IMG/VR virus record: IMGVR_UViG_3300027969_000050
Span: 32,001-96,000 of that record
Strand: one strand, 5' to 3'
DNA: 64,000 nt
DNA from: a virus
Made by a program: the position numbers and the translations under genes. Below the pieces are notes generated by a model that saw only the letters and a list, made by a program, of their open reading frames with translations, was not told where the DNA came from and did not search any database. Below, one piece after another: positions 1 through 64,000 of this stretch. Numbering within the stretch: position 1 is the first letter of the stretch; every line of letters starts with the position of its first letter.

Positions 1-68
1 TGCTCGCTCGATCTTTTTCGAGATTGGTGAGCTGATCGATTAGCTGATTGTATTCCTCAACCTCTTGG

Positions 69-1127
69 TTAAGCTTGTCTTGAAGGCTCATAGTTCCTTT
101 CGAATGGTGGAGTCTTGGTTTCATCATACCAGCCGTCCTCGGCCAGAGTCTGCAAATGCTTGAAGTAATAATCGTACTGGGGTCCGATCGCGTCCAGAGA
201 CCAAGTTGCTTGGGCGTGCTTGCGGATAGCTTTCTTGTCTAGCTTGTCGGCGTTCTCTACAGCCCACATGAACTCGCCAAGACGATGGCAGCGATAACCG
301 CTGACGCCCTGCTCAACAGTCTCAGTAAACGCGCCCCAGTCAGTTGACACAACAGGAGTTCCACAAAGCTGAGCCTCAACGGCAATACAACCAAATGGCT
401 CAATATAAGTCGTAGGACAGATCAGGGCATGAGCGCCAGCCATAAGCTCGCCTCGCTCCTCAGGACCAACATTGCCAAGAGCCTCACCATAGTCAGGAAT
501 CCAATCTCCGGCCCCAGCGAGCTTAAGGGGCATGTCAAGCCTCTTTGCTGTCTCCGTGACGATCTCAATGCCCTTACGCTGCGTCAGGCGGCCAACGTAC
601 AGGAGATAGTCTCCGCCAGTAGCCTCTGGGAAATCCTCAGGCTCGAAATAGGCAGGAATGACGGCATCGTAAAACGAACCGTCCGCCGAGTTGCTTCCCC
701 GCTGCTGGCCATAGCAAGTATGTTGCCAAGCTCGAGATTCAAAAACCTTATACGGAGCGAAGCAACCTCCGTAACCGATTCCGTATTCAACCGGATACAG
801 GTCAGGAAAAGCGTTCATCAAAGAGGTCTGGCAGTTGCCTCCCATTAATCCGAGAACATCGTCCTTTTCGCAGCGCGCACGGATCTCTTTGATTGCAGCG
901 TCATTGAAAGGTTGCCAACCCTCCTGAGTGAACGGAGGAGGATCGCAGGACGGATAGCAAACCACATGCTCGCCATCGTGGGCGTATTCCTCATCACCAT
1001 AGATGATTACCTCGTGTCCAAGGGGAGTCATCATGTCAGCGAACTTGCGGACCTTCTGAGTAAAAGCGCAAACGCTGTTCTCTTTAGTTACTGGCTGTCC
1101 GGGAAGTGCCGCTAGATGAAATCTCAT
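69..1127 (-). CDS. GT-B fold glycosyltransferase (GT4-like)
   Basis: 352-aa ORF with LLYVGRLTQRKG and EPFGCIAVEAQLCGTPVVSTDWGAFTETVEQGVSG (GT4 E-x7-E motif). Confidence 0.9.
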   Translation of the reverse strand: MRFHLAALPGQPVTKENSVCAFTQKVRKFADMMTPLGHEVIIYGDEEYAHDGEHVVCYPSCDPPPFTQEGWQPFNDAAIKEIRARCEKDDVLGLMGGNCQTSLMNAFPDLYPVEYGIGYGGCFAPYKVFESRAWQHTCYGQQRGSNSADGSFYDAVIPAYFEPEDFPEATGGDYLLYVGRLTQRKGIEIVTETAKRLDMPLKLAGAGDWIPDYGEALGNVGPEERGELMAGAHALICPTTYIEPFGCIAVEAQLCGTPVVSTDWGAFTETVEQGVSGYRCHRLGEFMWAVENADKLDKKAIRKHAQATWSLDAIGPQYDYYFKHLQTLAEDGWYDETKTPPFERNYEPSRQA

Positions 1128-1269
1128 CCTGACTTGTTGCCCAGATAGATCTGGAGGTTTCTGTCTCGCAGGTCTTTGCGATTTCTTCTTGCTTTGGCAT
1201 CGCTTCGAGCAAAAATAAGGAACGAGATCGCTTGGGTGGTATACAAGAATGGAAGTATCAACTTATTCA

Positions 1270-1878
1270 TTATGACCTTTCAGGGAAAAGAGTTTCCAGA
1301 CCAATCTCTTGCCTCGCCTCAGTTCTCCAAGCCGGTTCGTCTTCTGGTTTGGCTCCATCAAATCTCCACTGGAAAAGCTCTGCCATTCTAGAATTGGGAT
1401 CTTTTAAACTTGCAAAAAGTGTAATCTCATCGTTTGCTATTTCGCCCTTTTCAAAGCCTGTGAGAAGAAAACGACCATAAGAACTTTCTTCATTTGGAAG
1501 GAAAATCTTCATGTCGTCAACATAAGTTGCAGCAAAGGTCTTCATTTCTTGAGAGGCAAGATTTTTTATTGGAGCGTCTGAAGTTCGATCACAAAGTCCA
1601 CTTCCCCAAATCATTAGCACCTTGCCGTCTTCTTGTTTTTGAAAATATAGTTCTTGATTACCTGATTCCCAAACTACAGCTATTCTTGCCCATACTCCCG
1701 GCCCCGGCCAAGCATCATAATTAACTTGATCTCTTGGAAGGTCTATATTGTCAAGAGTGATAATTTCTGGATTCTTATACTCCCAATTTGAGTAAAAAAG
1801 AATTGTTTTATCAGAAATCTTGAAAGCTTGATCTAGAGATTCAGTTGCACCCTCGCCAAGCAAATCGTCAAGGTTCAT
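1270..1878 (-). CDS. hypothetical protein (AT-rich gene)
   Basis: 202-aa ORF starting 2 nt after the stop of 1881..2147; no family recognised. Confidence 0.7.
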   Translation of the reverse strand: MNLDDLLGEGATESLDQAFKISDKTILFYSNWEYKNPEIITLDNIDLPRDQVNYDAWPGPGVWARIAVVWESGNQELYFQKQEDGKVLMIWGSGLCDRTSDAPIKNLASQEMKTFAATYVDDMKIFLPNEESSYGRFLLTGFEKGEIANDEITLFASLKDPNSRMAELFQWRFDGAKPEDEPAWRTEARQEIGLETLFPERS

Positions 1879-1880
1879 CT

Positions 1881-2147
1881 TTAAACCTCTTCAACTTTAA
1901 TAATCATTTTAACTTCTCTATCGGGATTAGGCTTTACGTAAACAGTGTGATCCATCACGCTTTCAAAATTCAGAGTGAGACGATTAGACCAAAGCTCTTT
2001 ATCAGTCGAAATCTCTCCGCCGTCGCCAATAACATAAGCTTCTTCGCTACCTCTAATGATTAGCATTAAAGGCTCAAGGAAACCACCGACAGTTACCTCG
2101 TTTTGCGCTACTAAAACTCTCGACTCTCCATCAAAAATATGATACAT
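1881..2147 (-). CDS. hypothetical protein
   Basis: 88-aa ORF with AAGGA SD-like sequence, directly downstream of the tail-collar genes. Confidence 0.7.
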   Translation of the reverse strand: MYHIFDGESRVLVAQNEVTVGGFLEPLMLIIRGSEEAYVIGDGGEISTDKELWSNRLTLNFESVMDHTVYVKPNPDREVKMIIKVEEV

Positions 2148-2160
2148 AAATTCCTTTGCT

Positions 2161-3216
2161 TTATAGTTTAATAATGTAGTTTAAAGCTATTTCAGGCTGA
2201 ACATTTGTGTGCGCTGAAGATGCTGCAACTTCAGTATTAGAAGTTACAGCAAGACCGTTGAGCGTTCCACCACTGAAAGATATATCAGCAGTCACAGAAG
2301 TATAATATTGATTTCCGGCTTGGTAGCCGTCTGGATGGTATAGCGCAGCGTCAGCATTTTTGGTATCGACGGTAGTTCCGGCAAACTTCTGCTGATGAGC
2401 GTGGCCTGACTGCGCCACATTTCCTCCGTGATTATGAGTTACCTGATTTACAGAATGCCTGTGATTTTTAACACCAGTTTGACCGACAGTTAAAAGATGA
2501 GAAGTAGAGCCTGACCAAGTTCCGAGTCCTCCATCGCCCTCGGTGCTTGTGACCGTAAACGAATCTATCCAGTAATACGCTGACAAACCGAAGAAGCCTG
2601 ATCTATCACTCATAGCAAATTGAGCGCCGGTTACATTTGAAGTGGGTGTCCAATCAATAGTATAGGTGTTCCAGATACCCGCAGTAAAAGTAGTAATTCC
2701 ATCTTTGAATGCCTGATTAGAAGTTGAAAAATCTCCAAAGTATCCATATAGCCAAGCATTGGCAGAAGCTCTCATCTTCCAAGCAATTGTGTAGGTCACT
2801 CCAGCAACAAAAGTTCCATTGAGGGTGGTCGCAATGCTGTCTGAAAAATCAAGAACATTGGAAGCGCCAGTATTATCCCACCTGCCTGAAGCTGGTGAAG
2901 AATCAAACACGGAAGTGTCACGAGTTATTGTGCTGGTGCTAGCAGTCCAGCCAGTTGTATTCGTATCAAAGGTAGGATTTGTAAAGGACACCTCTGTACC
3001 AGTTCGTGGTCCTACTGGAACTCTAGATCCCAGATTTGGAACAGCGAATGAAGACTGGCCGGTGCCACCATAGGTTGTTCCTATAACAGACCAAAGCTTG
3101 GCGTAATTAGAATCGTTTCCATTGTATGTAGACCCATCGCAAGAAACCCAGTTAGTAGGAATAACTGGAGAAGAATGAGGAGTAATTGTTCCCGTGGGAA
3201 AGTCAAAAACAGGCAT
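2161..3216 (-). CDS. tail-collar domain fibre protein with inserted carbohydrate-binding-like beta-sandwich
   Basis: PTGTI..WVSCDGS..LWSVIGTTYGG..FAVPNL collar motif; C-terminal H-x-H motifs and HTNVQPEIALNYIIKL; central NPTFDTNTTGW...YWIDSFTV insert resembling CBM4/9. Confidence 0.85.
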   Translation of the reverse strand: MPVFDFPTGTITPHSSPVIPTNWVSCDGSTYNGNDSNYAKLWSVIGTTYGGTGQSSFAVPNLGSRVPVGPRTGTEVSFTNPTFDTNTTGWTASTSTITRDTSVFDSSPASGRWDNTGASNVLDFSDSIATTLNGTFVAGVTYTIAWKMRASANAWLYGYFGDFSTSNQAFKDGITTFTAGIWNTYTIDWTPTSNVTGAQFAMSDRSGFFGLSAYYWIDSFTVTSTEGDGGLGTWSGSTSHLLTVGQTGVKNHRHSVNQVTHNHGGNVAQSGHAHQQKFAGTTVDTKNADAALYHPDGYQAGNQYYTSVTADISFSGGTLNGLAVTSNTEVAASSAHTNVQPEIALNYIIKL

Positions 3217-3965
3217 TATGTTTTGATGATGAAGTTTAGAACTAGAGAAGGCTGAGAGTTAGGATGAGGGTGCAAGGCGCTTGCTGATTTATATCCTACC
3301 ACGCCGAGGTTTCCAGCGCCATCTGTAATGTTTGAGCTTTCGGAGCTAATTGAATAAACAGCGTTGGCCGATCCACTGCCCGAATTACCGCCCGTATAGT
3401 AAGTACCCGGCTGACCAAAATAATCCGTGAAGTAATTAACAGGATTACTACCTGATTTAGTGTTAGGAGCAATAGACACTCCATACTGATGTCTATGATT
3501 AGTATTGGTACTTATTGGGTGCGCGCCTTGCGCAGTTCCGTGATCTGATTCTGTAATTGCGTGACTATGCAAAGGAAAACCAGATTCTGCTGCTGAAAGC
3601 GTAACCGGCGTTGCTCCTACCTGCTGGCCAATGGTTCTAGCTGTTAAAGCCGATCCGCCAGTAATTAGTCCTGTCCCTGATGTTGCTCCACCAGTTCCTG
3701 TTCCTACTCCCATAGGTGAGCGTTTGGTGAAATCTGGTAGGCGGAAATTACCCGCTGCTTCACCGCCAGTATTGAATCCGCCTGCTATTGCTGTGTTTAG
3801 TGACGGGTAAGTAGTTGCCGATACGACTGTTCCGTCACAGATCAGCCAGCCTGTAGGCGCCGATGATCCAGCATAAGAAACGATAGTTCCTGTTGGTGGA
3901 GGAATAACCTTGTAAGGTTTTTTCGCTCCAGTATTTCGATAAAAAGTAAAGGTAGATCGCTTCAT
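3216..3965 (-). CDS. phage tail-collar domain protein
   Basis: PTGTIVSYAGSSAPTGWLICDG..FRLPD; ends QPSLVLNFIIKT. Confidence 0.9.
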   Translation of the reverse strand: MKRSTFTFYRNTGAKKPYKVIPPPTGTIVSYAGSSAPTGWLICDGTVVSATTYPSLNTAIAGGFNTGGEAAGNFRLPDFTKRSPMGVGTGTGGATSGTGLITGGSALTARTIGQQVGATPVTLSAAESGFPLHSHAITESDHGTAQGAHPISTNTNHRHQYGVSIAPNTKSGSNPVNYFTDYFGQPGTYYTGGNSGSGSANAVYSISSESSNITDGAGNLGVVGYKSASALHPHPNSQPSLVLNFIIKT

Positions 3966-4663
3966 TATGTCTTAATAATAAAATTAACGACTAGGCAAGG
4001 CTTTACGTTTTGATGAGCGTCTCCTGATTGCCCTGCTTCGTCTTGAGTTGTGGTAACGCCAGACTTTCCAGCCGGAATACTTCCTCCCGGATAAGCATAT
4101 GTTGTATAAGAAAAGTAAGGGCCAGCAGTGTTGGCCATTATGATCCCTCCTGCTCCGCTCTGAGTTTTATAAGCAAAGTAAGATGAGTTAATAGTGTGGT
4201 TATGAGAACTAGAACCACTAATGCTGTGTGTATGAGCCGAGGAGCCAATCGTATGATCGTGGCTTGGCAGAGCAGATTCAGAAGTTGAAAGGGCGACAGT
4301 TTCTCTCCCCGCCCAATCACCAAGAGTTCTAGCGGCAACTGAAGTGCCGTAGGCAATAGATCCTTTTCCGCCGCTATTAATTCCAGCGCCAGCACGATTG
4401 CCTACAGGAATTCTGCCTCTTAGATCTGGTACTCGAAAATGAGTCGTTCCAGCGGCGCTGGAACCATTTGTCAGAGATCCGTAATTAGTACCAACTGCTT
4501 GATATAGATCAGGATAGCTGCCAATTGCTACTTCTTGCCCCTGACATAAAAGCCAGCCACCCGGCGCAGTAGAGGAGGCATATTGAACAATTAGTCCAGC
4601 AGTATTACGCTCTTCTTCGGTGTACTTTTCTTTGCCTGTACTAGTAAAAAATCCCCACGCCAT
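3965..4663 (-). CDS. phage tail-collar domain protein
   Basis: AGLIVQYASSTAPGGWLLCQG..FRVPDLRGRIPVG; HDH/HTH/HNH motifs; ends KPCLVVNFIIKT. Confidence 0.9.
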   Translation of the reverse strand: MAWGFFTSTGKEKYTEEERNTAGLIVQYASSTAPGGWLLCQGQEVAIGSYPDLYQAVGTNYGSLTNGSSAAGTTHFRVPDLRGRIPVGNRAGAGINSGGKGSIAYGTSVAARTLGDWAGRETVALSTSESALPSHDHTIGSSAHTHSISGSSSHNHTINSSYFAYKTQSGAGGIIMANTAGPYFSYTTYAYPGGSIPAGKSGVTTTQDEAGQSGDAHQNVKPCLVVNFIIKT

Positions 4664-5292
4664 TAGCCAACCCTAATCGGTACGACTGAAAGGCTTGCGT
4701 TGTAAAGAGTCAACGTAGTGGACCCCGCTGAGGTTTTGTAGTAGCGTTGAAGAATCACAGTGTTAGCGGTTGACATCGTGACCCTTCCAGCAGCACTCAG
4801 CCAGTACGCAACAGCCGCCGTAGTCTGCTCTAACAAACCGGTCGTAGCCTCAAGCGCGCCTGACGGCTCTGTAGCGTTTAGTTTTACACCAACTGCTAGG
4901 GTTCCCGTCGCTGTGTTGTTTAGTCCTGCCGCGTGCCGGACGTAATACTCCCCAGCGAGCGGCACCGTTACGCGAGGATCCAGCGTTGCGCTGATCTGGC
5001 TCCACGTAGATGCAGCAACACTCGCGCTTGTCGCGCCTGCTGAAGCGTGACTGATTGGCGCAGCCCCTACTACTTCCCACTTGTAACTTGATGATGATGC
5101 CGCCCGATACCTGAGAAGCCAAACGGCACCAACATCAGCCATCGAGTTAGTAGCGCCACCACCAGTACCAGCCGTAGAAGACTGGTAAAAAACCTCTTGC
5201 CCATTAACAGGAGAAGAAGGAAGCGTGGACACAAGTTCCCGGCCAGTGTTGGTCTTAAGGAAACCAGCAGGGTTATAAAAATTCCAACTCAT
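4663..5292 (-). CDS. putative tail fibre / virion appendage protein
   Basis: Ser/Thr/Ala-rich, LPSSPVNGQEVFY motif, TAATG coupling with neighbours. Confidence 0.65.
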   Translation of the reverse strand: MSWNFYNPAGFLKTNTGRELVSTLPSSPVNGQEVFYQSSTAGTGGGATNSMADVGAVWLLRYRAASSSSYKWEVVGAAPISHASAGATSASVAASTWSQISATLDPRVTVPLAGEYYVRHAAGLNNTATGTLAVGVKLNATEPSGALEATTGLLEQTTAAVAYWLSAAGRVTMSTANTVILQRYYKTSAGSTTLTLYNASLSVVPIRVG

Positions 5293-5642
5293 TATGTTAA
5301 CTGTACACCATAGACGGTCACAGTGATAGTGGCGGCTCCAGCTTGGGCGTAGATTGTCTCGCCCGCCGCCATCGTGAGCGTTCCGTCGAACTCAGCAAAG
5401 CCACTAGCATCAATTGAGACCGCAGGAAGAATTGCCGATGCGACAACATCGCCAGACATCAATGCGTCACCATGATGCCAAAGTTTAATGGTCGTCGAAT
5501 TAGTGGCGTGAGTATTGACAATCCTGATCGATTTGACAATCGCTGATGTAGCAGCCGGTACGGTATAAATGACACCAGTGGCGCTGCTTGGCAAAACCGT
5601 GTTCGCCGCCAATCCAGCTAGTTTTTTGTACGTTTCAGCCAT
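5292..5642 (-). CDS. putative virion structural protein
   Basis: IYTVPAATSAIVKSIRIVN beta-rich small protein of a type seen in tail modules. Confidence 0.65.
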   Translation of the reverse strand: MAETYKKLAGLAANTVLPSSATGVIYTVPAATSAIVKSIRIVNTHATNSTTIKLWHHGDALMSGDVVASAILPAVSIDASGFAEFDGTLTMAAGETIYAQAGAATITVTVYGVQLT

Positions 5643-5652
5643 AATCTCTTTC

Positions 5653-7053
<1,401 letters not shown>

Positions 7054-7100
7054 ACCTACCCTTTAAGGACTCGGAACAGACGCCAAGTCTAGCAAGGAGA

Positions 7101-8636
7101 CTATCCGGTTACAACTACGCGATAAGTATTGCCATCGTTATTACCGAAGGTAATGTTGACGGCGGTAGAGCTTGAAACCGAAATGTCTGGGAATACTTGA
7201 TTAACGGGAGTTCCAGAAGAGGTGTCATACACCTGAACCGTTACGTCGGTTGTGCCAAGATTGTGAGTGAAAGAAATAGGGCTTGTCGTGTTGCAGGTAA
7301 TCGCGCCAGCGATCTTCGTAGCAAGAACCGGACCGGCTCCCGAAGTGCTGCCGGACTGAGCGGCAAGGTTGGTCCTTGCGCCAGAAGCGGTGCTTGATCC
7401 CGTACCACCATCAACAACAGCGATGTCGGTGCCGTTCCAAACACCGGTTCCAATAGTACCGAGTGTCGTGATCGAGCTTTGACCGATGTAGCTAGTTGAA
7501 ATGTCAATTGCGTCGGCACTGACCGAAATTCGGTTTAATGTGCCAACTGCATCAATTGTGTTGCCGGTCTTTGTAAGACCATCACCGGCTGTAATGCTTG
7601 AGGCGCCAGTAAACTGTGTAAACGACAGGCTGGTAGTGTCAACGATGATTGGGTCGTCGGTAACTAGTACCCAACCGCTGTCGCCATAAACAGAACCTTC
7701 AGTTACCCATACTGCAAGACCGGCGGTTACTTCGGCGTCAGCATCTGCATCGGCTGAACGCGACCATGTGCTTGCGGAGGCAACGTATACGCCATTTTCC
7801 GAAGCTGTGGTTTGATTCTTAACTAAGACGCGATTTCCGGCGACAACAGATACCCCGTCAATGGTTTGAGCGCCAGAGAGGGTAATGTTGGAAGTCGTTG
7901 CGGCTCGTACCGAAGGCTTCCAGTCAATGCCTACAACAGCGGCGTCAACATACGCTTTGGTCGCGGCGTCAGTGTCTGACGTTGGAGCGGCTAGGTTGGT
8001 AATCTTTTGGCTGTTAAGGCTTACGCTTGCGCTTGGCGTACCAATTGAGCTTAATGTTACGGCTCCGGTTCCGGAGGTAACAAGCTTGCCGACCTGAATG
8101 CTGCCAGCAAGATCACCGTTTGTAATTGAACTGGCAAGGCTAAGCTTGGAGTATGCGATAGCCGCATTGGTAGCGACGTCGCTGTTCTGAATGCTGGTTG
8201 AAAGATTAAGCTTGCTGTAGGCAATGGCGGCTGATACGCCGATGTCTGCGTTTACGATGTTGCCCGTAAGGTTCAGCTTGGAGTAAGCAATTGAAGCACT
8301 TGCCGAAATGTCAGCATTGACGACACCACCTGTAAGACTGAGCTTGGAGTACGCAATGGCGGCGCTGGACGAAACATCAGCGTTAACGATGCTTCCTGAA
8401 AGACTTAGCTTCGAATAGGCGATTGCGGCGTCTGCCGCAACGTCACCATTTGAAATAGTGCCTGAGAGGACCTTTTCCCAGCCAGCTCCGTTATAAATAT
8501 AAAGCTTGTTAGCAGTCGTAGACTCAAAGTAAATTTGGCCTTTAACCGGACTGGCCGGAGCGGTTCCCGTATTTTGAATACGAGCATTGAGAAGCTCGTT
8601 CTTTGATAGGTCTACTGCTGAGAGAAATTTAGGCAT
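7101..8636 (-). CDS. tail fibre-like structural protein with tandem 22-aa repeats
   Basis: five I-x-N-x-D-x5-IAYSKL-x-L repeats, DAATKAYVD, WKPSVRAATT..RVLVKNQTTASENGVY, C-terminal THNLGTTDVTVQVYD. Confidence 0.85.
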   Translation of the reverse strand: MPKFLSAVDLSKNELLNARIQNTGTAPASPVKGQIYFESTTANKLYIYNGAGWEKVLSGTISNGDVAADAAIAYSKLSLSGSIVNADVSSSAAIAYSKLSLTGGVVNADISASASIAYSKLNLTGNIVNADIGVSAAIAYSKLNLSTSIQNSDVATNAAIAYSKLSLASSITNGDLAGSIQVGKLVTSGTGAVTLSSIGTPSASVSLNSQKITNLAAPTSDTDAATKAYVDAAVVGIDWKPSVRAATTSNITLSGAQTIDGVSVVAGNRVLVKNQTTASENGVYVASASTWSRSADADADAEVTAGLAVWVTEGSVYGDSGWVLVTDDPIIVDTTSLSFTQFTGASSITAGDGLTKTGNTIDAVGTLNRISVSADAIDISTSYIGQSSITTLGTIGTGVWNGTDIAVVDGGTGSSTASGARTNLAAQSGSTSGAGPVLATKIAGAITCNTTSPISFTHNLGTTDVTVQVYDTSSGTPVNQVFPDISVSSSTAVNITFGNNDGNTYRVVVTG

Positions 8637-8677
8637 GGTTATCTCTTAACGACTAGAGGCGCAAAATAAATAAGTGA

Positions 8678-9067
8678 CTAGTTTAAATATGCCTTGCCAG
8701 AGAACGCCGAAGAGAAAGTTAGGGTGATTTGACTCGAAGAGTTGTATTTAACGTCTCCAACAACAACGTTTCCACCCGAGTCAACAACCGTAACTGAACA
8801 AAATTTCTTCAGATTGTGATTAACTATCCAAATGTTGTTTGGCTGTCCCTCTGAGTGGACGTACTCAAACACAGCATTAGCGTCAAACTGCCCGTCTATT
8901 GCGTCAGGAGATATACTTACATAGACGGGCGTCGATTCTGTTGATAAAAGAATCGGACTTGGGTCTGTGTTTTCGAGGATGACATTGCCACCCTCAACGG
9001 AAACTGAAACCCTGTTTGTCGGGATCTCAACGACGACTTGCTCTTCGCCGGTTAGATCTCCGTTCAT
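8678..9067 (-). CDS. putative virion structural protein
   Basis: WIVNHNL..SVTVVDS..FSGKAYLN, related to the C-terminus of the 7101..8636 product. Confidence 0.7.
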   Translation of the reverse strand: MNGDLTGEEQVVVEIPTNRVSVSVEGGNVILENTDPSPILLSTESTPVYVSISPDAIDGQFDANAVFEYVHSEGQPNNIWIVNHNLKKFCSVTVVDSGGNVVVGDVKYNSSSQITLTFSSAFSGKAYLN

Positions 9068-9396
9068 ATCGAGCTTAGAACCTTGATCGTTCCAAACAGA
9101 AGGGTGTCTGTGACTCCAGCCGAGCTTGTGATTGACATCTCGTAACTAGCGCCCTTCCAAGTCAATGCGGCGGTGGTCGCTTTGGGGATCGTGAACTCAA
9201 TTAGACCAGTTGCGGTAGTGATAACGCCAGTGACCACGACGGGAGATAGGGATTTTGGCTGAATCGTAATCTTTGCCGTATAGCCGGAAAGGTCTCGATA
9301 TGACGTCCTAGAGGCGTTGGCATAAAGAGTAATTCGCTCGTAAAAAGTTGATCCCTTCCAAATAGAGAAGGAATGTTTATCTGGGATGACGGTCAC
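9064..9396 (-). CDS. putative baseplate/BppU-like adaptor protein
   Basis: IWKGSTF..DLSGYTAKITI..YEMSI..LLFGTIKV pattern; GTG start at 9396 chosen to avoid overlap with the upstream gene. Confidence 0.55.
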   Translation of the reverse strand: MTVIPDKHSFSIWKGSTFYERITLYANASRTSYRDLSGYTAKITIQPKSLSPVVVTGVITTATGLIEFTIPKATTAALTWKGASYEMSITSSAGVTDTLLFGTIKVLSSI

Positions 9397-9425
9397 AGTG
9401 ATTATGTCCTTGGTAAGGCGTACAT

Positions 9426-12239
9426 CTATGTCCTGCCAACATCTAAGTTTAATTTCCAAAGCTCTTCAGGGGATAATTTCAAATCTCTTCTCAGGTGCTT
9501 CATGATCGAATCGCCGTCTTGTCCCTCAACTACGTCTCCTGCGTCTGAAAGATAATAGGGACGCTGGCCTTGGAAGGAGGAACCCTTCCAGCCGGGAGGA
9601 GTTTGAAGCTGGTCAATTTCTTTCCGAAGGGCCTTCTTGAACATTTTCCAGTCAAGCTCCCCGCCACGAAAATCATCTTGGTGCTTGTCGAGGTACTCAG
9701 TAATTTTCTTTTTCGGCGTCTTGTTGAGGACGGCATAGGCGCCAAGCTGCTTAATCTGCGATAGCGTTCCGCTGATTGGCTTGAGTTTATTCCATGACTC
9801 AATAAAGGTCGGAAAAATATTTGCTGTCCTGAACGGAACGGTGTTTCTGCTGTGTTGAGATGCTTCATTAGCGTTCCAAAGATCCTCGACGACCTTTCCG
9901 GCATCCTCACTGTTAGCCCACCATTCTTCAGGGCCTTCGATCTGGTTAGGGCGACCACGATCTAGAACGTGGTTTCCTTCTTCGTCGGCTTCGTACTCAA
10001 TTTTCTTAGACCAGTCTCGGGTCTCTGTTGGGTCCTTCTTTGCCCAATCAACTTGGTCATGCGGCGTAGGGTTCATTGGCTTAAGCGCCGTATGGTCCTG
10101 ATGCGACCCGACTCCGGTGCGCTTTGCGTCCCATAGCGCCCATTGAGCCTGACCCAAAGGCATCGATCCGTAGCCCATATTGTCAGTTCTAGCACGAAGC
10201 ATGCGCTCGTACTTAAAATAATCCCGGTTTGAAAGATCTGACTGCTTGCCCCCAAGCATTGAAATCATGTGGGTATCGATTGTTGCAAGCTCCGAGGTCA
10301 TTGGGCTTAGTAGAAGCCAAGCAAACGAAGCAACCTTCGGGCCAACGCCCGGAAGGTTCAAATGCATTACCTCGGTCCTAAAAATATGGCCCTTTCCGCC
10401 AGAATTGGCGTCTTCGACCGCCGCATCGTAAAGCGAATCAATATGTCGGGAGATGGCCGCAATATTTTTTGTTTGCTGGATGAGCCAGCCACCGTAAAGC
10501 TCATCGTCCCCAGTTTCCGCCGGAAGAGGGTCCTCGTCGTTCAATAAATTTTTCTGGCCCTTGTTCACCTGCTTGAACTTTGGCTTCTTGGCCGCAATTA
10601 AGCCCAGTTGCTCATGCTCGACATCATGCTTCTCGTTCTTGGCCTTCATCGAGTCCCGAAGATGGGTTTTGACCAGTGCTGCGGCAGCGGCAGTTATCTG
10701 GTCAGCGCTCTTGCGCTTGTCCTCGGCCTTATCGGACTCCTCGCCCTCAAGCATTCTTTCGTAGTGATAAAGAAGATTATGGACCTCGAGTTCGGTGTTT
10801 TTTCGAACTTCCGATGGATCCACGTCTGGATGCTGGGCAATTTTTAATCCGATGAGATCTTTGAGTTCTTCTCGGTACGGGATATGGACATCGGCAAAAT
10901 CAGGACCAAACTTGCTTACGTTCCATTTGACCCTCTGGTCGTTTAGAGCCTCGTGATAAACACTTGGGTCGGTTACGTCATACGGAATCTGCATGAGGTG
11001 TTGGTACTGAATGGCGTTCCAGCGCAGATTTTTCATTGGGGAAAGAACCGCTGCTCGCAGGGCGTTTGCGATTGATGCCTTGGCTAGGGATTCGTCCATC
11101 TTGTTCAAGGGCTGGCCCTGAAGCTTCTGAGCTACGTCCTGAATCCCGCCCTCTTTCCCATAATCGAGCGGGTCGCCGTAATGCAGGTAGGCATTCTGGT
11201 CGGCAGGGGCGATTCCGGACTCCCATTGATGGTTAGGGTCGAAAAGCTCCTGACCCTCCTCTGTAATCGTCTTTGAAATAACTGGCGGCCTTGGAAAACC
11301 CTGCTCGTAGTCGTACCAGCCCTCAGGCCAGCCCATTCCCTCTGCCTCGTGCGGAGCTGTCGTGCCTAGATCGAGACCCTGTGCGGGACTTGGCGCGACT
11401 TCTGGCATTGCCATTGGGGCGTAAGAATGCTCAACCGGAACGCCAGTGTGATCAACATCGTTTTCGGCATATTGGGCCTCACCAAGGAACTGGGGAAGTA
11501 AAACAATTTTTTGAGGACCGAAGGACCGGTAATACTGCGAATACGCAGTCTGGGCGATGCATTCTGAGAAAAGCGCCTGCTGGGCAAGCGGGGAGAGCAG
11601 CGGAAAATGCGCGGCACAGGCTTGGTTCTCTCCAACCCAGCCAAAATCGCCTCCCGAAACACAATGCCCAAGCACATCATGAACCACGCGAAAAGCGACA
11701 TTCTCATCTACGGACCAAATTGGATGTTCGCTATTGGCACGGCTAACTTTAAATTTTCTTTTGTTGTGGACGTCCTCGCACATCTCCTGAGGATTGGCAT
11801 ACGGCTCAGGGTCATCAACTATTTCGATGTCTATCTGCTGTGCAAGAACCTCCATACGGCGAACGCTGTCGTCGGCAAGTTCTTTCCAAGCCGGACCAGC
11901 TTTTGGATCATAGGCTGGAGCCGTTGCATAGGCCTCAGCAATCTCTTGAATCTGATCGGTCCAATTCGACTTCCACATTCCAACGTGCCTCTGGGCAGCA
12001 GAGCGGACATGCTCGCGCCGCATAATGGCAATCAAAAGAGATCCAAGGGCAGTAGCCTGATCGCGGCCAGTCTTAGTTACTTTCTTGCCGCTTGGATTGG
12101 TTGCCGAGGCATGGTATTCGCCCTTTTTGAACTCAACCTTTCCTACCGTCCAGCCCCTAGCGTGGATCTCGTTCATTAGATCCCTTACAGGCGTAGTTAT
12201 GCCCCTGAAGGCTGACGTGAGATCAATCGTGCGCATCAC
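9426..12239 (-). CDS. large multidomain protein with HDxxGH domain and HhH-GPD (Ogg2-like) DNA glycosylase domain
   Basis: FRVVHDVLGH..GE motif; LPGVGPKVASF..LATIDTHM..YFKYE..QWALW matches the helix-hairpin-helix glycosylase pattern with Lys and Asp. Confidence 0.7.
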   Translation of the reverse strand: MMRTIDLTSAFRGITTPVRDLMNEIHARGWTVGKVEFKKGEYHASATNPSGKKVTKTGRDQATALGSLLIAIMRREHVRSAAQRHVGMWKSNWTDQIQEIAEAYATAPAYDPKAGPAWKELADDSVRRMEVLAQQIDIEIVDDPEPYANPQEMCEDVHNKRKFKVSRANSEHPIWSVDENVAFRVVHDVLGHCVSGGDFGWVGENQACAAHFPLLSPLAQQALFSECIAQTAYSQYYRSFGPQKIVLLPQFLGEAQYAENDVDHTGVPVEHSYAPMAMPEVAPSPAQGLDLGTTAPHEAEGMGWPEGWYDYEQGFPRPPVISKTITEEGQELFDPNHQWESGIAPADQNAYLHYGDPLDYGKEGGIQDVAQKLQGQPLNKMDESLAKASIANALRAAVLSPMKNLRWNAIQYQHLMQIPYDVTDPSVYHEALNDQRVKWNVSKFGPDFADVHIPYREELKDLIGLKIAQHPDVDPSEVRKNTELEVHNLLYHYERMLEGEESDKAEDKRKSADQITAAAAALVKTHLRDSMKAKNEKHDVEHEQLGLIAAKKPKFKQVNKGQKNLLNDEDPLPAETGDDELYGGWLIQQTKNIAAISRHIDSLYDAAVEDANSGGKGHIFRTEVMHLNLPGVGPKVASFAWLLLSPMTSELATIDTHMISMLGGKQSDLSNRDYFKYERMLRARTDNMGYGSMPLGQAQWALWDAKRTGVGSHQDHTALKPMNPTPHDQVDWAKKDPTETRDWSKKIEYEADEEGNHVLDRGRPNQIEGPEEWWANSEDAGKVVEDLWNANEASQHSRNTVPFRTANIFPTFIESWNKLKPISGTLSQIKQLGAYAVLNKTPKKKITEYLDKHQDDFRGGELDWKMFKKALRKEIDQLQTPPGWKGSSFQGQRPYYLSDAGDVVEGQDGDSIMKHLRRDLKLSPEELWKLNLDVGRT

Positions 12240-12271
12240 CGTTTAAATCAGAGGAGCAGGGCTATTTGCGG

Positions 12272-12688
12272 CTACATAAGGTCAAGCACACGCAATTCAA
12301 AATCATACGCATCATCTTCAGATTCCTCAATGCTCAACGGGTTGATTGTCAGCGTTCCATATTTTTTCTTTCCTCGATTGAACTGACTGATGTGTCGAAG
12401 TTCATGGGCAAACAGCCTTATGATGTCGCGCTCTCCACATTCAAACCCCAGAGACATTTGCACCCACCCATCGGGGTGATAGCGGAAATTATTTCTTCGG
12501 ACGGAAAAGTTGTCCGGATGCGCCCAACCATTGAAATCAGAATGCGACGGAGAGAGCCGCGTTTCGACAAAGAGGCCCCGTACCCTCAGATCACGATCAA
12601 CCTCTCTTACAACGGCCTTTACGTCGTTTAGAAGCAACCTTAGATCCGGGAACTCACAGTCAATCCCAGCAGAGCAAGATACTTGCAC
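12272..12688 (-). CDS. HExxH zincin-like protein
   Basis: LFAHELRHISQ plus downstream EDDAYDFE. Confidence 0.6.
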   Translation of the reverse strand: MQVSCSAGIDCEFPDLRLLLNDVKAVVREVDRDLRVRGLFVETRLSPSHSDFNGWAHPDNFSVRRNNFRYHPDGWVQMSLGFECGERDIIRLFAHELRHISQFNRGKKKYGTLTINPLSIEESEDDAYDFELRVLDLM

Positions 12689-12769
12689 GGTTTCCCCCCT
12701 TTGGATGGAGGAAACTTATGCTCTCTTTACGGCTGTGTAAATAGTCCTAACGGACTACTTTAGGGACGG

Positions 12770-13123
12770 TTAGGCGCCATCCGTTTGGATAGGTGCCATT
12801 GGCCTGCCGTACTGGTAGCGATCCCAATCAAACTGAGGACTATTGTCGTATTCCTCGTTAGGGTGTCCCGGCCCAAGAGCCTGAACTACCTGTCGTTTAA
12901 CGAAAGGATCGGTTAGGGGCTTACCCTTGACGTCTGTTACTCGCCAGCCGCGCTTAATCTTTGCGGCAAAGCCCGTCATCGCGTTTGGATCCCCAGACTC
13001 ATTAGCCAAGCTTTCGAGAGTCGGATTGTCGAGCGGGTGGTCTTCTAAAGCGTGAGCGAAAGTGACCGCTGCTGTTTGAGGAGAAAAGCACCACATGTAG
13101 AACGTCGGTTCATAGGTCATCAA
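12770..13123 (-). CDS. hypothetical protein
   Basis: 117-aa ORF directly after the glycosylase gene. Confidence 0.65.
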   Translation of the reverse strand: MMTYEPTFYMWCFSPQTAAVTFAHALEDHPLDNPTLESLANESGDPNAMTGFAAKIKRGWRVTDVKGKPLTDPFVKRQVVQALGPGHPNEEYDNSPQFDWDRYQYGRPMAPIQTDGA

Positions 13124-13126
13124 CGA

Positions 13127-13555
13127 TTACAGGGCGTATTCAGGGTGCTTAGAGGGCCAGAAGTAGGGCATCGGAGAGTCGTCCCAGAGTTCTCCGTACC
13201 AGTCAGAATCCTTCACTATAAGATTTGAACGGTGCGATGCGTGTACACGATCATCGCCCCACCACGCAGGGAATGACTCGTCGTCAAACTTGAAAGCTTC
13301 AATGCGACCTCGTAGATCGGTGTTGTCATTGCCACCTTGAGCGACCCACTCGTCGCACATGATTAGACCGTAGAGACGCAAGGCGCCGCCGTAACCGCGC
13401 CACATATGAACGGCTGGGTGACTCTGCCAGCCGTAAGTGTCGTCTGTGATCGCACGAAGAACCTGAAACGCCTCGATTCGCTGCTTGTTGAGGCGACGAC
13501 GATCTAAGGACGAAGCACACTTGTAGATATCTGGATACGGAACGAATGTCTGCAT
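13127..13555 (-). CDS. pyrimidine-dimer DNA glycosylase / endonuclease V family (MSMEG_6728-like)
   Basis: MQTFVPY..LDRRRLNKQRIEA..HPAVHMWRGY..HASHRSNL..YFWP signature. Confidence 0.9.
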   Translation of the reverse strand: MQTFVPYPDIYKCASSLDRRRLNKQRIEAFQVLRAITDDTYGWQSHPAVHMWRGYGGALRLYGLIMCDEWVAQGGNDNTDLRGRIEAFKFDDESFPAWWGDDRVHASHRSNLIVKDSDWYGELWDDSPMPYFWPSKHPEYAL

Positions 13556-13557
13556 CG

Positions 13558-13794
13558 CTATATTATATCAGTAATAGATGAACGAATGCTATCCAAGGCC
13601 TGCTGGGCGCGCTTAACTCCAGCCGCGCTGTTTGGCAAGGAAAGAGGGACCGTCGCTATTTCAACAAGCGCATCGCGAAGACTGTTTCTCTCCATAATTG
13701 CCTTGTCGATTGCCTCCTGTACATCCTTGTACTGGACCCAGTTTCCCTTGTTGTCTCGCCTTATCTTATTGCCGTCTATGCTATATCGTCTCAT
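13558..13794 (-). CDS. hypothetical protein
   Basis: 78-aa ORF with ATGA overlap to the upstream gene. Confidence 0.6.
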   Translation of the reverse strand: MRRYSIDGNKIRRDNKGNWVQYKDVQEAIDKAIMERNSLRDALVEIATVPLSLPNSAAGVKRAQQALDSIRSSITDII

Positions 13795-14006
13795 TGTTTG
13801 TGAAGCTCCCCATCGGAAAGAAATTGTGTGATTCTTTGACGAGTGTACGGAGTCCTTACCGCTATCTCACGATGAGACGCCCCGGCGCGACCCGCCCTGC
13901 GACAAGCAGAAGCCAAAACCTCACGCCTGTTCTCAAGTTCCGCCTTTGCTTGAAGGTATTTATGAGAGGCAAGTTCAACAGATTCCAAAGCATGCTTGCG
14001 GCTCAT
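13791..14006 (-). CDS. small HTH DNA-binding protein
   Basis: AGASHREIAVRTPYTRQRITQFL helix-turn-helix; ATG at 14006 overlaps the upstream stop. Confidence 0.7.
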   Translation of the reverse strand: MSRKHALESVELASHKYLQAKAELENRREVLASACRRAGRAGASHREIAVRTPYTRQRITQFLSDGELHKQ

Positions 14007-14191
14007 TTTGCTTTCCTCCAAAGACCTACGACTTGACGAGCGGTTACTGAGTAGTGAGTAAACCTAGGATCCATCGGCTGGATAGAGAGGGAACTCTCCC
14101 CCTCTTTCTTTTCCGTCACCGTAGCGAAGAAAATTCTCCCCTTGATGTCGCACTTGACGATATCTCCAGATTTGACTCTCGATAGTTGCAT
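14003..14191 (-). CDS. small SH3/KOW-like hypothetical protein
   Basis: VKSGDIVKCDIKGRIFFATV beta-barrel-like pattern. Confidence 0.55.
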   Translation of the reverse strand: MQLSRVKSGDIVKCDIKGRIFFATVTEKKEGESSLSIQPMDPRFTHYSVTARQVVGLWRKAK

Positions 14192-14322
14192 TCGACGAAA
14201 CTACTGAATGGCCAATCGATTAGCAACCCGTCTAAACGGATGGTTTTACTTTCAAACGGACTGGTCAATCTGGGTTGCATGTCGCCATCACATTGTTATA
14301 CCGGTATCCAAACGGATAAAGG

Positions 14323-14637
14323 ATGATGGCGGCCCCAGAACCACTAGAAATAATTTTAAAACACATCGAGCAGCTCCGAGAGGATGTTCGTGAAGGCTTT
14401 GAACGGATTGACGGTCGGCTTACCAAGCTTGAAGAACGAGTAGGCCGAACTGAAAAATGGCAAGCCGAAAAAGACGCCGTTGAGAAGGCCTTAGATGATC
14501 AGTCAGACGAGAGAAACGCAAACGCGCATATTACTTTAAACAGCCGTCAAGTAGTGATTGCAACGATAGGCGGAGTGCTTGCCCTCGCAATGGTAATCAT
14601 TAGCGTATTACAAGTCTTTAACGTCATCGGTACTTAG
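14323..14637 (+). CDS. coiled-coil membrane protein (XhlA/holin-like)
   Basis: N-terminal heptads (IDGRLTKLEERVGRTE) and one C-terminal hydrophobic helix. Confidence 0.6.
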   Translation: MMAAPEPLEIILKHIEQLREDVREGFERIDGRLTKLEERVGRTEKWQAEKDAVEKALDDQSDERNANAHITLNSRQVVIATIGGVLALAMVIISVLQVFNVIGT

Positions 14638-16641
14638 CATTCCGCGCATCAGATCGCGCAGAATACTTGTTTGAGCGGGGTTGTCTCCGCCGTCCATAAT
14701 TGCGCTAGTGACCGTGCGCTTGCTCTCAATCAATTCCACAATGCGCTCGTCGATTGTTCCCTGAGCAATCAGGTACCAAGCCGTAACCGAATCTGACTGA
14801 CCGATACGGTGGCAGCGGTCCTCCGCCTGATCGTGTTCCGCTGGCGTCCAACCAACCTCTAAGAAAGCAACATTTGATGCAGCCGTAAGGGTGATGCCGG
14901 TGTTTGCAGCCTTGAGAGAGCAGACGATAATACGGCAGGACTCGTCATTTTGAAACTTATCAACCTGTTCTTGCTTTTCCTTGGCGTCCATTCCGCCAGA
15001 AATGCTTGCCATGTTGGACTTTGCAAGGCGCTTGTCCTCACGAACGCTTTTGGCAACGTCACGATGATGAACAAAGAGAACCAGCTTCTCCGACTCGATA
15101 AAGTCAGCGGCCCATTCGATAGCGGCCTCAACCTTTCCTCTTGCCGCGATCTGCTTAAGGGTCTGAATTTGGACGAGGACTTCTGCCTGCGACGCCCTTG
15201 CCGCAGCGGTGTTAGCGCGCTGGTCACGGAGCTTTTTCTTTTCTTCCTTGGAGAGACCGGCCTCTTCGGCTTCAATCTCGGCCTTCTGCTCCGCACTCTT
15301 GCGTAGATATCCGATTACGTCGTCTTCTGCGGCTCGGTACTCAGAAAAGTTGTCGATCTCCATTGGGATAATCGCCCGCTGCTTGGCGGGAAGCTCTTTT
15401 AGAACGTCGCTCTTAAGACGCCGAACAAAGCACGAGCCGCGCAGCTTTTCGTTTAGCTCGTCAAGATGGGTGGCTCCGTCCATGTTCCAACCGAAGCGGT
15501 CCTTGTAAGCGCCACAGTAACGAAGAAAGAACTTGAAGCCGCCGAACTCTTTTTCTCGTCCCAGAATCTTTAGCTGCGGAGCAAGTTCTTTTGGTCGATT
15601 GAGGACAGAGGTTCCGGTTAGGTTCAAGACAAGCCCATCGTCCGGAATAAGGTTTGCGATTGCAAGATCGGCCTGAGTCCTTTTAGCCTTCGGGTTCTTG
15701 AGATTGTGGGACTCATCGTTTACGAGAGACTTGGGAGAGAAGGCGATTAGTTCTTCCTTCCAAGAGTCCAAGATGTCGTAGTTGATTACTACAACGTCGC
15801 AGGCGTCTGGGATCCTAAGCGCCTTTTTGCCTGAGAGTACGTCCACGACTCGATTTGGACAGGCGGTCTTCCATGCCCTCTGCCAGCCGTACTTCATGTT
15901 TCCTTGACAGACAATGACTACCGGGAAGGCATCGGCGGCGTGAATTGAAGCAATAGCCTGAAAGGTCTTGCCAAGCCCCTGCTCGTCAGCGATGAATGTG
16001 CGGCGGGTTTTCAAAACGTATTCGACCCCGGCCTTCTGGAATGGATAAAGCTCGACGCCGAAATCCTTGATCTCAAAGTCGGACTCCGCTTCGTCTTGAC
16101 GGGAGAGGATGGTTAGCTCGTCGTGTTTTGCCTCTTCGATGACGGCGCCATCAAGGAGAGTGGAAAGATGAGCGGTCACGTCCTTGCCGACCTTTACGTT
16201 GAACCGAGTGATGAAATTTGCCGTGCCGTCAGCGGCTTTCGGAACTCCGGGTACCGTCCATGTCTTGCTGGTCGGGTTGAAGTTGCGTCCGGGGATGCTC
16301 TTCACTGACTCCAAGCAATTATAGAAGTCATCGGTTCCGGGTTCAAAGCTGATTTCAAAGTCGCCCTGATTGAGCCGAACTTTGATTAGCGGCTCGTCGG
16401 CTACTTTGTCGAGTTCCTTGCTGGCCTCGTCCGTGAGAGAGAAGCCGTGATTCTCAGCGAGAGAACGGACAGGGGCTGCGTTGCCAGCGGATACAGAGGC
16501 GGTCCAGAACTTATTGCTGGGGTTCCACTTGCGCCTCGGAAGAGATTTGATCGAAGCAACGACTTCACTGTCGTATTCGCACTCGATTACGAGATCGGAA
16601 CCGTCAAATGAGATTTTGCGTTCCTTCTGCTTGGTAGCCAT
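14608..16641 (-). CDS. SNF2-family helicase with two N-terminal HARP-like domains (SMARCAL1-like)
   Basis: ADEQGLGKT, DESH, LTGT, QAEDRCHRIGQ motifs; two IKSLPRRKWNP / VKSIPGRNFNP..W repeats. Confidence 0.93.
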   Translation of the reverse strand: MATKQKERKISFDGSDLVIECEYDSEVVASIKSLPRRKWNPSNKFWTASVSAGNAAPVRSLAENHGFSLTDEASKELDKVADEPLIKVRLNQGDFEISFEPGTDDFYNCLESVKSIPGRNFNPTSKTWTVPGVPKAADGTANFITRFNVKVGKDVTAHLSTLLDGAVIEEAKHDELTILSRQDEAESDFEIKDFGVELYPFQKAGVEYVLKTRRTFIADEQGLGKTFQAIASIHAADAFPVVIVCQGNMKYGWQRAWKTACPNRVVDVLSGKKALRIPDACDVVVINYDILDSWKEELIAFSPKSLVNDESHNLKNPKAKRTQADLAIANLIPDDGLVLNLTGTSVLNRPKELAPQLKILGREKEFGGFKFFLRYCGAYKDRFGWNMDGATHLDELNEKLRGSCFVRRLKSDVLKELPAKQRAIIPMEIDNFSEYRAAEDDVIGYLRKSAEQKAEIEAEEAGLSKEEKKKLRDQRANTAAARASQAEVLVQIQTLKQIAARGKVEAAIEWAADFIESEKLVLFVHHRDVAKSVREDKRLAKSNMASISGGMDAKEKQEQVDKFQNDESCRIIVCSLKAANTGITLTAASNVAFLEVGWTPAEHDQAEDRCHRIGQSDSVTAWYLIAQGTIDERIVELIESKRTVTSAIMDGGDNPAQTSILRDLMRGMLSTDDVKDL

Positions 16642-16647
16642 ACGAAT

Positions 16648-16656
16648 AGTATAGCA
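16648..16656 (-). promoter_or_regulatory. extended -10 promoter TGCTATACT, leaderless
   Basis: 6 nt upstream of the helicase ATG, no SD. Confidence 0.7.
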
Positions 16657-16668
16657 GATTTGAAGATT

Positions 16669-17049
16669 CTAGTCTACAGGCTGGCCGAGCGCCGCAGCCG
16701 CGATTTGCTGCGCCTGTGACTTGGTGCAATCGGCGCAGGCCTGCAATGCCTCTACAAACTTAGTGTTATTGGCCTTATACGCCTCTAACTCAATGCTTAG
16801 TTGTTCTACGTCTGATTGACTGACGCTATGGCTAGAGACCTCTAATAGCTTGGTCTGGGAGTCTTTCAGATCTTTACGAAGGGAATCAACCTCCACTTGA
16901 CGCATTGCGCTTGCTTGCTCAGTTGTGCTTCGCGCCGCTGCGACCGCCTCTCGAGCCTCGATTAGAAGGCTCTCAGAAGCCGCTAGTTGGCGCTGGAGAT
17001 CAGAAGTTTTTTGGACGGCATCAAGATACTGCTGACGATAATCAGCCAT
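16669..17049 (-). CDS. coiled-coil hypothetical protein
   Basis: 126-aa helical ORF, TAATG coupled. Confidence 0.7.
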   Translation of the reverse strand: MADYRQQYLDAVQKTSDLQRQLAASESLLIEAREAVAAARSTTEQASAMRQVEVDSLRKDLKDSQTKLLEVSSHSVSQSDVEQLSIELEAYKANNTKFVEALQACADCTKSQAQQIAAAALGQPVD

Positions 17050-17375
17050 TACTGCGCCTTCATTGACGAAACCGCGTCTGCCGTCTTTTGGATGTTCGCA
17101 AGATCCGACGCCGAAGCAACAGATAACTTCGACTCAGACGGGAGCTTGCTGGACTCCTCTACAAGCCGCTCGCCCATTTTCTCTGCCGCCTCTTTATTCA
17201 AAGAGAAGGAGATCTGGCCAAACGGAACCTGAAGCGGGTTTCCGTCACCGGAATCAAGTGGAAGCATTTGCCCAATTGTGAGATTGACCCTGAGACCAGC
17301 CTTGGCTGCTTCCTCGTCCTCCGGAACCGAGAGGCTCATACCCATTACATTAATCTCTGCGTTGAATGCTGTCAT
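17049..17375 (-). CDS. hypothetical protein
   Basis: 108-aa ORF; TGATAGGAT extended -10 lies 6 nt upstream. Confidence 0.7.
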   Translation of the reverse strand: MTAFNAEINVMGMSLSVPEDEEAAKAGLRVNLTIGQMLPLDSGDGNPLQVPFGQISFSLNKEAAEKMGERLVEESSKLPSESKLSVASASDLANIQKTADAVSSMKAQ

Positions 17376-17408
17376 TGCTAAATCCTATCACTTGTCATTG
17401 GTTTGCCT

Positions 17409-17430
17409 ACCCGTCCAAAAGGATGGGTTT
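17409..17430. terminator. stem-loop ACCCGTCC-AAAA-GGATGGGT
   Basis: inverted repeat immediately after the response regulator stop. Confidence 0.45.
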
Positions 17431-17434
17431 ACTA

Positions 17435-18049
17435 TCAATCGATTAGCCCTTGACGAAGAGCAGCGCTAACCGCCGCCCCCTTGTTATGGACGCCGAGTTT
17501 GGAATAAATATTGCGAAGGTGGAATTTGATTGTGGGTTCAGCGATGTAAATCTCCCCCGATATTTTCTTTGCGGTAAGCCCGTCCGCGACCAAGATCAAG
17601 ATCTCGCGTTCACGCGGGGTCAGCTTGCACGGCCTCCCTGCGTCTCTGAGAGTTCCTACGAGCTGCGAGTGAATCTCCCCTAGAGCGGTCTCACCACGAG
17701 CCACTTGCTTGACCACATCAAAAATGCTTTTTGGGGACCGAGTTGCAAACCCCATCAATCCATTCGCCACAGCCTCAACGAAATCTATCGTGTGGCAGCT
17801 ACAGCAGATTAAGACCGGGGCCGCTTCTGATTCGGCCTCGTGCAGCTTGCGAATTATCTGCGGGCCAGAAAGTCCCGGGAGGCAGGCTCCCAAAATCGCA
17901 ACGGTTGGAGCTTCAATAATAAGCTCTTGAAGGGCCTTGGCTCCGTCCGACGCGGAGCCTAAAACACGGCCCTCAAACAACTGTGACAGGCCGATGATTG
18001 AAATTGGATCGTCAGCTATGTAAACGCTAAACCCCTGCTCTAAGCCCAC
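17435..18049 (-). CDS. NarL/LuxR-family response regulator with atypical receiver
   Basis: LTPREREILILVADGLTAKKISGEIYIAEPTIKFHLRNIYSKLGV LuxR HTH; receiver-like N-terminus. Confidence 0.92.
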   Translation of the reverse strand: MGLEQGFSVYIADDPISIIGLSQLFEGRVLGSASDGAKALQELIIEAPTVAILGACLPGLSGPQIIRKLHEAESEAAPVLICCSCHTIDFVEAVANGLMGFATRSPKSIFDVVKQVARGETALGEIHSQLVGTLRDAGRPCKLTPREREILILVADGLTAKKISGEIYIAEPTIKFHLRNIYSKLGVHNKGAAVSAALRQGLID

Positions 18050-18103
18050 TTTTTCTCCAATGATGGTGTGTGGGCGGAACTATACAGACGGATGGGGTCT
18101 AGG

Positions 18104-18595
18104 TCAAGAAAGCGCCGATGCGCCATACGAAGAAGCCGCAAAATGCGTTAATTCTTTAGCGTGGGACTGGGTGAAGCCCTCAAAGGGATCAACCTGAATC
18201 GCCATCGTCGGAACCGACAAGGAACGACGCCTTGCCCATTCAACCCCGTCTTCGTAGATGTGGTCGTCCATCCAAACCAGCGGTCGGTCCTCGTGTTCAT
18301 TGTCCTCTAGGTATCGGTCGATTCCGTAGAGCTTGAAGGTTTGGTGATTGAGATCCATCGAGGCAAAGCTGATGGCGTCAAGAGGTGGGAGATCATGAAG
18401 AGGCCCAACGTCAATGTTGGCCGTCGTTCCTCTCATCGTCGCCCAGACAATCTCGTAGGACTCCATAAGATGCGTCAAGGCATCGCGGGTTCGAGGACTC
18501 CAATACACCTGCATCTCAGGATGCCATGTGTACGAAGGGGCGGGGGCGAACGGGAAAAGAACGCCGTCAACATCAAGCAAAAGTAGTGGTCTCAT
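18104..18595 (-). CDS. HAD-superfamily protein (Swiss-Army-Knife RNA-repair-like HAD)
   Basis: LLLDVDGVL, VWAT, LVWMDD motifs. Confidence 0.85.
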   Translation of the reverse strand: MRPLLLLDVDGVLFPFAPAPSYTWHPEMQVYWSPRTRDALTHLMESYEIVWATMRGTTANIDVGPLHDLPPLDAISFASMDLNHQTFKLYGIDRYLEDNEHEDRPLVWMDDHIYEDGVEWARRRSLSVPTMAIQVDPFEGFTQSHAKELTHFAASSYGASALS

Positions 18596-18624
18596 TGCTT
18601 TAGTTTATCACATTCGGTAAGAGA

Positions 18625-18654
18625 TTGACACCGCGTATCTTTTCATGCTAGACT
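18625..18654 (+). promoter_or_regulatory. sigma70/SigA-type promoter
   Basis: TTGACA-N18-TAGACT with TG extension, upstream of 18745. Confidence 0.7.
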
Positions 18655-18744
18655 TCTCACATCAGGCAAATGGATTAGCGAATCAGTAAGTTTGAGTTTT
18701 GTTGCTACTCTATTTGCGTCAGGTAATTCAAACAGGAGAATCAC

Positions 18745-19287
18745 ATGTCTAGTCGTACCAAGCAGCGCCCCAAGACCAAGGCCAAGGCCAAGGTAGTAAC
18801 CACACGGAAGCAGAGCATCACCAAACAGTTCCGTGCCAAGGCAATGGCTCGTGCAAAGGTTCTCGCCCCTCAGGTTCATGAGTACCATGAACTGATCGAG
18901 TTCCTCGATATGACGGCTCCGAAAGTGGCGCCGAAGCCAGAAGCAGCAAAGCCAAAGGCAAAGGCCGCGCCTAAGAGCCGTTCGCGTAAGCGCACAGCTA
19001 CCAAGGCAACAGGCAAGCGCCGAGGCGCTCCGCCGCGCAGGGCGACTGAGTTCGCCAATCTGGTAAATGAGAACCCCGGCATGACCGTCCGTGAAGCTTC
19101 AAAAAAGCTTGACGACGTAAATGAGACCTACCTGCACCGCATCGGTAAGGATCTCGTCGGTGACGGAACGCTCCGCAAGGAAGGTTCCGGGTACTACCCA
19201 GCAGGAAACGCAGTGGTCGTCGAAGCCGCTCCGGTAGTAACGGAGACCCCGGCAATGACGCCGGTTGAAACGCCAGAAGCCTTCTAG
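18745..19287 (+). CDS. basic histone-like protein with C-terminal winged HTH
   Basis: K/R/A/P-rich N-terminal half; LVNENPGMTVREASKKL..YLHRI..GTLRKEGSGYY; AGGAG SD. Confidence 0.8.
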   Translation: MSSRTKQRPKTKAKAKVVTTRKQSITKQFRAKAMARAKVLAPQVHEYHELIEFLDMTAPKVAPKPEAAKPKAKAAPKSRSRKRTATKATGKRRGAPPRRATEFANLVNENPGMTVREASKKLDDVNETYLHRIGKDLVGDGTLRKEGSGYYPAGNAVVVEAAPVVTETPAMTPVETPEAF

Positions 19288-19308
19288 GCGTTTCTTCCAT
19301 ACGCAGTA

Positions 19309-19341
19309 AGCGGCCCGCCTTTGTGCGGGCCGTTTTATTTT
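19309..19341 (+). terminator. intrinsic terminator
   Basis: GCGGCCCGC-loop-GCGGGCCGT followed by a T-rich tract. Confidence 0.8.
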
Positions 19342-19368
19342 CTCGTCCAGTTCCAATCCGTAAAGAAT

Positions 19369-19677
19369 GTGATCTGGCAAGACGCAGTTTTCTCGTTTGG
19401 AGCTTTGATATTCGCCGTAGCCTTGCTTCCGGCAATACTCACCAAGCGCTACCCGCCGATCTCAACGTGTGTTGTCACGGCTCTACTTCTCGTGGCATTC
19501 GCAGTTGCCGACGCATCGCTCGGTCTCGTGTTCGCCACCGCTTTTTCACTGCTTGACGCAGCCCTATGGGGCTATATGGGGGCTAAGCAGCTTCGTGGTA
19601 AGAGCGCTCGATCTCTTCCGAATCAAGGCTCGACACATCAAACACCCGACCAAGATGCCTTAGAAGGTCCTCAGTGA
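19369..19677 (+). CDS. small membrane protein (3 TM, PQ-loop-like size)
   Basis: three hydrophobic segments; GTG start at 19369 just after the terminator. Confidence 0.6.
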   Translation: MIWQDAVFSFGALIFAVALLPAILTKRYPPISTCVVTALLLVAFAVADASLGLVFATAFSLLDAALWGYMGAKQLRGKSARSLPNQGSTHQTPDQDALEGPQ

Positions 19678-19891
19678 GGTAGGGAGCGTCCCAATCGGTG
19701 CGACGAAGGAAAGTGTCGATGCAGGGGAAGCTAAGCGCAGTCCTCATAGCCATTGCGTAGTTTCCGCCTATAACTCCAACTGACAGGCGGTCGTGTCTGA
19801 CTTTGGCGTACAGAGACCGTGAGTCCTCTAGTTCGCCCTCCCATTGGCAGATGTGCCACTCGGACACCTTACGAAGGGCGATTATCTTCAT
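19583..19891 (-). CDS. hypothetical protein
   Basis: CQWEGELEDSRSLYAKVRHDRLSV; GGGGA SD-like before ATG 19891. Confidence 0.55.
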   Translation of the reverse strand: MKIIALRKVSEWHICQWEGELEDSRSLYAKVRHDRLSVGVIGGNYAMAMRTALSFPCIDTFLRRTDWDAPYLTEDLLRHLGRVFDVSSLDSEEIERSYHEAA

Positions 19892-20004
19892 TGTGCTTTC
19901 CCCACAGAGCATCAAACATTGCAGCGAAGATAGGGTACAAGAAAGCCGCTGTCAAATCTCCAGCGTGATGAGCGACTGTTCTAATTGGGTTCACGTTTAA
20001 ATCT

Positions 20005-21507
20005 CTACCGGTTCGCCAAATTGATGTTGGCGATGTGGGCCGTCGTTACGTCAGGCGGCTGTTGAGGATTCGGCGCATAGCGTAAAATCCAGTCCCGCGA
20101 TGGAATTTCTTTTTTGATCTCTTGGAAGGAAATCGCATCATCCGCGCTCAGTCCGTAATCGGTGCGGGTCAAGCCACGCTCGATTTCTTCCGCCGCGCCG
20201 GGAAATTCGTATTGATACGGAAGCCGGTGAACCCCGTCAGTATCGTAGGCATACTGGTCGTCATGGGTAAAGAAATGCCACGGCGTTACCGGACTCTCGA
20301 CGTATTCGCCATTGACTACATCGCGGGACGGCACGTCTACATAATGCATTCCAATACTAAGCTCAGGGTAGGCTTGCTGATGTGCAATAGCCCATTCCAA
20401 GCAACTTCCGAACATCCCATTCTCGGCTTCGTCCTCTGACGGCACCCATCGAGCGCCCAGCACATAGGAAGATTCACGAGGAGAAAGCTTCGCTAGGGGC
20501 TTATCCCAAGCGCCAGCCTTTTCTTGAATGCTTAGGTCGCCCACAACTGGCAGTCCAATGTCGGACGGATGCATGTATTGAGGAGGCGTTGGATTTCCTT
20601 GGTAGTCTTGGTAGGGTCCCACATATTGGAACCTATGACCATTAGGCTTATACGGCTTGCGAGTAGATCGAATAACGAAAACAGGAAGGGAGGTCAGGCC
20701 CAACTGTTCCGCAATTCCGACTCGGTGATTCCCTTCTGAAACGTGTGCCTCTCCAGTTAGTTCATTGAACTCAACCACGACCGGTTCCTGAACACCATTC
20801 TGGGCGATACTGTCCTTTAGTTCATCTATGGCGACACTGTCCTTCAGTGCATCTACGTCCTCTCCGAAACGGTCGTACTCGAGAAGTTCTGTCAGCAATT
20901 GAGTGGGAACGTATCCGGTAAATTCCTCCAAAAAAGCAGTCTTTTTTTGGGAAGCCTGAATTCCCGGCTTCATCTCCCTGATGCTGGACTGGTCAATTGG
21001 GTCGCTGGCCCAGTCGGCTCCTTCTCCCCAAGACAAGCACTTACAGCTTTCGTAAAGCTCGTCACATTCGGGGCAGACATGCGGGTCCTTGTCTAGGCGA
21101 CCAAACTTTGCCGTTCCAAGAAAAGAAGTCAAGGCGTCAGAGATCTGCTTCTGATCCTTTTCCGAACAGTTCCACCCTCGGGCCGTCGGAATGTTTACGT
21201 CGCCAGTGACCCGAGAAACGTGACCCCGATGAATTGGCCCAATGAGATCCCCGTCAATGGCTTGCATTATTTGTGCGTGCAAGCTTCCCGGGGGCGCTAA
21301 AAATATTTTTCTTGCGCCCATGTCAACGAGGAAAGGCGTCGTTTCGGGCTGAAAATTTTCATCATCGTCAACGTCAACCCATTGGATCTCGTATTTTGGC
21401 TCGTTAGGAGCGACAGAGTTTGGAAAGTTTCCGGGCTGAATAGACTTGCCGGAGTCCCCGTCCTCGCCCCAGTCCGAATCATAAGCATCAGAAAGACGCC
21501 GGTACAT
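20005..21507 (-). CDS. multidomain protein: repeat-family domain + Cys knuckle + ParB/Srx-like domain + putative Cys-His-Asp domain
   Basis: ELKDSIAQNGVQEPVVV..VSEGNHRVGIAEQLGLTSLPV (ParB-N); CPEC..CKC; GSCLEWA..WHFF..YDTDG. Confidence 0.75.
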   Translation of the reverse strand: MYRRLSDAYDSDWGEDGDSGKSIQPGNFPNSVAPNEPKYEIQWVDVDDDENFQPETTPFLVDMGARKIFLAPPGSLHAQIMQAIDGDLIGPIHRGHVSRVTGDVNIPTARGWNCSEKDQKQISDALTSFLGTAKFGRLDKDPHVCPECDELYESCKCLSWGEGADWASDPIDQSSIREMKPGIQASQKKTAFLEEFTGYVPTQLLTELLEYDRFGEDVDALKDSVAIDELKDSIAQNGVQEPVVVEFNELTGEAHVSEGNHRVGIAEQLGLTSLPVFVIRSTRKPYKPNGHRFQYVGPYQDYQGNPTPPQYMHPSDIGLPVVGDLSIQEKAGAWDKPLAKLSPRESSYVLGARWVPSEDEAENGMFGSCLEWAIAHQQAYPELSIGMHYVDVPSRDVVNGEYVESPVTPWHFFTHDDQYAYDTDGVHRLPYQYEFPGAAEEIERGLTRTDYGLSADDAISFQEIKKEIPSRDWILRYAPNPQQPPDVTTAHIANINLANR

Positions 21508-21509
21508 AA

Positions 21510-22331
21510 CTACGTTTTAATAATGTAGTTAAGGGCTAGGGAGGGCTGCATGTTTGGATGCGAGCCGCCGTCCCCAGTGTAATCAGTAAATCCGGTAACG
21601 GAGTGGCGATGGTCAGCGTTTTGCGGAGCGGTCCCGCCGCTGTGATTGTGGGCTGCTGGGCCGTTAGCCCCTACATCTAGGTACCCTCGCTCGAATGGTC
21701 CAACGCTCGTTCCGCCTGCAAACTTTGCGGTTCCGGCTGTACGATAAACGCCGCCAGAGCCGCCTTGATTATTCAAAGAGTGAGTATGACTCAAAGACTG
21801 GTTTTCGGTCCCCGTAGTAAAGCTGTGGGCGTGGTCGGTATCTTGGATCCCAGTTCCAAGCGTGGTACCACTGTGACGATGAGATGGGATCTGCGCTGTC
21901 GTCAGCGTATGGGATTCCGTACCAAACACGCTGGCAAGGGTTCTTGCGGTTAAGCCAGATCCGGTTCCAACTCCAACAATAGCGCGGCCCCGAAGGTCGG
22001 GAAGCGTGAAACTTCCGCCGGAGCCGCCGTATGTATAGGCGACAACAGCGAATAGGTCGGCGTAGGTCGTAGTTGATACGCTTGCACCATCACAGAGCAG
22101 ATATCCAGTTGGAGACGAGCTGCCAGCGTAGGGAAGGATTACTCCGGTGATTCCCGTGCCAGCAGCGCCAGTTGGTCCGGTAGCTCCTGTCGGTCCTCCT
22201 GAAGGCCCCGTTGGTCCTGTTGATCCGGTAGGTCCGGTGGATCCAACTGACCCTGTCGGGCCTGTTGGGCCTGTTATTCCTGTTGGTCCGGTGGGTCCTG
22301 TTTGTCCGGCCTTACGAGTAAGGCTAGTCAT
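21510..22331 (-). CDS. collagen-repeat tail-collar fibre protein
   Basis: N-terminal GPT triplets, [17 protein letters not shown] collar, several H-x-[17 protein letters not shown]. Confidence 0.9.
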
Positions 22332-22798
22332 TAGCTAAGAGCCGTCCAACTAACGCCGTCGCCACTTGTCGTTGCGTCAATGTAAATCAAGCTCGGGTTT
22401 GTGATATCAATAGTTACCGTATCGCCAATACCGAGCGGCGTACCCCTGCGGGTAGGGCTTCCTTGAGTTCCGGGAGCAGCAACACAAGTAGATCCGCCAA
22501 CAACAATTGTTCCGGTGTTTGTTGACAAAGCTGTAATGATAATTTGTTTAATTGTTGCCGACGCGGCGAGGGAGGCTCGAGTTCCGGCTGTTGTGACTAC
22601 TTTAATTCCATCGGTAATTGTCGTGTTGGCAATTAAAGGAATCGTAACGGGTAAAGGATTGGCCGCCGTAACGTGACTGGCAACACCGTCTCCACCCATA
22701 TCTAGCTTTATGTACTGGTACTGCACGCCCCCAACATCGTCGGAAGCGATGTTCGCGGTTCCGGAACTAGCATTAATTATTACGTTATCAGCCATCAA
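22331..22798 (-). CDS. putative virion structural protein
   Basis: Thr/Ile/Gly-rich beta protein coupled to the fibre gene. Confidence 0.65.
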
Positions 22799-22871
22799 CC
22801 TTTACAGTCCCGCTAACCAGAGATTTCCGGGGTTGGTTGCGCGGAGCAATTTTGTCTGCTACCTTTCCCGA

Positions 22872-23057
22872 ATGGATACAGAACAAAACAGAGAGATAGA
22901 GTATGAGGAATATGTCAAAGCTATCTCTCTTGACAGCGAGCTAATCAAGAACGGAAAGATTGAAATTCCTTCGTTTGAAGAGTGGCTTTCTTATCAGCTT
23001 TACTCTGAGCAAATATCAGTAGGCAAATCACCTAGGAGGCAATGTGCCAGTAATTAA
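22872..23057 (+). CDS. hypothetical protein
   Basis: ATG 6 nt after a TGCTACCTT extended -10. Confidence 0.5.
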   Translation: MDTEQNREIEYEEYVKAISLDSELIKNGKIEIPSFEEWLSYQLYSEQISVGKSPRRQCASN

Positions 23058-23241
23058 ACCGCGTCGTCGTCGGGTTTGGGAAAATCCGCCAGAGAGCCGC
23101 AAGGCTTGGAAAAAGAATAAGAAGGCCGATCTTCGGAAGGCTGGCTTGGAAACTCGCCATGCGGTCAAAAAGGCCGCAGTAAAGGCAGAGAAACGGGCCG
23201 CCAAGAAGGAAGCAAGGGAGTCGGCAAATGAGAACGCTTAA
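23044..23241 (+). CDS. small highly basic protein
   Basis: AGGAGG SD; K/R/A-rich 65 aa. Confidence 0.65.
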   Translation: MPVIKPRRRRVWENPPESRKAWKKNKKADLRKAGLETRHAVKKAAVKAEKRAAKKEARESANENA

Positions 23242-23479
23242 GCTTTTTCGCTGGGTCATTGAGACGCGAGCGCATCGAACACGATTCATCGGCTTAGGCA
23301 TCGAGATTGACCCCGCAGTAGGCGGAGTCGGATTTCTCTTCTGCCTACCGCTCATTGATGTTTCGTTCGACGTTTGGAGCTTAAGCCACCTGCAAAAGGC
23401 GGCGGAGCAACTAGCGGAGTTAGTTAACGCTGAAAAGCCTGACTGGAGCATTTACGCCCCAGCCAAGCAAAAGCATTAG
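23228..23479 (+). CDS. hypothetical protein
   Basis: GGGAG SD, overlaps the upstream gene end. Confidence 0.6.
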   Translation: MRTLKLFRWVIETRAHRTRFIGLGIEIDPAVGGVGFLFCLPLIDVSFDVWSLSHLQKAAEQLAELVNAEKPDWSIYAPAKQKH

Positions 23480-23652
23480 TCGTCTCGGTTAGAAACACTG
23501 ACAATGTGGCTTGGGTTTAGCGCAAGCCGCATCTCGGCACCGTCTGGGCCAATCGTCGTTAATTCAACTAGTGGTCCTTGAAGGTCCTTGATCTCGTCTA
23601 GGCTCTCAACGACTACATAGTTGCCTTGGGTGGTACTGATTACAGTTGACAT
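23476..23652 (-). CDS. hypothetical protein (58 aa, below the ORF-track cutoff)
   Basis: AAGGAG SD, MSTVISTTQGNYVVVESLDEIK... Confidence 0.6.
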   Translation of the reverse strand: MSTVISTTQGNYVVVESLDEIKDLQGPLVELTTIGPDGAEMRLALNPSHIVSVSNRDD

Positions 23653-23695
23653 GAATTACTCCTTGTGTGGTTTGTTACAAGGTATTCTATCACAA

Positions 23696-23923
23696 CTATA
23701 GTCCGGGCTTCTGCAATACCCCCTGCAAGAGTCCTGTGGCTTGGTTTAGCAGGTTTACGGCGTTGTTTACGTCCGCATCGGGGTTATTAGCTAGAGCTTG
23801 AGTCATCTGCTGAATGGACAGCAATTGCGTGACGAGGGGCTGAAGGTTGGCGTTTTGCGCGCTTACGCGCCCCAACCCGTGACGAATCGACCGCTGCTCG
23901 TCTCTATCAAAGCTTTTAGGCAT
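23696..23923 (-). CDS. hypothetical protein (Gln/Asn-rich)
   Basis: 75-aa ORF preceded by the GTAA-N6-ATG motif. Confidence 0.6.
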   Translation of the reverse strand: MPKSFDRDEQRSIRHGLGRVSAQNANLQPLVTQLLSIQQMTQALANNPDADVNNAVNLLNQATGLLQGVLQKPGL

Positions 23924-23949
23924 CAGCCTTTACGCGGTTGTATTTGGAT

Positions 23950-23988
23950 AAAAGAAGGGCCGGGTTCCCGAGAGGTTCCCGACCCTTC
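23950..23988 (-). terminator. intrinsic terminator
   Basis: minus strand GAAGGGTCGGG...CCCGGCCCTTC-TTTT. Confidence 0.7.
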
Positions 23989-24064
23989 CCCACACAACCA
24001 TCATGGCTGGCATCACACCAGCTTGTAAAGCATAGCAGACTCCTTATGTGCTATACTATTGGCT

Positions 24065-24658
24065 ATGCCCAACTGGTGTTTAAACAAATTAGAAATTGAC
24101 GGACGACCAGAGGTGCTTTCCAGATTCTACGAGGAAAACCTCTCAGAAGAGGGAAGCTCGCTGTCATTCAGTAGATCCGTTCCGCTCATGGACCCGCTTA
24201 AGTTTGAAAGCACTTTGATTCCCTTGGCCGTAATTGTTTGGGGAACCAAATGGGACGCCTGTGAGGTAACGGCCTTTGCTGATGAGGCTTTGACCGACCC
24301 AATTGATATTGCTCGGCGCATCGGAGAAGGGGCAAAGTTCTATTACAAGTTTGACACCGCTTGGTCTCCGCCAGTCGAGTGGCTGGAGCAGATCGCCCCC
24401 AAGTATCCGGAGATCTCTTTTCGGCTGTCCTTTGTGGAGCCGGGAATGGATTTTATGGGAGAAGACGTCCATGAGAACGGGGAGCGCAAGTCTAGTTCTA
24501 GCGGCCCAATGGACTACAAGTTTGCTTCTGAGCGAGGGTTGCTATCATGGCCAGACTGTTACGGATGCGGTGATCCGCACACCGAAGAGTTTGTCAACGA
24601 AGAGCTTTGTGAGAAGTGTGCAGAGCAAGACCTAATGATGAGAGGAAAACCATCGTGA
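24065..24658 (+). CDS. YubB/DUF1281 ferredoxin-like domain protein
   Basis: MPNWCLN, WGTKWDA, FDTAWSPP, EPGMDF signature; leaderless after TGCTATACT (24049-24057). Confidence 0.85.
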   Translation: MPNWCLNKLEIDGRPEVLSRFYEENLSEEGSSLSFSRSVPLMDPLKFESTLIPLAVIVWGTKWDACEVTAFADEALTDPIDIARRIGEGAKFYYKFDTAWSPPVEWLEQIAPKYPEISFRLSFVEPGMDFMGEDVHENGERKSSSSGPMDYKFASERGLLSWPDCYGCGDPHTEEFVNEELCEKCAEQDLMMRGKPS

Positions 24659-25563
24659 ACAACCACCCAATTGATTCGATCCGTGTAGTTGAGTTCTGGG
24701 AGCAAGGTTATAACTATCGTGAAACCGGAGAGCAGTTCGGCGTAAGTCGAGAGCGTATTCGGCAGATCGTAGTCGCCTCGCACAAGAAAACCTGCCAGCT
24801 ACCTTGGATTGGACCCGGAGAGGGAGTGGCCTGTGGGTGCATCAGCGCCCATAGATCCGGTCGGGATCGCCTTCGTGGAGAAATACTGGCGAAGCATGCG
24901 GACGCAATTAAGGTTGAATACCTAAGCGGAATGCCGATGAAGGATATTGCACAAAAGCACGATCTTTCAGCCAAGGATACTCATTGGTTTGTTGAAGGTT
25001 TCTCTGAGGAAACCAAAGCAATTCGCAATTCCAATATGTGGACTGCAAACAAAACCCGAGGCACCAACGATCTTGATAAGCACATTGTGAACATCAAGTC
25101 CCTTGCCGACAAACTGGGTCGGGTTCCAACAAGGGCTGAATATGACCGCGAAGCCGCTTTGCAAGGCTGGCGCTCAGCCCAAACAATCTGCATTAGGTTT
25201 GGGTACTGGTCAAGTGCAATCAAGGCCGCTGGGCTTGTTCCAAGCAAGGTCACAGCAAGCGTGAGTAAGTCCCGGCGCGACAAGCATTGGAACGACGAGA
25301 AAGTGCTTGACGCAATGCACTACATGTATGAGGCCTATGGCGAGATCCCCCCTTTAACTCGATACCGGGAAATCTATAAGGAAGTTCCGTGGCTTCCTTC
25401 GGACCAAATGATTCGTCGCGGAAGCGGCTGGCCTGAGACGCGCCTATTGATCATGAATACGCATGATGATTGGGAGCCTAAGTTCAGCACCGACGAGCTT
25501 ATTCCGCCAACGGGAACTGGTGGCCGACCAAAGAACACAAACACAACGGAGGCAATAGCATGA
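24655..25563 (+). CDS. DNA-binding protein: sigma-r4-like HTH plus homing-endonuclease-associated repeats
   Basis: YRETGEQFGVSRERIRQI; LGRVPTRAEYD..SAQTICIRFGYWSSAIKAAGL and a second degenerate copy. Confidence 0.75.
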   Translation: MNNHPIDSIRVVEFWEQGYNYRETGEQFGVSRERIRQIVVASHKKTCQLPWIGPGEGVACGCISAHRSGRDRLRGEILAKHADAIKVEYLSGMPMKDIAQKHDLSAKDTHWFVEGFSEETKAIRNSNMWTANKTRGTNDLDKHIVNIKSLADKLGRVPTRAEYDREAALQGWRSAQTICIRFGYWSSAIKAAGLVPSKVTASVSKSRRDKHWNDEKVLDAMHYMYEAYGEIPPLTRYREIYKEVPWLPSDQMIRRGSGWPETRLLIMNTHDDWEPKFSTDELIPPTGTGGRPKNTNTTEAIA

Positions 25564-25793
25564 CTAGTATGATCAAGTTCGGAACTATTGACGCTAAGGG
25601 CAAGGTCACTAACGTTCGTATGGTTCCCAATTCGTCAGTTCACGACTGTCCATTTCGCATTCTTACCCCTTCGCATTACCGCAAGACAAAGAGTGCTAAG
25701 TGCCGATGCGATGATCCCAAGCATCTTGAAATGGCAGACAACGGTTACGTGTGGAACAAAAAGGAAGGTGTTTGGAATGCCGTGGAGCGTTGA
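25560..25793 (+). CDS. hypothetical protein
   Basis: GGAGG SD, CPF..HY..CRCDD. Confidence 0.65.
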   Translation: MTSMIKFGTIDAKGKVTNVRMVPNSSVHDCPFRILTPSHYRKTKSAKCRCDDPKHLEMADNGYVWNKKEGVWNAVER

Positions 25794-26019
25794 TCAGACC
25801 TGCCTTTACGAATACGATATCGGCCTGCTTCCAATGATCTCCGAGTGCGGAGTGCTAAGTACCTCCAAGCCATCACCTTTGACTCGTGACGAAATCGTCC
25901 CGGTCCTTGAGAAAATTGCAAAGCATTCAAGCTACCAAAAGCAGACCATTGTTTGCCATGATGAAAACTTTGATCCTATTGTCTTGCAAGATGGAAAGGT
26001 AATGAACGATGACGACTGA
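25777..26019 (+). CDS. hypothetical protein
   Basis: ATG 25777 with GAAGG upstream, in operon. Confidence 0.5.
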   Translation: MPWSVDQTCLYEYDIGLLPMISECGVLSTSKPSPLTRDEIVPVLEKIAKHSSYQKQTIVCHDENFDPIVLQDGKVMNDDD

Positions 26020-26269
26020 AACGCGCAAGCGAAAGATGCCCAAGACGGCTGTCCTATCGGCTCCGCTTAGGGAATGGCTTCTGGAAAACTATCCGACCCT
26101 AAGCGTCCTTGAACTTAGCAGGGAGATTGGGCTTCACGAAAGAACAACAAGGGCCATTGTCTTTGCCGAAAGACCGACAGTCAACATCACGCTGGTCGAT
26201 CAGGTCTTTACCAATCTTGGAAGTCCTTATCTTCTAGATGAGCTTTACCCAATGGACGAAGCGGCATGA
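26009..26269 (+). CDS. Cro/C1-like HTH protein
   Basis: LSVLELSREIGLHERTTRAI. Confidence 0.6.
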   Translation: MTTETRKRKMPKTAVLSAPLREWLLENYPTLSVLELSREIGLHERTTRAIVFAERPTVNITLVDQVFTNLGSPYLLDELYPMDEAA

Positions 26270-26363
26270 GACTAAAAGACGCCGCCTACGGAGCGTTTTT
26301 GGTCGTTGGGGCCACGCTGCTGTTCATCTTCGTTATGGGCCTCTGTAGGCTTGTTATGAGCCT

Positions 26364-28979
26364 CTAAGAGTGCATTAAGCCGTTCCAGCCAGAGGTAAGC
26401 TGCTGGTTTACTGGCTGGGCGTTAGGGTAGTTCTCGTAATACCACTTGTTAGCTGCCGACTGACCTTCGTTAGTCCAGATGCGGGAATACTCCCTTGCGA
26501 TATCGGCAGGATTGTTTCGAGGTTCGACAAACGTGTTATACATTGGCTCGCCCATTCTTTCGCCAAAGGGGACCTCCTCTAGCTCACGGTTGTATTGCTG
26601 TACAGTAACCGGCTGATTTTCGGTTAGAGGCAATTTGTCAAATGGGTCAGGGTCGCGGCGGCGACCAAACTCATCATAGCTAACTGGTGGCGGCGCCGTG
26701 TAATCTCCCGGTTGCGCGTCATTGTTGAGACCCATATTAATTCTTTCGCGCCCTTCATCAGACAACTGTGGGTTGGTCGGATCTTTGTATTCGCCCGCCA
26801 TTGGATCCTTGCCGGGTGGGGTTCTTAGCTGGATAAGATTTAGGAACCTTTCGTCAATAACTTCATCGGCAACTTCCCTTTTAAGAGCCTCTTCATCAAA
26901 ACTAAAAGCCTCCACTTCCCCGCCTGCTTCTGAGTACTGCGCTTCTTCCTCTGGCGACATTTCATCAGTAATGTAACGAGGATAACGTTCGTACTCTCCA
27001 GCCCAATAGTCAAGAATTTCTTTAATGAAGTTGTTCAAGTTCATTCCATAAAAACCATAGCTGCCTTGCTCGCTTAGAAGCCCAATAAATGTTTCCGGGA
27101 ACGAATGGTAGTTTTCTACTGCATCCATAGCAAGCGCCTCAGGAATTGGATCGGCCTCAAGCGTACACTCGTCATCGATGTTGTCGTCAGAAAATTGGCG
27201 AATTACGTCCCAAGGATCATCCATAATTGCTTCTGCCCTGTCGATTTCTTCGACGCTTCCAAAGTCCCAATTAGTAATGCCACCGGCACGCTCGGCCCAG
27301 TCATACATTCCAAGACTTTCAAAATAGTAAGCATTGTCACGGTTTTCGGACAAGCTGTCATTTCCTTGGCCGCCACCATCATCGTCTCGGCCTGTAAAAT
27401 TGTTGAAGGCAGAAATTAATTCTCGCCATTCCTCCTTCGGATATCCGGACCTTCCTTGAATGTGTCCCAAAGAGTTGTCCTCAGGATTCCAATTCCAAGT
27501 TGCCTTTGGAATTCCGTCTGGATCACGAAGAGAAAAGCACTCTAATTTTTCTTCCGCAATGCCGTAAACATACGGCTGCTCATCACTGCCAATGCAGTGT
27601 CCTAGAATTGCTGTTTCTAAGCGTGCGCTTTCTGCGGTTGTGATTTGTACAGCGCGCCAGCCTTTATATTTTTCTGGGTCAATTATTCCCGGGTAGCCTC
27701 GTTCAACGAGATCTTCCATTGTGTAAGGCTCGTCACGACTTGTTTCGCCGCGCAGCTTTGCGTCCTCTAGTTCTTCTAGGACCTGCATATTTCTAGCCTC
27801 AATTGCCTGCGGAAGGTCAACGACCATTGGGTTGTAAAACTGATCAGGAGGGGTATTTGCCCTTTGAAGTTCGTCCTCTTTGCGCTTAGACGTTTCGTCT
27901 TCAAGTAGCTGTTTTGAATACTGCTTGATCATTTCTTGGCTACGGACCCATTCAAGATGCTCATCAGAAATTTTCCACGCTTGATCCACGTCCATCTCCA
28001 TAACATTCTTGCCTTGTCGAAATGGAGACTGACGGGCGTTAAACCATGTTGCGATTGAACCAAACAATAATTCTACGTTTGTGGTGCCGTGATTCAAGCC
28101 AATTTGGTCTCCTCGAGCGGCTTCGCCTCTAGCTCCAAAGTTTGGAGTAATGTCGTTCTTTGCCAGTCTTGCAACAAGCCAAGGAAGCAGCCCTTCAGCG
28201 TCATTTTTGGCGCAGAGATTATCAAGGCGTTCAAGAACTTTGAGTCCAGCATTAGGACCACCGGGGCCTTGAGAGTTTGGGACCTCCCCGGAGAGCGGAC
28301 CATTGCGTCTAAATATTTTTTGGTTTTGCTTGAAGATTTTTCGTCCGGCATTTGTCTTGAGGTCCGGAACGAAGTCTTCTTGCTGACCCCGAGTTTCCTC
28401 AACCGCATTATCAATCCCTCGACGCAGATCAGAGGCAATTGCGTCTGATATACCTTCTTGAGCAATTCGAGCTATTTGAGGAGGGGAGAGTTCTACTATC
28501 CCGATGTTTAGTTCTTTAGCCTGTTCCAGCCCAAATAGGAATAATTTGCCTTCAGCGTCGCAAACAATAGCGTCTACGTCAAGGACTCTACGATCACGGA
28601 ATTCGTACCCATTGCTTACAAGCCAATTGGTTAGGTGTATTTCCGCCATAGAGGGAGTGCGGCCAGCATCGTGAGTGGCGAAAGGGTCGTAGTCCTCTGG
28701 TGGCGTCCCGAACTTGCCAATAAAAAGGCCTACTTTTGGTTTTGGCGCCTCTTCTTCCTCAGCGGCAACTTTCGTCTGCTCTTCCTTGTCCGAATGCCAA
28801 TATCCGCATGAGCAAGGCAGGCCACTAAAAATATTTCTGTGGGTGTAATTCTCCGCATTTTGCGGGTCTTCTTCTTGAAGCGCTTCAGAAATTTTTCTGC
28901 TTGACAGGTCGTCAAACCCAATCATCTCTGGGGTCAGATCGCCTTCAAAGAAAGGGTCTTTTGAGAATTTGCGAGGCAT
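26364..28979 (-). CDS. large acidic multidomain protein with PcfJ-like domain
   Basis: LETAILGHCIGS..Y..CFSLRDPDGIPKAT..HIQGRSG matches the PcfJ-like pattern. Confidence 0.7.
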   Translation of the reverse strand: MPRKFSKDPFFEGDLTPEMIGFDDLSSRKISEALQEEDPQNAENYTHRNIFSGLPCSCGYWHSDKEEQTKVAAEEEEAPKPKVGLFIGKFGTPPEDYDPFATHDAGRTPSMAEIHLTNWLVSNGYEFRDRRVLDVDAIVCDAEGKLFLFGLEQAKELNIGIVELSPPQIARIAQEGISDAIASDLRRGIDNAVEETRGQQEDFVPDLKTNAGRKIFKQNQKIFRRNGPLSGEVPNSQGPGGPNAGLKVLERLDNLCAKNDAEGLLPWLVARLAKNDITPNFGARGEAARGDQIGLNHGTTNVELLFGSIATWFNARQSPFRQGKNVMEMDVDQAWKISDEHLEWVRSQEMIKQYSKQLLEDETSKRKEDELQRANTPPDQFYNPMVVDLPQAIEARNMQVLEELEDAKLRGETSRDEPYTMEDLVERGYPGIIDPEKYKGWRAVQITTAESARLETAILGHCIGSDEQPYVYGIAEEKLECFSLRDPDGIPKATWNWNPEDNSLGHIQGRSGYPKEEWRELISAFNNFTGRDDDGGGQGNDSLSENRDNAYYFESLGMYDWAERAGGITNWDFGSVEEIDRAEAIMDDPWDVIRQFSDDNIDDECTLEADPIPEALAMDAVENYHSFPETFIGLLSEQGSYGFYGMNLNNFIKEILDYWAGEYERYPRYITDEMSPEEEAQYSEAGGEVEAFSFDEEALKREVADEVIDERFLNLIQLRTPPGKDPMAGEYKDPTNPQLSDEGRERINMGLNNDAQPGDYTAPPPVSYDEFGRRRDPDPFDKLPLTENQPVTVQQYNRELEEVPFGERMGEPMYNTFVEPRNNPADIAREYSRIWTNEGQSAANKWYYENYPNAQPVNQQLTSGWNGLMHS

Positions 28980-29032
28980 TCAATACTTACGGGCCAGATC
29001 CTCCGAATATGTAGGCGAACCTGCATCGGCAC

Positions 29033-29061
29033 TTGCACTGATCGCATGGATGCGCTATACT
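29033..29061 (+). promoter_or_regulatory. sigma70/SigA-type promoter
   Basis: TTGCAC-N17-TATACT, then AAGGA SD and ATG 29084. Confidence 0.7.
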
Positions 29062-29083
29062 ATGTACTCAAGAAAGGAACGTT

Positions 29084-29365
29084 ATGACTGTTGACCATTA
29101 CTCAGCCCTTTGGGACGAATCAGCTACCGAAGAGGACGTTATTCAGACGTATCAACACCTCATAAACACTGGCCAAGCATGGCAGCTTGAAGGCCATGTT
29201 GGACGTACTGCGATGCGTCTTATCGAGGACGGAGTTTGCGCCCTTGGCAAGTCCGATCACCGCGACTACTACGGAGGCCACATTCCTAGTCGTTTTCAGG
29301 TCGAGGCCGGAACCAAGGGAAGCGTCGAGTTCGTACAAGAACACGGTAACGAGGTCTCAGAATGA
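29084..29365 (+). CDS. hypothetical phage protein
   Basis: YQHLINTGQAWQLEGHVGRTAMRLIEDG; own promoter and SD. Confidence 0.75.
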   Translation: MTVDHYSALWDESATEEDVIQTYQHLINTGQAWQLEGHVGRTAMRLIEDGVCALGKSDHRDYYGGHIPSRFQVEAGTKGSVEFVQEHGNEVSE

Positions 29366-29477
29366 CCAGCGCTCTTATAGTTGGGGCGCTTGTTATTTTC
29401 GTTGGTGCCTTGCTGGCAGCCATCGATTTGGTTCTGGATTTCTTCTGGGGTAAAACACCGAAGAGAAAGAAACGACG

Positions 29478-29864
29478 ATGAGGATTCTAATCACAACAAT
29501 TGCATTCTGCGCTCTTGCGGCTCCAGCTATAGCCAGCCCGATCAGTCCAAGCTTGATCGGCGTGATGCCTGAGCAACCTCCTATTGTCAAGGCCAAACCC
29601 AAGGTCAAGCCCATGCCAGACAACTCAGAGGTTTGGATTAGGATTGGACGTTGCGAACAACCGGGTTCGGGTAAGTGGGGAATCAATTGGAGCCACCCCG
29701 GACCTCAGTTTCAAGGTGGCCTAGGTTTCTATTCAGGAACTTGGGATTCGTACAGGCCTAGTGGCTACCCAGATGAAGCTGGGCAAGCTACTTGGCGTCA
29801 ACAAATGAACGTCGCAAACCGCGTCGCAAACGACGTAGGGTTTTCGGCTTGGGGGTGTTTTTAA
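29478..29864 (+). CDS. secreted resuscitation-promoting-factor (Rpf)-like transglycosylase
   Basis: signal peptide; WIRIGRCE..NW..FQGGLGF..TW..ATWRQQMNVANRV..GFSAWGC aligns with the Rpf core, catalytic Glu retained. Confidence 0.85.
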   Translation: MRILITTIAFCALAAPAIASPISPSLIGVMPEQPPIVKAKPKVKPMPDNSEVWIRIGRCEQPGSGKWGINWSHPGPQFQGGLGFYSGTWDSYRPSGYPDEAGQATWRQQMNVANRVANDVGFSAWGCF

Positions 29865-30256
29865 TGATTGCCACAGCACTAGCAGCAGCAGCACTAATGA
29901 CCGGATCCGGTACCGCCTATCACAGTTGCGATGGCAGTACCTCGATGACAGCAAGCGGACGGACGGCAAAGGTCGGCTACGTCGCTCACAACGGCCTGCC
30001 TATTGGGTCATGGATTGAAATGGTTCGCCCTCGTACCGTCATGGACCGCAAGTGGTTCCAAGTCATGGATCGCGGCGGACCCTCCTTCCTAGTTGATTTC
30101 TGGGCCAAGGACTGTTCTTGGATGCATGCCTTCGGACGCAGAACAATTACGATCAAAGCCGTCCCGAGGTCAGAACTCTACCGAGGCAAGCCTATGAAAG
30201 GCTGGTCGTTTCGTAGAGGCTCAAAGTCAGCCAAGCTTGTTTGGAGGGCGAAATAA
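29864..30256 (+). CDS. secreted 3D / RlpA-like double-psi barrel protein
   Basis: TAY..MTASG..VA..LPIGS..VMDRGG..VDFW; TAATG coupled to the Rpf gene. Confidence 0.75.
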   Translation: MIATALAAAALMTGSGTAYHSCDGSTSMTASGRTAKVGYVAHNGLPIGSWIEMVRPRTVMDRKWFQVMDRGGPSFLVDFWAKDCSWMHAFGRRTITIKAVPRSELYRGKPMKGWSFRRGSKSAKLVWRAK

Positions 30257-30609
30257 TGGCCGCTCCCAAAAGCCCCCTAAGCGAAACCGTTGAGTTTGGT
30301 CAAACCCTGCGCCTGTGGGACTACGACTGCGCCGGGTATCAGATCGGATACATTGACGAGGACGGCTGCTGCTGGGAGTCCTGCCGGGAGCGAGACCTAG
30401 CAACAACCGAAGGCCGCTTCAGGGACGGAATGATTTACTGGAACCGAGGGGAGGCTAGTTCGCCTCCTAATGCTCTAGAAATTGCCAAGCTTGAGTGCCG
30501 GGACCCAGACAACATTGAGGACGCGGCTAAGGCCGCTGAGGGCCTTGTGGGGGACAAGCCTTGGGATATCGGACAGGCCTTGGGGCGTCCGGTTACAAGA
30601 GCGGCTTAG
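30256..30609 (+). CDS. hypothetical protein
   Basis: GGAGG SD and TAATG coupling. Confidence 0.65.
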   Translation: MAAPKSPLSETVEFGQTLRLWDYDCAGYQIGYIDEDGCCWESCRERDLATTEGRFRDGMIYWNRGEASSPPNALEIAKLECRDPDNIEDAAKAAEGLVGDKPWDIGQALGRPVTRAA

Positions 30610-31223
30610 TCGTCGTAATCGTCGTACTGGCTTTCACCGTAGCCATCGTTGTAGCTATCGATGGCGCGCCTGTGTAGCTCCGTAATAACCTCGTCGTTAT
30701 CGAAAACAGCCTTTGCGACCGCTGCGGTCAACTCCTCAGGAATCTGAGGGTAGATGTACTCAATCTCTTCATTTGTATCAGGAGAGGTGTAAATTGCCTT
30801 CCCGATGGCAAAGTCCGCCTTGGCTTCGTTCAGGTCCACCTCAAAGAGTTCTTCGCTTCCTGCGCCGGACCCCTCTCCCCAATGATTCCAACTACTTTGA
30901 ACATTTGGATCCAAGTCAATATCAATGTCCTCGGCGTAAATGCTTTGACCGGCTGAGTTCTCAACCACCACATATCGAATCGTCGAGCTTCCGGTCATGT
31001 TGACATCGGTAACGGCCCAATCATCGTTTAAGTACCCGGCGCCGATCTTCATGATGTCATTCCAGCTTGATTTCTTTTCATCAAAGATGTCTAGCTGATC
31101 ACCATGCTCATCATCGCACGAGTAGCACTGGCGCGTGTAAGGGTCGATGCTAGTCGGGCTGTCGCCGCAGCGTTCACACTTGGTTACGTTGATTCGTTCA
31201 GGCTTCTTGTCTGGATCTTCCAT
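30606..31223 (-). CDS. acidic protein with N-terminal Zn finger
   Basis: CERC..CYSC; SSWNDIMKIGA junction. Confidence 0.7.
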   Translation of the reverse strand: MEDPDKKPERINVTKCERCGDSPTSIDPYTRQCYSCDDEHGDQLDIFDEKKSSWNDIMKIGAGYLNDDWAVTDVNMTGSSTIRYVVVENSAGQSIYAEDIDIDLDPNVQSSWNHWGEGSGAGSEELFEVDLNEAKADFAIGKAIYTSPDTNEEIEYIYPQIPEELTAAVAKAVFDNDEVITELHRRAIDSYNDGYGESQYDDYDD

Positions 31224-31255
31224 ACAAGGCTTAAACGACTGTAAGCGGCAATAAA

Positions 31256-31522
31256 CTAGGCTTTACTAGTCCACCACACGTCCCGAATGATCGAAATCAT
31301 TGGAAGGTTGATTTCGATACCCATTGGGCTGAAGTAAATTCCGAAGCGAATGTCCTTTGGGACAAAATAAAAGTTCCAATTCGCATGCTTAACCAGATCG
31401 GAATCTTTCATCATCCTCTTAAACTCTTTGTAGTCATTGATCTCGCGCTCGTTTTGCATCTCTTTAAAAATCTTAGCCATGTCCTCTCCAATATTTCTCT
31501 CACTGGGTAGTAGATCAAACAT
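31256..31522 (-). CDS. hypothetical protein
   Basis: 88-aa ORF with AAGGAAGG upstream. Confidence 0.5.
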   Translation of the reverse strand: MFDLLPSERNIGEDMAKIFKEMQNEREINDYKEFKRMMKDSDLVKHANWNFYFVPKDIRFGIYFSPMGIEINLPMISIIRDVWWTSKA

Positions 31523-31702
31523 CTTTAACGCCTTCCTTGTGCTTTTGGATCATGTTAATCATCGAATCCAGAGCCTCTTCGTTGAACGGAACATGGAACA
31601 TGATCTCGGACTTTTCGTCGAGGAAGTTGAATTGCAACCCATCTTCGATCTCATCCGATCCCCACTTACAACTCTCAATAGAAATTCTAATCATTTTCTC
31701 TC

Positions 31703-32521
31703 CTAAAGCGTCAAAGCGCCGAATTTGGACTGGTGAACGGCCTCTATTCTAGCAACCGTTTCGTCAAGCGGAACCTTGGTCAAGCTCGCCGTTTCTTCGA
31801 TGCCGTTTCCGTGCATCTTAATCCTTGCCTTTGGAGCTTTTAGTTCTTTCCGCCACCATGCAAGAATCGACCGCTCAACTTCAAGGGCGTCAGATCCACG
31901 AGGGAAATGCCAAGTCCCATAGATGTCCCAGCCCTGCTGGCGAAACTTATTTAGACGAGATTCGCGCTCGATATCGCCACTAACGCCGACCTTGATAGTG
32001 GTGTTTTTAATCGCAAGGTAGACCATCGCTGGCAGCTTGCCATTAAACCCAGTTGGCTTTCTACATTTGGCGCAAGCCAATCCTACTTTTCTGGGGTCCC
32101 GGATGTTTGCAGCACTCGCCTCCCACTCATGCTTACAAGTGAGGCAGCGAATAGGAACCTTGACAAATTGGTTGACGGGCGGTCCAAGCCATTCGGCTCC
32201 AACAGCAAAAGCCTCGGCGTCTCTCTGCTCCCGAGTAGCCGTTACCTTTTCGTCATGGCTTTTCCTTGCGCACTTGGGGCAGCCCCATTTGCGAGTCTTG
32301 TTTCCTTGGCTGGTATACCCGTTTTTGACAGATTTTGCACCTGACGAAACATTGTTTGGCAGCGCGGCCCATTCGTTTCCGCAACTAAGGCAGCGGATGG
32401 GAGTCTTATCTTTGCCTCTTCCGCAAGGCTCCAGCCATTCCGCCCCAATTGCTTTGGCCTGACGATCCCTAATCTTCTGGGATACCTTTTTGTATCCAAC
32501 CTTTTTGTATCTAGACGGCAT
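31703..32521 (-). CDS. Zn-ribbon repeat protein with GIY-YIG-like C-terminal domain (putative endonuclease)
   Basis: two CxxC..EW..CxxC units; VYL..IKVGVS..RL..A..VE; GGAGG SD before ATG 32521. Confidence 0.65.
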   Translation of the reverse strand: MPSRYKKVGYKKVSQKIRDRQAKAIGAEWLEPCGRGKDKTPIRCLSCGNEWAALPNNVSSGAKSVKNGYTSQGNKTRKWGCPKCARKSHDEKVTATREQRDAEAFAVGAEWLGPPVNQFVKVPIRCLTCKHEWEASAANIRDPRKVGLACAKCRKPTGFNGKLPAMVYLAIKNTTIKVGVSGDIERESRLNKFRQQGWDIYGTWHFPRGSDALEVERSILAWWRKELKAPKARIKMHGNGIEETASLTKVPLDETVARIEAVHQSKFGALTL

Positions 32522-33023
32522 TTTGATCCTCCTCTGGACTCCAAGGCTTGCCGCCAATCCAATCCATAACGTCATCAAGAGAAACGTCGCAGGACCTTAG
32601 GTCGTCAAGCAGAACAGTTTCCGTTTTGCCCTCGACCATATCGATGTCCTTGGCGACACGACGATTGATTCTAGGCACCCAAAGATCTCGCCTCCACCAC
32701 CGAATGACCTCCTGTTCGGCAGCAAGCGCTTCCGAGCCAAGATCAAAGTACCTCATGCCGTAGAGCTTCCAGCAATTTCGATTAAACTTAGCTAGTCGGG
32801 AGCTTTGGTTCTGATGGGAGTCTTTGGTCGTCTTTATCCAAAGCTGCCCGGTCACGCCAACCTTGACAACGGTTGGTCGAAGGTTCTCCCTTCTGACTGA
32901 GAGGTACGCAACAGCAGGGGCGTCTAGATTGAATCCCAGCCTTTGCGTTGGTTTATTTGGCTCCGGCATGAGCCTCTCGATTTTTGCGTTGAACTGGGCA
33001 GCAAACTCATCAAGACTCGTCAT
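32511..33023 (-). CDS. GIY-YIG-like domain protein, paralogue of the downstream gene's C-terminus
   Basis: GFNLDAPAVAYL..VKVGVTG..SRLAKF..GSEALAAEQEVIRWWR..ET. Confidence 0.6.
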   Translation of the reverse strand: MTSLDEFAAQFNAKIERLMPEPNKPTQRLGFNLDAPAVAYLSVRRENLRPTVVKVGVTGQLWIKTTKDSHQNQSSRLAKFNRNCWKLYGMRYFDLGSEALAAEQEVIRWWRRDLWVPRINRRVAKDIDMVEGKTETVLLDDLRSCDVSLDDVMDWIGGKPWSPEEDQNAV

Positions 33024-33474
33024 CGTCTTCTCCGCCTAGGTGAGCATGGAGATCAATGTGCATTTGGGTAAGCATTTCGGTCATGCCGTTCATCTGGACC
33101 TCTAGAGCGTCCATACGCTTCACTACGGAGTCCAGCTCCAGTTCTACTCCCAAAGGGTCGTCAAAGTGCATTTACGGCCTCCCTAGCGCTCTCATAGCCT
33201 TAGACCGCCAACCGCATGAGCAGATGGCCAGCTTGGCTGGTTTCTTGCTGAACCGATCACGGAAGTGATAGGCAGTAAGTCGATGTTTGATGCGCTGAGT
33301 AAGCATGTTGAATCCCCTTGGGCTTTGCCCGCGAGTTTTTGCGGTAATTACGGTCAAGCCTGTCGTGTGCGGGATCTGTGCGGAAGGGCGCAGCCTGCTA
33401 TTGGAATAACGGCTGCGCTTTCCCCACTTAGCCCGGAATCGACGACTGAACCCATAGGGCTTAGTATAGCAGAG

Positions 33475-33711
33475 TTATTGAAGAAAGCGGGAGCGAGTGT
33501 AGTTGTCTCGTAGTTTCTTCATTGCTTGATAGTCTTGGTATTCGATTCTTAAGGAAATTATTATTGCTAAGACACTAATGATAATGAGAGCCATTCCTAA
33601 GAAATGATGGCCGAAGGTCTTAGTTAGTACTCCTAGGGCTAGGATGATTACTGATAGGGCTAGGCTCATTGGTTGTTTTCCTTTTGGGCGAGATTGTCTT
33701 TTACTGGCCAA
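33475..33711 (-). CDS. small 2-TM membrane protein
   Basis: two hydrophobic helices. Confidence 0.55.
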   Translation of the reverse strand: MASKRQSRPKGKQPMSLALSVIILALGVLTKTFGHHFLGMALIIISVLAIIISLRIEYQDYQAMKKLRDNYTRSRFLQ

Positions 33712-33971
33712 CTGCTTATGGGGTCTATTTCTTCTCTTAGGTAAGTTTTGAGCGTTTCTTGGTTTGCACAGTTTAGGCAGATGTATGTTCTTCTATCTGC
33801 TTGGGAGATTGCTGGGTAGGGTGGATCGTTTCTTTGCCATTCGTTTCCAAAGTTGAGGGGCGTGTATTTGTTGTTCTCGCATCTTGGGCAGAGGGTGGCG
33901 CGAGAATTTCTTCCGAAGTCTCCTGAGTGCCAGCGGTCCGTCATTCTTCTGTGGTTCCGGGGGGCGACCAC
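33666..33971 (-). CDS. Zn-finger hypothetical protein
   Basis: CPRC..YPAISQADRRTYICLNC. Confidence 0.65.
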   Translation of the reverse strand: MVAPRNHRRMTDRWHSGDFGRNSRATLCPRCENNKYTPLNFGNEWQRNDPPYPAISQADRRTYICLNCANQETLKTYLREEIDPISSWPVKDNLAQKENNQ

Positions 33972-34189
33972 TTCACGATGTTGAGGAAGTCTTGGTACTT
34001 TTTGTCATCGGAGGAGGTTTCCTCAATGAACTGGTTGTGCTTCATCAGGTTTATTTCACGGCGAGTTTCTCCGTGGGACTGGCGTTCGTGTTGCCAGTAG
34101 TCGTAGAAGTTTGCGGCGTTTTGATTAACGGCCTCGAGATTCGCTTCTAGCTCTTTGATGCGGGCTTCAAGATCTTTTCTTTTAAACAC
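33941..34189 (-). CDS. coiled-coil hypothetical protein
   Basis: GGAGG SD; LEARIKELEANLE. Confidence 0.6.
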   Translation of the reverse strand: MFKRKDLEARIKELEANLEAVNQNAANFYDYWQHERQSHGETRREINLMKHNQFIEETSSDDKKYQDFLNIVKWSPPGTTEE

Positions 34190-34214
34190 TGAACTTGCCC
34201 TCCGGTTGTGTGTG

Positions 34215-34397
34215 CTACAGAGAAGAAATACTATCGCCCCAAGAGACCGCTGTCAAGTGGCGATCTTTACGGCGAGCTTTGTCCTTCTGGCTCTGCTTAA
34301 CGACGTAATGGATTTCTTGGGAGATCCACTGCATCTCGACTAACATCTTTGAGACCTGAGTCCGGAGGACTGGATCTTTGATGTTAGGAGGGGCCAT
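34215..34397 (-). CDS. hypothetical protein
   Basis: 60-aa ORF, TAATG coupled. Confidence 0.5.
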   Translation of the reverse strand: MAPPNIKDPVLRTQVSKMLVEMQWISQEIHYVVKQSQKDKARRKDRHLTAVSWGDSISSL

Positions 34398-35023
34398 TAG
34401 AAGTCGGAAGGACGGTATTCGGGAGAGAGATCTTTGCCGGGACCATGACGACCCATTGCCGTTCCGTCGGGGTCGTAAGGATCTTCAAGATCTTCAAGAG
34501 CGTCAGATTCCATTCCTCGCTTGTCTTCCATCATTTGAATCTTCATCTTGACTTCTTCGATCTGTTCCATGAGACCAGCCAACTCTTCCTCAGCAGCTAA
34601 TAGAGGGTCGGGCTGCGGTTCCTCTGGACGATTCTCAATCTCAAACGCTCCTGAACGAGGATCATCATTGGTTAGCTGACTATGAACGCTGCCTTGCCTC
34701 GATGAGTAATTGCGGTTCTCCCAATCAAAGGCTAGGCTCTCGTCGTTGGTCAAATTCGTCTCAGAGGACAGCTCGCTAAGACAGTCATCGCAAAGCTTCT
34801 GATTTCCATAACCGGCCTCAGCAAGATAATGAAAGTTTTTCGTGTTGTCGCCTGTCAGAACGTCTTCGCAATGCTCACAACGTTCTGGCTTCCATCCCTC
34901 GGGAGCCATAACAGGGAACTTAGTCGAAGGCTGATCGCCAGCTTCGTAATCCTCAAGTTCATATTCGCTAGGGAACCAAGGATTGCCGCTAGTGATTTGA
35001 CTATGAATTGAGTTCTTTTCCAT
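34397..35023 (-). CDS. acidic protein with Zn finger and internal repeat
   Basis: CEHC..CDDC; SIHSQITS / SVHSQLTN duplicated. Confidence 0.7.
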   Translation of the reverse strand: MEKNSIHSQITSGNPWFPSEYELEDYEAGDQPSTKFPVMAPEGWKPERCEHCEDVLTGDNTKNFHYLAEAGYGNQKLCDDCLSELSSETNLTNDESLAFDWENRNYSSRQGSVHSQLTNDDPRSGAFEIENRPEEPQPDPLLAAEEELAGLMEQIEEVKMKIQMMEDKRGMESDALEDLEDPYDPDGTAMGRHGPGKDLSPEYRPSDF

Positions 35024-35184
35024 GGTTATCTTAGGCTCGTCTTAAGGCTTCCTTAGTCTTTATAGGTCTGTTTATAGTGTTTAATAGTATTGGGGTATAG
35101 CAGACTTGTTTTGAAAGCGGTAGCTCCTAGCTTTCTGTCTGGCGACCTGCTATACTTGTTGAACACCAACCGAAGGACTCAATC

Positions 35185-35748
35185 ATGGACAGCGAAGAAT
35201 TCAATCCCATTGACTTTGAAGACCGCCCCGGATACCGGGCGTTCATCATTGGCGACCTCAAGCTCGTGTTCAAAGAGGACGAAGATCCTCTTGGGCCAAA
35301 AGAGATCCATCTGCTCGTTCGCGGCGAGCCAGTAGCCTCGGCGGTTTTCAATCCAACCAACACGGCAATTGCTTTTGATATTTCCGACGGCGCGGCGGAT
35401 CACGAACGGGCAATGCAACTGTTTACCGAACTCGTGAACTCCTTCCAAGACAAGCAAGTTGTGGCGGCGGAGTTTAGGGTCGAACTAGACACTTGGGAAC
35501 ACGCAGACCCCCGTATGCCTTTCGGACCCACCACCTACTCTCAGGACGCGCCTGAGGACCCTTACGCGGCCTATGTGAAGGAAGACCCGGAGCGGGTCGA
35601 GGATCTCATCAACAGGATGATTTGCAACATCAATGACGACGAGGCGCCGTTTGATATCTTTCAAGAAAATCGATGGGTAAAGGATCACGGCGAGCAGTGC
35701 AAGGTGGACTGTCCAATGACCGAAGAGGAATACTGGGAAGGCGAATAA
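35185..35748 (+). CDS. acidic hypothetical protein
   Basis: TGCTATACT promoter at about 35148-35156 and AAGGA SD. Confidence 0.75.
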   Translation: MDSEEFNPIDFEDRPGYRAFIIGDLKLVFKEDEDPLGPKEIHLLVRGEPVASAVFNPTNTAIAFDISDGAADHERAMQLFTELVNSFQDKQVVAAEFRVELDTWEHADPRMPFGPTTYSQDAPEDPYAAYVKEDPERVEDLINRMICNINDDEAPFDIFQENRWVKDHGEQCKVDCPMTEEEYWEGE

Positions 35749-35945
35749 TGACGAATAACTACTACATCATTCGTTTTTGTTTGGACAGAGAGGACCCTGA
35801 CCACCTGCGAATTATTCGCACCGGCTTGACAAGAGCCGAAGCGATGGAGCATTGCGGGCGGGAAGACACACACGAGAAAAACCCGGACGGAACTACTAAG
35901 TGGTTCGACGGCTTTGATTACGAGAAAAGCAAGGTGAAATTGTGA
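35748..35945 (+). CDS. hypothetical phage protein
   Basis: IIRTGLTRAEAMEHC..WFDGFD; TAATG coupled. Confidence 0.65.
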   Translation: MTNNYYIIRFCLDREDPDHLRIIRTGLTRAEAMEHCGREDTHEKNPDGTTKWFDGFDYEKSKVKL

Positions 35946-36307
35946 ACTTTCAAGACGCCCATAGGATTTTCAAGACGGCAAGAAACAAAGCCTCCGGCAA
36001 GCCGCTTGGTAACAACACACGCCTTCACCAGCGAAAGAACTGGGACGGCGACGCTTACTACTACGCGGTCACGCTTCACGGCACTGACGTAGTTGAGATC
36101 TACCGAGACGGCAAAAGGGTTCTCAACAGCGGAGGCTGGCAGACGATCACGACGAAGGACCGGATCAACACCTACGGTGCCGGTCGAGTGATTCAGAAAG
36201 ACTTCGTTTGGTACTGGCACCCGGAAAGCGAATGGGACGATCTCAAACTCGTCCGCTTCGAAGACGGGATGACGGTGACTCCGCTAAGGGCGCTCACCCA
36301 TGCCTAG
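35942..36307 (+). CDS. hypothetical phage protein
   Basis: LHGTDVV..LNSGGWQTITTKDRIN..QKDFVWY motif. Confidence 0.75.
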   Translation: MNFQDAHRIFKTARNKASGKPLGNNTRLHQRKNWDGDAYYYAVTLHGTDVVEIYRDGKRVLNSGGWQTITTKDRINTYGAGRVIQKDFVWYWHPESEWDDLKLVRFEDGMTVTPLRALTHA

Positions 36308-36420
36308 ATGCCCTGACTGCATGGCAACCAAAACGCACATCATCTACTGCGACGGCTGCTGGCTTAAGCTCGTCCGACGCTCCAAGGACGTCGGCTACAA
36401 GCTGCCCCTAAAGGAAGAGC

Positions 36421-38259
36421 CTAAGAGGGATCCTCGACGGGACTAGCCTCATCAGGCTCAAAGGTCCTTTGATTGAACAGCCCCTCGTTCTCAACGTGAG
36501 AACTTGAATCGCCTCCGCACAAAGGACAGTTCCATTGGCGATACTCCGCAGGGGGACAATTGCGACTACGACCGTGATGCATTTTCTCGTTCCAGCCGGA
36601 GGTCTTCTCATCACTGCCGCCATTAATTTTGTGGTACATCGAGTTGGCCCAAGAGCGACCAGCATCGCCACCCCAGAGAAGCCAAGCGGTCTTCCACGGA
36701 GAGTTGCCCTTCCCTCCATCATCGGGACGAGTCTTGTCATGCCGCTCAAAGAAAGAATGCATCCTCTGAATGTGATCGGAAGTAAGAGGCTTGCCATCAG
36801 CAATCGAATGAGCGCGAGTCACAGTTGCCGACTCAAGTCCGTCTCCAGCCTCCCCTTGATTGACTAGCTCAATACCACGCCGAGCATTAGATCGCGCTCC
36901 TGATGGGGCAACATAGGAAGCTCCAAATTTAAATTCATTGGCTGGCCGATAGCCTTTGCCCGACAAAAATTTTTCAATCGCCGTTGCCTCAACGGCAACA
37001 TCGCCTTGATCGCTTTCGATGTTGTGCTTGCGAAAGAACTCCAAAGGCGAATCATTGAGATCATAGCGAGAAGGCCGAAAGGACTCGGGATGTTCATCCG
37101 GGTTCATGCCAGTCATCTGCTTGATCGAATCCGCCATTTCTAAATGATAACCCTTTTCACGTCCGATGAAAATGGTCTTTGATTTGCCATCATCAAAAAT
37201 CCAGATTGGCCAATCGCCCTCCTCCGGAAAGACTTCGCTGTGATCTCCATGCACATCCTCAACGCCTGTCAGATCGACAACTTGAACGCTCAATGGCGGA
37301 ACCTCATCTTTTGCCCCTCGCTGCATACGATCATTCCAGTCCCGAGGCCAAAGGTCCTCATCATTTAGCTCGTCTTCATTCCAAGCCGATCCCGGCTCCT
37401 CAGGAAGGAGTGTGCGATCTGCAATCGGTATGGTCCCGAGGCTCCTTGGCTCGGTTCCCCTTGGCCGGTCATCAAGCGGATAAGCCCCAGCAATTTCGGT
37501 CTCTCGTTCAACAGCGTTGTTTACGTCTGGCACGGTTTGGCTTGGACCCTTGGGTTTCCTTGTTTCAACTCCATTTTGACCAAGAAGCCTTTGAATCGTG
37601 GGATAGCTGACATTAAACTCGCGTCCAATGGCCCTAAGAGACGCCCCACCTTCGTACATCTCTTTCACCTTGGCTATGGCCTCTGGAGTTTGAAGAGCGG
37701 CTGCCTCCGGAGGAATTTGAGGCCTGAGTTCATTTCCCTCATCGGTAAGAACTCTTCTAACGGTCTCCCCGGCAACTCCAAGCTCGCGTCCAATCTCCTT
37801 TACGGATTTTCCGCCCTCGTACATCTCTTGAACTTCCCTAAGCATTCCTCGAATCTTGTCAGCGTGACCTTTGGTGGGCGGTTGAATGCCACCACCAAAT
37901 TTCATACGCTCGTTCCAGCTCGATTGACGACCCGGCATATAAAACCCTTGTTCGACGCCCCAGCCATCATCGTCAAGTTGAAGCCAATCGAACCGCATAA
38001 AAAATTCTCGGTTCTCGATCTCATTGACAAATAACGTCTTGCCAGTCTGATCGGAGTACGCCTTTAGAGCAAGCATGAATTCGGAACCCAATCCGGATCC
38101 CTTTTCTAAGGCGTGAAGATTGTCAAGATGAACGCTATCCGAATCCTCACGAAGCGCGAACTCGATGTTGCCACTGCGCGTCTCCAATTGAAGCCCCGAA
38201 AATTCGCTGTTAGAAACAACGCCTCCCAATTGCTGGGCTATGAAATCTTGAACCTGCAT
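36421..38259 (-). CDS. multidomain protein: GNAT-like + 2x HTH + repeat-family domain + head-associated WGGD domain + Zn ribbon
   Basis: EKGSGLGSEFM; two EMYEGG-x-S..IGRE HTH repeats; RMHSFFERH..AWLLWGGDAGRSWA; CPLCGG; start placed at ATG 38259. Confidence 0.72.
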   Translation of the reverse strand: MQVQDFIAQQLGGVVSNSEFSGLQLETRSGNIEFALREDSDSVHLDNLHALEKGSGLGSEFMLALKAYSDQTGKTLFVNEIENREFFMRFDWLQLDDDGWGVEQGFYMPGRQSSWNERMKFGGGIQPPTKGHADKIRGMLREVQEMYEGGKSVKEIGRELGVAGETVRRVLTDEGNELRPQIPPEAAALQTPEAIAKVKEMYEGGASLRAIGREFNVSYPTIQRLLGQNGVETRKPKGPSQTVPDVNNAVERETEIAGAYPLDDRPRGTEPRSLGTIPIADRTLLPEEPGSAWNEDELNDEDLWPRDWNDRMQRGAKDEVPPLSVQVVDLTGVEDVHGDHSEVFPEEGDWPIWIFDDGKSKTIFIGREKGYHLEMADSIKQMTGMNPDEHPESFRPSRYDLNDSPLEFFRKHNIESDQGDVAVEATAIEKFLSGKGYRPANEFKFGASYVAPSGARSNARRGIELVNQGEAGDGLESATVTRAHSIADGKPLTSDHIQRMHSFFERHDKTRPDDGGKGNSPWKTAWLLWGGDAGRSWANSMYHKINGGSDEKTSGWNEKMHHGRSRNCPPAEYRQWNCPLCGGDSSSHVENEGLFNQRTFEPDEASPVEDPS

Positions 38260-38333
38260 ATTATTTAACCCCCAGCAAGGGGACCCAACTAAGCAAAAGA
38301 CGGGACTCCTAAAGGGGACCCAAAGGGACCCGC

Positions 38334-38645
38334 TTACATCAAGCCGAGAGTACGACCCGCCGAGAGCCAACCGTGTTCGCACACGCCATCAGCTTCAACG
38401 TAACATCCTTCAGGACAATCCGTCAAGCCCATCGTGTCTTCCAACTCATGAGGAGCATATCCGTATTCAATATCTGATTGAAGTTCCGCCGCCGCATTTG
38501 GAGAAGGTTTCTCGCCTTGGCCGGTGGTGGGCTTAGAACCGGGAGGGCTAGGAATGTGATCGGGATGAACCCAACCGGGCTGCTCACCCTGTTGAGCGAT
38601 CTTCATTTCAGCCAGCATATCTTTAGATGTCGTAAGTTTCTTCAT
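38334..38645 (-). CDS. hypothetical protein with Cys/His cluster
   Basis: CPEGCYVEADGVCEHGWLS. Confidence 0.65.
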   Translation of the reverse strand: MKKLTTSKDMLAEMKIAQQGEQPGWVHPDHIPSPPGSKPTTGQGEKPSPNAAAELQSDIEYGYAPHELEDTMGLTDCPEGCYVEADGVCEHGWLSAGRTLGLM

Positions 38646-38970
38646 AAACATTACCGTGAGGAGCAACACATATATAATGGCAAACGGGTTAGCAAAATAT
38701 TCAATTTAGATCAGCGCGTTAGAGAATGGGGTATCACCGATCATACAGGGGGTACCCTAGAATCACTATCCTCGGACTTCACGGGGGGTCGCCCTATGAC
38801 AGGTTCCCTCTCTGGGGCTATTGCTGGAGACTGTGGGGGCTATGGGTGGGCGAGATAGGTGAGCATCAGGGGAGAGATAGACAGGGCGTTAGGCGCTGTT
38901 TATGGGCGTCATAGGTTTGCTTGTGCTGTTTGATACAAGCCCTCTCTCAATCATAATACGTCAGACATAG

Positions 38971-38995
38971 TTCCGTCCGATGAGTGTGATAGGGA
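38971..38995 (+). promoter_or_regulatory. TTCCGTCCGA-box element, copy 1 (degenerate -10)
   Basis: TTCCGTCCGA-N9-TAGGGA. Confidence 0.5.
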
Positions 38996-39051
38996 AATAA
39001 CCCAATGATTACGCATACTTCGCACTAGGGGAAACAGAACACTTACCTTCC

Positions 39052-39076
39052 TTCCGTCCGAACAGTTTGGTAGAGT
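39052..39076 (+). promoter_or_regulatory. TTCCGTCCGA-box promoter, copy 2
   Basis: TTCCGTCCGA-N9-TAGAGT, then AGGAG and ATG 39109. Confidence 0.8.
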
Positions 39077-39108
39077 GGTCACAGTCAATCTCAAACAGGA
39101 GAACCCCA

Positions 39109-39420
39109 ATGATGAAGATCAATCGCCGCAACGTAAGACTCGCAGACACACTCTCACCCAAGAGAGGCAAGACAGAGGACTACGATCCCCTAGTCATCAT
39201 CGAGCTATGGCGAGCAGACGGCAAGGCCAGAGTCAAAGACGCCTCCCTCGTCAGCAAAGATGAAGGCTGGGCAAAGAACCACGTCGCAGACCGAGACGGC
39301 AGCCACATCGTCACCCTAGACGAGCTTAACCGCAACTACCGGATCACCTGCGAAGCAGGACGCCCCTGCTGGATCGAATACCTCCACATCAAGTACGGCG
39401 GCACCTACTCAGAGCAGTAG
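39109..39420 (+). CDS. hypothetical early protein
   Basis: AGGAG SD, own promoter. Confidence 0.75.
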   Translation: MMKINRRNVRLADTLSPKRGKTEDYDPLVIIELWRADGKARVKDASLVSKDEGWAKNHVADRDGSHIVTLDELNRNYRITCEAGRPCWIEYLHIKYGGTYSEQ

Positions 39421-39512
39421 GGAGCCGACCAGCCCCTACACACGCGCACGAGAGAGGTTGTTTCGTTGAGGGGCAGAGGGGATTCGACCCAACAGTTATG
39501 GGGATCTGTCCC

Positions 39513-39537
39513 TTCTGTCCGACGCTGTTGCTAAGAT
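39513..39537 (+). promoter_or_regulatory. TTCCGTCCGA-box promoter, copy 3
   Basis: TTCTGTCCGA-N9-TAAGAT-GGATACATC. Confidence 0.8.
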
Positions 39538-39565
39538 GGATACATCAACCCATTAGGAGATCATT

Positions 39566-39772
39566 ATGACCATCACCAACTTCGCACTCATAGCACTCAA
39601 CGACGCAGAGATCGAGATCATTCTCGACGCTCTCGTCCCCAAGAGCGAGCAGGAGGACGTCGCGGCTGCTCAGGCCGCTGCCGATCTGCGGCTGGCTCTG
39701 TTCGTTCGTCAGCAGGATCGTCGTCGTAAGTCACGGCTGGCAGCAGAGGCAGCGCTAGAGGGGAGCCGATAA
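39566..39772 (+). CDS. hypothetical early protein
   Basis: AGGAG SD. Confidence 0.75.
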   Translation: MTITNFALIALNDAEIEIILDALVPKSEQEDVAAAQAAADLRLALFVRQQDRRRKSRLAAEAALEGSR

Positions 39773-40023
39773 TGCTCTCTCGATCAGACGCAGCGAAGCT
39801 GTCAAGCGCCCTGACCAAGGCTCACCTGTCCAAGGACTCAGATGCCTCTGACGCAATCCGTACTGCCTTCGAAGCAGGAGTGACCTCAGCTATCTTTGAG
39901 ATCTCAATGCTCGTGAACGAGTTGAGTGGCGGGCGAGTGGACGGCGTAGCCTTTCATCAGACCGCTCTGCTCACCGAGAGTCACTTCGCAGACCTCGAAG
40001 CTCAGATCATCAGGAGCCTCTAG
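39772..40023 (+). CDS. hypothetical early protein
   Basis: GGGAG SD, TAATG coupling. Confidence 0.75.
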   Translation: MLSRSDAAKLSSALTKAHLSKDSDASDAIRTAFEAGVTSAIFEISMLVNELSGGRVDGVAFHQTALLTESHFADLEAQIIRSL

Positions 40024-40136
40024 GAGAGAAGGGGAGCGACACAGCGGGCGAATGACACGGAGACCGCTGCCTGTCGCTGCCTCTCTCAGACCTAGCTCCC
40101 ATCGCAAAAAACGCGGGGCAGCGTCACCGTGACCGG

Positions 40137-40161
40137 CTCCGTCCGACGGGTTTGATAGAAT
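40137..40161 (+). promoter_or_regulatory. TTCCGTCCGA-box promoter, copy 4
   Basis: CTCCGTCCGA-N9-TAGAAT-GGATACAT. Confidence 0.85.
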
Positions 40162-40192
40162 GGATACATTCCACCACTCAGGGAGACACCGA

Positions 40193-40456
40193 ATGACCAT
40201 CATCGAGACCCAGACAGACCACACTTGGAAGCAGACCAAAGAGGGCTACGGCATACGCCACACTCTCGTCGGCACCTCGTACTCAATCCTTGCCAGCGGC
40301 GAGGTGATCGTTGATAGTTACGGCGCTCACGGACGGGCGCGGCTTAGTGGCAAGAGGTCATACACAATCTACGACGGGGAGCGCAGTTTCCGCTACTGCG
40401 ACCTGCTCAAAGACGCCAAGCAGGTCTGCGAACGTCGCTCAGAAGGGAGCCGATAA
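40193..40456 (+). CDS. hypothetical early protein
   Basis: GGGAG SD before ATG 40193. Confidence 0.75.
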   Translation: MTIIETQTDHTWKQTKEGYGIRHTLVGTSYSILASGEVIVDSYGAHGRARLSGKRSYTIYDGERSFRYCDLLKDAKQVCERRSEGSR

Positions 40457-41232
40457 TGACCATCACTCTCGCCGTACAGACCGACACCGCACTCGCAGCC
40501 CTCTGGACTCAGATCTACGCTCTGCGGGGCGAGGTCGCTCAGGCCGTAGCATCGCTTGGCGATCAGACCAAGACCGAGGGCGACTACCTCTACAAGCGCG
40601 GCTACAAAGTCTTTCAGGGCGACGCTCGTGGCTGGACTCAGATCTTGACTCACGCGGCATCGCTGGCCTACTGCCCTGTCGGCGCAACCAACGTCTTTCG
40701 CACCGGCGCTGAGAGTCGAGACAAGTACGGTAAGATGGGCGAGGGCGAGAAGGATCGTCTGCTGAACACTCTCTCCAAGTACGAGACCCTTCGGGACAAG
40801 ATGGCCGAGATCGAAGTCGAGACCGACCCGCTCCAAGCAATCTACGAGCAGCATCGCTGGAGCCGGTTCTTTCTCGTGACAAGTTCTCAGGGTCACGTTC
40901 ACTCGTCAATGAGTTGCTCGACCTGCTTCCCTACGACTGAGTACGGCTGGCTCCCGAACCTCTCAGGACTGACCGAGGCCGACGCTGTGGCGCAAGAGGG
41001 TTCGATCCTCTGCTCCGTCTGCTTCCCTTCCGCTCCGACCGAGTGGACGACGGGGATCTCCAAGGCTCAGGCCGAGAAGGAAGCGGCGAAGTGTTCCGGC
41101 TCCGGCAGCCGAGTGGACGCCAGCGGCGAGTCGCTCAACCCCTACCGCAATAACTATGGCTCCTGCCCTGACTGTAAGGCGCAGCCCGCCATCACCAGCA
41201 CCGGCAAACTCCGCGCTCACAAGCCCGCCTGA
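40456..41232 (+). CDS. Cys/His-rich (Zn-binding) phage protein
   Basis: GHVHSSMSCSTC..LCSVCFPSAP..CSGSG..CPDC..LRAH. Confidence 0.8.
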   Translation: MTITLAVQTDTALAALWTQIYALRGEVAQAVASLGDQTKTEGDYLYKRGYKVFQGDARGWTQILTHAASLAYCPVGATNVFRTGAESRDKYGKMGEGEKDRLLNTLSKYETLRDKMAEIEVETDPLQAIYEQHRWSRFFLVTSSQGHVHSSMSCSTCFPTTEYGWLPNLSGLTEADAVAQEGSILCSVCFPSAPTEWTTGISKAQAEKEAAKCSGSGSRVDASGESLNPYRNNYGSCPDCKAQPAITSTGKLRAHKPA

Positions 41233-41236
41233 GCGG

Positions 41237-41261
41237 TTCCGTCCGACGACTTTGGTAGAAT
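41237..41261 (+). promoter_or_regulatory. TTCCGTCCGA-box promoter, copy 5
   Basis: TTCCGTCCGA-N9-TAGAAT-AGATACATC. Confidence 0.85.
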
Positions 41262-41301
41262 AGATACATCAACCAACCACACCACAGGAGATACGATCAT
41301 T

Positions 41302-42426
41302 ATGGCTTCATCACCGATTCCCAAGGCAGACCAATGGCTCGATCAGAGCATCAAGAACCACGCCGCAGGTAAGCGTGGGATCAACGCTCTGCTCGTCGGC
41401 CTACACGGCACCGGCAAGACGACGTATGTAATGGAGAGGGCAGCAGCCAAGGGTCTGAAAGTCGCCCTGTTCACCTGCTCGATCCTCGACCCGTACACCG
41501 ACTTCGTTGGCGTCCCGTTCCAAGTGATTACCAACGAGGGAACGCCGAGCGAATCGCGCTACCTAGAGAAGGTGCGCCCCAAGGCAGTGGACGAGTGCGA
41601 TCTCATATTCTTCGACGAGATCAACCGCGCCGCTCCGGTCGTCCTGAACGCAATGCTGGAGATCATTCAGTTCGGCACGATCAACGGCGAGAAGCTCCCG
41701 AAGCTGATCGGCTGCTGGGCAGCGATGAACCCGCCTGACGCGGGCTACGACGTGAACCCTCTCGACCCTGCTCTCGTGGATCGCTTCGACACTTTCTACG
41801 AGGTCAAGGCCAAGCCGTCCGTGAAGTTTATGAGCGCGTCAATGCGCCCAGAGATCGCTAAGGCTCTCGTCAAGTGGTGGGAGGGTATGGATCGCTCCAA
41901 GCGAGACAACACCGACTACATCAGCCCTCGCCGTCTGGAAAAGATCGGCATCTACTACGACACCTTCGGCACGTTTGAGGAAGCCCTACCGGCCTCTATG
42001 ACGGTCGAGCGGTCGAAGCTGGCTGACCTGCTCCGTGACGCTGAGAACCAAGGCAAGGGCGTCGCCGCAGCAGCCTCGCAAGGCGGCATCGGTGGGGCGG
42101 CCAACGCCACCCTGACCTACAACCGCGATTGGATCCGCGAGTACCCGTCGGCCACTGTTGCCGTCCTCTCGTCGGCACCGGACGATCTGACCACTCACAA
42201 CGCGGTCGTGGCTTGCTTCGACAAGACCAGCGGGGCGAACCTCGTCAAGGACGACGGCGAGGTACTCAACGCCATCAAGCCGTCGGTGCTGGAGGCCTTC
42301 GTCGCCGGACTGACGCCAGCCAAGGCCAAGACTCTGGCCGAGAACGTCGCTGTGCTGCCGCAGGCAGACCGTGACCGGCTCGCCAGCCTCGTCTCTGTGG
42401 TGGAGGCAGATGCCCAGAAGCGCTAG
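41302..42426 (+). CDS. MoxR-like AAA+ ATPase
   Basis: GLHGTGKT Walker A, IFFDEINRA Walker B, AAMNP, LDPALVDRF, ISPRRLE. Confidence 0.92.
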   Translation: MASSPIPKADQWLDQSIKNHAAGKRGINALLVGLHGTGKTTYVMERAAAKGLKVALFTCSILDPYTDFVGVPFQVITNEGTPSESRYLEKVRPKAVDECDLIFFDEINRAAPVVLNAMLEIIQFGTINGEKLPKLIGCWAAMNPPDAGYDVNPLDPALVDRFDTFYEVKAKPSVKFMSASMRPEIAKALVKWWEGMDRSKRDNTDYISPRRLEKIGIYYDTFGTFEEALPASMTVERSKLADLLRDAENQGKGVAAAASQGGIGGAANATLTYNRDWIREYPSATVAVLSSAPDDLTTHNAVVACFDKTSGANLVKDDGEVLNAIKPSVLEAFVAGLTPAKAKTLAENVAVLPQADRDRLASLVSVVEADAQKR

Positions 42427-42437
42427 GGCAGCGGACA

Positions 42438-42462
42438 GGGCGGGGGGCTTCGGCTCCCCGTC
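42438..42462 (+). terminator. GC stem with UUCG loop
   Basis: GCGGGGGGC-TTCG-GCTCCCCGT after the ATPase stop; no clear U tract. Confidence 0.55.
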
Positions 42463-42467
42463 CGGCG

Positions 42468-42492
42468 TTCCGTCCGACACCTCTGGTAGAAT
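42468..42492 (+). promoter_or_regulatory. TTCCGTCCGA-box promoter, copy 6
   Basis: TTCCGTCCGA-N9-TAGAAT-GGATACATC. Confidence 0.85.
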
Positions 42493-42525
42493 GGATACAT
42501 CAACCGCAAGACTTTGGAGATTCTT

Positions 42526-43872
42526 ATGACCACCACCATCACACCTGACCAGCACTACCGCGAAGCGATCAAGTGGATTGACACCGAGGCCTACGCCTAC
42601 TTCGTCACTTCGATCCTGAACCTTGGCAAGCCCAACTGGAACAGCGCGATCCCCACAGCCTGCGTAGGCGTCCCTCAGGACGGCCAGCAGGGTCACGGCA
42701 GCACCAGCGGCTTTGAGTACCACTTTAACCCTCAGTTCGCTCTCAAGCTCCCAGCGTCCCAGCTTGCCTTCGTCGCAGCCCACGAGACGCTCCACATCGT
42801 CCTGAACCACCTCGCCCTGTCGGACAAGTACCCCGACCACTCGCTCTTTAACATCGCCGCCGACTGTGTTATCAACGACTACCTCGCCCAGCAGGGCTTC
42901 GACGTGCCTGAGTGGGTTATGACCGGCGAGAAGCAGGTCGGTTGGAACGCAGCGGATAGCACCGTCAGCGCCGTGTACGCGGCTCTCCAGCACCGTGAGC
43001 GCACCGAAGGCGGCTCTCCAGAAGCGGGAGAGGCCGGAGACACCTCAGGCGGCAGCGCAGGAGACGGCAGCCTCGTGGACACCCACGAGTGGATCCACGA
43101 CGCTACGGCGGAGCAGAAGGCCGCCGCCGAGAAGGCGTCCGGCGATCAGAAGGACGCTGGCAACCTGCCGCAGGAGGTCGAGGATCAGAAGGGCGACGCT
43201 CAAACCGGCAACGGTCACGGCATCAGCGGAGGGGGCGAGGGGCGCGAGTTCTTTAAGGACGGCTCCGTGACGCTCCGCTGGGAGGCTCTGATCCGCCGCA
43301 TCAACCCAGACGCCTACAAGCGTCACGCTCCGGCTCCAAGTTGGCTGCGCCAGCCGCCACGCCTGATCGGGAGCAACTGCCGCCTGCCTGAGTACCCAGA
43401 CGTGAACCGAGACCAGTCCGGCTTCGCAGAGCAGCCCGCTCTCGTCCTCGCTCTGGACACCAGCGGCTCGATCCAAGACGAGGACGCCCGCCGCTTTATC
43501 AACCTCGCTCGCTCGATCCCCCAGAGCAAGGTCAAGCTGTTCCCCATCACGTTCACAACCAAGACGATGGATCTCGATCTCGACAACCCGTACTACGAGG
43601 GAGGCGGCACCGACTTCGGTTGTATCGAGGCCTACATTCAGGCCAGCGTCGTGAGCCAGCTAGGCCACTACCCCAAGGCCGTCGTCGTCATTACAGACGG
43701 GCAGGCTGGCTGGCATCGTGGCCAGCACGTCGAGCCGTCAAACCGCAAGTCGTGGACGTGGCTCTGGACTCACAAGGGTACCTTTAACCGCTACGCCCAC
43801 AACTCCGGCTACGCCGAGGGCGAGACCTGTAACTTCGGAACCGCTGAGGCTCTCAGCGACTACACCAACTAG
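42526..43872 (+). CDS. HExxH metallopeptidase-like + VWA domain protein (DUF2201-type MoxR partner)
   Basis: AHETLHIVLNH, NIAADCVIN, LALDTSGS (MIDAS), GGGTDF, VVITDG. Confidence 0.9.
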   Translation: MTTTITPDQHYREAIKWIDTEAYAYFVTSILNLGKPNWNSAIPTACVGVPQDGQQGHGSTSGFEYHFNPQFALKLPASQLAFVAAHETLHIVLNHLALSDKYPDHSLFNIAADCVINDYLAQQGFDVPEWVMTGEKQVGWNAADSTVSAVYAALQHRERTEGGSPEAGEAGDTSGGSAGDGSLVDTHEWIHDATAEQKAAAEKASGDQKDAGNLPQEVEDQKGDAQTGNGHGISGGGEGREFFKDGSVTLRWEALIRRINPDAYKRHAPAPSWLRQPPRLIGSNCRLPEYPDVNRDQSGFAEQPALVLALDTSGSIQDEDARRFINLARSIPQSKVKLFPITFTTKTMDLDLDNPYYEGGGTDFGCIEAYIQASVVSQLGHYPKAVVVITDGQAGWHRGQHVEPSNRKSWTWLWTHKGTFNRYAHNSGYAEGETCNFGTAEALSDYTN

Positions 43873-43884
43873 GAGGGCTGGACA

Positions 43885-44715
43885 ATGGCTAACGAGATCT
43901 GGACAGACGTATCAGCAGTACCTACGAGCAGTGGCAACATCGTGACCGGAGGCAGCTACCACAACGCCGAGTGGCACCTAGAGGGAACGGATCTGAATCT
44001 GATCCAAGAGTCACCTCACCCTCAGACGGGAGAGGCTAGGGGCTTTACCCTCAGCACGATGGGCTGCTACCGCTCGTCAAAGCTGGAGGCCACCAGCGTC
44101 TCCGATGCGATGCTGGAGGTCGAAGCGATCTGCCAAACCGGCTGGCTTCGCCCTAGCCACCTTCACAGCCTGACGAGCCTCCGAGGCTGGGACAAGGAAG
44201 CTAACCAGTGGATCGAAGTTGAGGACGCGATGCTTCCAGTCAAGATCGGCAAGAAATGGCACTTTGTTATCTCGTCGGACGAGATCGGAGTGGGCGTCGG
44301 TCGGCCTGAGGTCGTGAACGTCTCGCAAGTTGTTCTGGGACGCCAGCGAGAAAAAAATTATTCTGGCTGCGGTCGCCACTGCGAGGACAGGCTGACTGAC
44401 CTAAAGCGGATCACGGACGCGCTGCCTGATTACAGCTACGAGGACAGGATTGGCGAAATGGTGGCAGCCGTCCAAACCGGAGGCTCAAAGACCACGCGCC
44501 ATCGCAACCACCCCGCCGCTGTCTGCTCAGTCTGCGCCGACGCTGCTGGCCTGCTGGCGCTGAGGAAGGCCTGCGAGTGTGACGATCACAAGTGGCAGGA
44601 CAAGTACGGCTACCCCAACAACGTCTGCGAGTCCTGCGACGGCCTGACGCCTTGGAGGGCATACACCGAAGCCAGCCCGCACCATCAGCCAAGGCCAGAG
44701 CGCGTCAAGGTCTGA
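43885..44715 (+). CDS. Zn-binding hypothetical protein (PVK..KWH family, copy 1)
   Basis: AGGAGG SD; LPVKIGKKWHFV..CGRHC..CSVC. Confidence 0.75.
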   Translation: MANEIWTDVSAVPTSSGNIVTGGSYHNAEWHLEGTDLNLIQESPHPQTGEARGFTLSTMGCYRSSKLEATSVSDAMLEVEAICQTGWLRPSHLHSLTSLRGWDKEANQWIEVEDAMLPVKIGKKWHFVISSDEIGVGVGRPEVVNVSQVVLGRQREKNYSGCGRHCEDRLTDLKRITDALPDYSYEDRIGEMVAAVQTGGSKTTRHRNHPAAVCSVCADAAGLLALRKACECDDHKWQDKYGYPNNVCESCDGLTPWRAYTEASPHHQPRPERVKV

Positions 44716-44740
44716 GTCCGTCCGACAGTGTTGCTATAAT
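44716..44740 (+). promoter_or_regulatory. TTCCGTCCGA-box promoter, copy 7
   Basis: GTCCGTCCGA-N9-TATAAT. Confidence 0.85.
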
Positions 44741-44774
44741 ACCCATTACAACCCAACCACAGGAGTCAATCATT

Positions 44775-45563
44775 ATGGCCGTCAAGACCACCAACATCAT
44801 TCTCGCAGGAACCACCGTTATCCCCGTGAAGCTGGACAAGGCTACGGAGAGCGGAACCGACGTCAAGCTCAACCGCTGCTCGCCAGAAGGCAACGCGGTC
44901 AAGCAGACCTACCGCGATGAAGTCACAGGGCAGGTCTATGAGACCTCTGAGCTTCCCAAGGATCGTCTGTACGACGGCCACCTGATCGGCGGCGATGATC
45001 TCGCTGAGATTGACGCCGAGTGTAAGATCGAGGATCTGGAGGCGTCCATCGTCCCGATTAGCTCGATCCCTTGGCACTACGCCAAAGGCACCTACTACAT
45101 CTACCCTGATCCAAAGGCCAGCGCCGCCGTCAAAGGCATCTTTCACGCCTTTATGGAGGCAGCCCAGAAGGAAAAGCGGGCGCTGCTCTGTAAGTGGACT
45201 CCCCGCAGCCGTCAGTCGGCTCTGGCGATCACCTTTGACGGCGAGAAGGCCGTAGCGGTCGAGATCGCTTTCGCCGGTGACGTTCGCAAGCCGAGCGACA
45301 ACGCTGTGGAGTTCGCAGCCGAGAAGCCAGTCAAGGCCGTCGTGGACAAGGTGCGCGAAGTGCTAGTCGCCCTGACCGACGAGAACGCCTACGACGGTCT
45401 CAAAGACGAGGCCGTAGAGAAGCGTCGCTCGCTCGTGGAGAAGGTCGCCAGCGGCGAGAAGGTCGTCAGCACCAAGCCAGCCCGCAAGGCGGCAGACACG
45501 GCGACAGCGGTGGACTCCGTGATCGCAGATCTCGACGCGGCTCTGGCAGCCAAGGTGAAGTAG
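44775..45563 (+). CDS. ku: Ku-like DNA end-binding protein
   Basis: IPVKLDKATE..VKQTYRDEVTGQVYETSEL..YYIYP..LVEKVASG..VIADLDAALA follows the prokaryotic Ku pattern; AGGAG SD before ATG 44775. Confidence 0.8.
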   Translation: MAVKTTNIILAGTTVIPVKLDKATESGTDVKLNRCSPEGNAVKQTYRDEVTGQVYETSELPKDRLYDGHLIGGDDLAEIDAECKIEDLEASIVPISSIPWHYAKGTYYIYPDPKASAAVKGIFHAFMEAAQKEKRALLCKWTPRSRQSALAITFDGEKAVAVEIAFAGDVRKPSDNAVEFAAEKPVKAVVDKVREVLVALTDENAYDGLKDEAVEKRRSLVEKVASGEKVVSTKPARKAADTATAVDSVIADLDAALAAKVK

Positions 45564-45598
45564 CGCAGCGCCTGATCCCTCAGACCGAGCAGCAAACC

Positions 45599-45622
45599 AG
45601 CGCCCCCGAAAGGGGGCGTTTG
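45599..45622 (+). terminator. intrinsic terminator
   Basis: AGCGCCCCC-GAAA-GGGGGCGTT-T. Confidence 0.8.
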
Positions 45623-46097
45623 TCGTTGTGCGACGATCCGCAAGTCGCCTAGCCAGAAGATCTGACTGCGCCGTTAGGACGAATAAAAAATAATTCTCGA
45701 GCCTTGCCAAACCGCTCTGGCCCGAAAACTCAGCAAAGGCGGGCTTAAAAATTAGCCGGTCTTCTTCAGCGGCAGGAAAAAATAATTTCCAACCTGACGG
45801 ATTCGCAACTTTGCGTTAGGGGTCAGTCGTTGTCCCTGAGCCAAGGGAAGTCGAAGCGGTCGTGGAGCATCAAACCGAGACCGACGACAGTGAGACCGAC
45901 GCCAACCAAGCCGTGATGAACCCTCGCGCCGAGAACCCAAACCCGCTGGGCTTGCCGATCCCAGACAATCACTGCGACCTCTTGCGTCTAGCCCACAAGA
46001 AATAAAAATAATTTGTGTGCCGGTTCCCAGTTGTCCCAGTCGTCCCTGTCGTGCCGGTCACTCCAGTTGTTCCCGTCCCAGTCATCGAAATAAAAAA

Positions 46098-46331
46098 TTA
46101 CGCTGCTATCGGCGCCGGACGAGGAGGAACATCAACCGAGAAACCTTTGTCTAGTTCCAACTGACGGATCCCACGCCTGTCAGCTTCCCCTACAAAGGCC
46201 GTCCAAGCCGCTTTACGAGCGCCAATCGTGAACAAGATGACAGTCCAGCCGTCCTCTTGGCTGATCCTGTGTATCTGAGTGTGTCGGTACCCACAACTAG
46301 CGAGAAAGTCTGCGGCGTCGAAGTCGGTCAT
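46098..46331 (-). CDS. hypothetical protein
   Basis: 77-aa ORF preceded by the GTAA-N8-ATG motif. Confidence 0.5.
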   Translation of the reverse strand: MTDFDAADFLASCGYRHTQIHRISQEDGWTVILFTIGARKAAWTAFVGEADRRGIRQLELDKGFSVDVPPRPAPIAA

Positions 46332-46444
46332 CGTACTGCTTACGGGTAAGAAAAAATAAATAAGAGAGTCCCACCCTTGACATCGACCTCCAAACCGCGC
46401 ATAATAATCGAGGCTATCCTGCCCGCCACATTAGGAGATCAGTA

Positions 46445-46597
46445 ATGAACCTCGTAGATAGTGTTCACGGTCGAGTGGATCCCTGCCGACTACCTGAGCT
46501 AGATGCTGCCGCTGCTAAGGAAGGGCGGCCAACCACACCGATCTATCAGGCGATGCTTCGCTGGAAAGAACAGCAGCAAGCCGCTAAGAAAAAATAA
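46445..46597 (+). CDS. hypothetical protein (50 aa, below cutoff)
   Basis: TTGACA-N17-CATAAT promoter (46377-46405) and AGGAG SD. Confidence 0.6.
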   Translation: MNLVDSVHGRVDPCRLPELDAAAAKEGRPTTPIYQAMLRWKEQQQAAKKK

Positions 46598-46651
46598 TAA
46601 TCATACACTCATCGTCATCCCGACCTGAGTGGGAAATAACTTTGCCCGTCG

Positions 46652-46676
46652 TTCCGTCCGACCTCTTTGCTATACT
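46652..46676 (+). promoter_or_regulatory. TTCCGTCCGA-box promoter, copy 8
   Basis: TTCCGTCCGA-N9-TATACT, then AGGAGG and ATG 46708. Confidence 0.85.
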
Positions 46677-46707
46677 GTGACTCACAGCAACTATCAGGAG
46701 GATTACG

Positions 46708-46941
46708 ATGTACCTAGTGACGATGAAGGACGGAAGCACAGAGCAGATCAAGTTCTTTGACGGCGGCGGCTGCTTCATTGGCGGCGGCGGCTACAACGTT
46801 GCCTGCTACGACGAGCAGGGCAACTTCTGTGAGATTCCACAGGCCGAGATCCTTTCGGTCGTGGACGAGAGCGGCGAGGTCTATACCGACTTCGGCAACA
46901 ACCTCTTTGACGGACACCCTTACCCAAAGGCGGTGGCGTAA
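46708..46941 (+). CDS. hypothetical early protein
   Basis: AGGAGG SD. Confidence 0.75.
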   Translation: MYLVTMKDGSTEQIKFFDGGGCFIGGGGYNVACYDEQGNFCEIPQAEILSVVDESGEVYTDFGNNLFDGHPYPKAVA

Positions 46942-47558
46942 TGAGCCATCTATGGAGCAAGGTCGAGATCGACAACGAACACGAGCAGAATTATTACAAA
47001 AACCGGTGGAAGTTGGAAGGCAGCCCTTTCACGATTGACCAGCGAAAGGACGTTGGTACTTGGCGGGCTGTTGCCGGTTCGCGCTCACAGCTTTACGGCA
47101 GTAGCGCCCGTTACTTTGGCGTCGCGTCGCTTGACAGCACGACACTCAAAGCCGCTCAAAAAGAGGTCGAGATCGTAGTTGAGCAGAGCTTCTTTCGCGC
47201 TCACAGCGGTCTCTGGAACCGAGGCCTTCTGACGACGGCTCAGTGGGATCCAGCGGCGCAGGAATACAGCGAGATCGAAAACTTCTTGCGGCCTGTTAAG
47301 GTCGGTCGCGGAAGCAAGAAATGGCATCTAGTGGCACGAGACGGCTACGAGGACGACAGCGGCTTTCAGCGCTTCACTCTCTGCGGCTACGAGTGCGAGA
47401 GCGAAGTCAAGCAGCAGGACGAGCTTGCGGCTGCCCTAAAGGACACTGGATACAGCCTCGATCAAGACCTAGCCCGACACGAGCTAGGAAACATCTGCTC
47501 TAAGTGCGCCGACGCCAATGGGCTTATCGTTATCAAGCAAGAGGAAGTGGTCGTATGA
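46941..47558 (+). CDS. Zn-binding hypothetical protein (PVK..KWH family, copy 2)
   Basis: LRPVKVGRGSKKWHLV..CGYEC..CSKC. Confidence 0.75.
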   Translation: MSHLWSKVEIDNEHEQNYYKNRWKLEGSPFTIDQRKDVGTWRAVAGSRSQLYGSSARYFGVASLDSTTLKAAQKEVEIVVEQSFFRAHSGLWNRGLLTTAQWDPAAQEYSEIENFLRPVKVGRGSKKWHLVARDGYEDDSGFQRFTLCGYECESEVKQQDELAAALKDTGYSLDQDLARHELGNICSKCADANGLIVIKQEEVVV

Positions 47559-47719
47559 CCTGTCCAGAGTGCGAACACGACGAAGTAATCGAGAGCGAGG
47601 TCGAGAGCGACCTGTGCGAGTGCCTGATCTGTGGCCTTGAGTTCGCCCTCAAACCGGCGTCGCCGGACAATGACAACGGCTGGGTAACGGCTGCCCCTAC
47701 TGTCTGGGTAGGCTCGTAA
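47555..47719 (+). CDS. small Zn-ribbon protein
   Basis: MTCPEC..CLICG; ATGA overlap. Confidence 0.65.
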   Translation: MTCPECEHDEVIESEVESDLCECLICGLEFALKPASPDNDNGWVTAAPTVWVGS

Positions 47720-48039
47720 TGACCTTCATCTTTGGAAAGTCAGAGCGTGGCTTTGGATGCGACACTCCGGTTAGGCTGAGGCCTGTCAAACCGGACGGCA
47801 GCCGGAAGTGGCATCTAGTTGTGGAGGACGAGGACGGCACAGCGGCCAGCGGCGCGGCCAGACGATCCATCTGCGGCGTGAATTGTAACCAAAACGGGGA
47901 GATCCAACGTCAGGAGGAATTGGCCGATTCGCTTAGGCACACCGGCTACCTGCTCAGCGAGGATCTCAGCAGGATCCCGCCAAAACAGATCTGTGCGAGT
48001 TGTGTTGGCAGAGAAGGCGTAAAAGTGGAGGCCGAATGA
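47719..48039 (+). CDS. Zn-binding hypothetical protein (PVK..KWH family, copy 3)
   Basis: LRPVKPDGSRKWHLV..CGVNC..CASC. Confidence 0.75.
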   Translation: MTFIFGKSERGFGCDTPVRLRPVKPDGSRKWHLVVEDEDGTAASGAARRSICGVNCNQNGEIQRQEELADSLRHTGYLLSEDLSRIPPKQICASCVGREGVKVEAE

Positions 48040-48242
48040 CCAAGCGAAAACTACGAGCCGAAAACCGACGCTACAGAGACGCCCTAGAGGGCATACAGAC
48101 GATTGCCGACCTTGCCCTTCACGGAGACGAGGACGGCGGTCAGACGCTCTCTATTGACCTCACAGAGGGTATGGAGGGCATCGAAGCAATCAGCGACCAC
48201 GCCTTACGCGGCGACAACCCAAGAGAGAAAGCAGACCAATGA
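48036..48242 (+). CDS. hypothetical protein
   Basis: GGAGG SD, ATGA overlap. Confidence 0.65.
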   Translation: MTKRKLRAENRRYRDALEGIQTIADLALHGDEDGGQTLSIDLTEGMEGIEAISDHALRGDNPREKADQ

Positions 48243-48592
48243 TCTACCGAACAAGGCGATCAGCCTTTATGGTGCCAACCCTTCTGAGGCTTGCTCAGGA
48301 GTACGACAAGCAAGACTGTAAGCTGGTAGGGCGCAACCCTGACCCGCTGGAGCCTCAGTACCTAATCGAGTTTGCCGACGGCCATCAAGGCGCGGCTCAC
48401 GAATTGGAGTTGTTCACAGACATTAACGATGTCGGATACTCCGAGTTTGATTACCTGTCCTCGCTCGCGCCTTCTGAGGCAAAAGAGACGACGGGCAAAA
48501 AGATCAAGACAACCAAAACAAAGGTCAAAGCCATCAAACCGACCAAAGAAAAAACTGTGGCCGAGACACTGACGGAAAGGACAGCACGATGA
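48239..48592 (+). CDS. hypothetical protein
   Basis: ATGA overlap; YLIEFADG..AHELEL. Confidence 0.65.
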   Translation: MIYRTRRSAFMVPTLLRLAQEYDKQDCKLVGRNPDPLEPQYLIEFADGHQGAAHELELFTDINDVGYSEFDYLSSLAPSEAKETTGKKIKTTKTKVKAIKPTKEKTVAETLTERTAR

Positions 48593-48849
48593 TTGACGGA
48601 GCTTACGCAATGGGAAGGCGTCACGCTTTAGAGCGCGGGCCAAAAACGCAGGCAGGCATTGAGTCAATCCAAGGACTCAACGAGATCGAATACCTCGACT
48701 ACCTTCGGGGAGTCAAGTCTGGCCTCAACGAGATCGTTAGCAACGCCGCCGGAATCGGTGAGCAAAAAATAATTGCTACCAAGATCCACGACCTCCCTTA
48801 CCCAAACGAGATCATTCATACCGAGTTCATAGGTGAGGACAATGATTAA
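48589..48849 (+). CDS. hypothetical protein
   Basis: AAGGA SD, ATGA overlap. Confidence 0.65.
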   Translation: MIDGAYAMGRRHALERGPKTQAGIESIQGLNEIEYLDYLRGVKSGLNEIVSNAAGIGEQKIIATKIHDLPYPNEIIHTEFIGEDND

Positions 48850-49312
48850 GACAGGCGTCGTCCACGAAGGTCTAGAGATCTACCTGTCCAACCACGCCAA
48901 CGAGAGAGTCGTGGAGCGCGTCTATGGCGGCACCACCCGCAATGTGATCGCGCTGACCTGCGCCTTGATCGAAGGCTCAACCATCAGCGTCGCCCAGCCG
49001 GACTTTCTCGACTCAGAGAGTCACAGCAGAGACGGCACCCCAAGCTGTTGGCTAGTTCACGACAAGGCTGGAGTTCAGTTTGCGATGCCCCTTCACTATT
49101 TGGAGGTGAGAGGGAGGCAGTCGTTATGCGCCACAACCTGTCTCATTCCGTCCTACAAATCACGCAGACCTAAGGAAGCCAAGGCAAGCAAAAAGACAAA
49201 GCTGCGAAAGCACAAGATCGGTGGGCGTGGCAATGCCCCGATTTCATCACCAAACCGCATAGCCGGACGTAGCGCCGCAGCAAAGACGACGATAACGTGG
49301 CGGCAAGACTAG
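48842..49312 (+). CDS. hypothetical protein (HAxER motif, basic tail)
   Basis: IYLSNHANERVVER; GAGG SD. Confidence 0.65.
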   Translation: MIKTGVVHEGLEIYLSNHANERVVERVYGGTTRNVIALTCALIEGSTISVAQPDFLDSESHSRDGTPSCWLVHDKAGVQFAMPLHYLEVRGRQSLCATTCLIPSYKSRRPKEAKASKKTKLRKHKIGGRGNAPISSPNRIAGRSAAAKTTITWRQD

Positions 49313-49381
49313 CTGAGAGGCCGTTAGGGACGTTCTAAGCGCCTCTCAGGAGGTACAAACGGACAAGGAAGGTGGGAAGGT

Positions 49382-49618
49382 ATGACCTATGAGGAAAGAG
49401 ACACGTCGGTACGGATTGTTACCGAGACCGGCGCATCTTGGGAGGATGTGCCATCGGTTGAAACGTTGGCTAGGCTAATCGTTCTCGCCACTTATGCGAA
49501 ACCAGATCAAGGGGTTTGGAGGGCGATTGACCTATGGGATTTGTCGCGGCGAGTTGCGGCGCTACTACCTGACGCTGACGTTACGGCGGCTGTGGCTTTA
49601 GCAAAGATAGAATGGTAA
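49382..49618 (+). CDS. hypothetical protein
   Basis: 78-aa ORF with purine-rich leader. Confidence 0.55.
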   Translation: MTYEERDTSVRIVTETGASWEDVPSVETLARLIVLATYAKPDQGVWRAIDLWDLSRRVAALLPDADVTAAVALAKIEW

Positions 49619-49630
49619 GTTAAGTCCCAC

Positions 49631-49673
49631 AAACGGAAGGCTAAACCGACCGCTCAGGCGGTCGTTTCCGTTT
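49631..49673. terminator. probable bidirectional terminator between convergent blocks
   Basis: AAACGGAA..CGACCGC-TCAG-GCGGTCG-TTTCCGTTT nested inverted repeat. Confidence 0.65.
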
Positions 49674-49774
49674 GTCTCTCCAAACCGCGATTTCATCACG
49701 CACCAAACCGCGAACAAAGAGCGCTGGAAGCAACGCCCAGAAAACGATCTCCGTTATCTCGTGGCCGCGAAACT

Positions 49775-51235
49775 TCACAAACCGCTTTCTTTCCAGTCGA
49801 ACACGCCTGACGTTCTTCCCAAAGCCAAATTGAGAAGTTTGTCTCGTTCGTTGATCGAAGGATCGCCAATCACCTGACCCATAAGGCTCTCAAGAATTTG
49901 TCCGATCTCTGGGCCTCGAGGAACGCCAGCCTCAATTAAATCTTGGCCGTTGATTGCCAACTGAGAAAGATCAGTCGGCTGCTGCTGCTGGCGCACTTGA
50001 TCCACAAGGCCGCGCTGAACCTCGTACTCGTTGTCATCAAACGCATCTTGCCCTTCGCCCTTCGCCGCTTGATCAGCCCAGCGCAGGTTCAGCAGATCAT
50101 CTGCGTGCGGCTCGACCCGATTTAAAAATTTTCTTGCGCCCTTCTCCGAGTCAAACGGGGCAAACATATGGTGCTTTACGAGGTCCGAAACCCGATCAGT
50201 CCTGTCCTTCGGGTACCTCAAACGGGTCATTGCGTCCCTAGTCATTTCCTCACCGACGAGTTCGTGTTGCTGACCTATTGTGCTTCCGTCAGGCAGGCGC
50301 TTCTGGTAGTAATGGTTTGTTCCTCGCTCTGGATTCACCCAAGCGGATGCGGGCTTGCCAATATCGTGGAGCAAACCGGCCAAACGGGCATCTGGGTCAT
50401 CAGTTTTCTGACTGATTCGGTCAAGCACGTCAAGCATATGCTCGCCAAGTTCTAAAGCGTGGTGCGGATTGTTCTGGTCGTAGCCGAACGTTGCATCGAC
50501 CTCAGGCAAAATATATTTAAGTACGCCGCTGTCGTGGGCCAAACGGATGGCGCCGACTGGGTCGTCCGAAGAAAAAATTTTATCCAGCTCTGCTTGCACT
50601 CTTTCGGCTGGGAGATGTTGGAGGCTTGCTGCCGCCTCAGCCATTTGGGCAATCGTTCCCTCGTCAGGGTGAAGGCCATGCCGACCCTTAGCCACAAGCG
50701 CCCTAGCAACCCTGAGCGGATCCTCGCTTAGCGACTGGTCGTGGATTGTTCTTAGTCGCCCACCTGCGATGTCCTCAGCGCCATTGTGCGGATCAATAAG
50801 TTCGCCCGTTCCTAGATTGACGGCCATCGCATTCGCTGTGAAGTCACGCCTCAAAAGATCTTCTTCAGGCGAAAGGGTGTGGTCGGCATCAACAGAAAAA
50901 TCCGTGTGCTTGTCGCCAGTTGACTGTTCGTGGCGAGGCAGCGCGATCTCGACCTCCTCACCGCCCTGCTTGTAACGAAAGACGCCAAAATCTTTTCCTG
51001 TGTAATCAATGTCTCCACCCAGTGGAGCTAAAACCGAATCAATATTTTCTTTTGGAATACCAGAGACCATGAGGTCAATGTCCTTCGGGGTCTTGCCCAT
51101 GATCGTGTCCCGGACCGCGCCTCCAACTGCGTAAACCTGCCCACCAGCAGCCATAAGCGCTTCAACAACGGGCTGAATAACAGGATTGCTTGCGACAATT
51201 TGCCTTACCGACTGTCCCACATTGTCCTCAGCGGC
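49775..51235 (-). other. cca: class II tRNA nucleotidyltransferase (CCA-adding / polyA polymerase family) + HD domain, within the large ORF
   Basis: YAVGGAVRD, KDIDL, EDLLRRDFTANAMA, EDPLRVAR, ERVQAELDK, QNNPHH..HM, LLHDIGK, LAINGQDLI..GPEIGQIL. Confidence 0.92.
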
Positions 51236-54200
51236 TCCGAAGTGAAACTCGTCTCCGCCCTGACCTCGCGCCCTTCCACGGAGGCCTCCGCCCGGTTGTA
51301 GGTCCGGCTGACCCAAGGCGCGATTGATCATTTCCACCTGATCGGGGGTTGGGTTTCCATAAAAACTGATCTTCTGATCCTCTCTTGGCGGACCCGAGGC
51401 GTGACTATTCGGGGGCCAAGTTACTCGACCACTGAGAAAGGTTCCTTCCTGAAGGGCTTTCATCCAGAAAGTGATTGCGCTGGCGCCATCCCCATTCAAA
51501 AATTTATTTCTGAATTCGGAATCCTGCGAGAGCATCTCGTAGTGATAGCCACCGGGCGGTCCAAAATAAACGGCGTTGTCCTCCGGGAGATAGAACCAAG
51601 GGGCGTCTAGTTCAGGACTCTTGTGAACTTCGTTGGGCTGGAACTTGATGTAAACGACTTTTGGAGGATTCAGTTCGTCAAATGCCCCGAAACGAAAATC
51701 TTCTTCTTGCTCATCCAGAACCTCATCCGCAGGAAAAATATTTCTTAGGGCGTCGTTGACTCCCGGAGCCGGTTCCGTCAGACCTTGATTGTCGGAGTTT
51801 GGAAACGAATCTTCCCAACTAAAATTACCTGAATTTTGCCAATACTCGCCTCTGCAAGGATCGCCCGCCGCAATCAAATTTTCTCCAACGTTCTCAGAGA
51901 GTCCCATAGGACGACCCACCCTTGGAATATCAAACTCGTTTATAAGGTCCTCGTGATACTGACCGCGAAGGCCAACGTAAAGCGCATTGGCGGAAGGCCA
52001 ATAGATAAACGGAATTCGGTTTTCGTGGTAGTCCATTCCTTTCCTATTGTGTTCTTCATTCTGAGATATGAAAACCGTGACGCCTTGCCTAGTTCTATAG
52101 GTGCCAGCGGCTCCGAAACGGAAGCCCTCATCTTCTTGAGCCGGATCAGAAAAAATATTTATTAGCGCGTCGTTGAGTCCTGCTTCTGGTTCGGTGCCTT
52201 CATCGTTGAACCACTGAAGGGAGTCGTAGCTTGGTGGAATAAAACTTCCGTCACCCGGAACGCGGCGCCAATACTCGCCGTGTGTGTCAGGCCCAAAACC
52301 GCCGCGTAAATCGAAATCGGCTTCCGTCCAAGCCCCCCGAATGTCGAATTCTTCTACAAGGTCGTCGTGATACTGGCCAAAGACGCCAACATAGAGCGCG
52401 TTATTGACAGGGCAATAAATAAATGGCGCCCTGTCCTTGTTGAAAACCCTATGTTCATCTGGATCTTGTGATATCAAAACATCGGTGCCAAACTCAGTGG
52501 CCGCCCCGAAATGAAAGTCTTCAGGGCTTTCGCTTTGCCTCAAATCATCTAGATCAGCAAGCGGATAGTCGGGCAAACCAAGCGCTTCGCAGATGGCTGG
52601 AGCCAATGCCGCCGCCTCTGGGTTATTGGGATCAACAAAGTCGGGCATCAGGCGGTCAAACCTCGTCCAAAAAGAAAATCTTGGCGCGTCCTCGAGTCCG
52701 GCCTCCCTAAGAGCTTTTTCAATGATCACATGATGGATGTCGGGAACCGAGCCAATCCAAATTTGTCCCTGCTCAGGCAAAACAATTAGGGAGTAGCCTC
52801 CAAGCTCATCTCCTTCCCTAGGAATAATTATTCCTTTGTTCGCACGGCCCGTGCCGACAACTCGACCATCATCATCAAGCCAAACGGGAGTTAATTCTGT
52901 CGAGGATCCAAAGTGGAATTCTGAGGCTCCTCCGCCAACAAGGCCATTCAAAGCAGTAATCATTTCCGCTTGGACGCTTTCGGGGACTCGGCTGCCATAA
53001 AACACCAAGTCATTTGGCGGCGAGAACCTTCCAAAGAAATCATAAGACCCGTACTGATTGACGACGCCTCTAGGAAGCTTATTTGTCATTTCGTTATGAA
53101 AGCCGTCTTCCCTTCCAATAGCAATGCTCCATCCATCGTGCCGCGTCGCGTCAGGGTTCATCTCGAGATAGCGCCGTTCTTCTTCGGCTGGGACGCCGAA
53201 CCGCTCTTCGATGTTTATGTCTAGGGTTCCTTCGTCCCAAGCAACAACAGGGTAAAGCTTGTCCATACCTGCACTCGGATAAGGGGTACTCTCCAAATAT
53301 TCTCCGTGGCTTGGATAATCGGGATCCGCCTTGGCGCCCCTGAGGTCAAGCAGCTCGACATGGCTTAAGATGGCTCGAGATTTTTTCTTTGCGCCCTCAT
53401 CATCTCCTTGGCCTTCTTCGCTAAGATTTTTTAATTCTGAGATGTCGGTTGGCTCTTCAGGAATGATCATTGGTCCGCCCATTGATTTGGGGCAAGGACC
53501 GGGCTTGTGATTGAAGCCGCATTCCTCACAGGCACCAAATTTTAAATCCTCTTCGTCAAGCTCAACACGCACTTGTTCGCTCTTACGACGGAACTTATCA
53601 AGCACCTTTTGGATGCGCGAAGTTGACTTTTTTCCTCCAGAGAGAAAATCGGAGTTCCGGATACCACTTTCATTTTCATTTTCGAACGAATTCACCCAGT
53701 TTCTAAGGATATTTGCGAAGATCGGGGCGTCAAGTTCATCATCTTTGGCAAATGCGTTTGCCTGACTATCGGCAGGTTGGGCAGGTTGCGTATCAGAGAA
53801 GGAAAAGTCAGGATCCCCAAGGAAATGATCAACAATTCCCTCGCCTCCTTGCGGATCAAACGCCTCCCAGCCTGTTCCAAAGGGCTTGTTGTCTGCTCCG
53901 AACTTAAAATCTTCTTGCTCCCACTGCTGGCTAATGTCAAGATTGTCGATAAAGGCCTTGATATTAGAGGGGATCGGCTGTTCATCATAAGGCGGGCGCA
54001 TCCAATCAACCGGACCAAATTGACTTTTCCTTCCTTCCCACGCAGCTCCGTCGATTGCGCCCAAAGTCAAATGCGAGTCCCAAGTGGTTCCAACTTGAAC
54101 CGTGTTGCTTTTTGGCCAATAAATAATCGGACAGTCGCCTCGAGGATCGGGCGCACCGCCGCCGGTTGATTCAAAGACGACCTTTGGCTCCTCTGAAGCG

Positions 54201-56248
54201 CCAAATTTAAAATCTTTGGGCGTTCCAAAGAACTCATCAAGCTTTGCTTCGCAAGCAGCCTTCTCTGATTCGGATAAATTTTCCAGACCAGACCCCCACA
54301 GTTCGCCATCGTATCGGCACTGAGCAACAAAAGTAAGATCTTTGTTTACATCCACCGCTCTGTTAGGAATGTCTGAGTGGTAGGCCCCTTCAGCTCCGAT
54401 ATACATATTGATTAGGCTTGCTGGCGCCCATTCGGAACTTTGGTCCAACAAGGCATAAATATAAACTGGGTGGGACACGCCACCACCCTCATCATCATGT
54501 TCAGATCCGTAGTCGGATTCCTTGATTAGATCGATGACATTGATCTCTGGTTGCTCTGCCGCTCCAAACTTAAACCCGGGAGTGGTACCCAAAAATTCAT
54601 CCAGACTATTTTGAATGTCTTCACGAAGCATGGGATCACCATCAGCAATAAAATCGCGTCCATGAGGATAACGCAGAAGAGGCAAAGTTGAGATATCCAC
54701 CCCATCAATCTCTGCTCGTTTTGCGACCTCACGGAATTTCGGATCCCCCATAATTTCTTCGTGATAGCCATTTGGCCTACCGACGAAAACTTCGTATTTT
54801 ATATCGCCCTCCCAAGGATGTCCTACCGGAACAATTATTATTGGCCAATCGGTTCCACCGGTATCGATTCTTTCGTTGTGGTCTCCGTGAAGGTCACGGA
54901 CTCCAGTCAGGTCAACCACCTCAACAAAATTAGGAAGCGAGCCGCCTTCGTCTTCTAAGACCGAACCGAACTTAAACCCGGGATCCGTACCCAAAAACTC
55001 GTCCAGATCCTTTTGGATGTTTTCCGGGACGTATTGGCGTCCAGACGGGTAGCGACTGTAGCCGACCTCTTCGTACCACTTCCGTGAAAAGACATCAGAA
55101 CCGGACATGCGTTTTTCGAACTCGGGATCCTCTTCTATTTCAGTATGGAAGCCGTTTTCTCTGCCAACAAAGACGGTCCAGCGATTTCCTACTGGAACAA
55201 TAATTATTGGCCAGTCAAAGGATCTAGGTTGCTTGCTTGGTTCGTCCCCGACTTCAGAAATAAAAGCGTCGTGGCCACCGAAGCGATCATCCATTTCGGT
55301 TAGGTCGATGATCTCGACATCCTCATTAGAACCGAATTTAAAATCGTCTTGAACTCCGAGGGCCGACTTTACCGCTGAATCAAATTCGACTGTCCATCCA
55401 TCGGGGTACCCCCGGCCAGCGGAGCCATACTCATGCTCGCTGCCCAAAAGCATCCACTGGGTAATTGCATCGTTTACACGAAATAAAGCAACTTGATCAC
55501 CGTAAAAACGATCAACATACCTTGCTCCTCCGGGAGAGGCGATGCCACGCGCAGTAAGTACCGTCATCACATCTTCATGGAAATCATCATAACTTCCAAT
55601 AAAAGCCCTTGTCTCCGTCGGGCCTAAGATTGCTATTCCGGGTCGATCTCCGGTTCCATGCGAACCGTTAAGATTTGCGTCGTTGGCGTCTGAGGTATCA
55701 AGGATTTCTACTGAGACTGGGACGGTCTCGATCTGTGAGCGCAACCTGCCATCAGAACCAAATTTAAAATCTTCTTGTGCGGGACCCATTACTGGCGCCA
55801 CTCGCTGTAATTCTGACTTGACTGCTGATTCAAATTCGGGAGGTGGACGTGGAATTTCCACAGTGTCCGTCCAATCACTGGAATTGTTCCCGTACCAATC
55901 CTCAATAGTTCCATCAGGATAAACCCGGAAACAAACAACCGGGCCAAGATCGGAAGAGAAAGCGCGAAAGTCTCCCGGCTGTTGGGTCAGAATTCCCTGA
56001 GCTTCCAATATGGCAATTAAGTCATAATGAAATGCTTGATATTCGCCAATGAAAACCTTTATCTCCGTCGGGGCAAAGATCGCTACTCCGGGGCGGTCTC
56101 CGGTGTCGTGCGTTTGCCACGAGTCATAATGCCTTGACTCTGAGGTGTCGAGAACCTCAACTGAAATTGGAAGCGAGTAATTCAGAACCCGCGTCACACC
56201 GTCAATGTTGGTCCAGCCGTCATTGTCAAATTCGGTTAGGTCGTCCAC
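49775..56248 (-). CDS. 2157-aa putative polyprotein: 12 FxFG-delimited modules + C-terminal CCA-adding-type enzyme with HD domain
   Basis: 12 F/L-[KHR]-F-G-[AS] motifs spaced 101-209 aa apart; C-terminal 486 aa is a class II nucleotidyltransferase. Confidence 0.88.
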   Translation of the reverse strand: MDDLTEFDNDGWTNIDGVTRVLNYSLPISVEVLDTSESRHYDSWQTHDTGDRPGVAIFAPTEIKVFIGEYQAFHYDLIAILEAQGILTQQPGDFRAFSSDLGPVVCFRVYPDGTIEDWYGNNSSDWTDTVEIPRPPPEFESAVKSELQRVAPVMGPAQEDFKFGSDGRLRSQIETVPVSVEILDTSDANDANLNGSHGTGDRPGIAILGPTETRAFIGSYDDFHEDVMTVLTARGIASPGGARYVDRFYGDQVALFRVNDAITQWMLLGSEHEYGSAGRGYPDGWTVEFDSAVKSALGVQDDFKFGSNEDVEIIDLTEMDDRFGGHDAFISEVGDEPSKQPRSFDWPIIIVPVGNRWTVFVGRENGFHTEIEEDPEFEKRMSGSDVFSRKWYEEVGYSRYPSGRQYVPENIQKDLDEFLGTDPGFKFGSVLEDEGGSLPNFVEVVDLTGVRDLHGDHNERIDTGGTDWPIIIVPVGHPWEGDIKYEVFVGRPNGYHEEIMGDPKFREVAKRAEIDGVDISTLPLLRYPHGRDFIADGDPMLREDIQNSLDEFLGTTPGFKFGAAEQPEINVIDLIKESDYGSEHDDEGGGVSHPVYIYALLDQSSEWAPASLINMYIGAEGAYHSDIPNRAVDVNKDLTFVAQCRYDGELWGSGLENLSESEKAACEAKLDEFFGTPKDFKFGASEEPKVVFESTGGGAPDPRGDCPIIYWPKSNTVQVGTTWDSHLTLGAIDGAAWEGRKSQFGPVDWMRPPYDEQPIPSNIKAFIDNLDISQQWEQEDFKFGADNKPFGTGWEAFDPQGGEGIVDHFLGDPDFSFSDTQPAQPADSQANAFAKDDELDAPIFANILRNWVNSFENENESGIRNSDFLSGGKKSTSRIQKVLDKFRRKSEQVRVELDEEDLKFGACEECGFNHKPGPCPKSMGGPMIIPEEPTDISELKNLSEEGQGDDEGAKKKSRAILSHVELLDLRGAKADPDYPSHGEYLESTPYPSAGMDKLYPVVAWDEGTLDINIEERFGVPAEEERRYLEMNPDATRHDGWSIAIGREDGFHNEMTNKLPRGVVNQYGSYDFFGRFSPPNDLVFYGSRVPESVQAEMITALNGLVGGGASEFHFGSSTELTPVWLDDDGRVVGTGRANKGIIIPREGDELGGYSLIVLPEQGQIWIGSVPDIHHVIIEKALREAGLEDAPRFSFWTRFDRLMPDFVDPNNPEAAALAPAICEALGLPDYPLADLDDLRQSESPEDFHFGAATEFGTDVLISQDPDEHRVFNKDRAPFIYCPVNNALYVGVFGQYHDDLVEEFDIRGAWTEADFDLRGGFGPDTHGEYWRRVPGDGSFIPPSYDSLQWFNDEGTEPEAGLNDALINIFSDPAQEDEGFRFGAAGTYRTRQGVTVFISQNEEHNRKGMDYHENRIPFIYWPSANALYVGLRGQYHEDLINEFDIPRVGRPMGLSENVGENLIAAGDPCRGEYWQNSGNFSWEDSFPNSDNQGLTEPAPGVNDALRNIFPADEVLDEQEEDFRFGAFDELNPPKVVYIKFQPNEVHKSPELDAPWFYLPEDNAVYFGPPGGYHYEMLSQDSEFRNKFLNGDGASAITFWMKALQEGTFLSGRVTWPPNSHASGPPREDQKISFYGNPTPDQVEMINRALGQPDLQPGGGLRGRARGQGGDEFHFGAAEDNVGQSVRQIVASNPVIQPVVEALMAAGGQVYAVGGAVRDTIMGKTPKDIDLMVSGIPKENIDSVLAPLGGDIDYTGKDFGVFRYKQGGEEVEIALPRHEQSTGDKHTDFSVDADHTLSPEEDLLRRDFTANAMAVNLGTGELIDPHNGAEDIAGGRLRTIHDQSLSEDPLRVARALVAKGRHGLHPDEGTIAQMAEAAASLQHLPAERVQAELDKIFSSDDPVGAIRLAHDSGVLKYILPEVDATFGYDQNNPHHALELGEHMLDVLDRISQKTDDPDARLAGLLHDIGKPASAWVNPERGTNHYYQKRLPDGSTIGQQHELVGEEMTRDAMTRLRYPKDRTDRVSDLVKHHMFAPFDSEKGARKFLNRVEPHADDLLNLRWADQAAKGEGQDAFDDNEYEVQRGLVDQVRQQQQPTDLSQLAINGQDLIEAGVPRGPEIGQILESLMGQVIGDPSINERDKLLNLALGRTSGVFDWKESGL

Positions 56249-56291
56249 ATCAATTAAGGCTGCGCTTTAGGCTAAAACCAACCAACTTGGG

Positions 56292-56444
56292 TTAATCAGC
56301 CTCGACCCATTCCTGTTCAGATAGCTTCACAAACAGGTAATCAGCACCATCTGAGGTCTCTACTTCAAACGGCGCGTAGCGAGCATCGCACTCGCAAACT
56401 AAGACAACTGTGTTACCGGACTCTCCAGCAATGTATATCTCCAT
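56292..56444 (-). CDS. hypothetical protein (50 aa, below cutoff)
   Basis: MEIYIAGESGNTVVLVCEC.. fills the gap after 56457..56708. Confidence 0.45.
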   Translation of the reverse strand: MEIYIAGESGNTVVLVCECDARYAPFEVETSDGADYLFVKLSEQEWVEAD

Positions 56445-56456
56445 TTACGGAAGATA

Positions 56457-56708
56457 TCAGGGCAAAAGAGCGCTGTCAATACCGTGAGTCGAAAAGTCTG
56501 TATCAACGTATCCACGAGCGCGGGCTTCTGTGACGGCAAGAAACTCTTCGTACACAGCGTCTCCAGTGTGATTGAACATCGCTCGGTCGTAAGCGTCGCC
56601 CTTGCTCTGGAACTCACGAATGACCTGTAGCAACTTGATGTTGCCCATTGCTTTGTAGTTGCGTGGCCTTTTGCTTAGGTATGTCATAATAGACATATTA
56701 TAGCACAA
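56457..56708 (-). CDS. hypothetical protein (true start probably ATG 56687)
   Basis: TGCTATAAT at 56697-56705 lies inside the tracked 5' end. Confidence 0.55.
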   Translation of the reverse strand: MCYNMSIMTYLSKRPRNYKAMGNIKLLQVIREFQSKGDAYDRAMFNHTGDAVYEEFLAVTEARARGYVDTDFSTHGIDSALLP

Positions 56709-56722
56709 ACAAAAGTTGGATA

Positions 56723-58174
56723 CTAGCGCGGCCCCATAAACGGATCGCTGATGTCTGGTCTAGGGGCAAGCTGACTGGACGGCAAAATGCACTCTACGAA
56801 GTGAGGCTGAAGCTCGCCTGACTGATGAAGCGGGAAGTGAACAGTCACCCAGTCTAGGGTGGGGTCGTAAGAAAAAACTTTTCCAACCGAGTTAGGGCCA
56901 ACCAGAACCATCTCGCCGGTACCGTTCCCCGGCGCCCCACCAACAGCAGCGCCATACTCGCCATTCCAATTCTGAGCATCTCGTGGCGGAAGGAGCTGAA
57001 CGACATCCTCCTGATTAAATATTTTTTCTCCCGCCGCAGTCCGAACATGCGTGTAGGTTTTTCCAAGAACCCTTGACAAGGCACCCGGCATATGAATATT
57101 TCGCCCGCCAGTTTGGTCATCGGCCTTGGGTTGAGAGAACGGAAGCTCTAGTTGTTCTCCGGGCTGTCCGGGCTGATCTGGGATAACGTCAAACTGGTCG
57201 CTAGGGTTAGCCATAGGATTAGTGCTTTGTCCCTGACCGCGACTTGGAGACGGCTTGGGAACCTGAGCAGGCTGGCCCGTAAGCTGCTCTGGAGCGCCAT
57301 TAGGCTTGCCAGAGGGGGCGGAAGGGGCAGACGGGGCGGAAGGTCCTGCGGGACCCATAGAAGGTCCAGTGGGCGAGGTAGGAGCCGAGGGGGCGCCCGG
57401 AGCAGCGCCACCCGACCCTCCGCCATCGATCTCTTCCTTATCAACGCCCTTCGGAACACCACCGCCTGTTCCGACCTCATTTGTTGGGCCGCCTCCACCG
57501 GGAGCCTGACCGACGCCCTTATCGAACAACTGACCCTGCTGTACAGGCTGGGTTTTCTTCATTCCACGAGGCATCTGACCGTGGATATTGGGGTCGTAAT
57601 CGTCAATTGGCGTAGCCATTGCCTGCCACATAGTTGCGATAACGTGAGAGCAAGAGCGGCCTTCTAGATACTTCCACTTACGGGTACGTTGAAATGCGTA
57701 CTGATCCCAAGGACACTCGCAAGTCCACTGAGTAATCGCCATTGAGTTTGGGTCGTCACGACTGATCGTACACTCGTACTCGCCGTGATCGCCAGTGACA
57801 TTTGAGACGACGACATTCCAGCCATTCCGGAGGATCGTCACCTGACCATTATTTTTTAGACGGACGGCTTTGGCTTTGACGTCATCCCAAGTTGCCGTTC
57901 TAGAATTATCGAAAAGGGTGAAATGCGCCCTGCGATAACCAAATGGCTTTAGATCCTCGTAAACGATCTGCTCAGCAAGATGGCGATCATCATGGGATCC
58001 GCCCTCAGACATAATTACTGCCTGCCCTGCCGGACCTTCCCACCAGCTAACCCTAGTTGAGCCAAGGGTTTGGAACTTAGGCGGCAGGTCTTTTGGCTGA
58101 GAACCTATTGCTAGGCCGACATAATCTTCGAACCAAGTCTTTTCTTCTTGGGCGGTAAGGACGCTCCAAGACAT
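56723..58174 (-). CDS. SWIM Zn-finger protein with Pro/Gly-rich linker
   Basis: WTCECPW..GRSCSHV (CxC..CxH). Confidence 0.8.
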   Translation of the reverse strand: MSWSVLTAQEEKTWFEDYVGLAIGSQPKDLPPKFQTLGSTRVSWWEGPAGQAVIMSEGGSHDDRHLAEQIVYEDLKPFGYRRAHFTLFDNSRTATWDDVKAKAVRLKNNGQVTILRNGWNVVVSNVTGDHGEYECTISRDDPNSMAITQWTCECPWDQYAFQRTRKWKYLEGRSCSHVIATMWQAMATPIDDYDPNIHGQMPRGMKKTQPVQQGQLFDKGVGQAPGGGGPTNEVGTGGGVPKGVDKEEIDGGGSGGAAPGAPSAPTSPTGPSMGPAGPSAPSAPSAPSGKPNGAPEQLTGQPAQVPKPSPSRGQGQSTNPMANPSDQFDVIPDQPGQPGEQLELPFSQPKADDQTGGRNIHMPGALSRVLGKTYTHVRTAAGEKIFNQEDVVQLLPPRDAQNWNGEYGAAVGGAPGNGTGEMVLVGPNSVGKVFSYDPTLDWVTVHFPLHQSGELQPHFVECILPSSQLAPRPDISDPFMGPR

Positions 58175-58176
58175 GA

Positions 58177-59733
58177 TTATGAAATAATGCCGTACTTCTT
58201 GAGGTCTTGAATGAGTGAGTTGAGCGTGACCCTAAGCGCATCAACATTGTCGTTTGTAGCTGTCATGGTGGATGAAAGACTACCATTTTTAATTCCGAAG
58301 CCGGAAGCTGCGTTTGTATACGATCCAACGTAACTTGGTAGGGTGGTAAGCGTAAGCCCACCTAAACCATTGTTACCGACGCTTTTAACTCCGGTTGCGG
58401 CAGCAAACACGACACCGTAAGATAATGAAACGGTGGCGTTAGCGCTGGCGGCTCCGGTAGCGCTCTGGCTCATTGTGATCGTGTAAGGGTTGCTTCCGCT
58501 AACAGCGGTAATAACCGCCGTATTCTGCTCGACAAGAGTGCTTCCGCCAGAGACGACAGAGACGCCCTGACCGACGATTGGCGCGGTGGCCGTCGTCAAT
58601 CCAGTTACCTGATCGAAGGCTGGGCTGGTAATAGACCCGCCAGTGATTGTTTGCGAAGAGGCTAGGGCGGAATACGTTACTTCGTATGACTGATCTTGGC
58701 ATTGTGCTTCGCCTGAAGCAAATCCCGAGTTTGATCCGGGATCAATCTCTGGTCCGCCGACAGTAAATGTGGTTGAGGTAACGGAAGAGATCGTAAACTC
58801 TCCGTTATAAGAAAGATTTACGGCACCCGAGATAATGACGCGAGAGCCAACAGTTAGAGAATGAGCTGCCGAGGCCGTAAAGGTGTAATCATAGGTGTTC
58901 GGAGAGACACTACTGTTTAGCGTCCTTGTGGCAGAAGTAATTGAAAGCGTTTGATCCGGGCGGACGGTAATAATTCCGCTGGTAGGGAATCCTGAAAGGC
59001 TCGACTGAGCCGCCAGAACTCGAGTCCCAGACCCGGCGATGTAAGGGAAAGCTGTAAAGCTTGACGAGTATCCGTTCGTCTCCGTGTTGCCGGACACCGT
59101 AAGCTCGGTGCCGCCGCTGTCATTTGCCGTTGCCGTGATCACAACGTTCTCACCAAACTTAATTGAGTCGTTTCCGAGAGTGACTCCGGCACGAGTGAAG
59201 GTTCCGCTATCAACGTTACCCGCCACAGCTTCGAAATACTGGGTGGCGTCTAAGTTTAGACCAGAAATTTTAATTACATATTGGCCCTCGTCAAGCCATC
59301 CTTCAATCCGTCCATAGGCATCAGTCTTAAGCGACGTGATTGGCGTAATGTTCGTCGGGTTGGAGTACAAATAAATTAGCGACTGAGAAAGAGGAACCTT
59401 GACTGCTGTTCCGCCAGAGATAACCGGAATGTCTGGTCCGCTAGTGCCTCCTACCAAAGAAAACGAGCTGGTCGTTGGGATGGCGGTAATGGCCGCTCCG
59501 GTTACGTTGTAGGCTGGAATCGATGATCCCGTGACGGTGATGAGATTTCCAACAGCCAAATTGTGCGGATAATCCGTCACATATGTGTAGGTTACGCTTG
59601 ATGCGCTTGCCGATGACAGGCCGTAAACGTTGCCTCCAGCGTCATAATCTGCGCGCTTAAAGACGGAGACGTCGGCACCCTCGACAGGGCGACCTTTCTT
59701 ATTCAGAACGACAAATGGAATTTCAACGCGCAT
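58177..59733 (-). CDS. Ser/Thr-rich virion appendage / head-fibre-like protein
   Basis: two H-x-L-x-VG..I/V-x-G..YN beta modules; C-terminal LNSLIQDLKKYGII. Confidence 0.7.
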   Translation of the reverse strand: MRVEIPFVVLNKKGRPVEGADVSVFKRADYDAGGNVYGLSSASASSVTYTYVTDYPHNLAVGNLITVTGSSIPAYNVTGAAITAIPTTSSFSLVGGTSGPDIPVISGGTAVKVPLSQSLIYLYSNPTNITPITSLKTDAYGRIEGWLDEGQYVIKISGLNLDATQYFEAVAGNVDSGTFTRAGVTLGNDSIKFGENVVITATANDSGGTELTVSGNTETNGYSSSFTAFPYIAGSGTRVLAAQSSLSGFPTSGIITVRPDQTLSITSATRTLNSSVSPNTYDYTFTASAAHSLTVGSRVIISGAVNLSYNGEFTISSVTSTTFTVGGPEIDPGSNSGFASGEAQCQDQSYEVTYSALASSQTITGGSITSPAFDQVTGLTTATAPIVGQGVSVVSGGSTLVEQNTAVITAVSGSNPYTITMSQSATGAASANATVSLSYGVVFAAATGVKSVGNNGLGGLTLTTLPSYVGSYTNAASGFGIKNGSLSSTMTATNDNVDALRVTLNSLIQDLKKYGIIS

Positions 59734-60484
59734 CAGTCTTTACGTCCTTGATTAGCCCTGAATAGTTGGTCTTGGCGATGTATTCGCCAGTAGACTCGCT
59801 GATCTGATCTAGCAGGCCTCGATTGGCCAGCATCTTGTAGACAAGATTGGACGGAGCGAAGTCGCCCTTGCCTGCTCTCTGGTCAATCCGACGGCGCTTA
59901 TGGATCTGGTGCCAAAAGGTCTTGGCCTTGTAAGGCTCGTAACGCAGTAGGCGCTCCATTTTGTCAGCCTGCTCTAGCGCGTAGGTGTAAGCGGAGTTAT
60001 AAATTACCTCTGGATCCCTAGCCATTTCGCGGTCAGGAGGATTAACCCACTCGTCATTGAGAATCTCGTAGCCCGAACGCAGCCCCTTCTTATAGAGATC
60101 GGTTGGCAAAACGCCCTCTGGCACAATAAATACCTGAAGGGGATGAGTGGTCATCGGAAGAATGCTTCCGTCCAACTGCTCAACTGCGATGCCAATCATC
60201 TCGGCCCTTGACCACTCAGGAAAAATTTCTGAGTTGACGAACAAGGAGATGTCAAAATCGCTGTCTTCCGAGTACTGGTAGGTCGTGAGGCTGCCAGTGA
60301 CGTAAAGGCTGCCCCAGTTCTGGACATCGTAGCCATGCTCGTTAAACCTGTCAAAGACAAGCTTCTCAACCCACGTTTTATGCTCAAATTTCAGCGTTGG
60401 CTTGACGGATACCGACCCGTCCCAGACCGTAGGGTCTAGCGTTTCATTGATCGGATCGAGAATATTAGACTTCTTAGGCTTCAT
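59723..60484 (-). CDS. Pol-beta-superfamily nucleotidyltransferase (phage type)
   Basis: VTGSLTTYQYSEDSDFD (GS..DxD) and GDFAPSNLVYKML. Confidence 0.8.
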   Translation of the reverse strand: MKPKKSNILDPINETLDPTVWDGSVSVKPTLKFEHKTWVEKLVFDRFNEHGYDVQNWGSLYVTGSLTTYQYSEDSDFDISLFVNSEIFPEWSRAEMIGIAVEQLDGSILPMTTHPLQVFIVPEGVLPTDLYKKGLRSGYEILNDEWVNPPDREMARDPEVIYNSAYTYALEQADKMERLLRYEPYKAKTFWHQIHKRRRIDQRAGKGDFAPSNLVYKMLANRGLLDQISESTGEYIAKTNYSGLIKDVKTDAR

Positions 60485-62477
60485 AGCGTCCGTCCCTCAG
60501 ATCAACGCGATCCTCCACGATCTCCTTGGCGTCCTCGACAATAAAAATTTTAAGCACGGATGACCTCGAGTCCCTCCTCCAAGTAAAAGCCCCTTGATCA
60601 AGGCCAATCAGGTTTAGCTCACCGAGTCCCTCGAGCGTCCGGCGGACTAATTTTTTATTTTTTGAGACAACCTTGAACATGTCTGGAGTTGGAACTTCTC
60701 CTTGCTTTGCCACCTTGAGGGCGTTGCCAACAGCAAAAACCTCGCATCCAGCGGTCAATAAGGCCGAAGTTACGGCCTCTACGTCAGAATTGCTCAAAGA
60801 CCCAATGAAAACAAGGCTGCCTGTGTTTGCAAGCTTCGTCGTTCCGCCATTAATATTTTGCAGCTCCACTGAGTTGACCTTCAGCTCAGGATGCTGGTAA
60901 TACCAGAGGCGAATCAGGTGACGCACTGTGTAGGGGATCGTCGTCGTAGATTTAATTAGGAGCTTTTTAGAGTCGTAAACGCCTTGAACCGTGTTCTCAT
61001 AGCCAGAATCTACCGAGAGATCAGCAACCTGCATGCCCGGATCCCCAACAACAATCGAGTCATCCTCAACGTCGTAAATAAAAGGAATGGGCAGGGCGAC
61101 TGGGTCTACCGCCGACATAAAAGTGATTTCGCCCACTCCTTGAGGCTGTCTCGGGGTGAAATGCGGATTAAAAGTAGCGTCTGGATCAGTGTTAGGGAAG
61201 TGATCGTTCATGACTAGCGTGTCGGATTCGGCCTCGCGGTGCTTAATGAACTCGTGCCACGATGGAAGGAGCTGCTCGCATTCAGGACATTGATAGAGGC
61301 CATTAATTCTTTTTGGGTCCGAAAGTCCAATGGACCCATTTTGCTGTCCGGCGATTGCGCTTTCCTCTGCTGCGGTGTCGTTGAAGAACTGGCCGTCATC
61401 ATTGGCCGGATTTGGGTTTGAAAAGTTGTGTTCTTCCAAATCCTCGATGCGCTTTACAACGTTGTCATTGCCAGCCAGAACAAACTTCAAATTGTTGTCA
61501 TCGGCGTATTCGTTCAGTGCGGACAGAAGCTTAACCCCAAAAATTTTATTTGGGAGCTGGATGTCATCTCCTTCAACCTTGAGAGTCCCAACCGTCATTT
61601 GCCCCGAAAGACGGGTCGCAATCTTGGACCAGTCCTGCTTATGCGAGATTAGGCACTCGTCTCCTTGCTGAACAAAATAAAGATAAGAAGTCTTTGAGGC
61701 CACTTCATGGCCCTCCATGTTGGAAAGGCCGCTCCAAGAAAGACCAACGGAGTTGCAGTACTGCTTCAGGACATCCGAGAGCGCATTGAGGCCAATATTT
61801 GTTTCGACCTCCCATGATGCATTGTCATCCGGGTCAATTTTTAGCGTCCCAACTGCAATTGGCCCCGAAGTTTCGGGGTTTACTAGGCTTTCGAGCGGTT
61901 TGTCATCGACGATGAGCTGCCCATCCGCATAAGAAAAATTTAATTTCTTCGGTTCACGCATGTCGTGGTCCATGTACGACCGATCAATGTGATCTCGATT
62001 GTCCTGAGCCTGAGGTTCCTCAGCAGGAAGGGCGTCACCGGCATAATCCATTGAGACGCGAGCAAAGTGATTGAGGTTCTTGAAAATATTTTCTGCTCGA
62101 TCAGCGAAACGCTCACTCCTCTCGGTGGCCTTTGGACGAACAACATCTAGTCCTCGGTAAAGGGGGTGCGACATGGACTTGTAGATGATGTACTTGTACC
62201 GGTCGCAGGTCAGGTCAATTACATATTTTTTGTCGGACGAGACCCAGACGTAGTGGCCATTGTCCTCGCCAATAAAGCCGCCAAGACGGCGCGTAAGCCA
62301 GAATGAGGTGACGTAGCACTGGCCTTTAGAGGCGTCCTGATCTCCACTGAACTCGGGGTGGCGGGTGTCGTCGTTCCACGCTTTTTCTGCGGCAGACTTA
62401 AGGGCGTGTAACTCGCCCTGAGAAATTGACTTAGGATCGAAGGTCAAAACGGCATCTCCGAATTGGGATCTTCCCAA
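60474..62477 (-). CDS. multidomain protein: YunG/transglutaminase-like C-H-D domain, C2H2-like finger, degenerate repeat-family domain, degenerate CCA-head-like domain
   Basis: KGQCYVTS..HYVW..VIDLT; YQCPECEQLL..FIKH; IPFIYDVEDDSIVVGDPG; ALLTAGCEVFAVGNAL. Confidence 0.7.
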   Translation of the reverse strand: MGRSQFGDAVLTFDPKSISQGELHALKSAAEKAWNDDTRHPEFSGDQDASKGQCYVTSFWLTRRLGGFIGEDNGHYVWVSSDKKYVIDLTCDRYKYIIYKSMSHPLYRGLDVVRPKATERSERFADRAENIFKNLNHFARVSMDYAGDALPAEEPQAQDNRDHIDRSYMDHDMREPKKLNFSYADGQLIVDDKPLESLVNPETSGPIAVGTLKIDPDDNASWEVETNIGLNALSDVLKQYCNSVGLSWSGLSNMEGHEVASKTSYLYFVQQGDECLISHKQDWSKIATRLSGQMTVGTLKVEGDDIQLPNKIFGVKLLSALNEYADDNNLKFVLAGNDNVVKRIEDLEEHNFSNPNPANDDGQFFNDTAAEESAIAGQQNGSIGLSDPKRINGLYQCPECEQLLPSWHEFIKHREAESDTLVMNDHFPNTDPDATFNPHFTPRQPQGVGEITFMSAVDPVALPIPFIYDVEDDSIVVGDPGMQVADLSVDSGYENTVQGVYDSKKLLIKSTTTIPYTVRHLIRLWYYQHPELKVNSVELQNINGGTTKLANTGSLVFIGSLSNSDVEAVTSALLTAGCEVFAVGNALKVAKQGEVPTPDMFKVVSKNKKLVRRTLEGLGELNLIGLDQGAFTWRRDSRSSVLKIFIVEDAKEIVEDRVDLRDGRYEA

Positions 62478-63508
62478 ATTTCATCTGCCGATCCGAACTG
62501 TGGATCGTCGCTGAAGAACAGCTCGTCCTTTGTGGGGGCGCGAAAATCAAACATTTGGCTTGGTTTTACAATGGGGTAGCTGTTCTCATGCGGATTCATA
62601 AATGGGTTTTCAAAGGGAATCTGCTTCAGAAGCGCGTACTGCTCAGGGTCCGACTTAGGTTGAGCGCGAAACTTGCCAAATCCGTAGTAAGTCGTGTTGG
62701 CCCTTGACCCGCCGCTGCCCTGCCAGCCGGAAAGAGGAGTCTCCTTGACATAGATATCAACCATGCTATTGTTGAAGTCGAAGACGGGCAAAACGGCCAG
62801 CAATGCGTCAATGTCGTTGTTCCCTTGCGTGTAGGCTTCAGCTTCAGCCGTCCTACGAGCCGCTACGTTCTCATGCTCTGCTGGCACCTCAGGGACGTTC
62901 ATGCGAGGCTGTATTCCAAGCTGCTGGGAAAGCTCAGGCTCATGGGTTGCGTAATTAGCCGCGTAGTCATGCTTCTTGGCTCGGTCAGCGTTGTTCACGA
63001 TGAACTCTGGATTAGCATTATCGACGTTTGCAGACTTGACCTCGATCCCGTAAACGGTTCCATTGGCGTCACGAGACAATCCGTCTAGGCGACCGTGTTC
63101 CGCAGCTCCACCCGAAGACAGTGATTCGACACCCGGCTGCCACCAAATAATTTCTCCGTACTTGGCCTGCCACTCAGGACTCTTGGAAACGACTTCGTTA
63201 ATAGCCGCCTCGCCCATTTTCCCAAATTGACTGAGCGACATCCCTGCGCGGGCGACATGCTCATTGTCTTGTTCTTTATCAATTCGTTCAAGAAGATCCT
63301 GATTTTGACCGCAATGTGGGCAGTCATACTCGCTGTACTGGCGCTCTGTAAGCCAATCGATGCCCTGAGGCGAAGCGTAGAAATGACACCTAGGAGCCTC
63401 GCACTTTCTCCAGCCGTTTGCTACGGCCTCCTGAGCCTCGGCGGAGGTCTCCATAACCTCGCCAAGATGCAGGCCGTCCTCTTCGATTGGGTAGCTGGAA
63501 GTTCGCAT
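62444..63508 (-). CDS. Zn-ribbon + PD-(D/E)xK nuclease-like protein
   Basis: CEAPRC..CPHCG; GKMGEAA..RLDG..GIEVKS. Confidence 0.65.
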   Translation of the reverse strand: MRTSSYPIEEDGLHLGEVMETSAEAQEAVANGWRKCEAPRCHFYASPQGIDWLTERQYSEYDCPHCGQNQDLLERIDKEQDNEHVARAGMSLSQFGKMGEAAINEVVSKSPEWQAKYGEIIWWQPGVESLSSGGAAEHGRLDGLSRDANGTVYGIEVKSANVDNANPEFIVNNADRAKKHDYAANYATHEPELSQQLGIQPRMNVPEVPAEHENVAARRTAEAEAYTQGNNDIDALLAVLPVFDFNNSMVDIYVKETPLSGWQGSGGSRANTTYYGFGKFRAQPKSDPEQYALLKQIPFENPFMNPHENSYPIVKPSQMFDFRAPTKDELFFSDDPQFGSADEIWEDPNSEMPF

Positions 63509-63516
63509 ACTACTAA

Positions 63517-63741
63517 TTAAGCGTCGGGACTGGCTTCATTACCGTCAATTCGGTCCATATGACCTCGCATAGCGGCCTCATAAGCACCTCCGTCGCAATA
63601 AACACAAAGACGGGCCGGAACGCCTTTCATTGCAAAGATCCGATGTTGAGTCGTTTCCACTGGCGTACTAAGAACCCGGCGAGGGGACTCACCTTTCGCT
63701 TTGCGATTTTTTAAACAGACCTTGCATATCGATTGAGCCAT
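63517..63741 (-). CDS. small Zn-binding hypothetical protein
   Basis: CKVC..CVYC; GAGGTG SD before ATG 63741. Confidence 0.6.
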   Translation of the reverse strand: MAQSICKVCLKNRKAKGESPRRVLSTPVETTQHRIFAMKGVPARLCVYCDGGAYEAAMRGHMDRIDGNEASPDA

Positions 63742-63742
63742 C

Positions 63743-63964
63743 TCACCTCTTATCGGCTTGCTTGCAGCCAAATCCACAGGTGAGACCCTTCCGAAAACGG
63801 CGAGCCTTGCGATGGCAAATGCAGCAGACAACATGATCGCCGCTACTGCACTTAGCAAACCTAGAGTTCGATGCCGTCGATACAAAACCACCACATTCGC
63901 AATCGAACCCAGAGGGTCCGTCGCCCTTAATTTCTACGCTGATTAAATGCCCTTGCCCATCCAC
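63743..63964 (-). CDS. small Cys-rich hypothetical protein
   Basis: GAGGAG SD; CECGG..C..H..CCICH. Confidence 0.55.
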   Translation of the reverse strand: MDGQGHLISVEIKGDGPSGFDCECGGFVSTASNSRFAKCSSGDHVVCCICHRKARRFRKGLTCGFGCKQADKR

Positions 63965-64000
63965 TCACTTGCTCCTCTTCCTTAAAAGCTTTTTAAGCTT

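What the first reader, a model, noticed from the sequence alone, without database searches (positions are those of the whole stretch)
51236..56248. Unrecognised ~120-140 aa domain amplified 11 times with a conserved His
Seen: all modules except no. 7 share an (H)..P-hydrophobic run..[FYIV]-x-G-x4/5-H core, usually with a later Arg or Gly-Glu strand. Examples: VFIGEYQAFH, AFIGSYDDFH, VFVGRENGFH, VFVGRPNGYH, MYIGAEGAYH, VQVGTTWDSH, IAIGREDGFH, IWIGSVPDIHH, LYVGVFGQYH, LYVGLRGQYH, VYFGPPGGYH. Neighbouring pairs 1/2, 3/4 and 10/11 resemble each other most, which indicates tandem duplication followed by divergence. Inference: a retained His on a diversifying scaffold fits a catalytic or ligand-binding pocket tuned to different substrates, such as nucleotide immune signals, RNA ends or host proteins. 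The function is unknown.
Basis: partly seen in the sequence, partly recalled or inferred. Interest (0 to 1): 0.85.

Follow-up and report, generated by a model that had tools for sequence, protein, structure and literature searches.

The report
New His-bearing domain repeated in phage giant protein
A freshwater actinophage encodes a 2157-residue protein in which eleven diverged copies of a previously undescribed ~130-residue domain, each ending in the same short "FxFG" tail, precede a tRNA-repair enzyme; the domain occurs almost only in giant proteins of uncultured phages and its function is still unknown.

Summary
The ORF at 49775..56248 (-) encodes 2157 aa. Residues 1-1671 hold 11 homologous modules plus two short non-module units, and residues 1672-2157 are a class II CCA-adding enzyme with an HD domain.

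The module matches nothing in Pfam, PHROGs, PDB sequences, PDB or BFVD folds, or 50,697 phage records. A module profile finds only 124 cluster representatives among 1.84 billion proteins. Nearly all are giant (median 1280 aa, up to 4942 aa) and carry 2-12 copies.

In 543 copies one His is invariant, a Gly six residues before it is 91% conserved and a Pro is 81% conserved.

Units end in (D/E)(F/W)(K/H/R)FG followed by A/S. A looser form of this motif also ends 24 of 115 family proteins. Close relatives differ by clean whole-unit insertions or deletions, and units are under purifying selection (dN/dS 0.04-0.35).

My best reading is a polyvalent, cassette-built counter-defence protein whose acidic modules are diversified binding units. 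They are probably released or docked through the tail motif. Cleavage, targets and the role of the His are inferred, not shown.

Other first-stage readers of this scan noted the same stretch as a candidate polyprotein; none had followed it up. This is a new domain family within a known kind of architecture.

The parts
49775..56248 (-). Whole gene, 2157 aa (P0001), GTG start; module array plus CCA-adding enzyme
   Evidence: The start agrees with the ATG start of the 1982-aa relative P0005.
55757..56248 (-). Module 1 (res 1-164), ends EDFKFG|S
55331..55756 (-). Module 2 (res 165-306), closest paralog of module 1. The whole unit is absent from relative P0005.
   Evidence: A relative's contig skips 426 nt at 55331-55758.
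54965..55330 (-). Module 3 (res 307-428)
54563..54964 (-). Module 4 (res 429-562), closest paralog of module 3. First AlphaFold2 model, pLDDT 61.9.
54200..54562 (-). Module 5 (res 563-683)
53897..54199 (-). Module 6 (res 684-784), the shortest. Absent from P0004 and P0005. Its best counterpart is a unit of P0006 (47.5% identity).
   Evidence: A relative's contig skips 303 nt at 53903-54207.
53795..53896 (-). Unit 7 (res 785-818), not a module. 34 aa holding three degenerate tail-like motifs (KPFG, WEAF, FSFS). The most conserved unit: 97-100% in P0004 and P0005, 88% in P0010.
53534..53794 (-). Unit 8 (res 819-905), not a module; ends EDLKFG|A
52907..53533 (-). Unit 9 (res 906-1114). Cys/His-rich N-terminal stretch, then module 7 (about res 954-1114) with a large insertion in the hairpin.
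52505..52906 (-). Module 8 (res 1115-1248)
52112..52504 (-). Module 9 (res 1249-1379)
51686..52111 (-). Module 10 (res 1380-1521), closest to the family consensus (105 bits). AlphaFold2 model pLDDT 75.8, pTM 0.71.
51236..51685 (-). Module 11 (res 1522-1671), ends DEFHFG|A
49775..51235 (-). C-terminal class II CCA-adding tRNA nucleotidyltransferase: PolyA_pol head, RNA-binding domain, HD, tRNA_NucTran2_2
   Evidence: Pfam hits above the curated cut-offs; phrog_2244 at 4.7e-75
36922..37296 (-). Single extra module in a second protein (P0002, ORF 36421..38382, res 363-487). It ends NEFKFG|A and is flanked by HTH domains and other units.
21109..21378 (-). Single divergent module (res 44-133) in a third protein (P0128, ORF 20005..21507). 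It is followed by AKFG, a Cys-rich stretch and a ParB-like domain.
   Evidence: (E 2.3e-7 against the broad family profile)

Best explanation
Shown. The N-terminal 1671 residues are a tandem array of 11 diverged copies of a previously undescribed alpha+beta domain found only in phage contexts. Its conserved core is (R-R)-P-hydrophobic strand, turn, hydrophobic-Y-hydrophobic-G, 5-6 residues, then an invariant His that opens a helix as H-x-(D/E)-hydrophobic.

Shown. Every unit is followed by an acidic, apparently unstructured linker and a (D/E)(F/W)(K/H/R)FG tail, after which Ala or Ser begins the next unit. Whole units are gained and lost as cassettes, and each is kept by purifying selection. 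The same polypeptide ends in a CCA-adding/HD tRNA-repair enzyme. The phage is a Bixzunavirus-like (cluster C-like) myovirus from fresh water.

Inferred. This is a polyvalent counter-defence protein in the sense of Iyer et al. 2017. The acidic modules are diversified binding units rather than enzymes, each tuned to a different, probably host, target. The Gly-rich loop, the His and the preceding basic pair form the one shared contact site.

Inferred. The tail motif is a recognition peptide read by a common factor, most likely a protease cutting at G|A/S. Cutting would turn the giant protein into about a dozen small acidic proteins plus the free CCA enzyme. Each product would carry the same C-terminal tail that ends many family members naturally.
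For: Homology and copy number.

Rarity and architecture: a profile search of 1.84e9 representatives gave 124 hits, median length 1280 aa and maximum 4942 aa. The median is 4 copies per protein and the maximum 12; only 5 proteins have a single copy.

Conservation: His in 543/543 copies, Gly 91%, Pro 81%, H-x-D/E 65%, and Arg at 43% and 38% at the two positions before the Pro.

Model: b-b-b-b-a-loop-b-b-a. The core has pLDDT above 90. The last 17 residues (linker plus FRFG) are coil with low pLDDT.

Junction motif: F/W 69/73, K/H/R 72/73, F 71/73 and G 73/73 at module ends, next residue A or S in 58/73, across 29 proteins. Codons at the 13 junctions differ synonymously, so the constraint acts on the peptide.

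A looser acidic-aromatic form of the motif occurs 688 times against 403 in shuffles, with median spacing 133 aa. It lies within 5 residues of the C-terminus in 24 of 115 proteins.

In this genome the strict motif occurs only in the module-bearing proteins.

Cassettes: P0005 and P0004 lack whole units, with breakpoints at the junctions. A relative's contig skips exactly 303 nt and 426 nt, one unit each.

Selection: dN/dS is 0.04-0.35 per unit, with dS 0.09-0.52, a mosaic pattern.

Conflict-type partners fused to modules: CCA/HD enzyme; ParB-like domain; HTH domains; cREC_REC, HNH and DUF7701 in other giant proteins. The published role of CCA enzymes and cRec in phage RNA repair, and of polyvalent proteins, is in PMC7824862 and PMC5512222.

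Acidity: module pI is 4.05-5.12, against a phage proteome median of 5.33.

Lineage and habitat: major capsid protein about 50% identical to cluster C mycobacteriophages and Gordonia phages; freshwater metagenome runs hold the stretch.
Against: No cleavage has been observed and no protease is assigned. The head-maturation protease gene lies 55 kb away, and its own and the capsid's likely sites do not show FxFG.

About 60% of the copies in the wider family lack a detectable strict tail.

Stand-alone modules are very rare. That is unexpected if the free units are the active species.

An invariant His is more typical of catalysis or metal binding than of a generic binding surface.

The characteristic polyvalent-protein domains (LPD families, MuF, DarB-type) were not found in P0001.

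Packaging into virions is untested.

The set of proteins analysed was selected for containing the module, so co-occurrence of module and tail is partly built in.
Confidence: 0.45

Rival explanations
1. The array is never cut. The modules are structural beads of a long internal or ejection protein, acting as a spacer, scaffold or packaging mass. The conserved Gly, His and Pro only stabilise the fold, and the tail is an inter-domain clasp or docking peptide.
For: Nearly all copies sit in giant multi-unit proteins and stand-alone forms are rare. No protease is assigned. The gene follows a conserved operon whose 483-aa member shares a domain with a 1281-aa protein encoded between portal and capsid genes in cluster C phages.
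Against: A 100% invariant His in 543 copies at about 13% mean identity is unusual for a purely structural residue. The tail is predicted to be unstructured and also ends many proteins, where it has nothing to clasp. Copy number varies freely, 8 to 11 modules, between near-identical phages.
Confidence: 0.2
2. Each module is a small enzyme, for example a phosphoesterase or nuclease acting on RNA ends or nucleotides. The invariant His acts as the catalytic base, helped by the H-x-D/E acid and the basic pair.
For: His is invariant, the +2 residue is acidic in 65% of copies, and Arg is found at 43% and 38% at the two positions before the Pro. The strand, Gly-rich loop and helix-N-terminal His is a classic phosphate-site geometry; this rests on general knowledge. 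The fusion partners act on RNA or nucleotide phosphates: CCA/HD and cREC_REC.
Against: Only one polar residue is invariant. No known catalytic fold or family is matched. Eleven tandem copies of one enzyme in a single chain would be unusual. The GIY-YIG-like hairpin lacks that family's other catalytic residues.
Confidence: 0.12
3. The modules are sponges for nucleotide immune signals. Each copy would sequester a different cyclic oligonucleotide, in the manner of Tad1, Tad2 or Acb2.
For: Module size and diversification fit this idea, and there is a possible anion-binding loop with the His.
Against: There is no sequence or fold similarity to any solved sponge. The modules are strongly acidic, which does not favour binding of anionic nucleotides.
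Confidence: 0.08
4. The modules are the receptors for the tail motifs. Many modules and many tails in one chain would give multivalent self-association, either compaction for packaging or a condensate in the infected cell.
For: Modules and tails co-occur in multiple copies. The conserved basic pair and His could receive an acidic-aromatic peptide. Unit 7 is a block of three tail-like motifs and is the most conserved unit.
Against: The co-occurrence is partly a selection effect. The model shows no confident docking of a module's own tail. Tails also follow unrelated units.
Confidence: 0.07

Closest known systems
Polyvalent proteins of phages and conjugative elements (Iyer, Burroughs, Anand, de Souza, Aravind 2017; PMC5512222)
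   Same: Very large phage proteins that string many unrelated small domains with conflict-type activities. Here these are a CCA/HD RNA-repair enzyme, a ParB-like domain, HNH, cRec and HTH domains. The authors propose that such proteins are delivered with the DNA and possibly processed into separate effectors.
   Different: None of the characteristic Pfam domains of that class was found in P0001. One novel domain is amplified 11 times. The paper never uses the words 'linker', 'tandem' or 'repeats of', so I saw no sign there of a conserved junction/tail motif or of clean whole-unit cassette turnover.
Head-packaged ejection-protein paralog families cut by the prohead protease in giant phages (SPN3US gp53/gp54, gp245 protease; PMC10052503)
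   Same: A phage-encoded protease cuts several internal head proteins at a short shared motif with Ser preferred at P1'. The substrates belong to paralog families and are ejected into the host.
   Different: Those cuts remove propeptides from separate gene products and do not divide a polyprotein into a dozen units. I know their motif as small-x-Glu from my own knowledge, not from the passages read; it is not aromatic-basic-Phe-Gly. Packaging and cleavage are unproven here.
Class II CCA-adding enzymes with an HD domain (C-terminal part only)
   Same: The PolyA_pol head, RNA-binding domain, HD and tRNA_NucTran2_2 all score above the curated cut-offs. CCA enzymes are a known phage RNA-repair function.
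   Different: Here the enzyme is fused behind 1671 residues of unrelated modules. The fusion is optional: P0004 and P0006 carry arrays without it.
GIY-YIG nuclease hairpin (resemblance recalled from memory)
   Same: A strand ending in hydrophobic-Tyr, a turn, then Tyr-hydrophobic-Gly followed by a helix.
   Different: There was no Pfam GIY-YIG hit even at E 10 in 46 modules. No GIY-YIG structure appeared among the listed fold matches. The first Tyr is only 65% conserved, and the family's Arg, Glu and Asn have no conserved counterparts. I do not file the module as a member.

Membership tests
Any curated protein family (Pfam-A, PHROGs) | A significant profile match over the module | tested here: not met
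   P0001 matches only the CCA-enzyme families. Forty-six modules scanned singly at E<=10 gave no recurrent family.
Any solved structure | Sequence or fold similarity to a PDB chain | tested here: inconclusive
Polyvalent proteins (Iyer et al. 2017) | Several unrelated conflict-type domains in one phage or plasmid polypeptide | tested here: met
   Modules occur with a CCA/HD enzyme, with HTH domains and other units in P0002, and with a ParB-like domain in P0128. Relatives carry cREC_REC, HNH and DUF7701.
Polyvalent proteins (Iyer et al. 2017) | Presence of the class's characteristic domains (LPD families, MuF, DarB-type helicase/methylase, zincin peptidase) | tested here: not met
   There were no such Pfam hits in P0001, P0006, P0008, P0009, P0014 or P0018. 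A DarB-like helicase (phrog_62) is a separate gene at 14608..16641.
Polyvalent proteins (Iyer et al. 2017) | Packaged in the virion and injected with the DNA | not testable with these tools
   The phage is uncultured and no proteome is available. The only hint is weak: a neighbouring gene is related to a head-module gene of cluster C phages.
Protease-processed polyprotein | A conserved short motif at every unit boundary, in an accessible linker | tested here: met
   All 13 boundaries in P0001 carry the motif: 11 strict, one LKFG and one FSFS. The motif logo comes from 73 boundaries in 29 proteins. The linker is predicted as coil with low pLDDT.
Protease-processed polyprotein | Demonstrated cleavage and an assigned protease | not testable with these tools
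   Peptidase_S78 and S77 profiles gave no hit in the genome; the S77 search rang in no control genome either, so that blank carries little weight. An 840-aa head-maturation protease homolog exists, but its specificity is unknown.
GIY-YIG nucleases | GIY and YIG strands plus conserved Arg, Glu and Asn; a Pfam PF01541 match | tested here: not met
Class II CCA-adding enzyme (C-terminal 486 aa) | PolyA_pol head domain, RNA-binding domain and C-terminal tRNA_NucTran2_2, plus HD | tested here: met
   Bit scores of 84.4, 52, 33.7 and 29.3 against cut-offs of 23, 22, 22 and 27.

The most novel reading that the evidence does not exclude
A lineage of tailed dsDNA actinophages uses a true polyprotein strategy. 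Giant ORFs of up to about 4900 aa encode up to some 35 small units of about 130 aa, separated by a conserved acidic-(F/W)-x-F-G tail. These are cut into a cocktail of small tail-tagged effectors. The His-bearing module is the most amplified unit, and the tail serves as a common address tag, for example for capsid loading or for a host receptor.
Probability: 0.3. Interest if true: 0.8.

Novelty: new variant of a known kind. Interest (0 to 1): 0.6.

Why it matters
The module is real, selected protein sequence with no known fold or family, found so far only in giant proteins of uncultured phages. The array offers a natural library of eleven variants of one scaffold in a single gene, fused to a known counter-defence enzyme.

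If the junctions are processing sites, this would be a polyprotein strategy in a tailed phage. It would also be a way to deliver a dozen small effectors in fixed stoichiometry.

The invariant His and the conserved tail give two sharp, cheap handles for experiments: His-to-Ala and tail deletion.

The clean cassette turnover between near-identical phages suggests ongoing selection on the repertoire, as expected for host-interaction factors.

Tried and rejected
- **Family searches.** Pfam and PHROGs on the whole protein matched only the CCA enzyme. Pfam at E<=10 on 46 single modules gave nothing recurrent.
- **ESM Atlas.** Two modules gave no usable hit.
- **First structure model.** AlphaFold2 of module 4 with 12 sequences gave pLDDT 61.9, too weak to use, and its Foldseek search found nothing.
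- **Second structure model.** The module 10 model matched nothing in Foldseek PDB, VIA-align wide or BFVD.
- **PDB sequence profile.** Only a chance transketolase match came up, E 0.7.
- **Cultured phage records.** blastn and tblastn of the array against 50,697 records found no match. A profile search of the Mycobacterium phage NoodleTree record and two IMG/VR records found no module.
- **The search for related loci.** With the whole protein it returned only CCA/HD relatives.
- **The search for homologous proteins.** The 'longer' search returned only 3 proteins.
- **Protease profiles.** Peptidase_S78 and S77 gave no hit in the genome. The S77 search rang nowhere, so that blank says little.
- **Prohead-protease idea.** I checked whether the capsid protein's or the protease's own sequence carries FxFG. 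They do not.
- **GIY-YIG idea.** Rejected.
- **Upstream His as part of a metal site.** Rejected; it is not enriched family-wide.
- **DNA-level repeats at the junctions.** Rejected; the codons differ.
- **Expression.** No RNA holder was listed among the sequencing runs.
- **Literature.** Searches for a described phage polyprotein with a tRNA nucleotidyltransferase, or for this domain, found nothing relevant.
Full report
**What is there**

The finding lies in one uninterrupted ORF, 49775..56248 on the minus strand, 2157 aa. The window is bases 32001-96000 of a 140,266-bp IMG/VR virus record estimated to be 87% complete.

Residues 1672-2157 are a class II CCA-adding tRNA nucleotidyltransferase with an HD domain. 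All four Pfam domains score above their curated cut-offs, and phrog_2244 matches at 4.7e-75.

Nothing in Pfam or PHROGs matches residues 1-1671.

**The repeat**

Splitting at F-x-F-G gives 13 units. Eleven of them are homologous.

- BLASTP links the adjacent pairs: 1/2 at 2e-26, 3/4 at 2e-28, and 1249-1379 with 1380-1521 at 2e-24.
- Weaker links of 1e-4 to 1e-7 join the other modules.
- Each module matches a family profile at E 1e-10 to 3e-32.

Units 785-818 and 819-905 are not modules. Unit 906-1114 starts with a Cys/His-rich stretch, and its module carries a large insertion.

The optional upstream His is not a family feature. The later Arg is only weakly conserved.

**The family**

A profile of the 12 modules found in this phage was run against 1.84 billion cluster representatives. 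It found 124 proteins at E<=1e-3, of which 47 were at E<=1e-10.

- The proteins are giant. Median length is 1280 aa; 34 are over 2000 aa, 14 are over 3000 aa, and the longest is 4942 aa.
- They carry a median of 4 and up to 12 copies. Only five have a single copy.
- Across 543 copies the His is invariant. The Gly six residues before it is 91% conserved and a Pro at the start of the preceding strand is 81% conserved.
- The residue two after the His is Asp or Glu in 65% of copies. The two residues before the Pro are Arg in 43% and 38%.

Five of the giant proteins scanned with Pfam were almost blank. The only hits were cREC_REC, HNH, DUF7701 and a weak YunG.

No cultured phage record has the module, including the related Mycobacterium phage NoodleTree.

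This phage has two more copies in other multi-domain proteins. One is in P0002, with HTH domains. The other is in P0128, followed by a ParB-like domain.

**Fold**

With 46 aligned modules, AlphaFold2 gave pLDDT 75.8 and pTM 0.71 for residues 1380-1521.

- The model has four strands, then a helix starting at the His, a long loop, a hairpin and a C-terminal helix.
- The core scores above 90.
- The last 17 residues, the acidic linker plus FRFG, are coil with low confidence.

An earlier, weaker model of residues 429-562 shows the same order of core elements. I could not superimpose the two models because no coordinates were available.

Nothing significant was found in any structure library:

- Foldseek against PDB: best E 0.29.
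- BFVD: best E 0.12.
- PDB sequences: only a chance hit.

The fold is unassigned. I do not claim that it is new, because the model is of moderate confidence and AlphaFold DB could not be searched.

**The junction**

In 73 module ends from 29 proteins the last four residues are F/W (69), K/H/R (72), F (71) and G (73). They are preceded by acidic residues and followed by Ala or Ser in 58 cases.

In P0001 the 13 junctions use different synonymous codons, so the peptide is what is conserved, not the DNA.

A looser form of the motif (two acids, F/W, any residue, F/L/W) behaves as follows:

- It occurs 688 times in the family against 403 in shuffled sequences.
- Its median spacing is 133 residues.
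- It lies within five residues of the natural C-terminus in 24 of 115 proteins, where roughly two or three would be expected by chance.

The motif also follows units that are not modules: unit 8 here, the units of P0002, and many units of P0009. In this genome the strict motif occurs only in the module-bearing proteins.

The motif therefore marks the C-terminal end of an autonomous unit and is read as a peptide by something.

**Evolution**

- The 1982-aa relative P0005 lacks units 2, 4, 6 and 12 and has other sequence in place of unit 12.
- P0004 lacks units 4, 6 and 11 and the CCA enzyme, but keeps the last eight residues of the protein.
- P0006 (1424 aa) is an array without the enzyme.
- Laying a relative's 105-kb contig on the gene shows skips of exactly 303 and 426 nt. 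These are units 6 and 2 removed cleanly at their junctions.
- Orthologous units of P0001 and P0005 have dN/dS of 0.04-0.35. Their dS ranges from 0.09 to 0.52, which indicates purifying selection on a mosaic history.
- Unit 6 is closer to a unit of P0006 (47.5%) than to any paralog in P0001. Most of the divergence therefore predates these phages, and the three similar pairs are later duplications.

**Context**

- The major capsid protein is about 50% identical to those of cluster C (Bixzunavirus) mycobacteriophages and some Gordonia phages.
- The genome has a tail sheath gene and an 840-aa head-maturation protease homolog, and three tRNAs outside the window.
- The stretch is held by freshwater metagenome runs.
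- The array gene follows a conserved operon of five larger genes and one small one (354, 667, 253, 518, 483 and about 78 aa) in all close relatives. Further along lie Ku, DUF2201_N and AAA_5 genes.
- The 483-aa protein shares a domain with a 1281-aa protein encoded between portal and capsid genes in NoodleTree. This is only a weak hint of a virion link.
- The modules are more acidic (pI 4.05-5.12) than the phage's proteins in general (median 5.33).

**Interpretation**

The best-supported reading is a polyvalent counter-defence protein (PMC5512222; PMC7824862) built from autonomous cassettes. I favour binding modules over enzymes for three reasons:

- Only one polar residue is invariant.
- No catalytic family or fold is matched.
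- Tandem diversification of one scaffold is typical of binders.

The strand, Gly-rich loop and helix-N-terminal His, together with the basic pair, is the natural candidate for the shared contact site. This is inference.

The tail motif is most simply a recognition site for a common factor. Cleavage at G|A/S would give products that carry the same tail that ends many family proteins naturally. Head-packaged, protease-processed ejection proteins of giant phages are a precedent for the principle (PMC10052503).

Against this reading:

- No cleavage or protease is shown.
- Stand-alone modules are rare.
- Many distant copies lack the strict tail.

The rival readings are an uncut structural string, an enzyme, a nucleotide sponge, and module-tail self-association. 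They are listed with their odds in the report sections.

**Verdict**

This is a real, selected and previously undescribed domain family. It has a strikingly invariant His and a conserved unit-ending tail, amplified inside giant proteins of uncultured actinophage-like viruses. The architecture belongs to a known kind (polyvalent phage proteins). The domain, the junction code and the cassette dynamics are new. Function and processing remain hypotheses, and clear experiments can test them.

Noticed in passing
window 36421-38382 (-), P0002: A 653-aa multi-unit protein. It holds an unassigned N-terminal domain, two HTH domains, one module, a further unassigned domain and a Cys-rich C-terminus. Its units are separated by a second linker type, W-N-(D/E)-x-M-x-x-G (three times), besides one FKFG.
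   Followed up: partly
window 20005-21507 (-), P0128: A 500-aa protein with a divergent module (Ala replaces the conserved Gly, the His is kept). An AKFG junction, a Cys-rich stretch and a ParB-like domain follow.
   Followed up: partly
window 60474-62477 (-), P0003: A 667-aa protein of the conserved upstream operon. It has a weak YunG-like N-terminus and a hairpin resembling the module core but without the His (E 0.015, not significant). Its C-terminus resembles the start of the nucleotidyltransferase head domain (29% identity, E 4e-4) but looks degenerate.
   Followed up: partly
window 53795-53896 (-), unit 7 of P0001: A 34-aa unit made of three degenerate tail-like motifs. It is the best conserved part of the array among relatives (88-100%), more so than most modules.
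   Followed up: partly
genome 23609-26131 (-), L016:3609-6131, outside the window: The head-maturation protease homolog is 840 aa. After the catalytic domain come several CxxC pairs and a long acidic, low-complexity C-terminal part.
   Followed up: no
genome 27074-28954 (-), L016:7074-8954, outside the window: A 626-aa ORF in the head module ends in ...EDHFLFGLL. It is one of only two other ORFs in the genome with an acidic-aromatic C-terminal tail of the loose motif type.
   Followed up: no
window 40000-46000: A block of raised G+C (0.595-0.634, against about 0.50 elsewhere). It carries an AAA_5-type ATPase homolog and an HNH endonuclease homolog on the plus strand.
   Followed up: no
L012:8001-18122 (P0009) and other giant relatives: Giant proteins of 3000-4900 aa consist of dozens of units of about 130 aa. 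They are separated by W-(K/H)-F-G motifs and are almost entirely without Pfam matches. Further undescribed domain families are likely to be repeated in them.
   Followed up: partly
genome 114449-115470, outside the window: Three tRNA genes (Lys-UUU, Leu-UAA, Asn-GUU) are found in the genome and none in the window. They may be clients of the CCA-adding enzyme.
   Followed up: no
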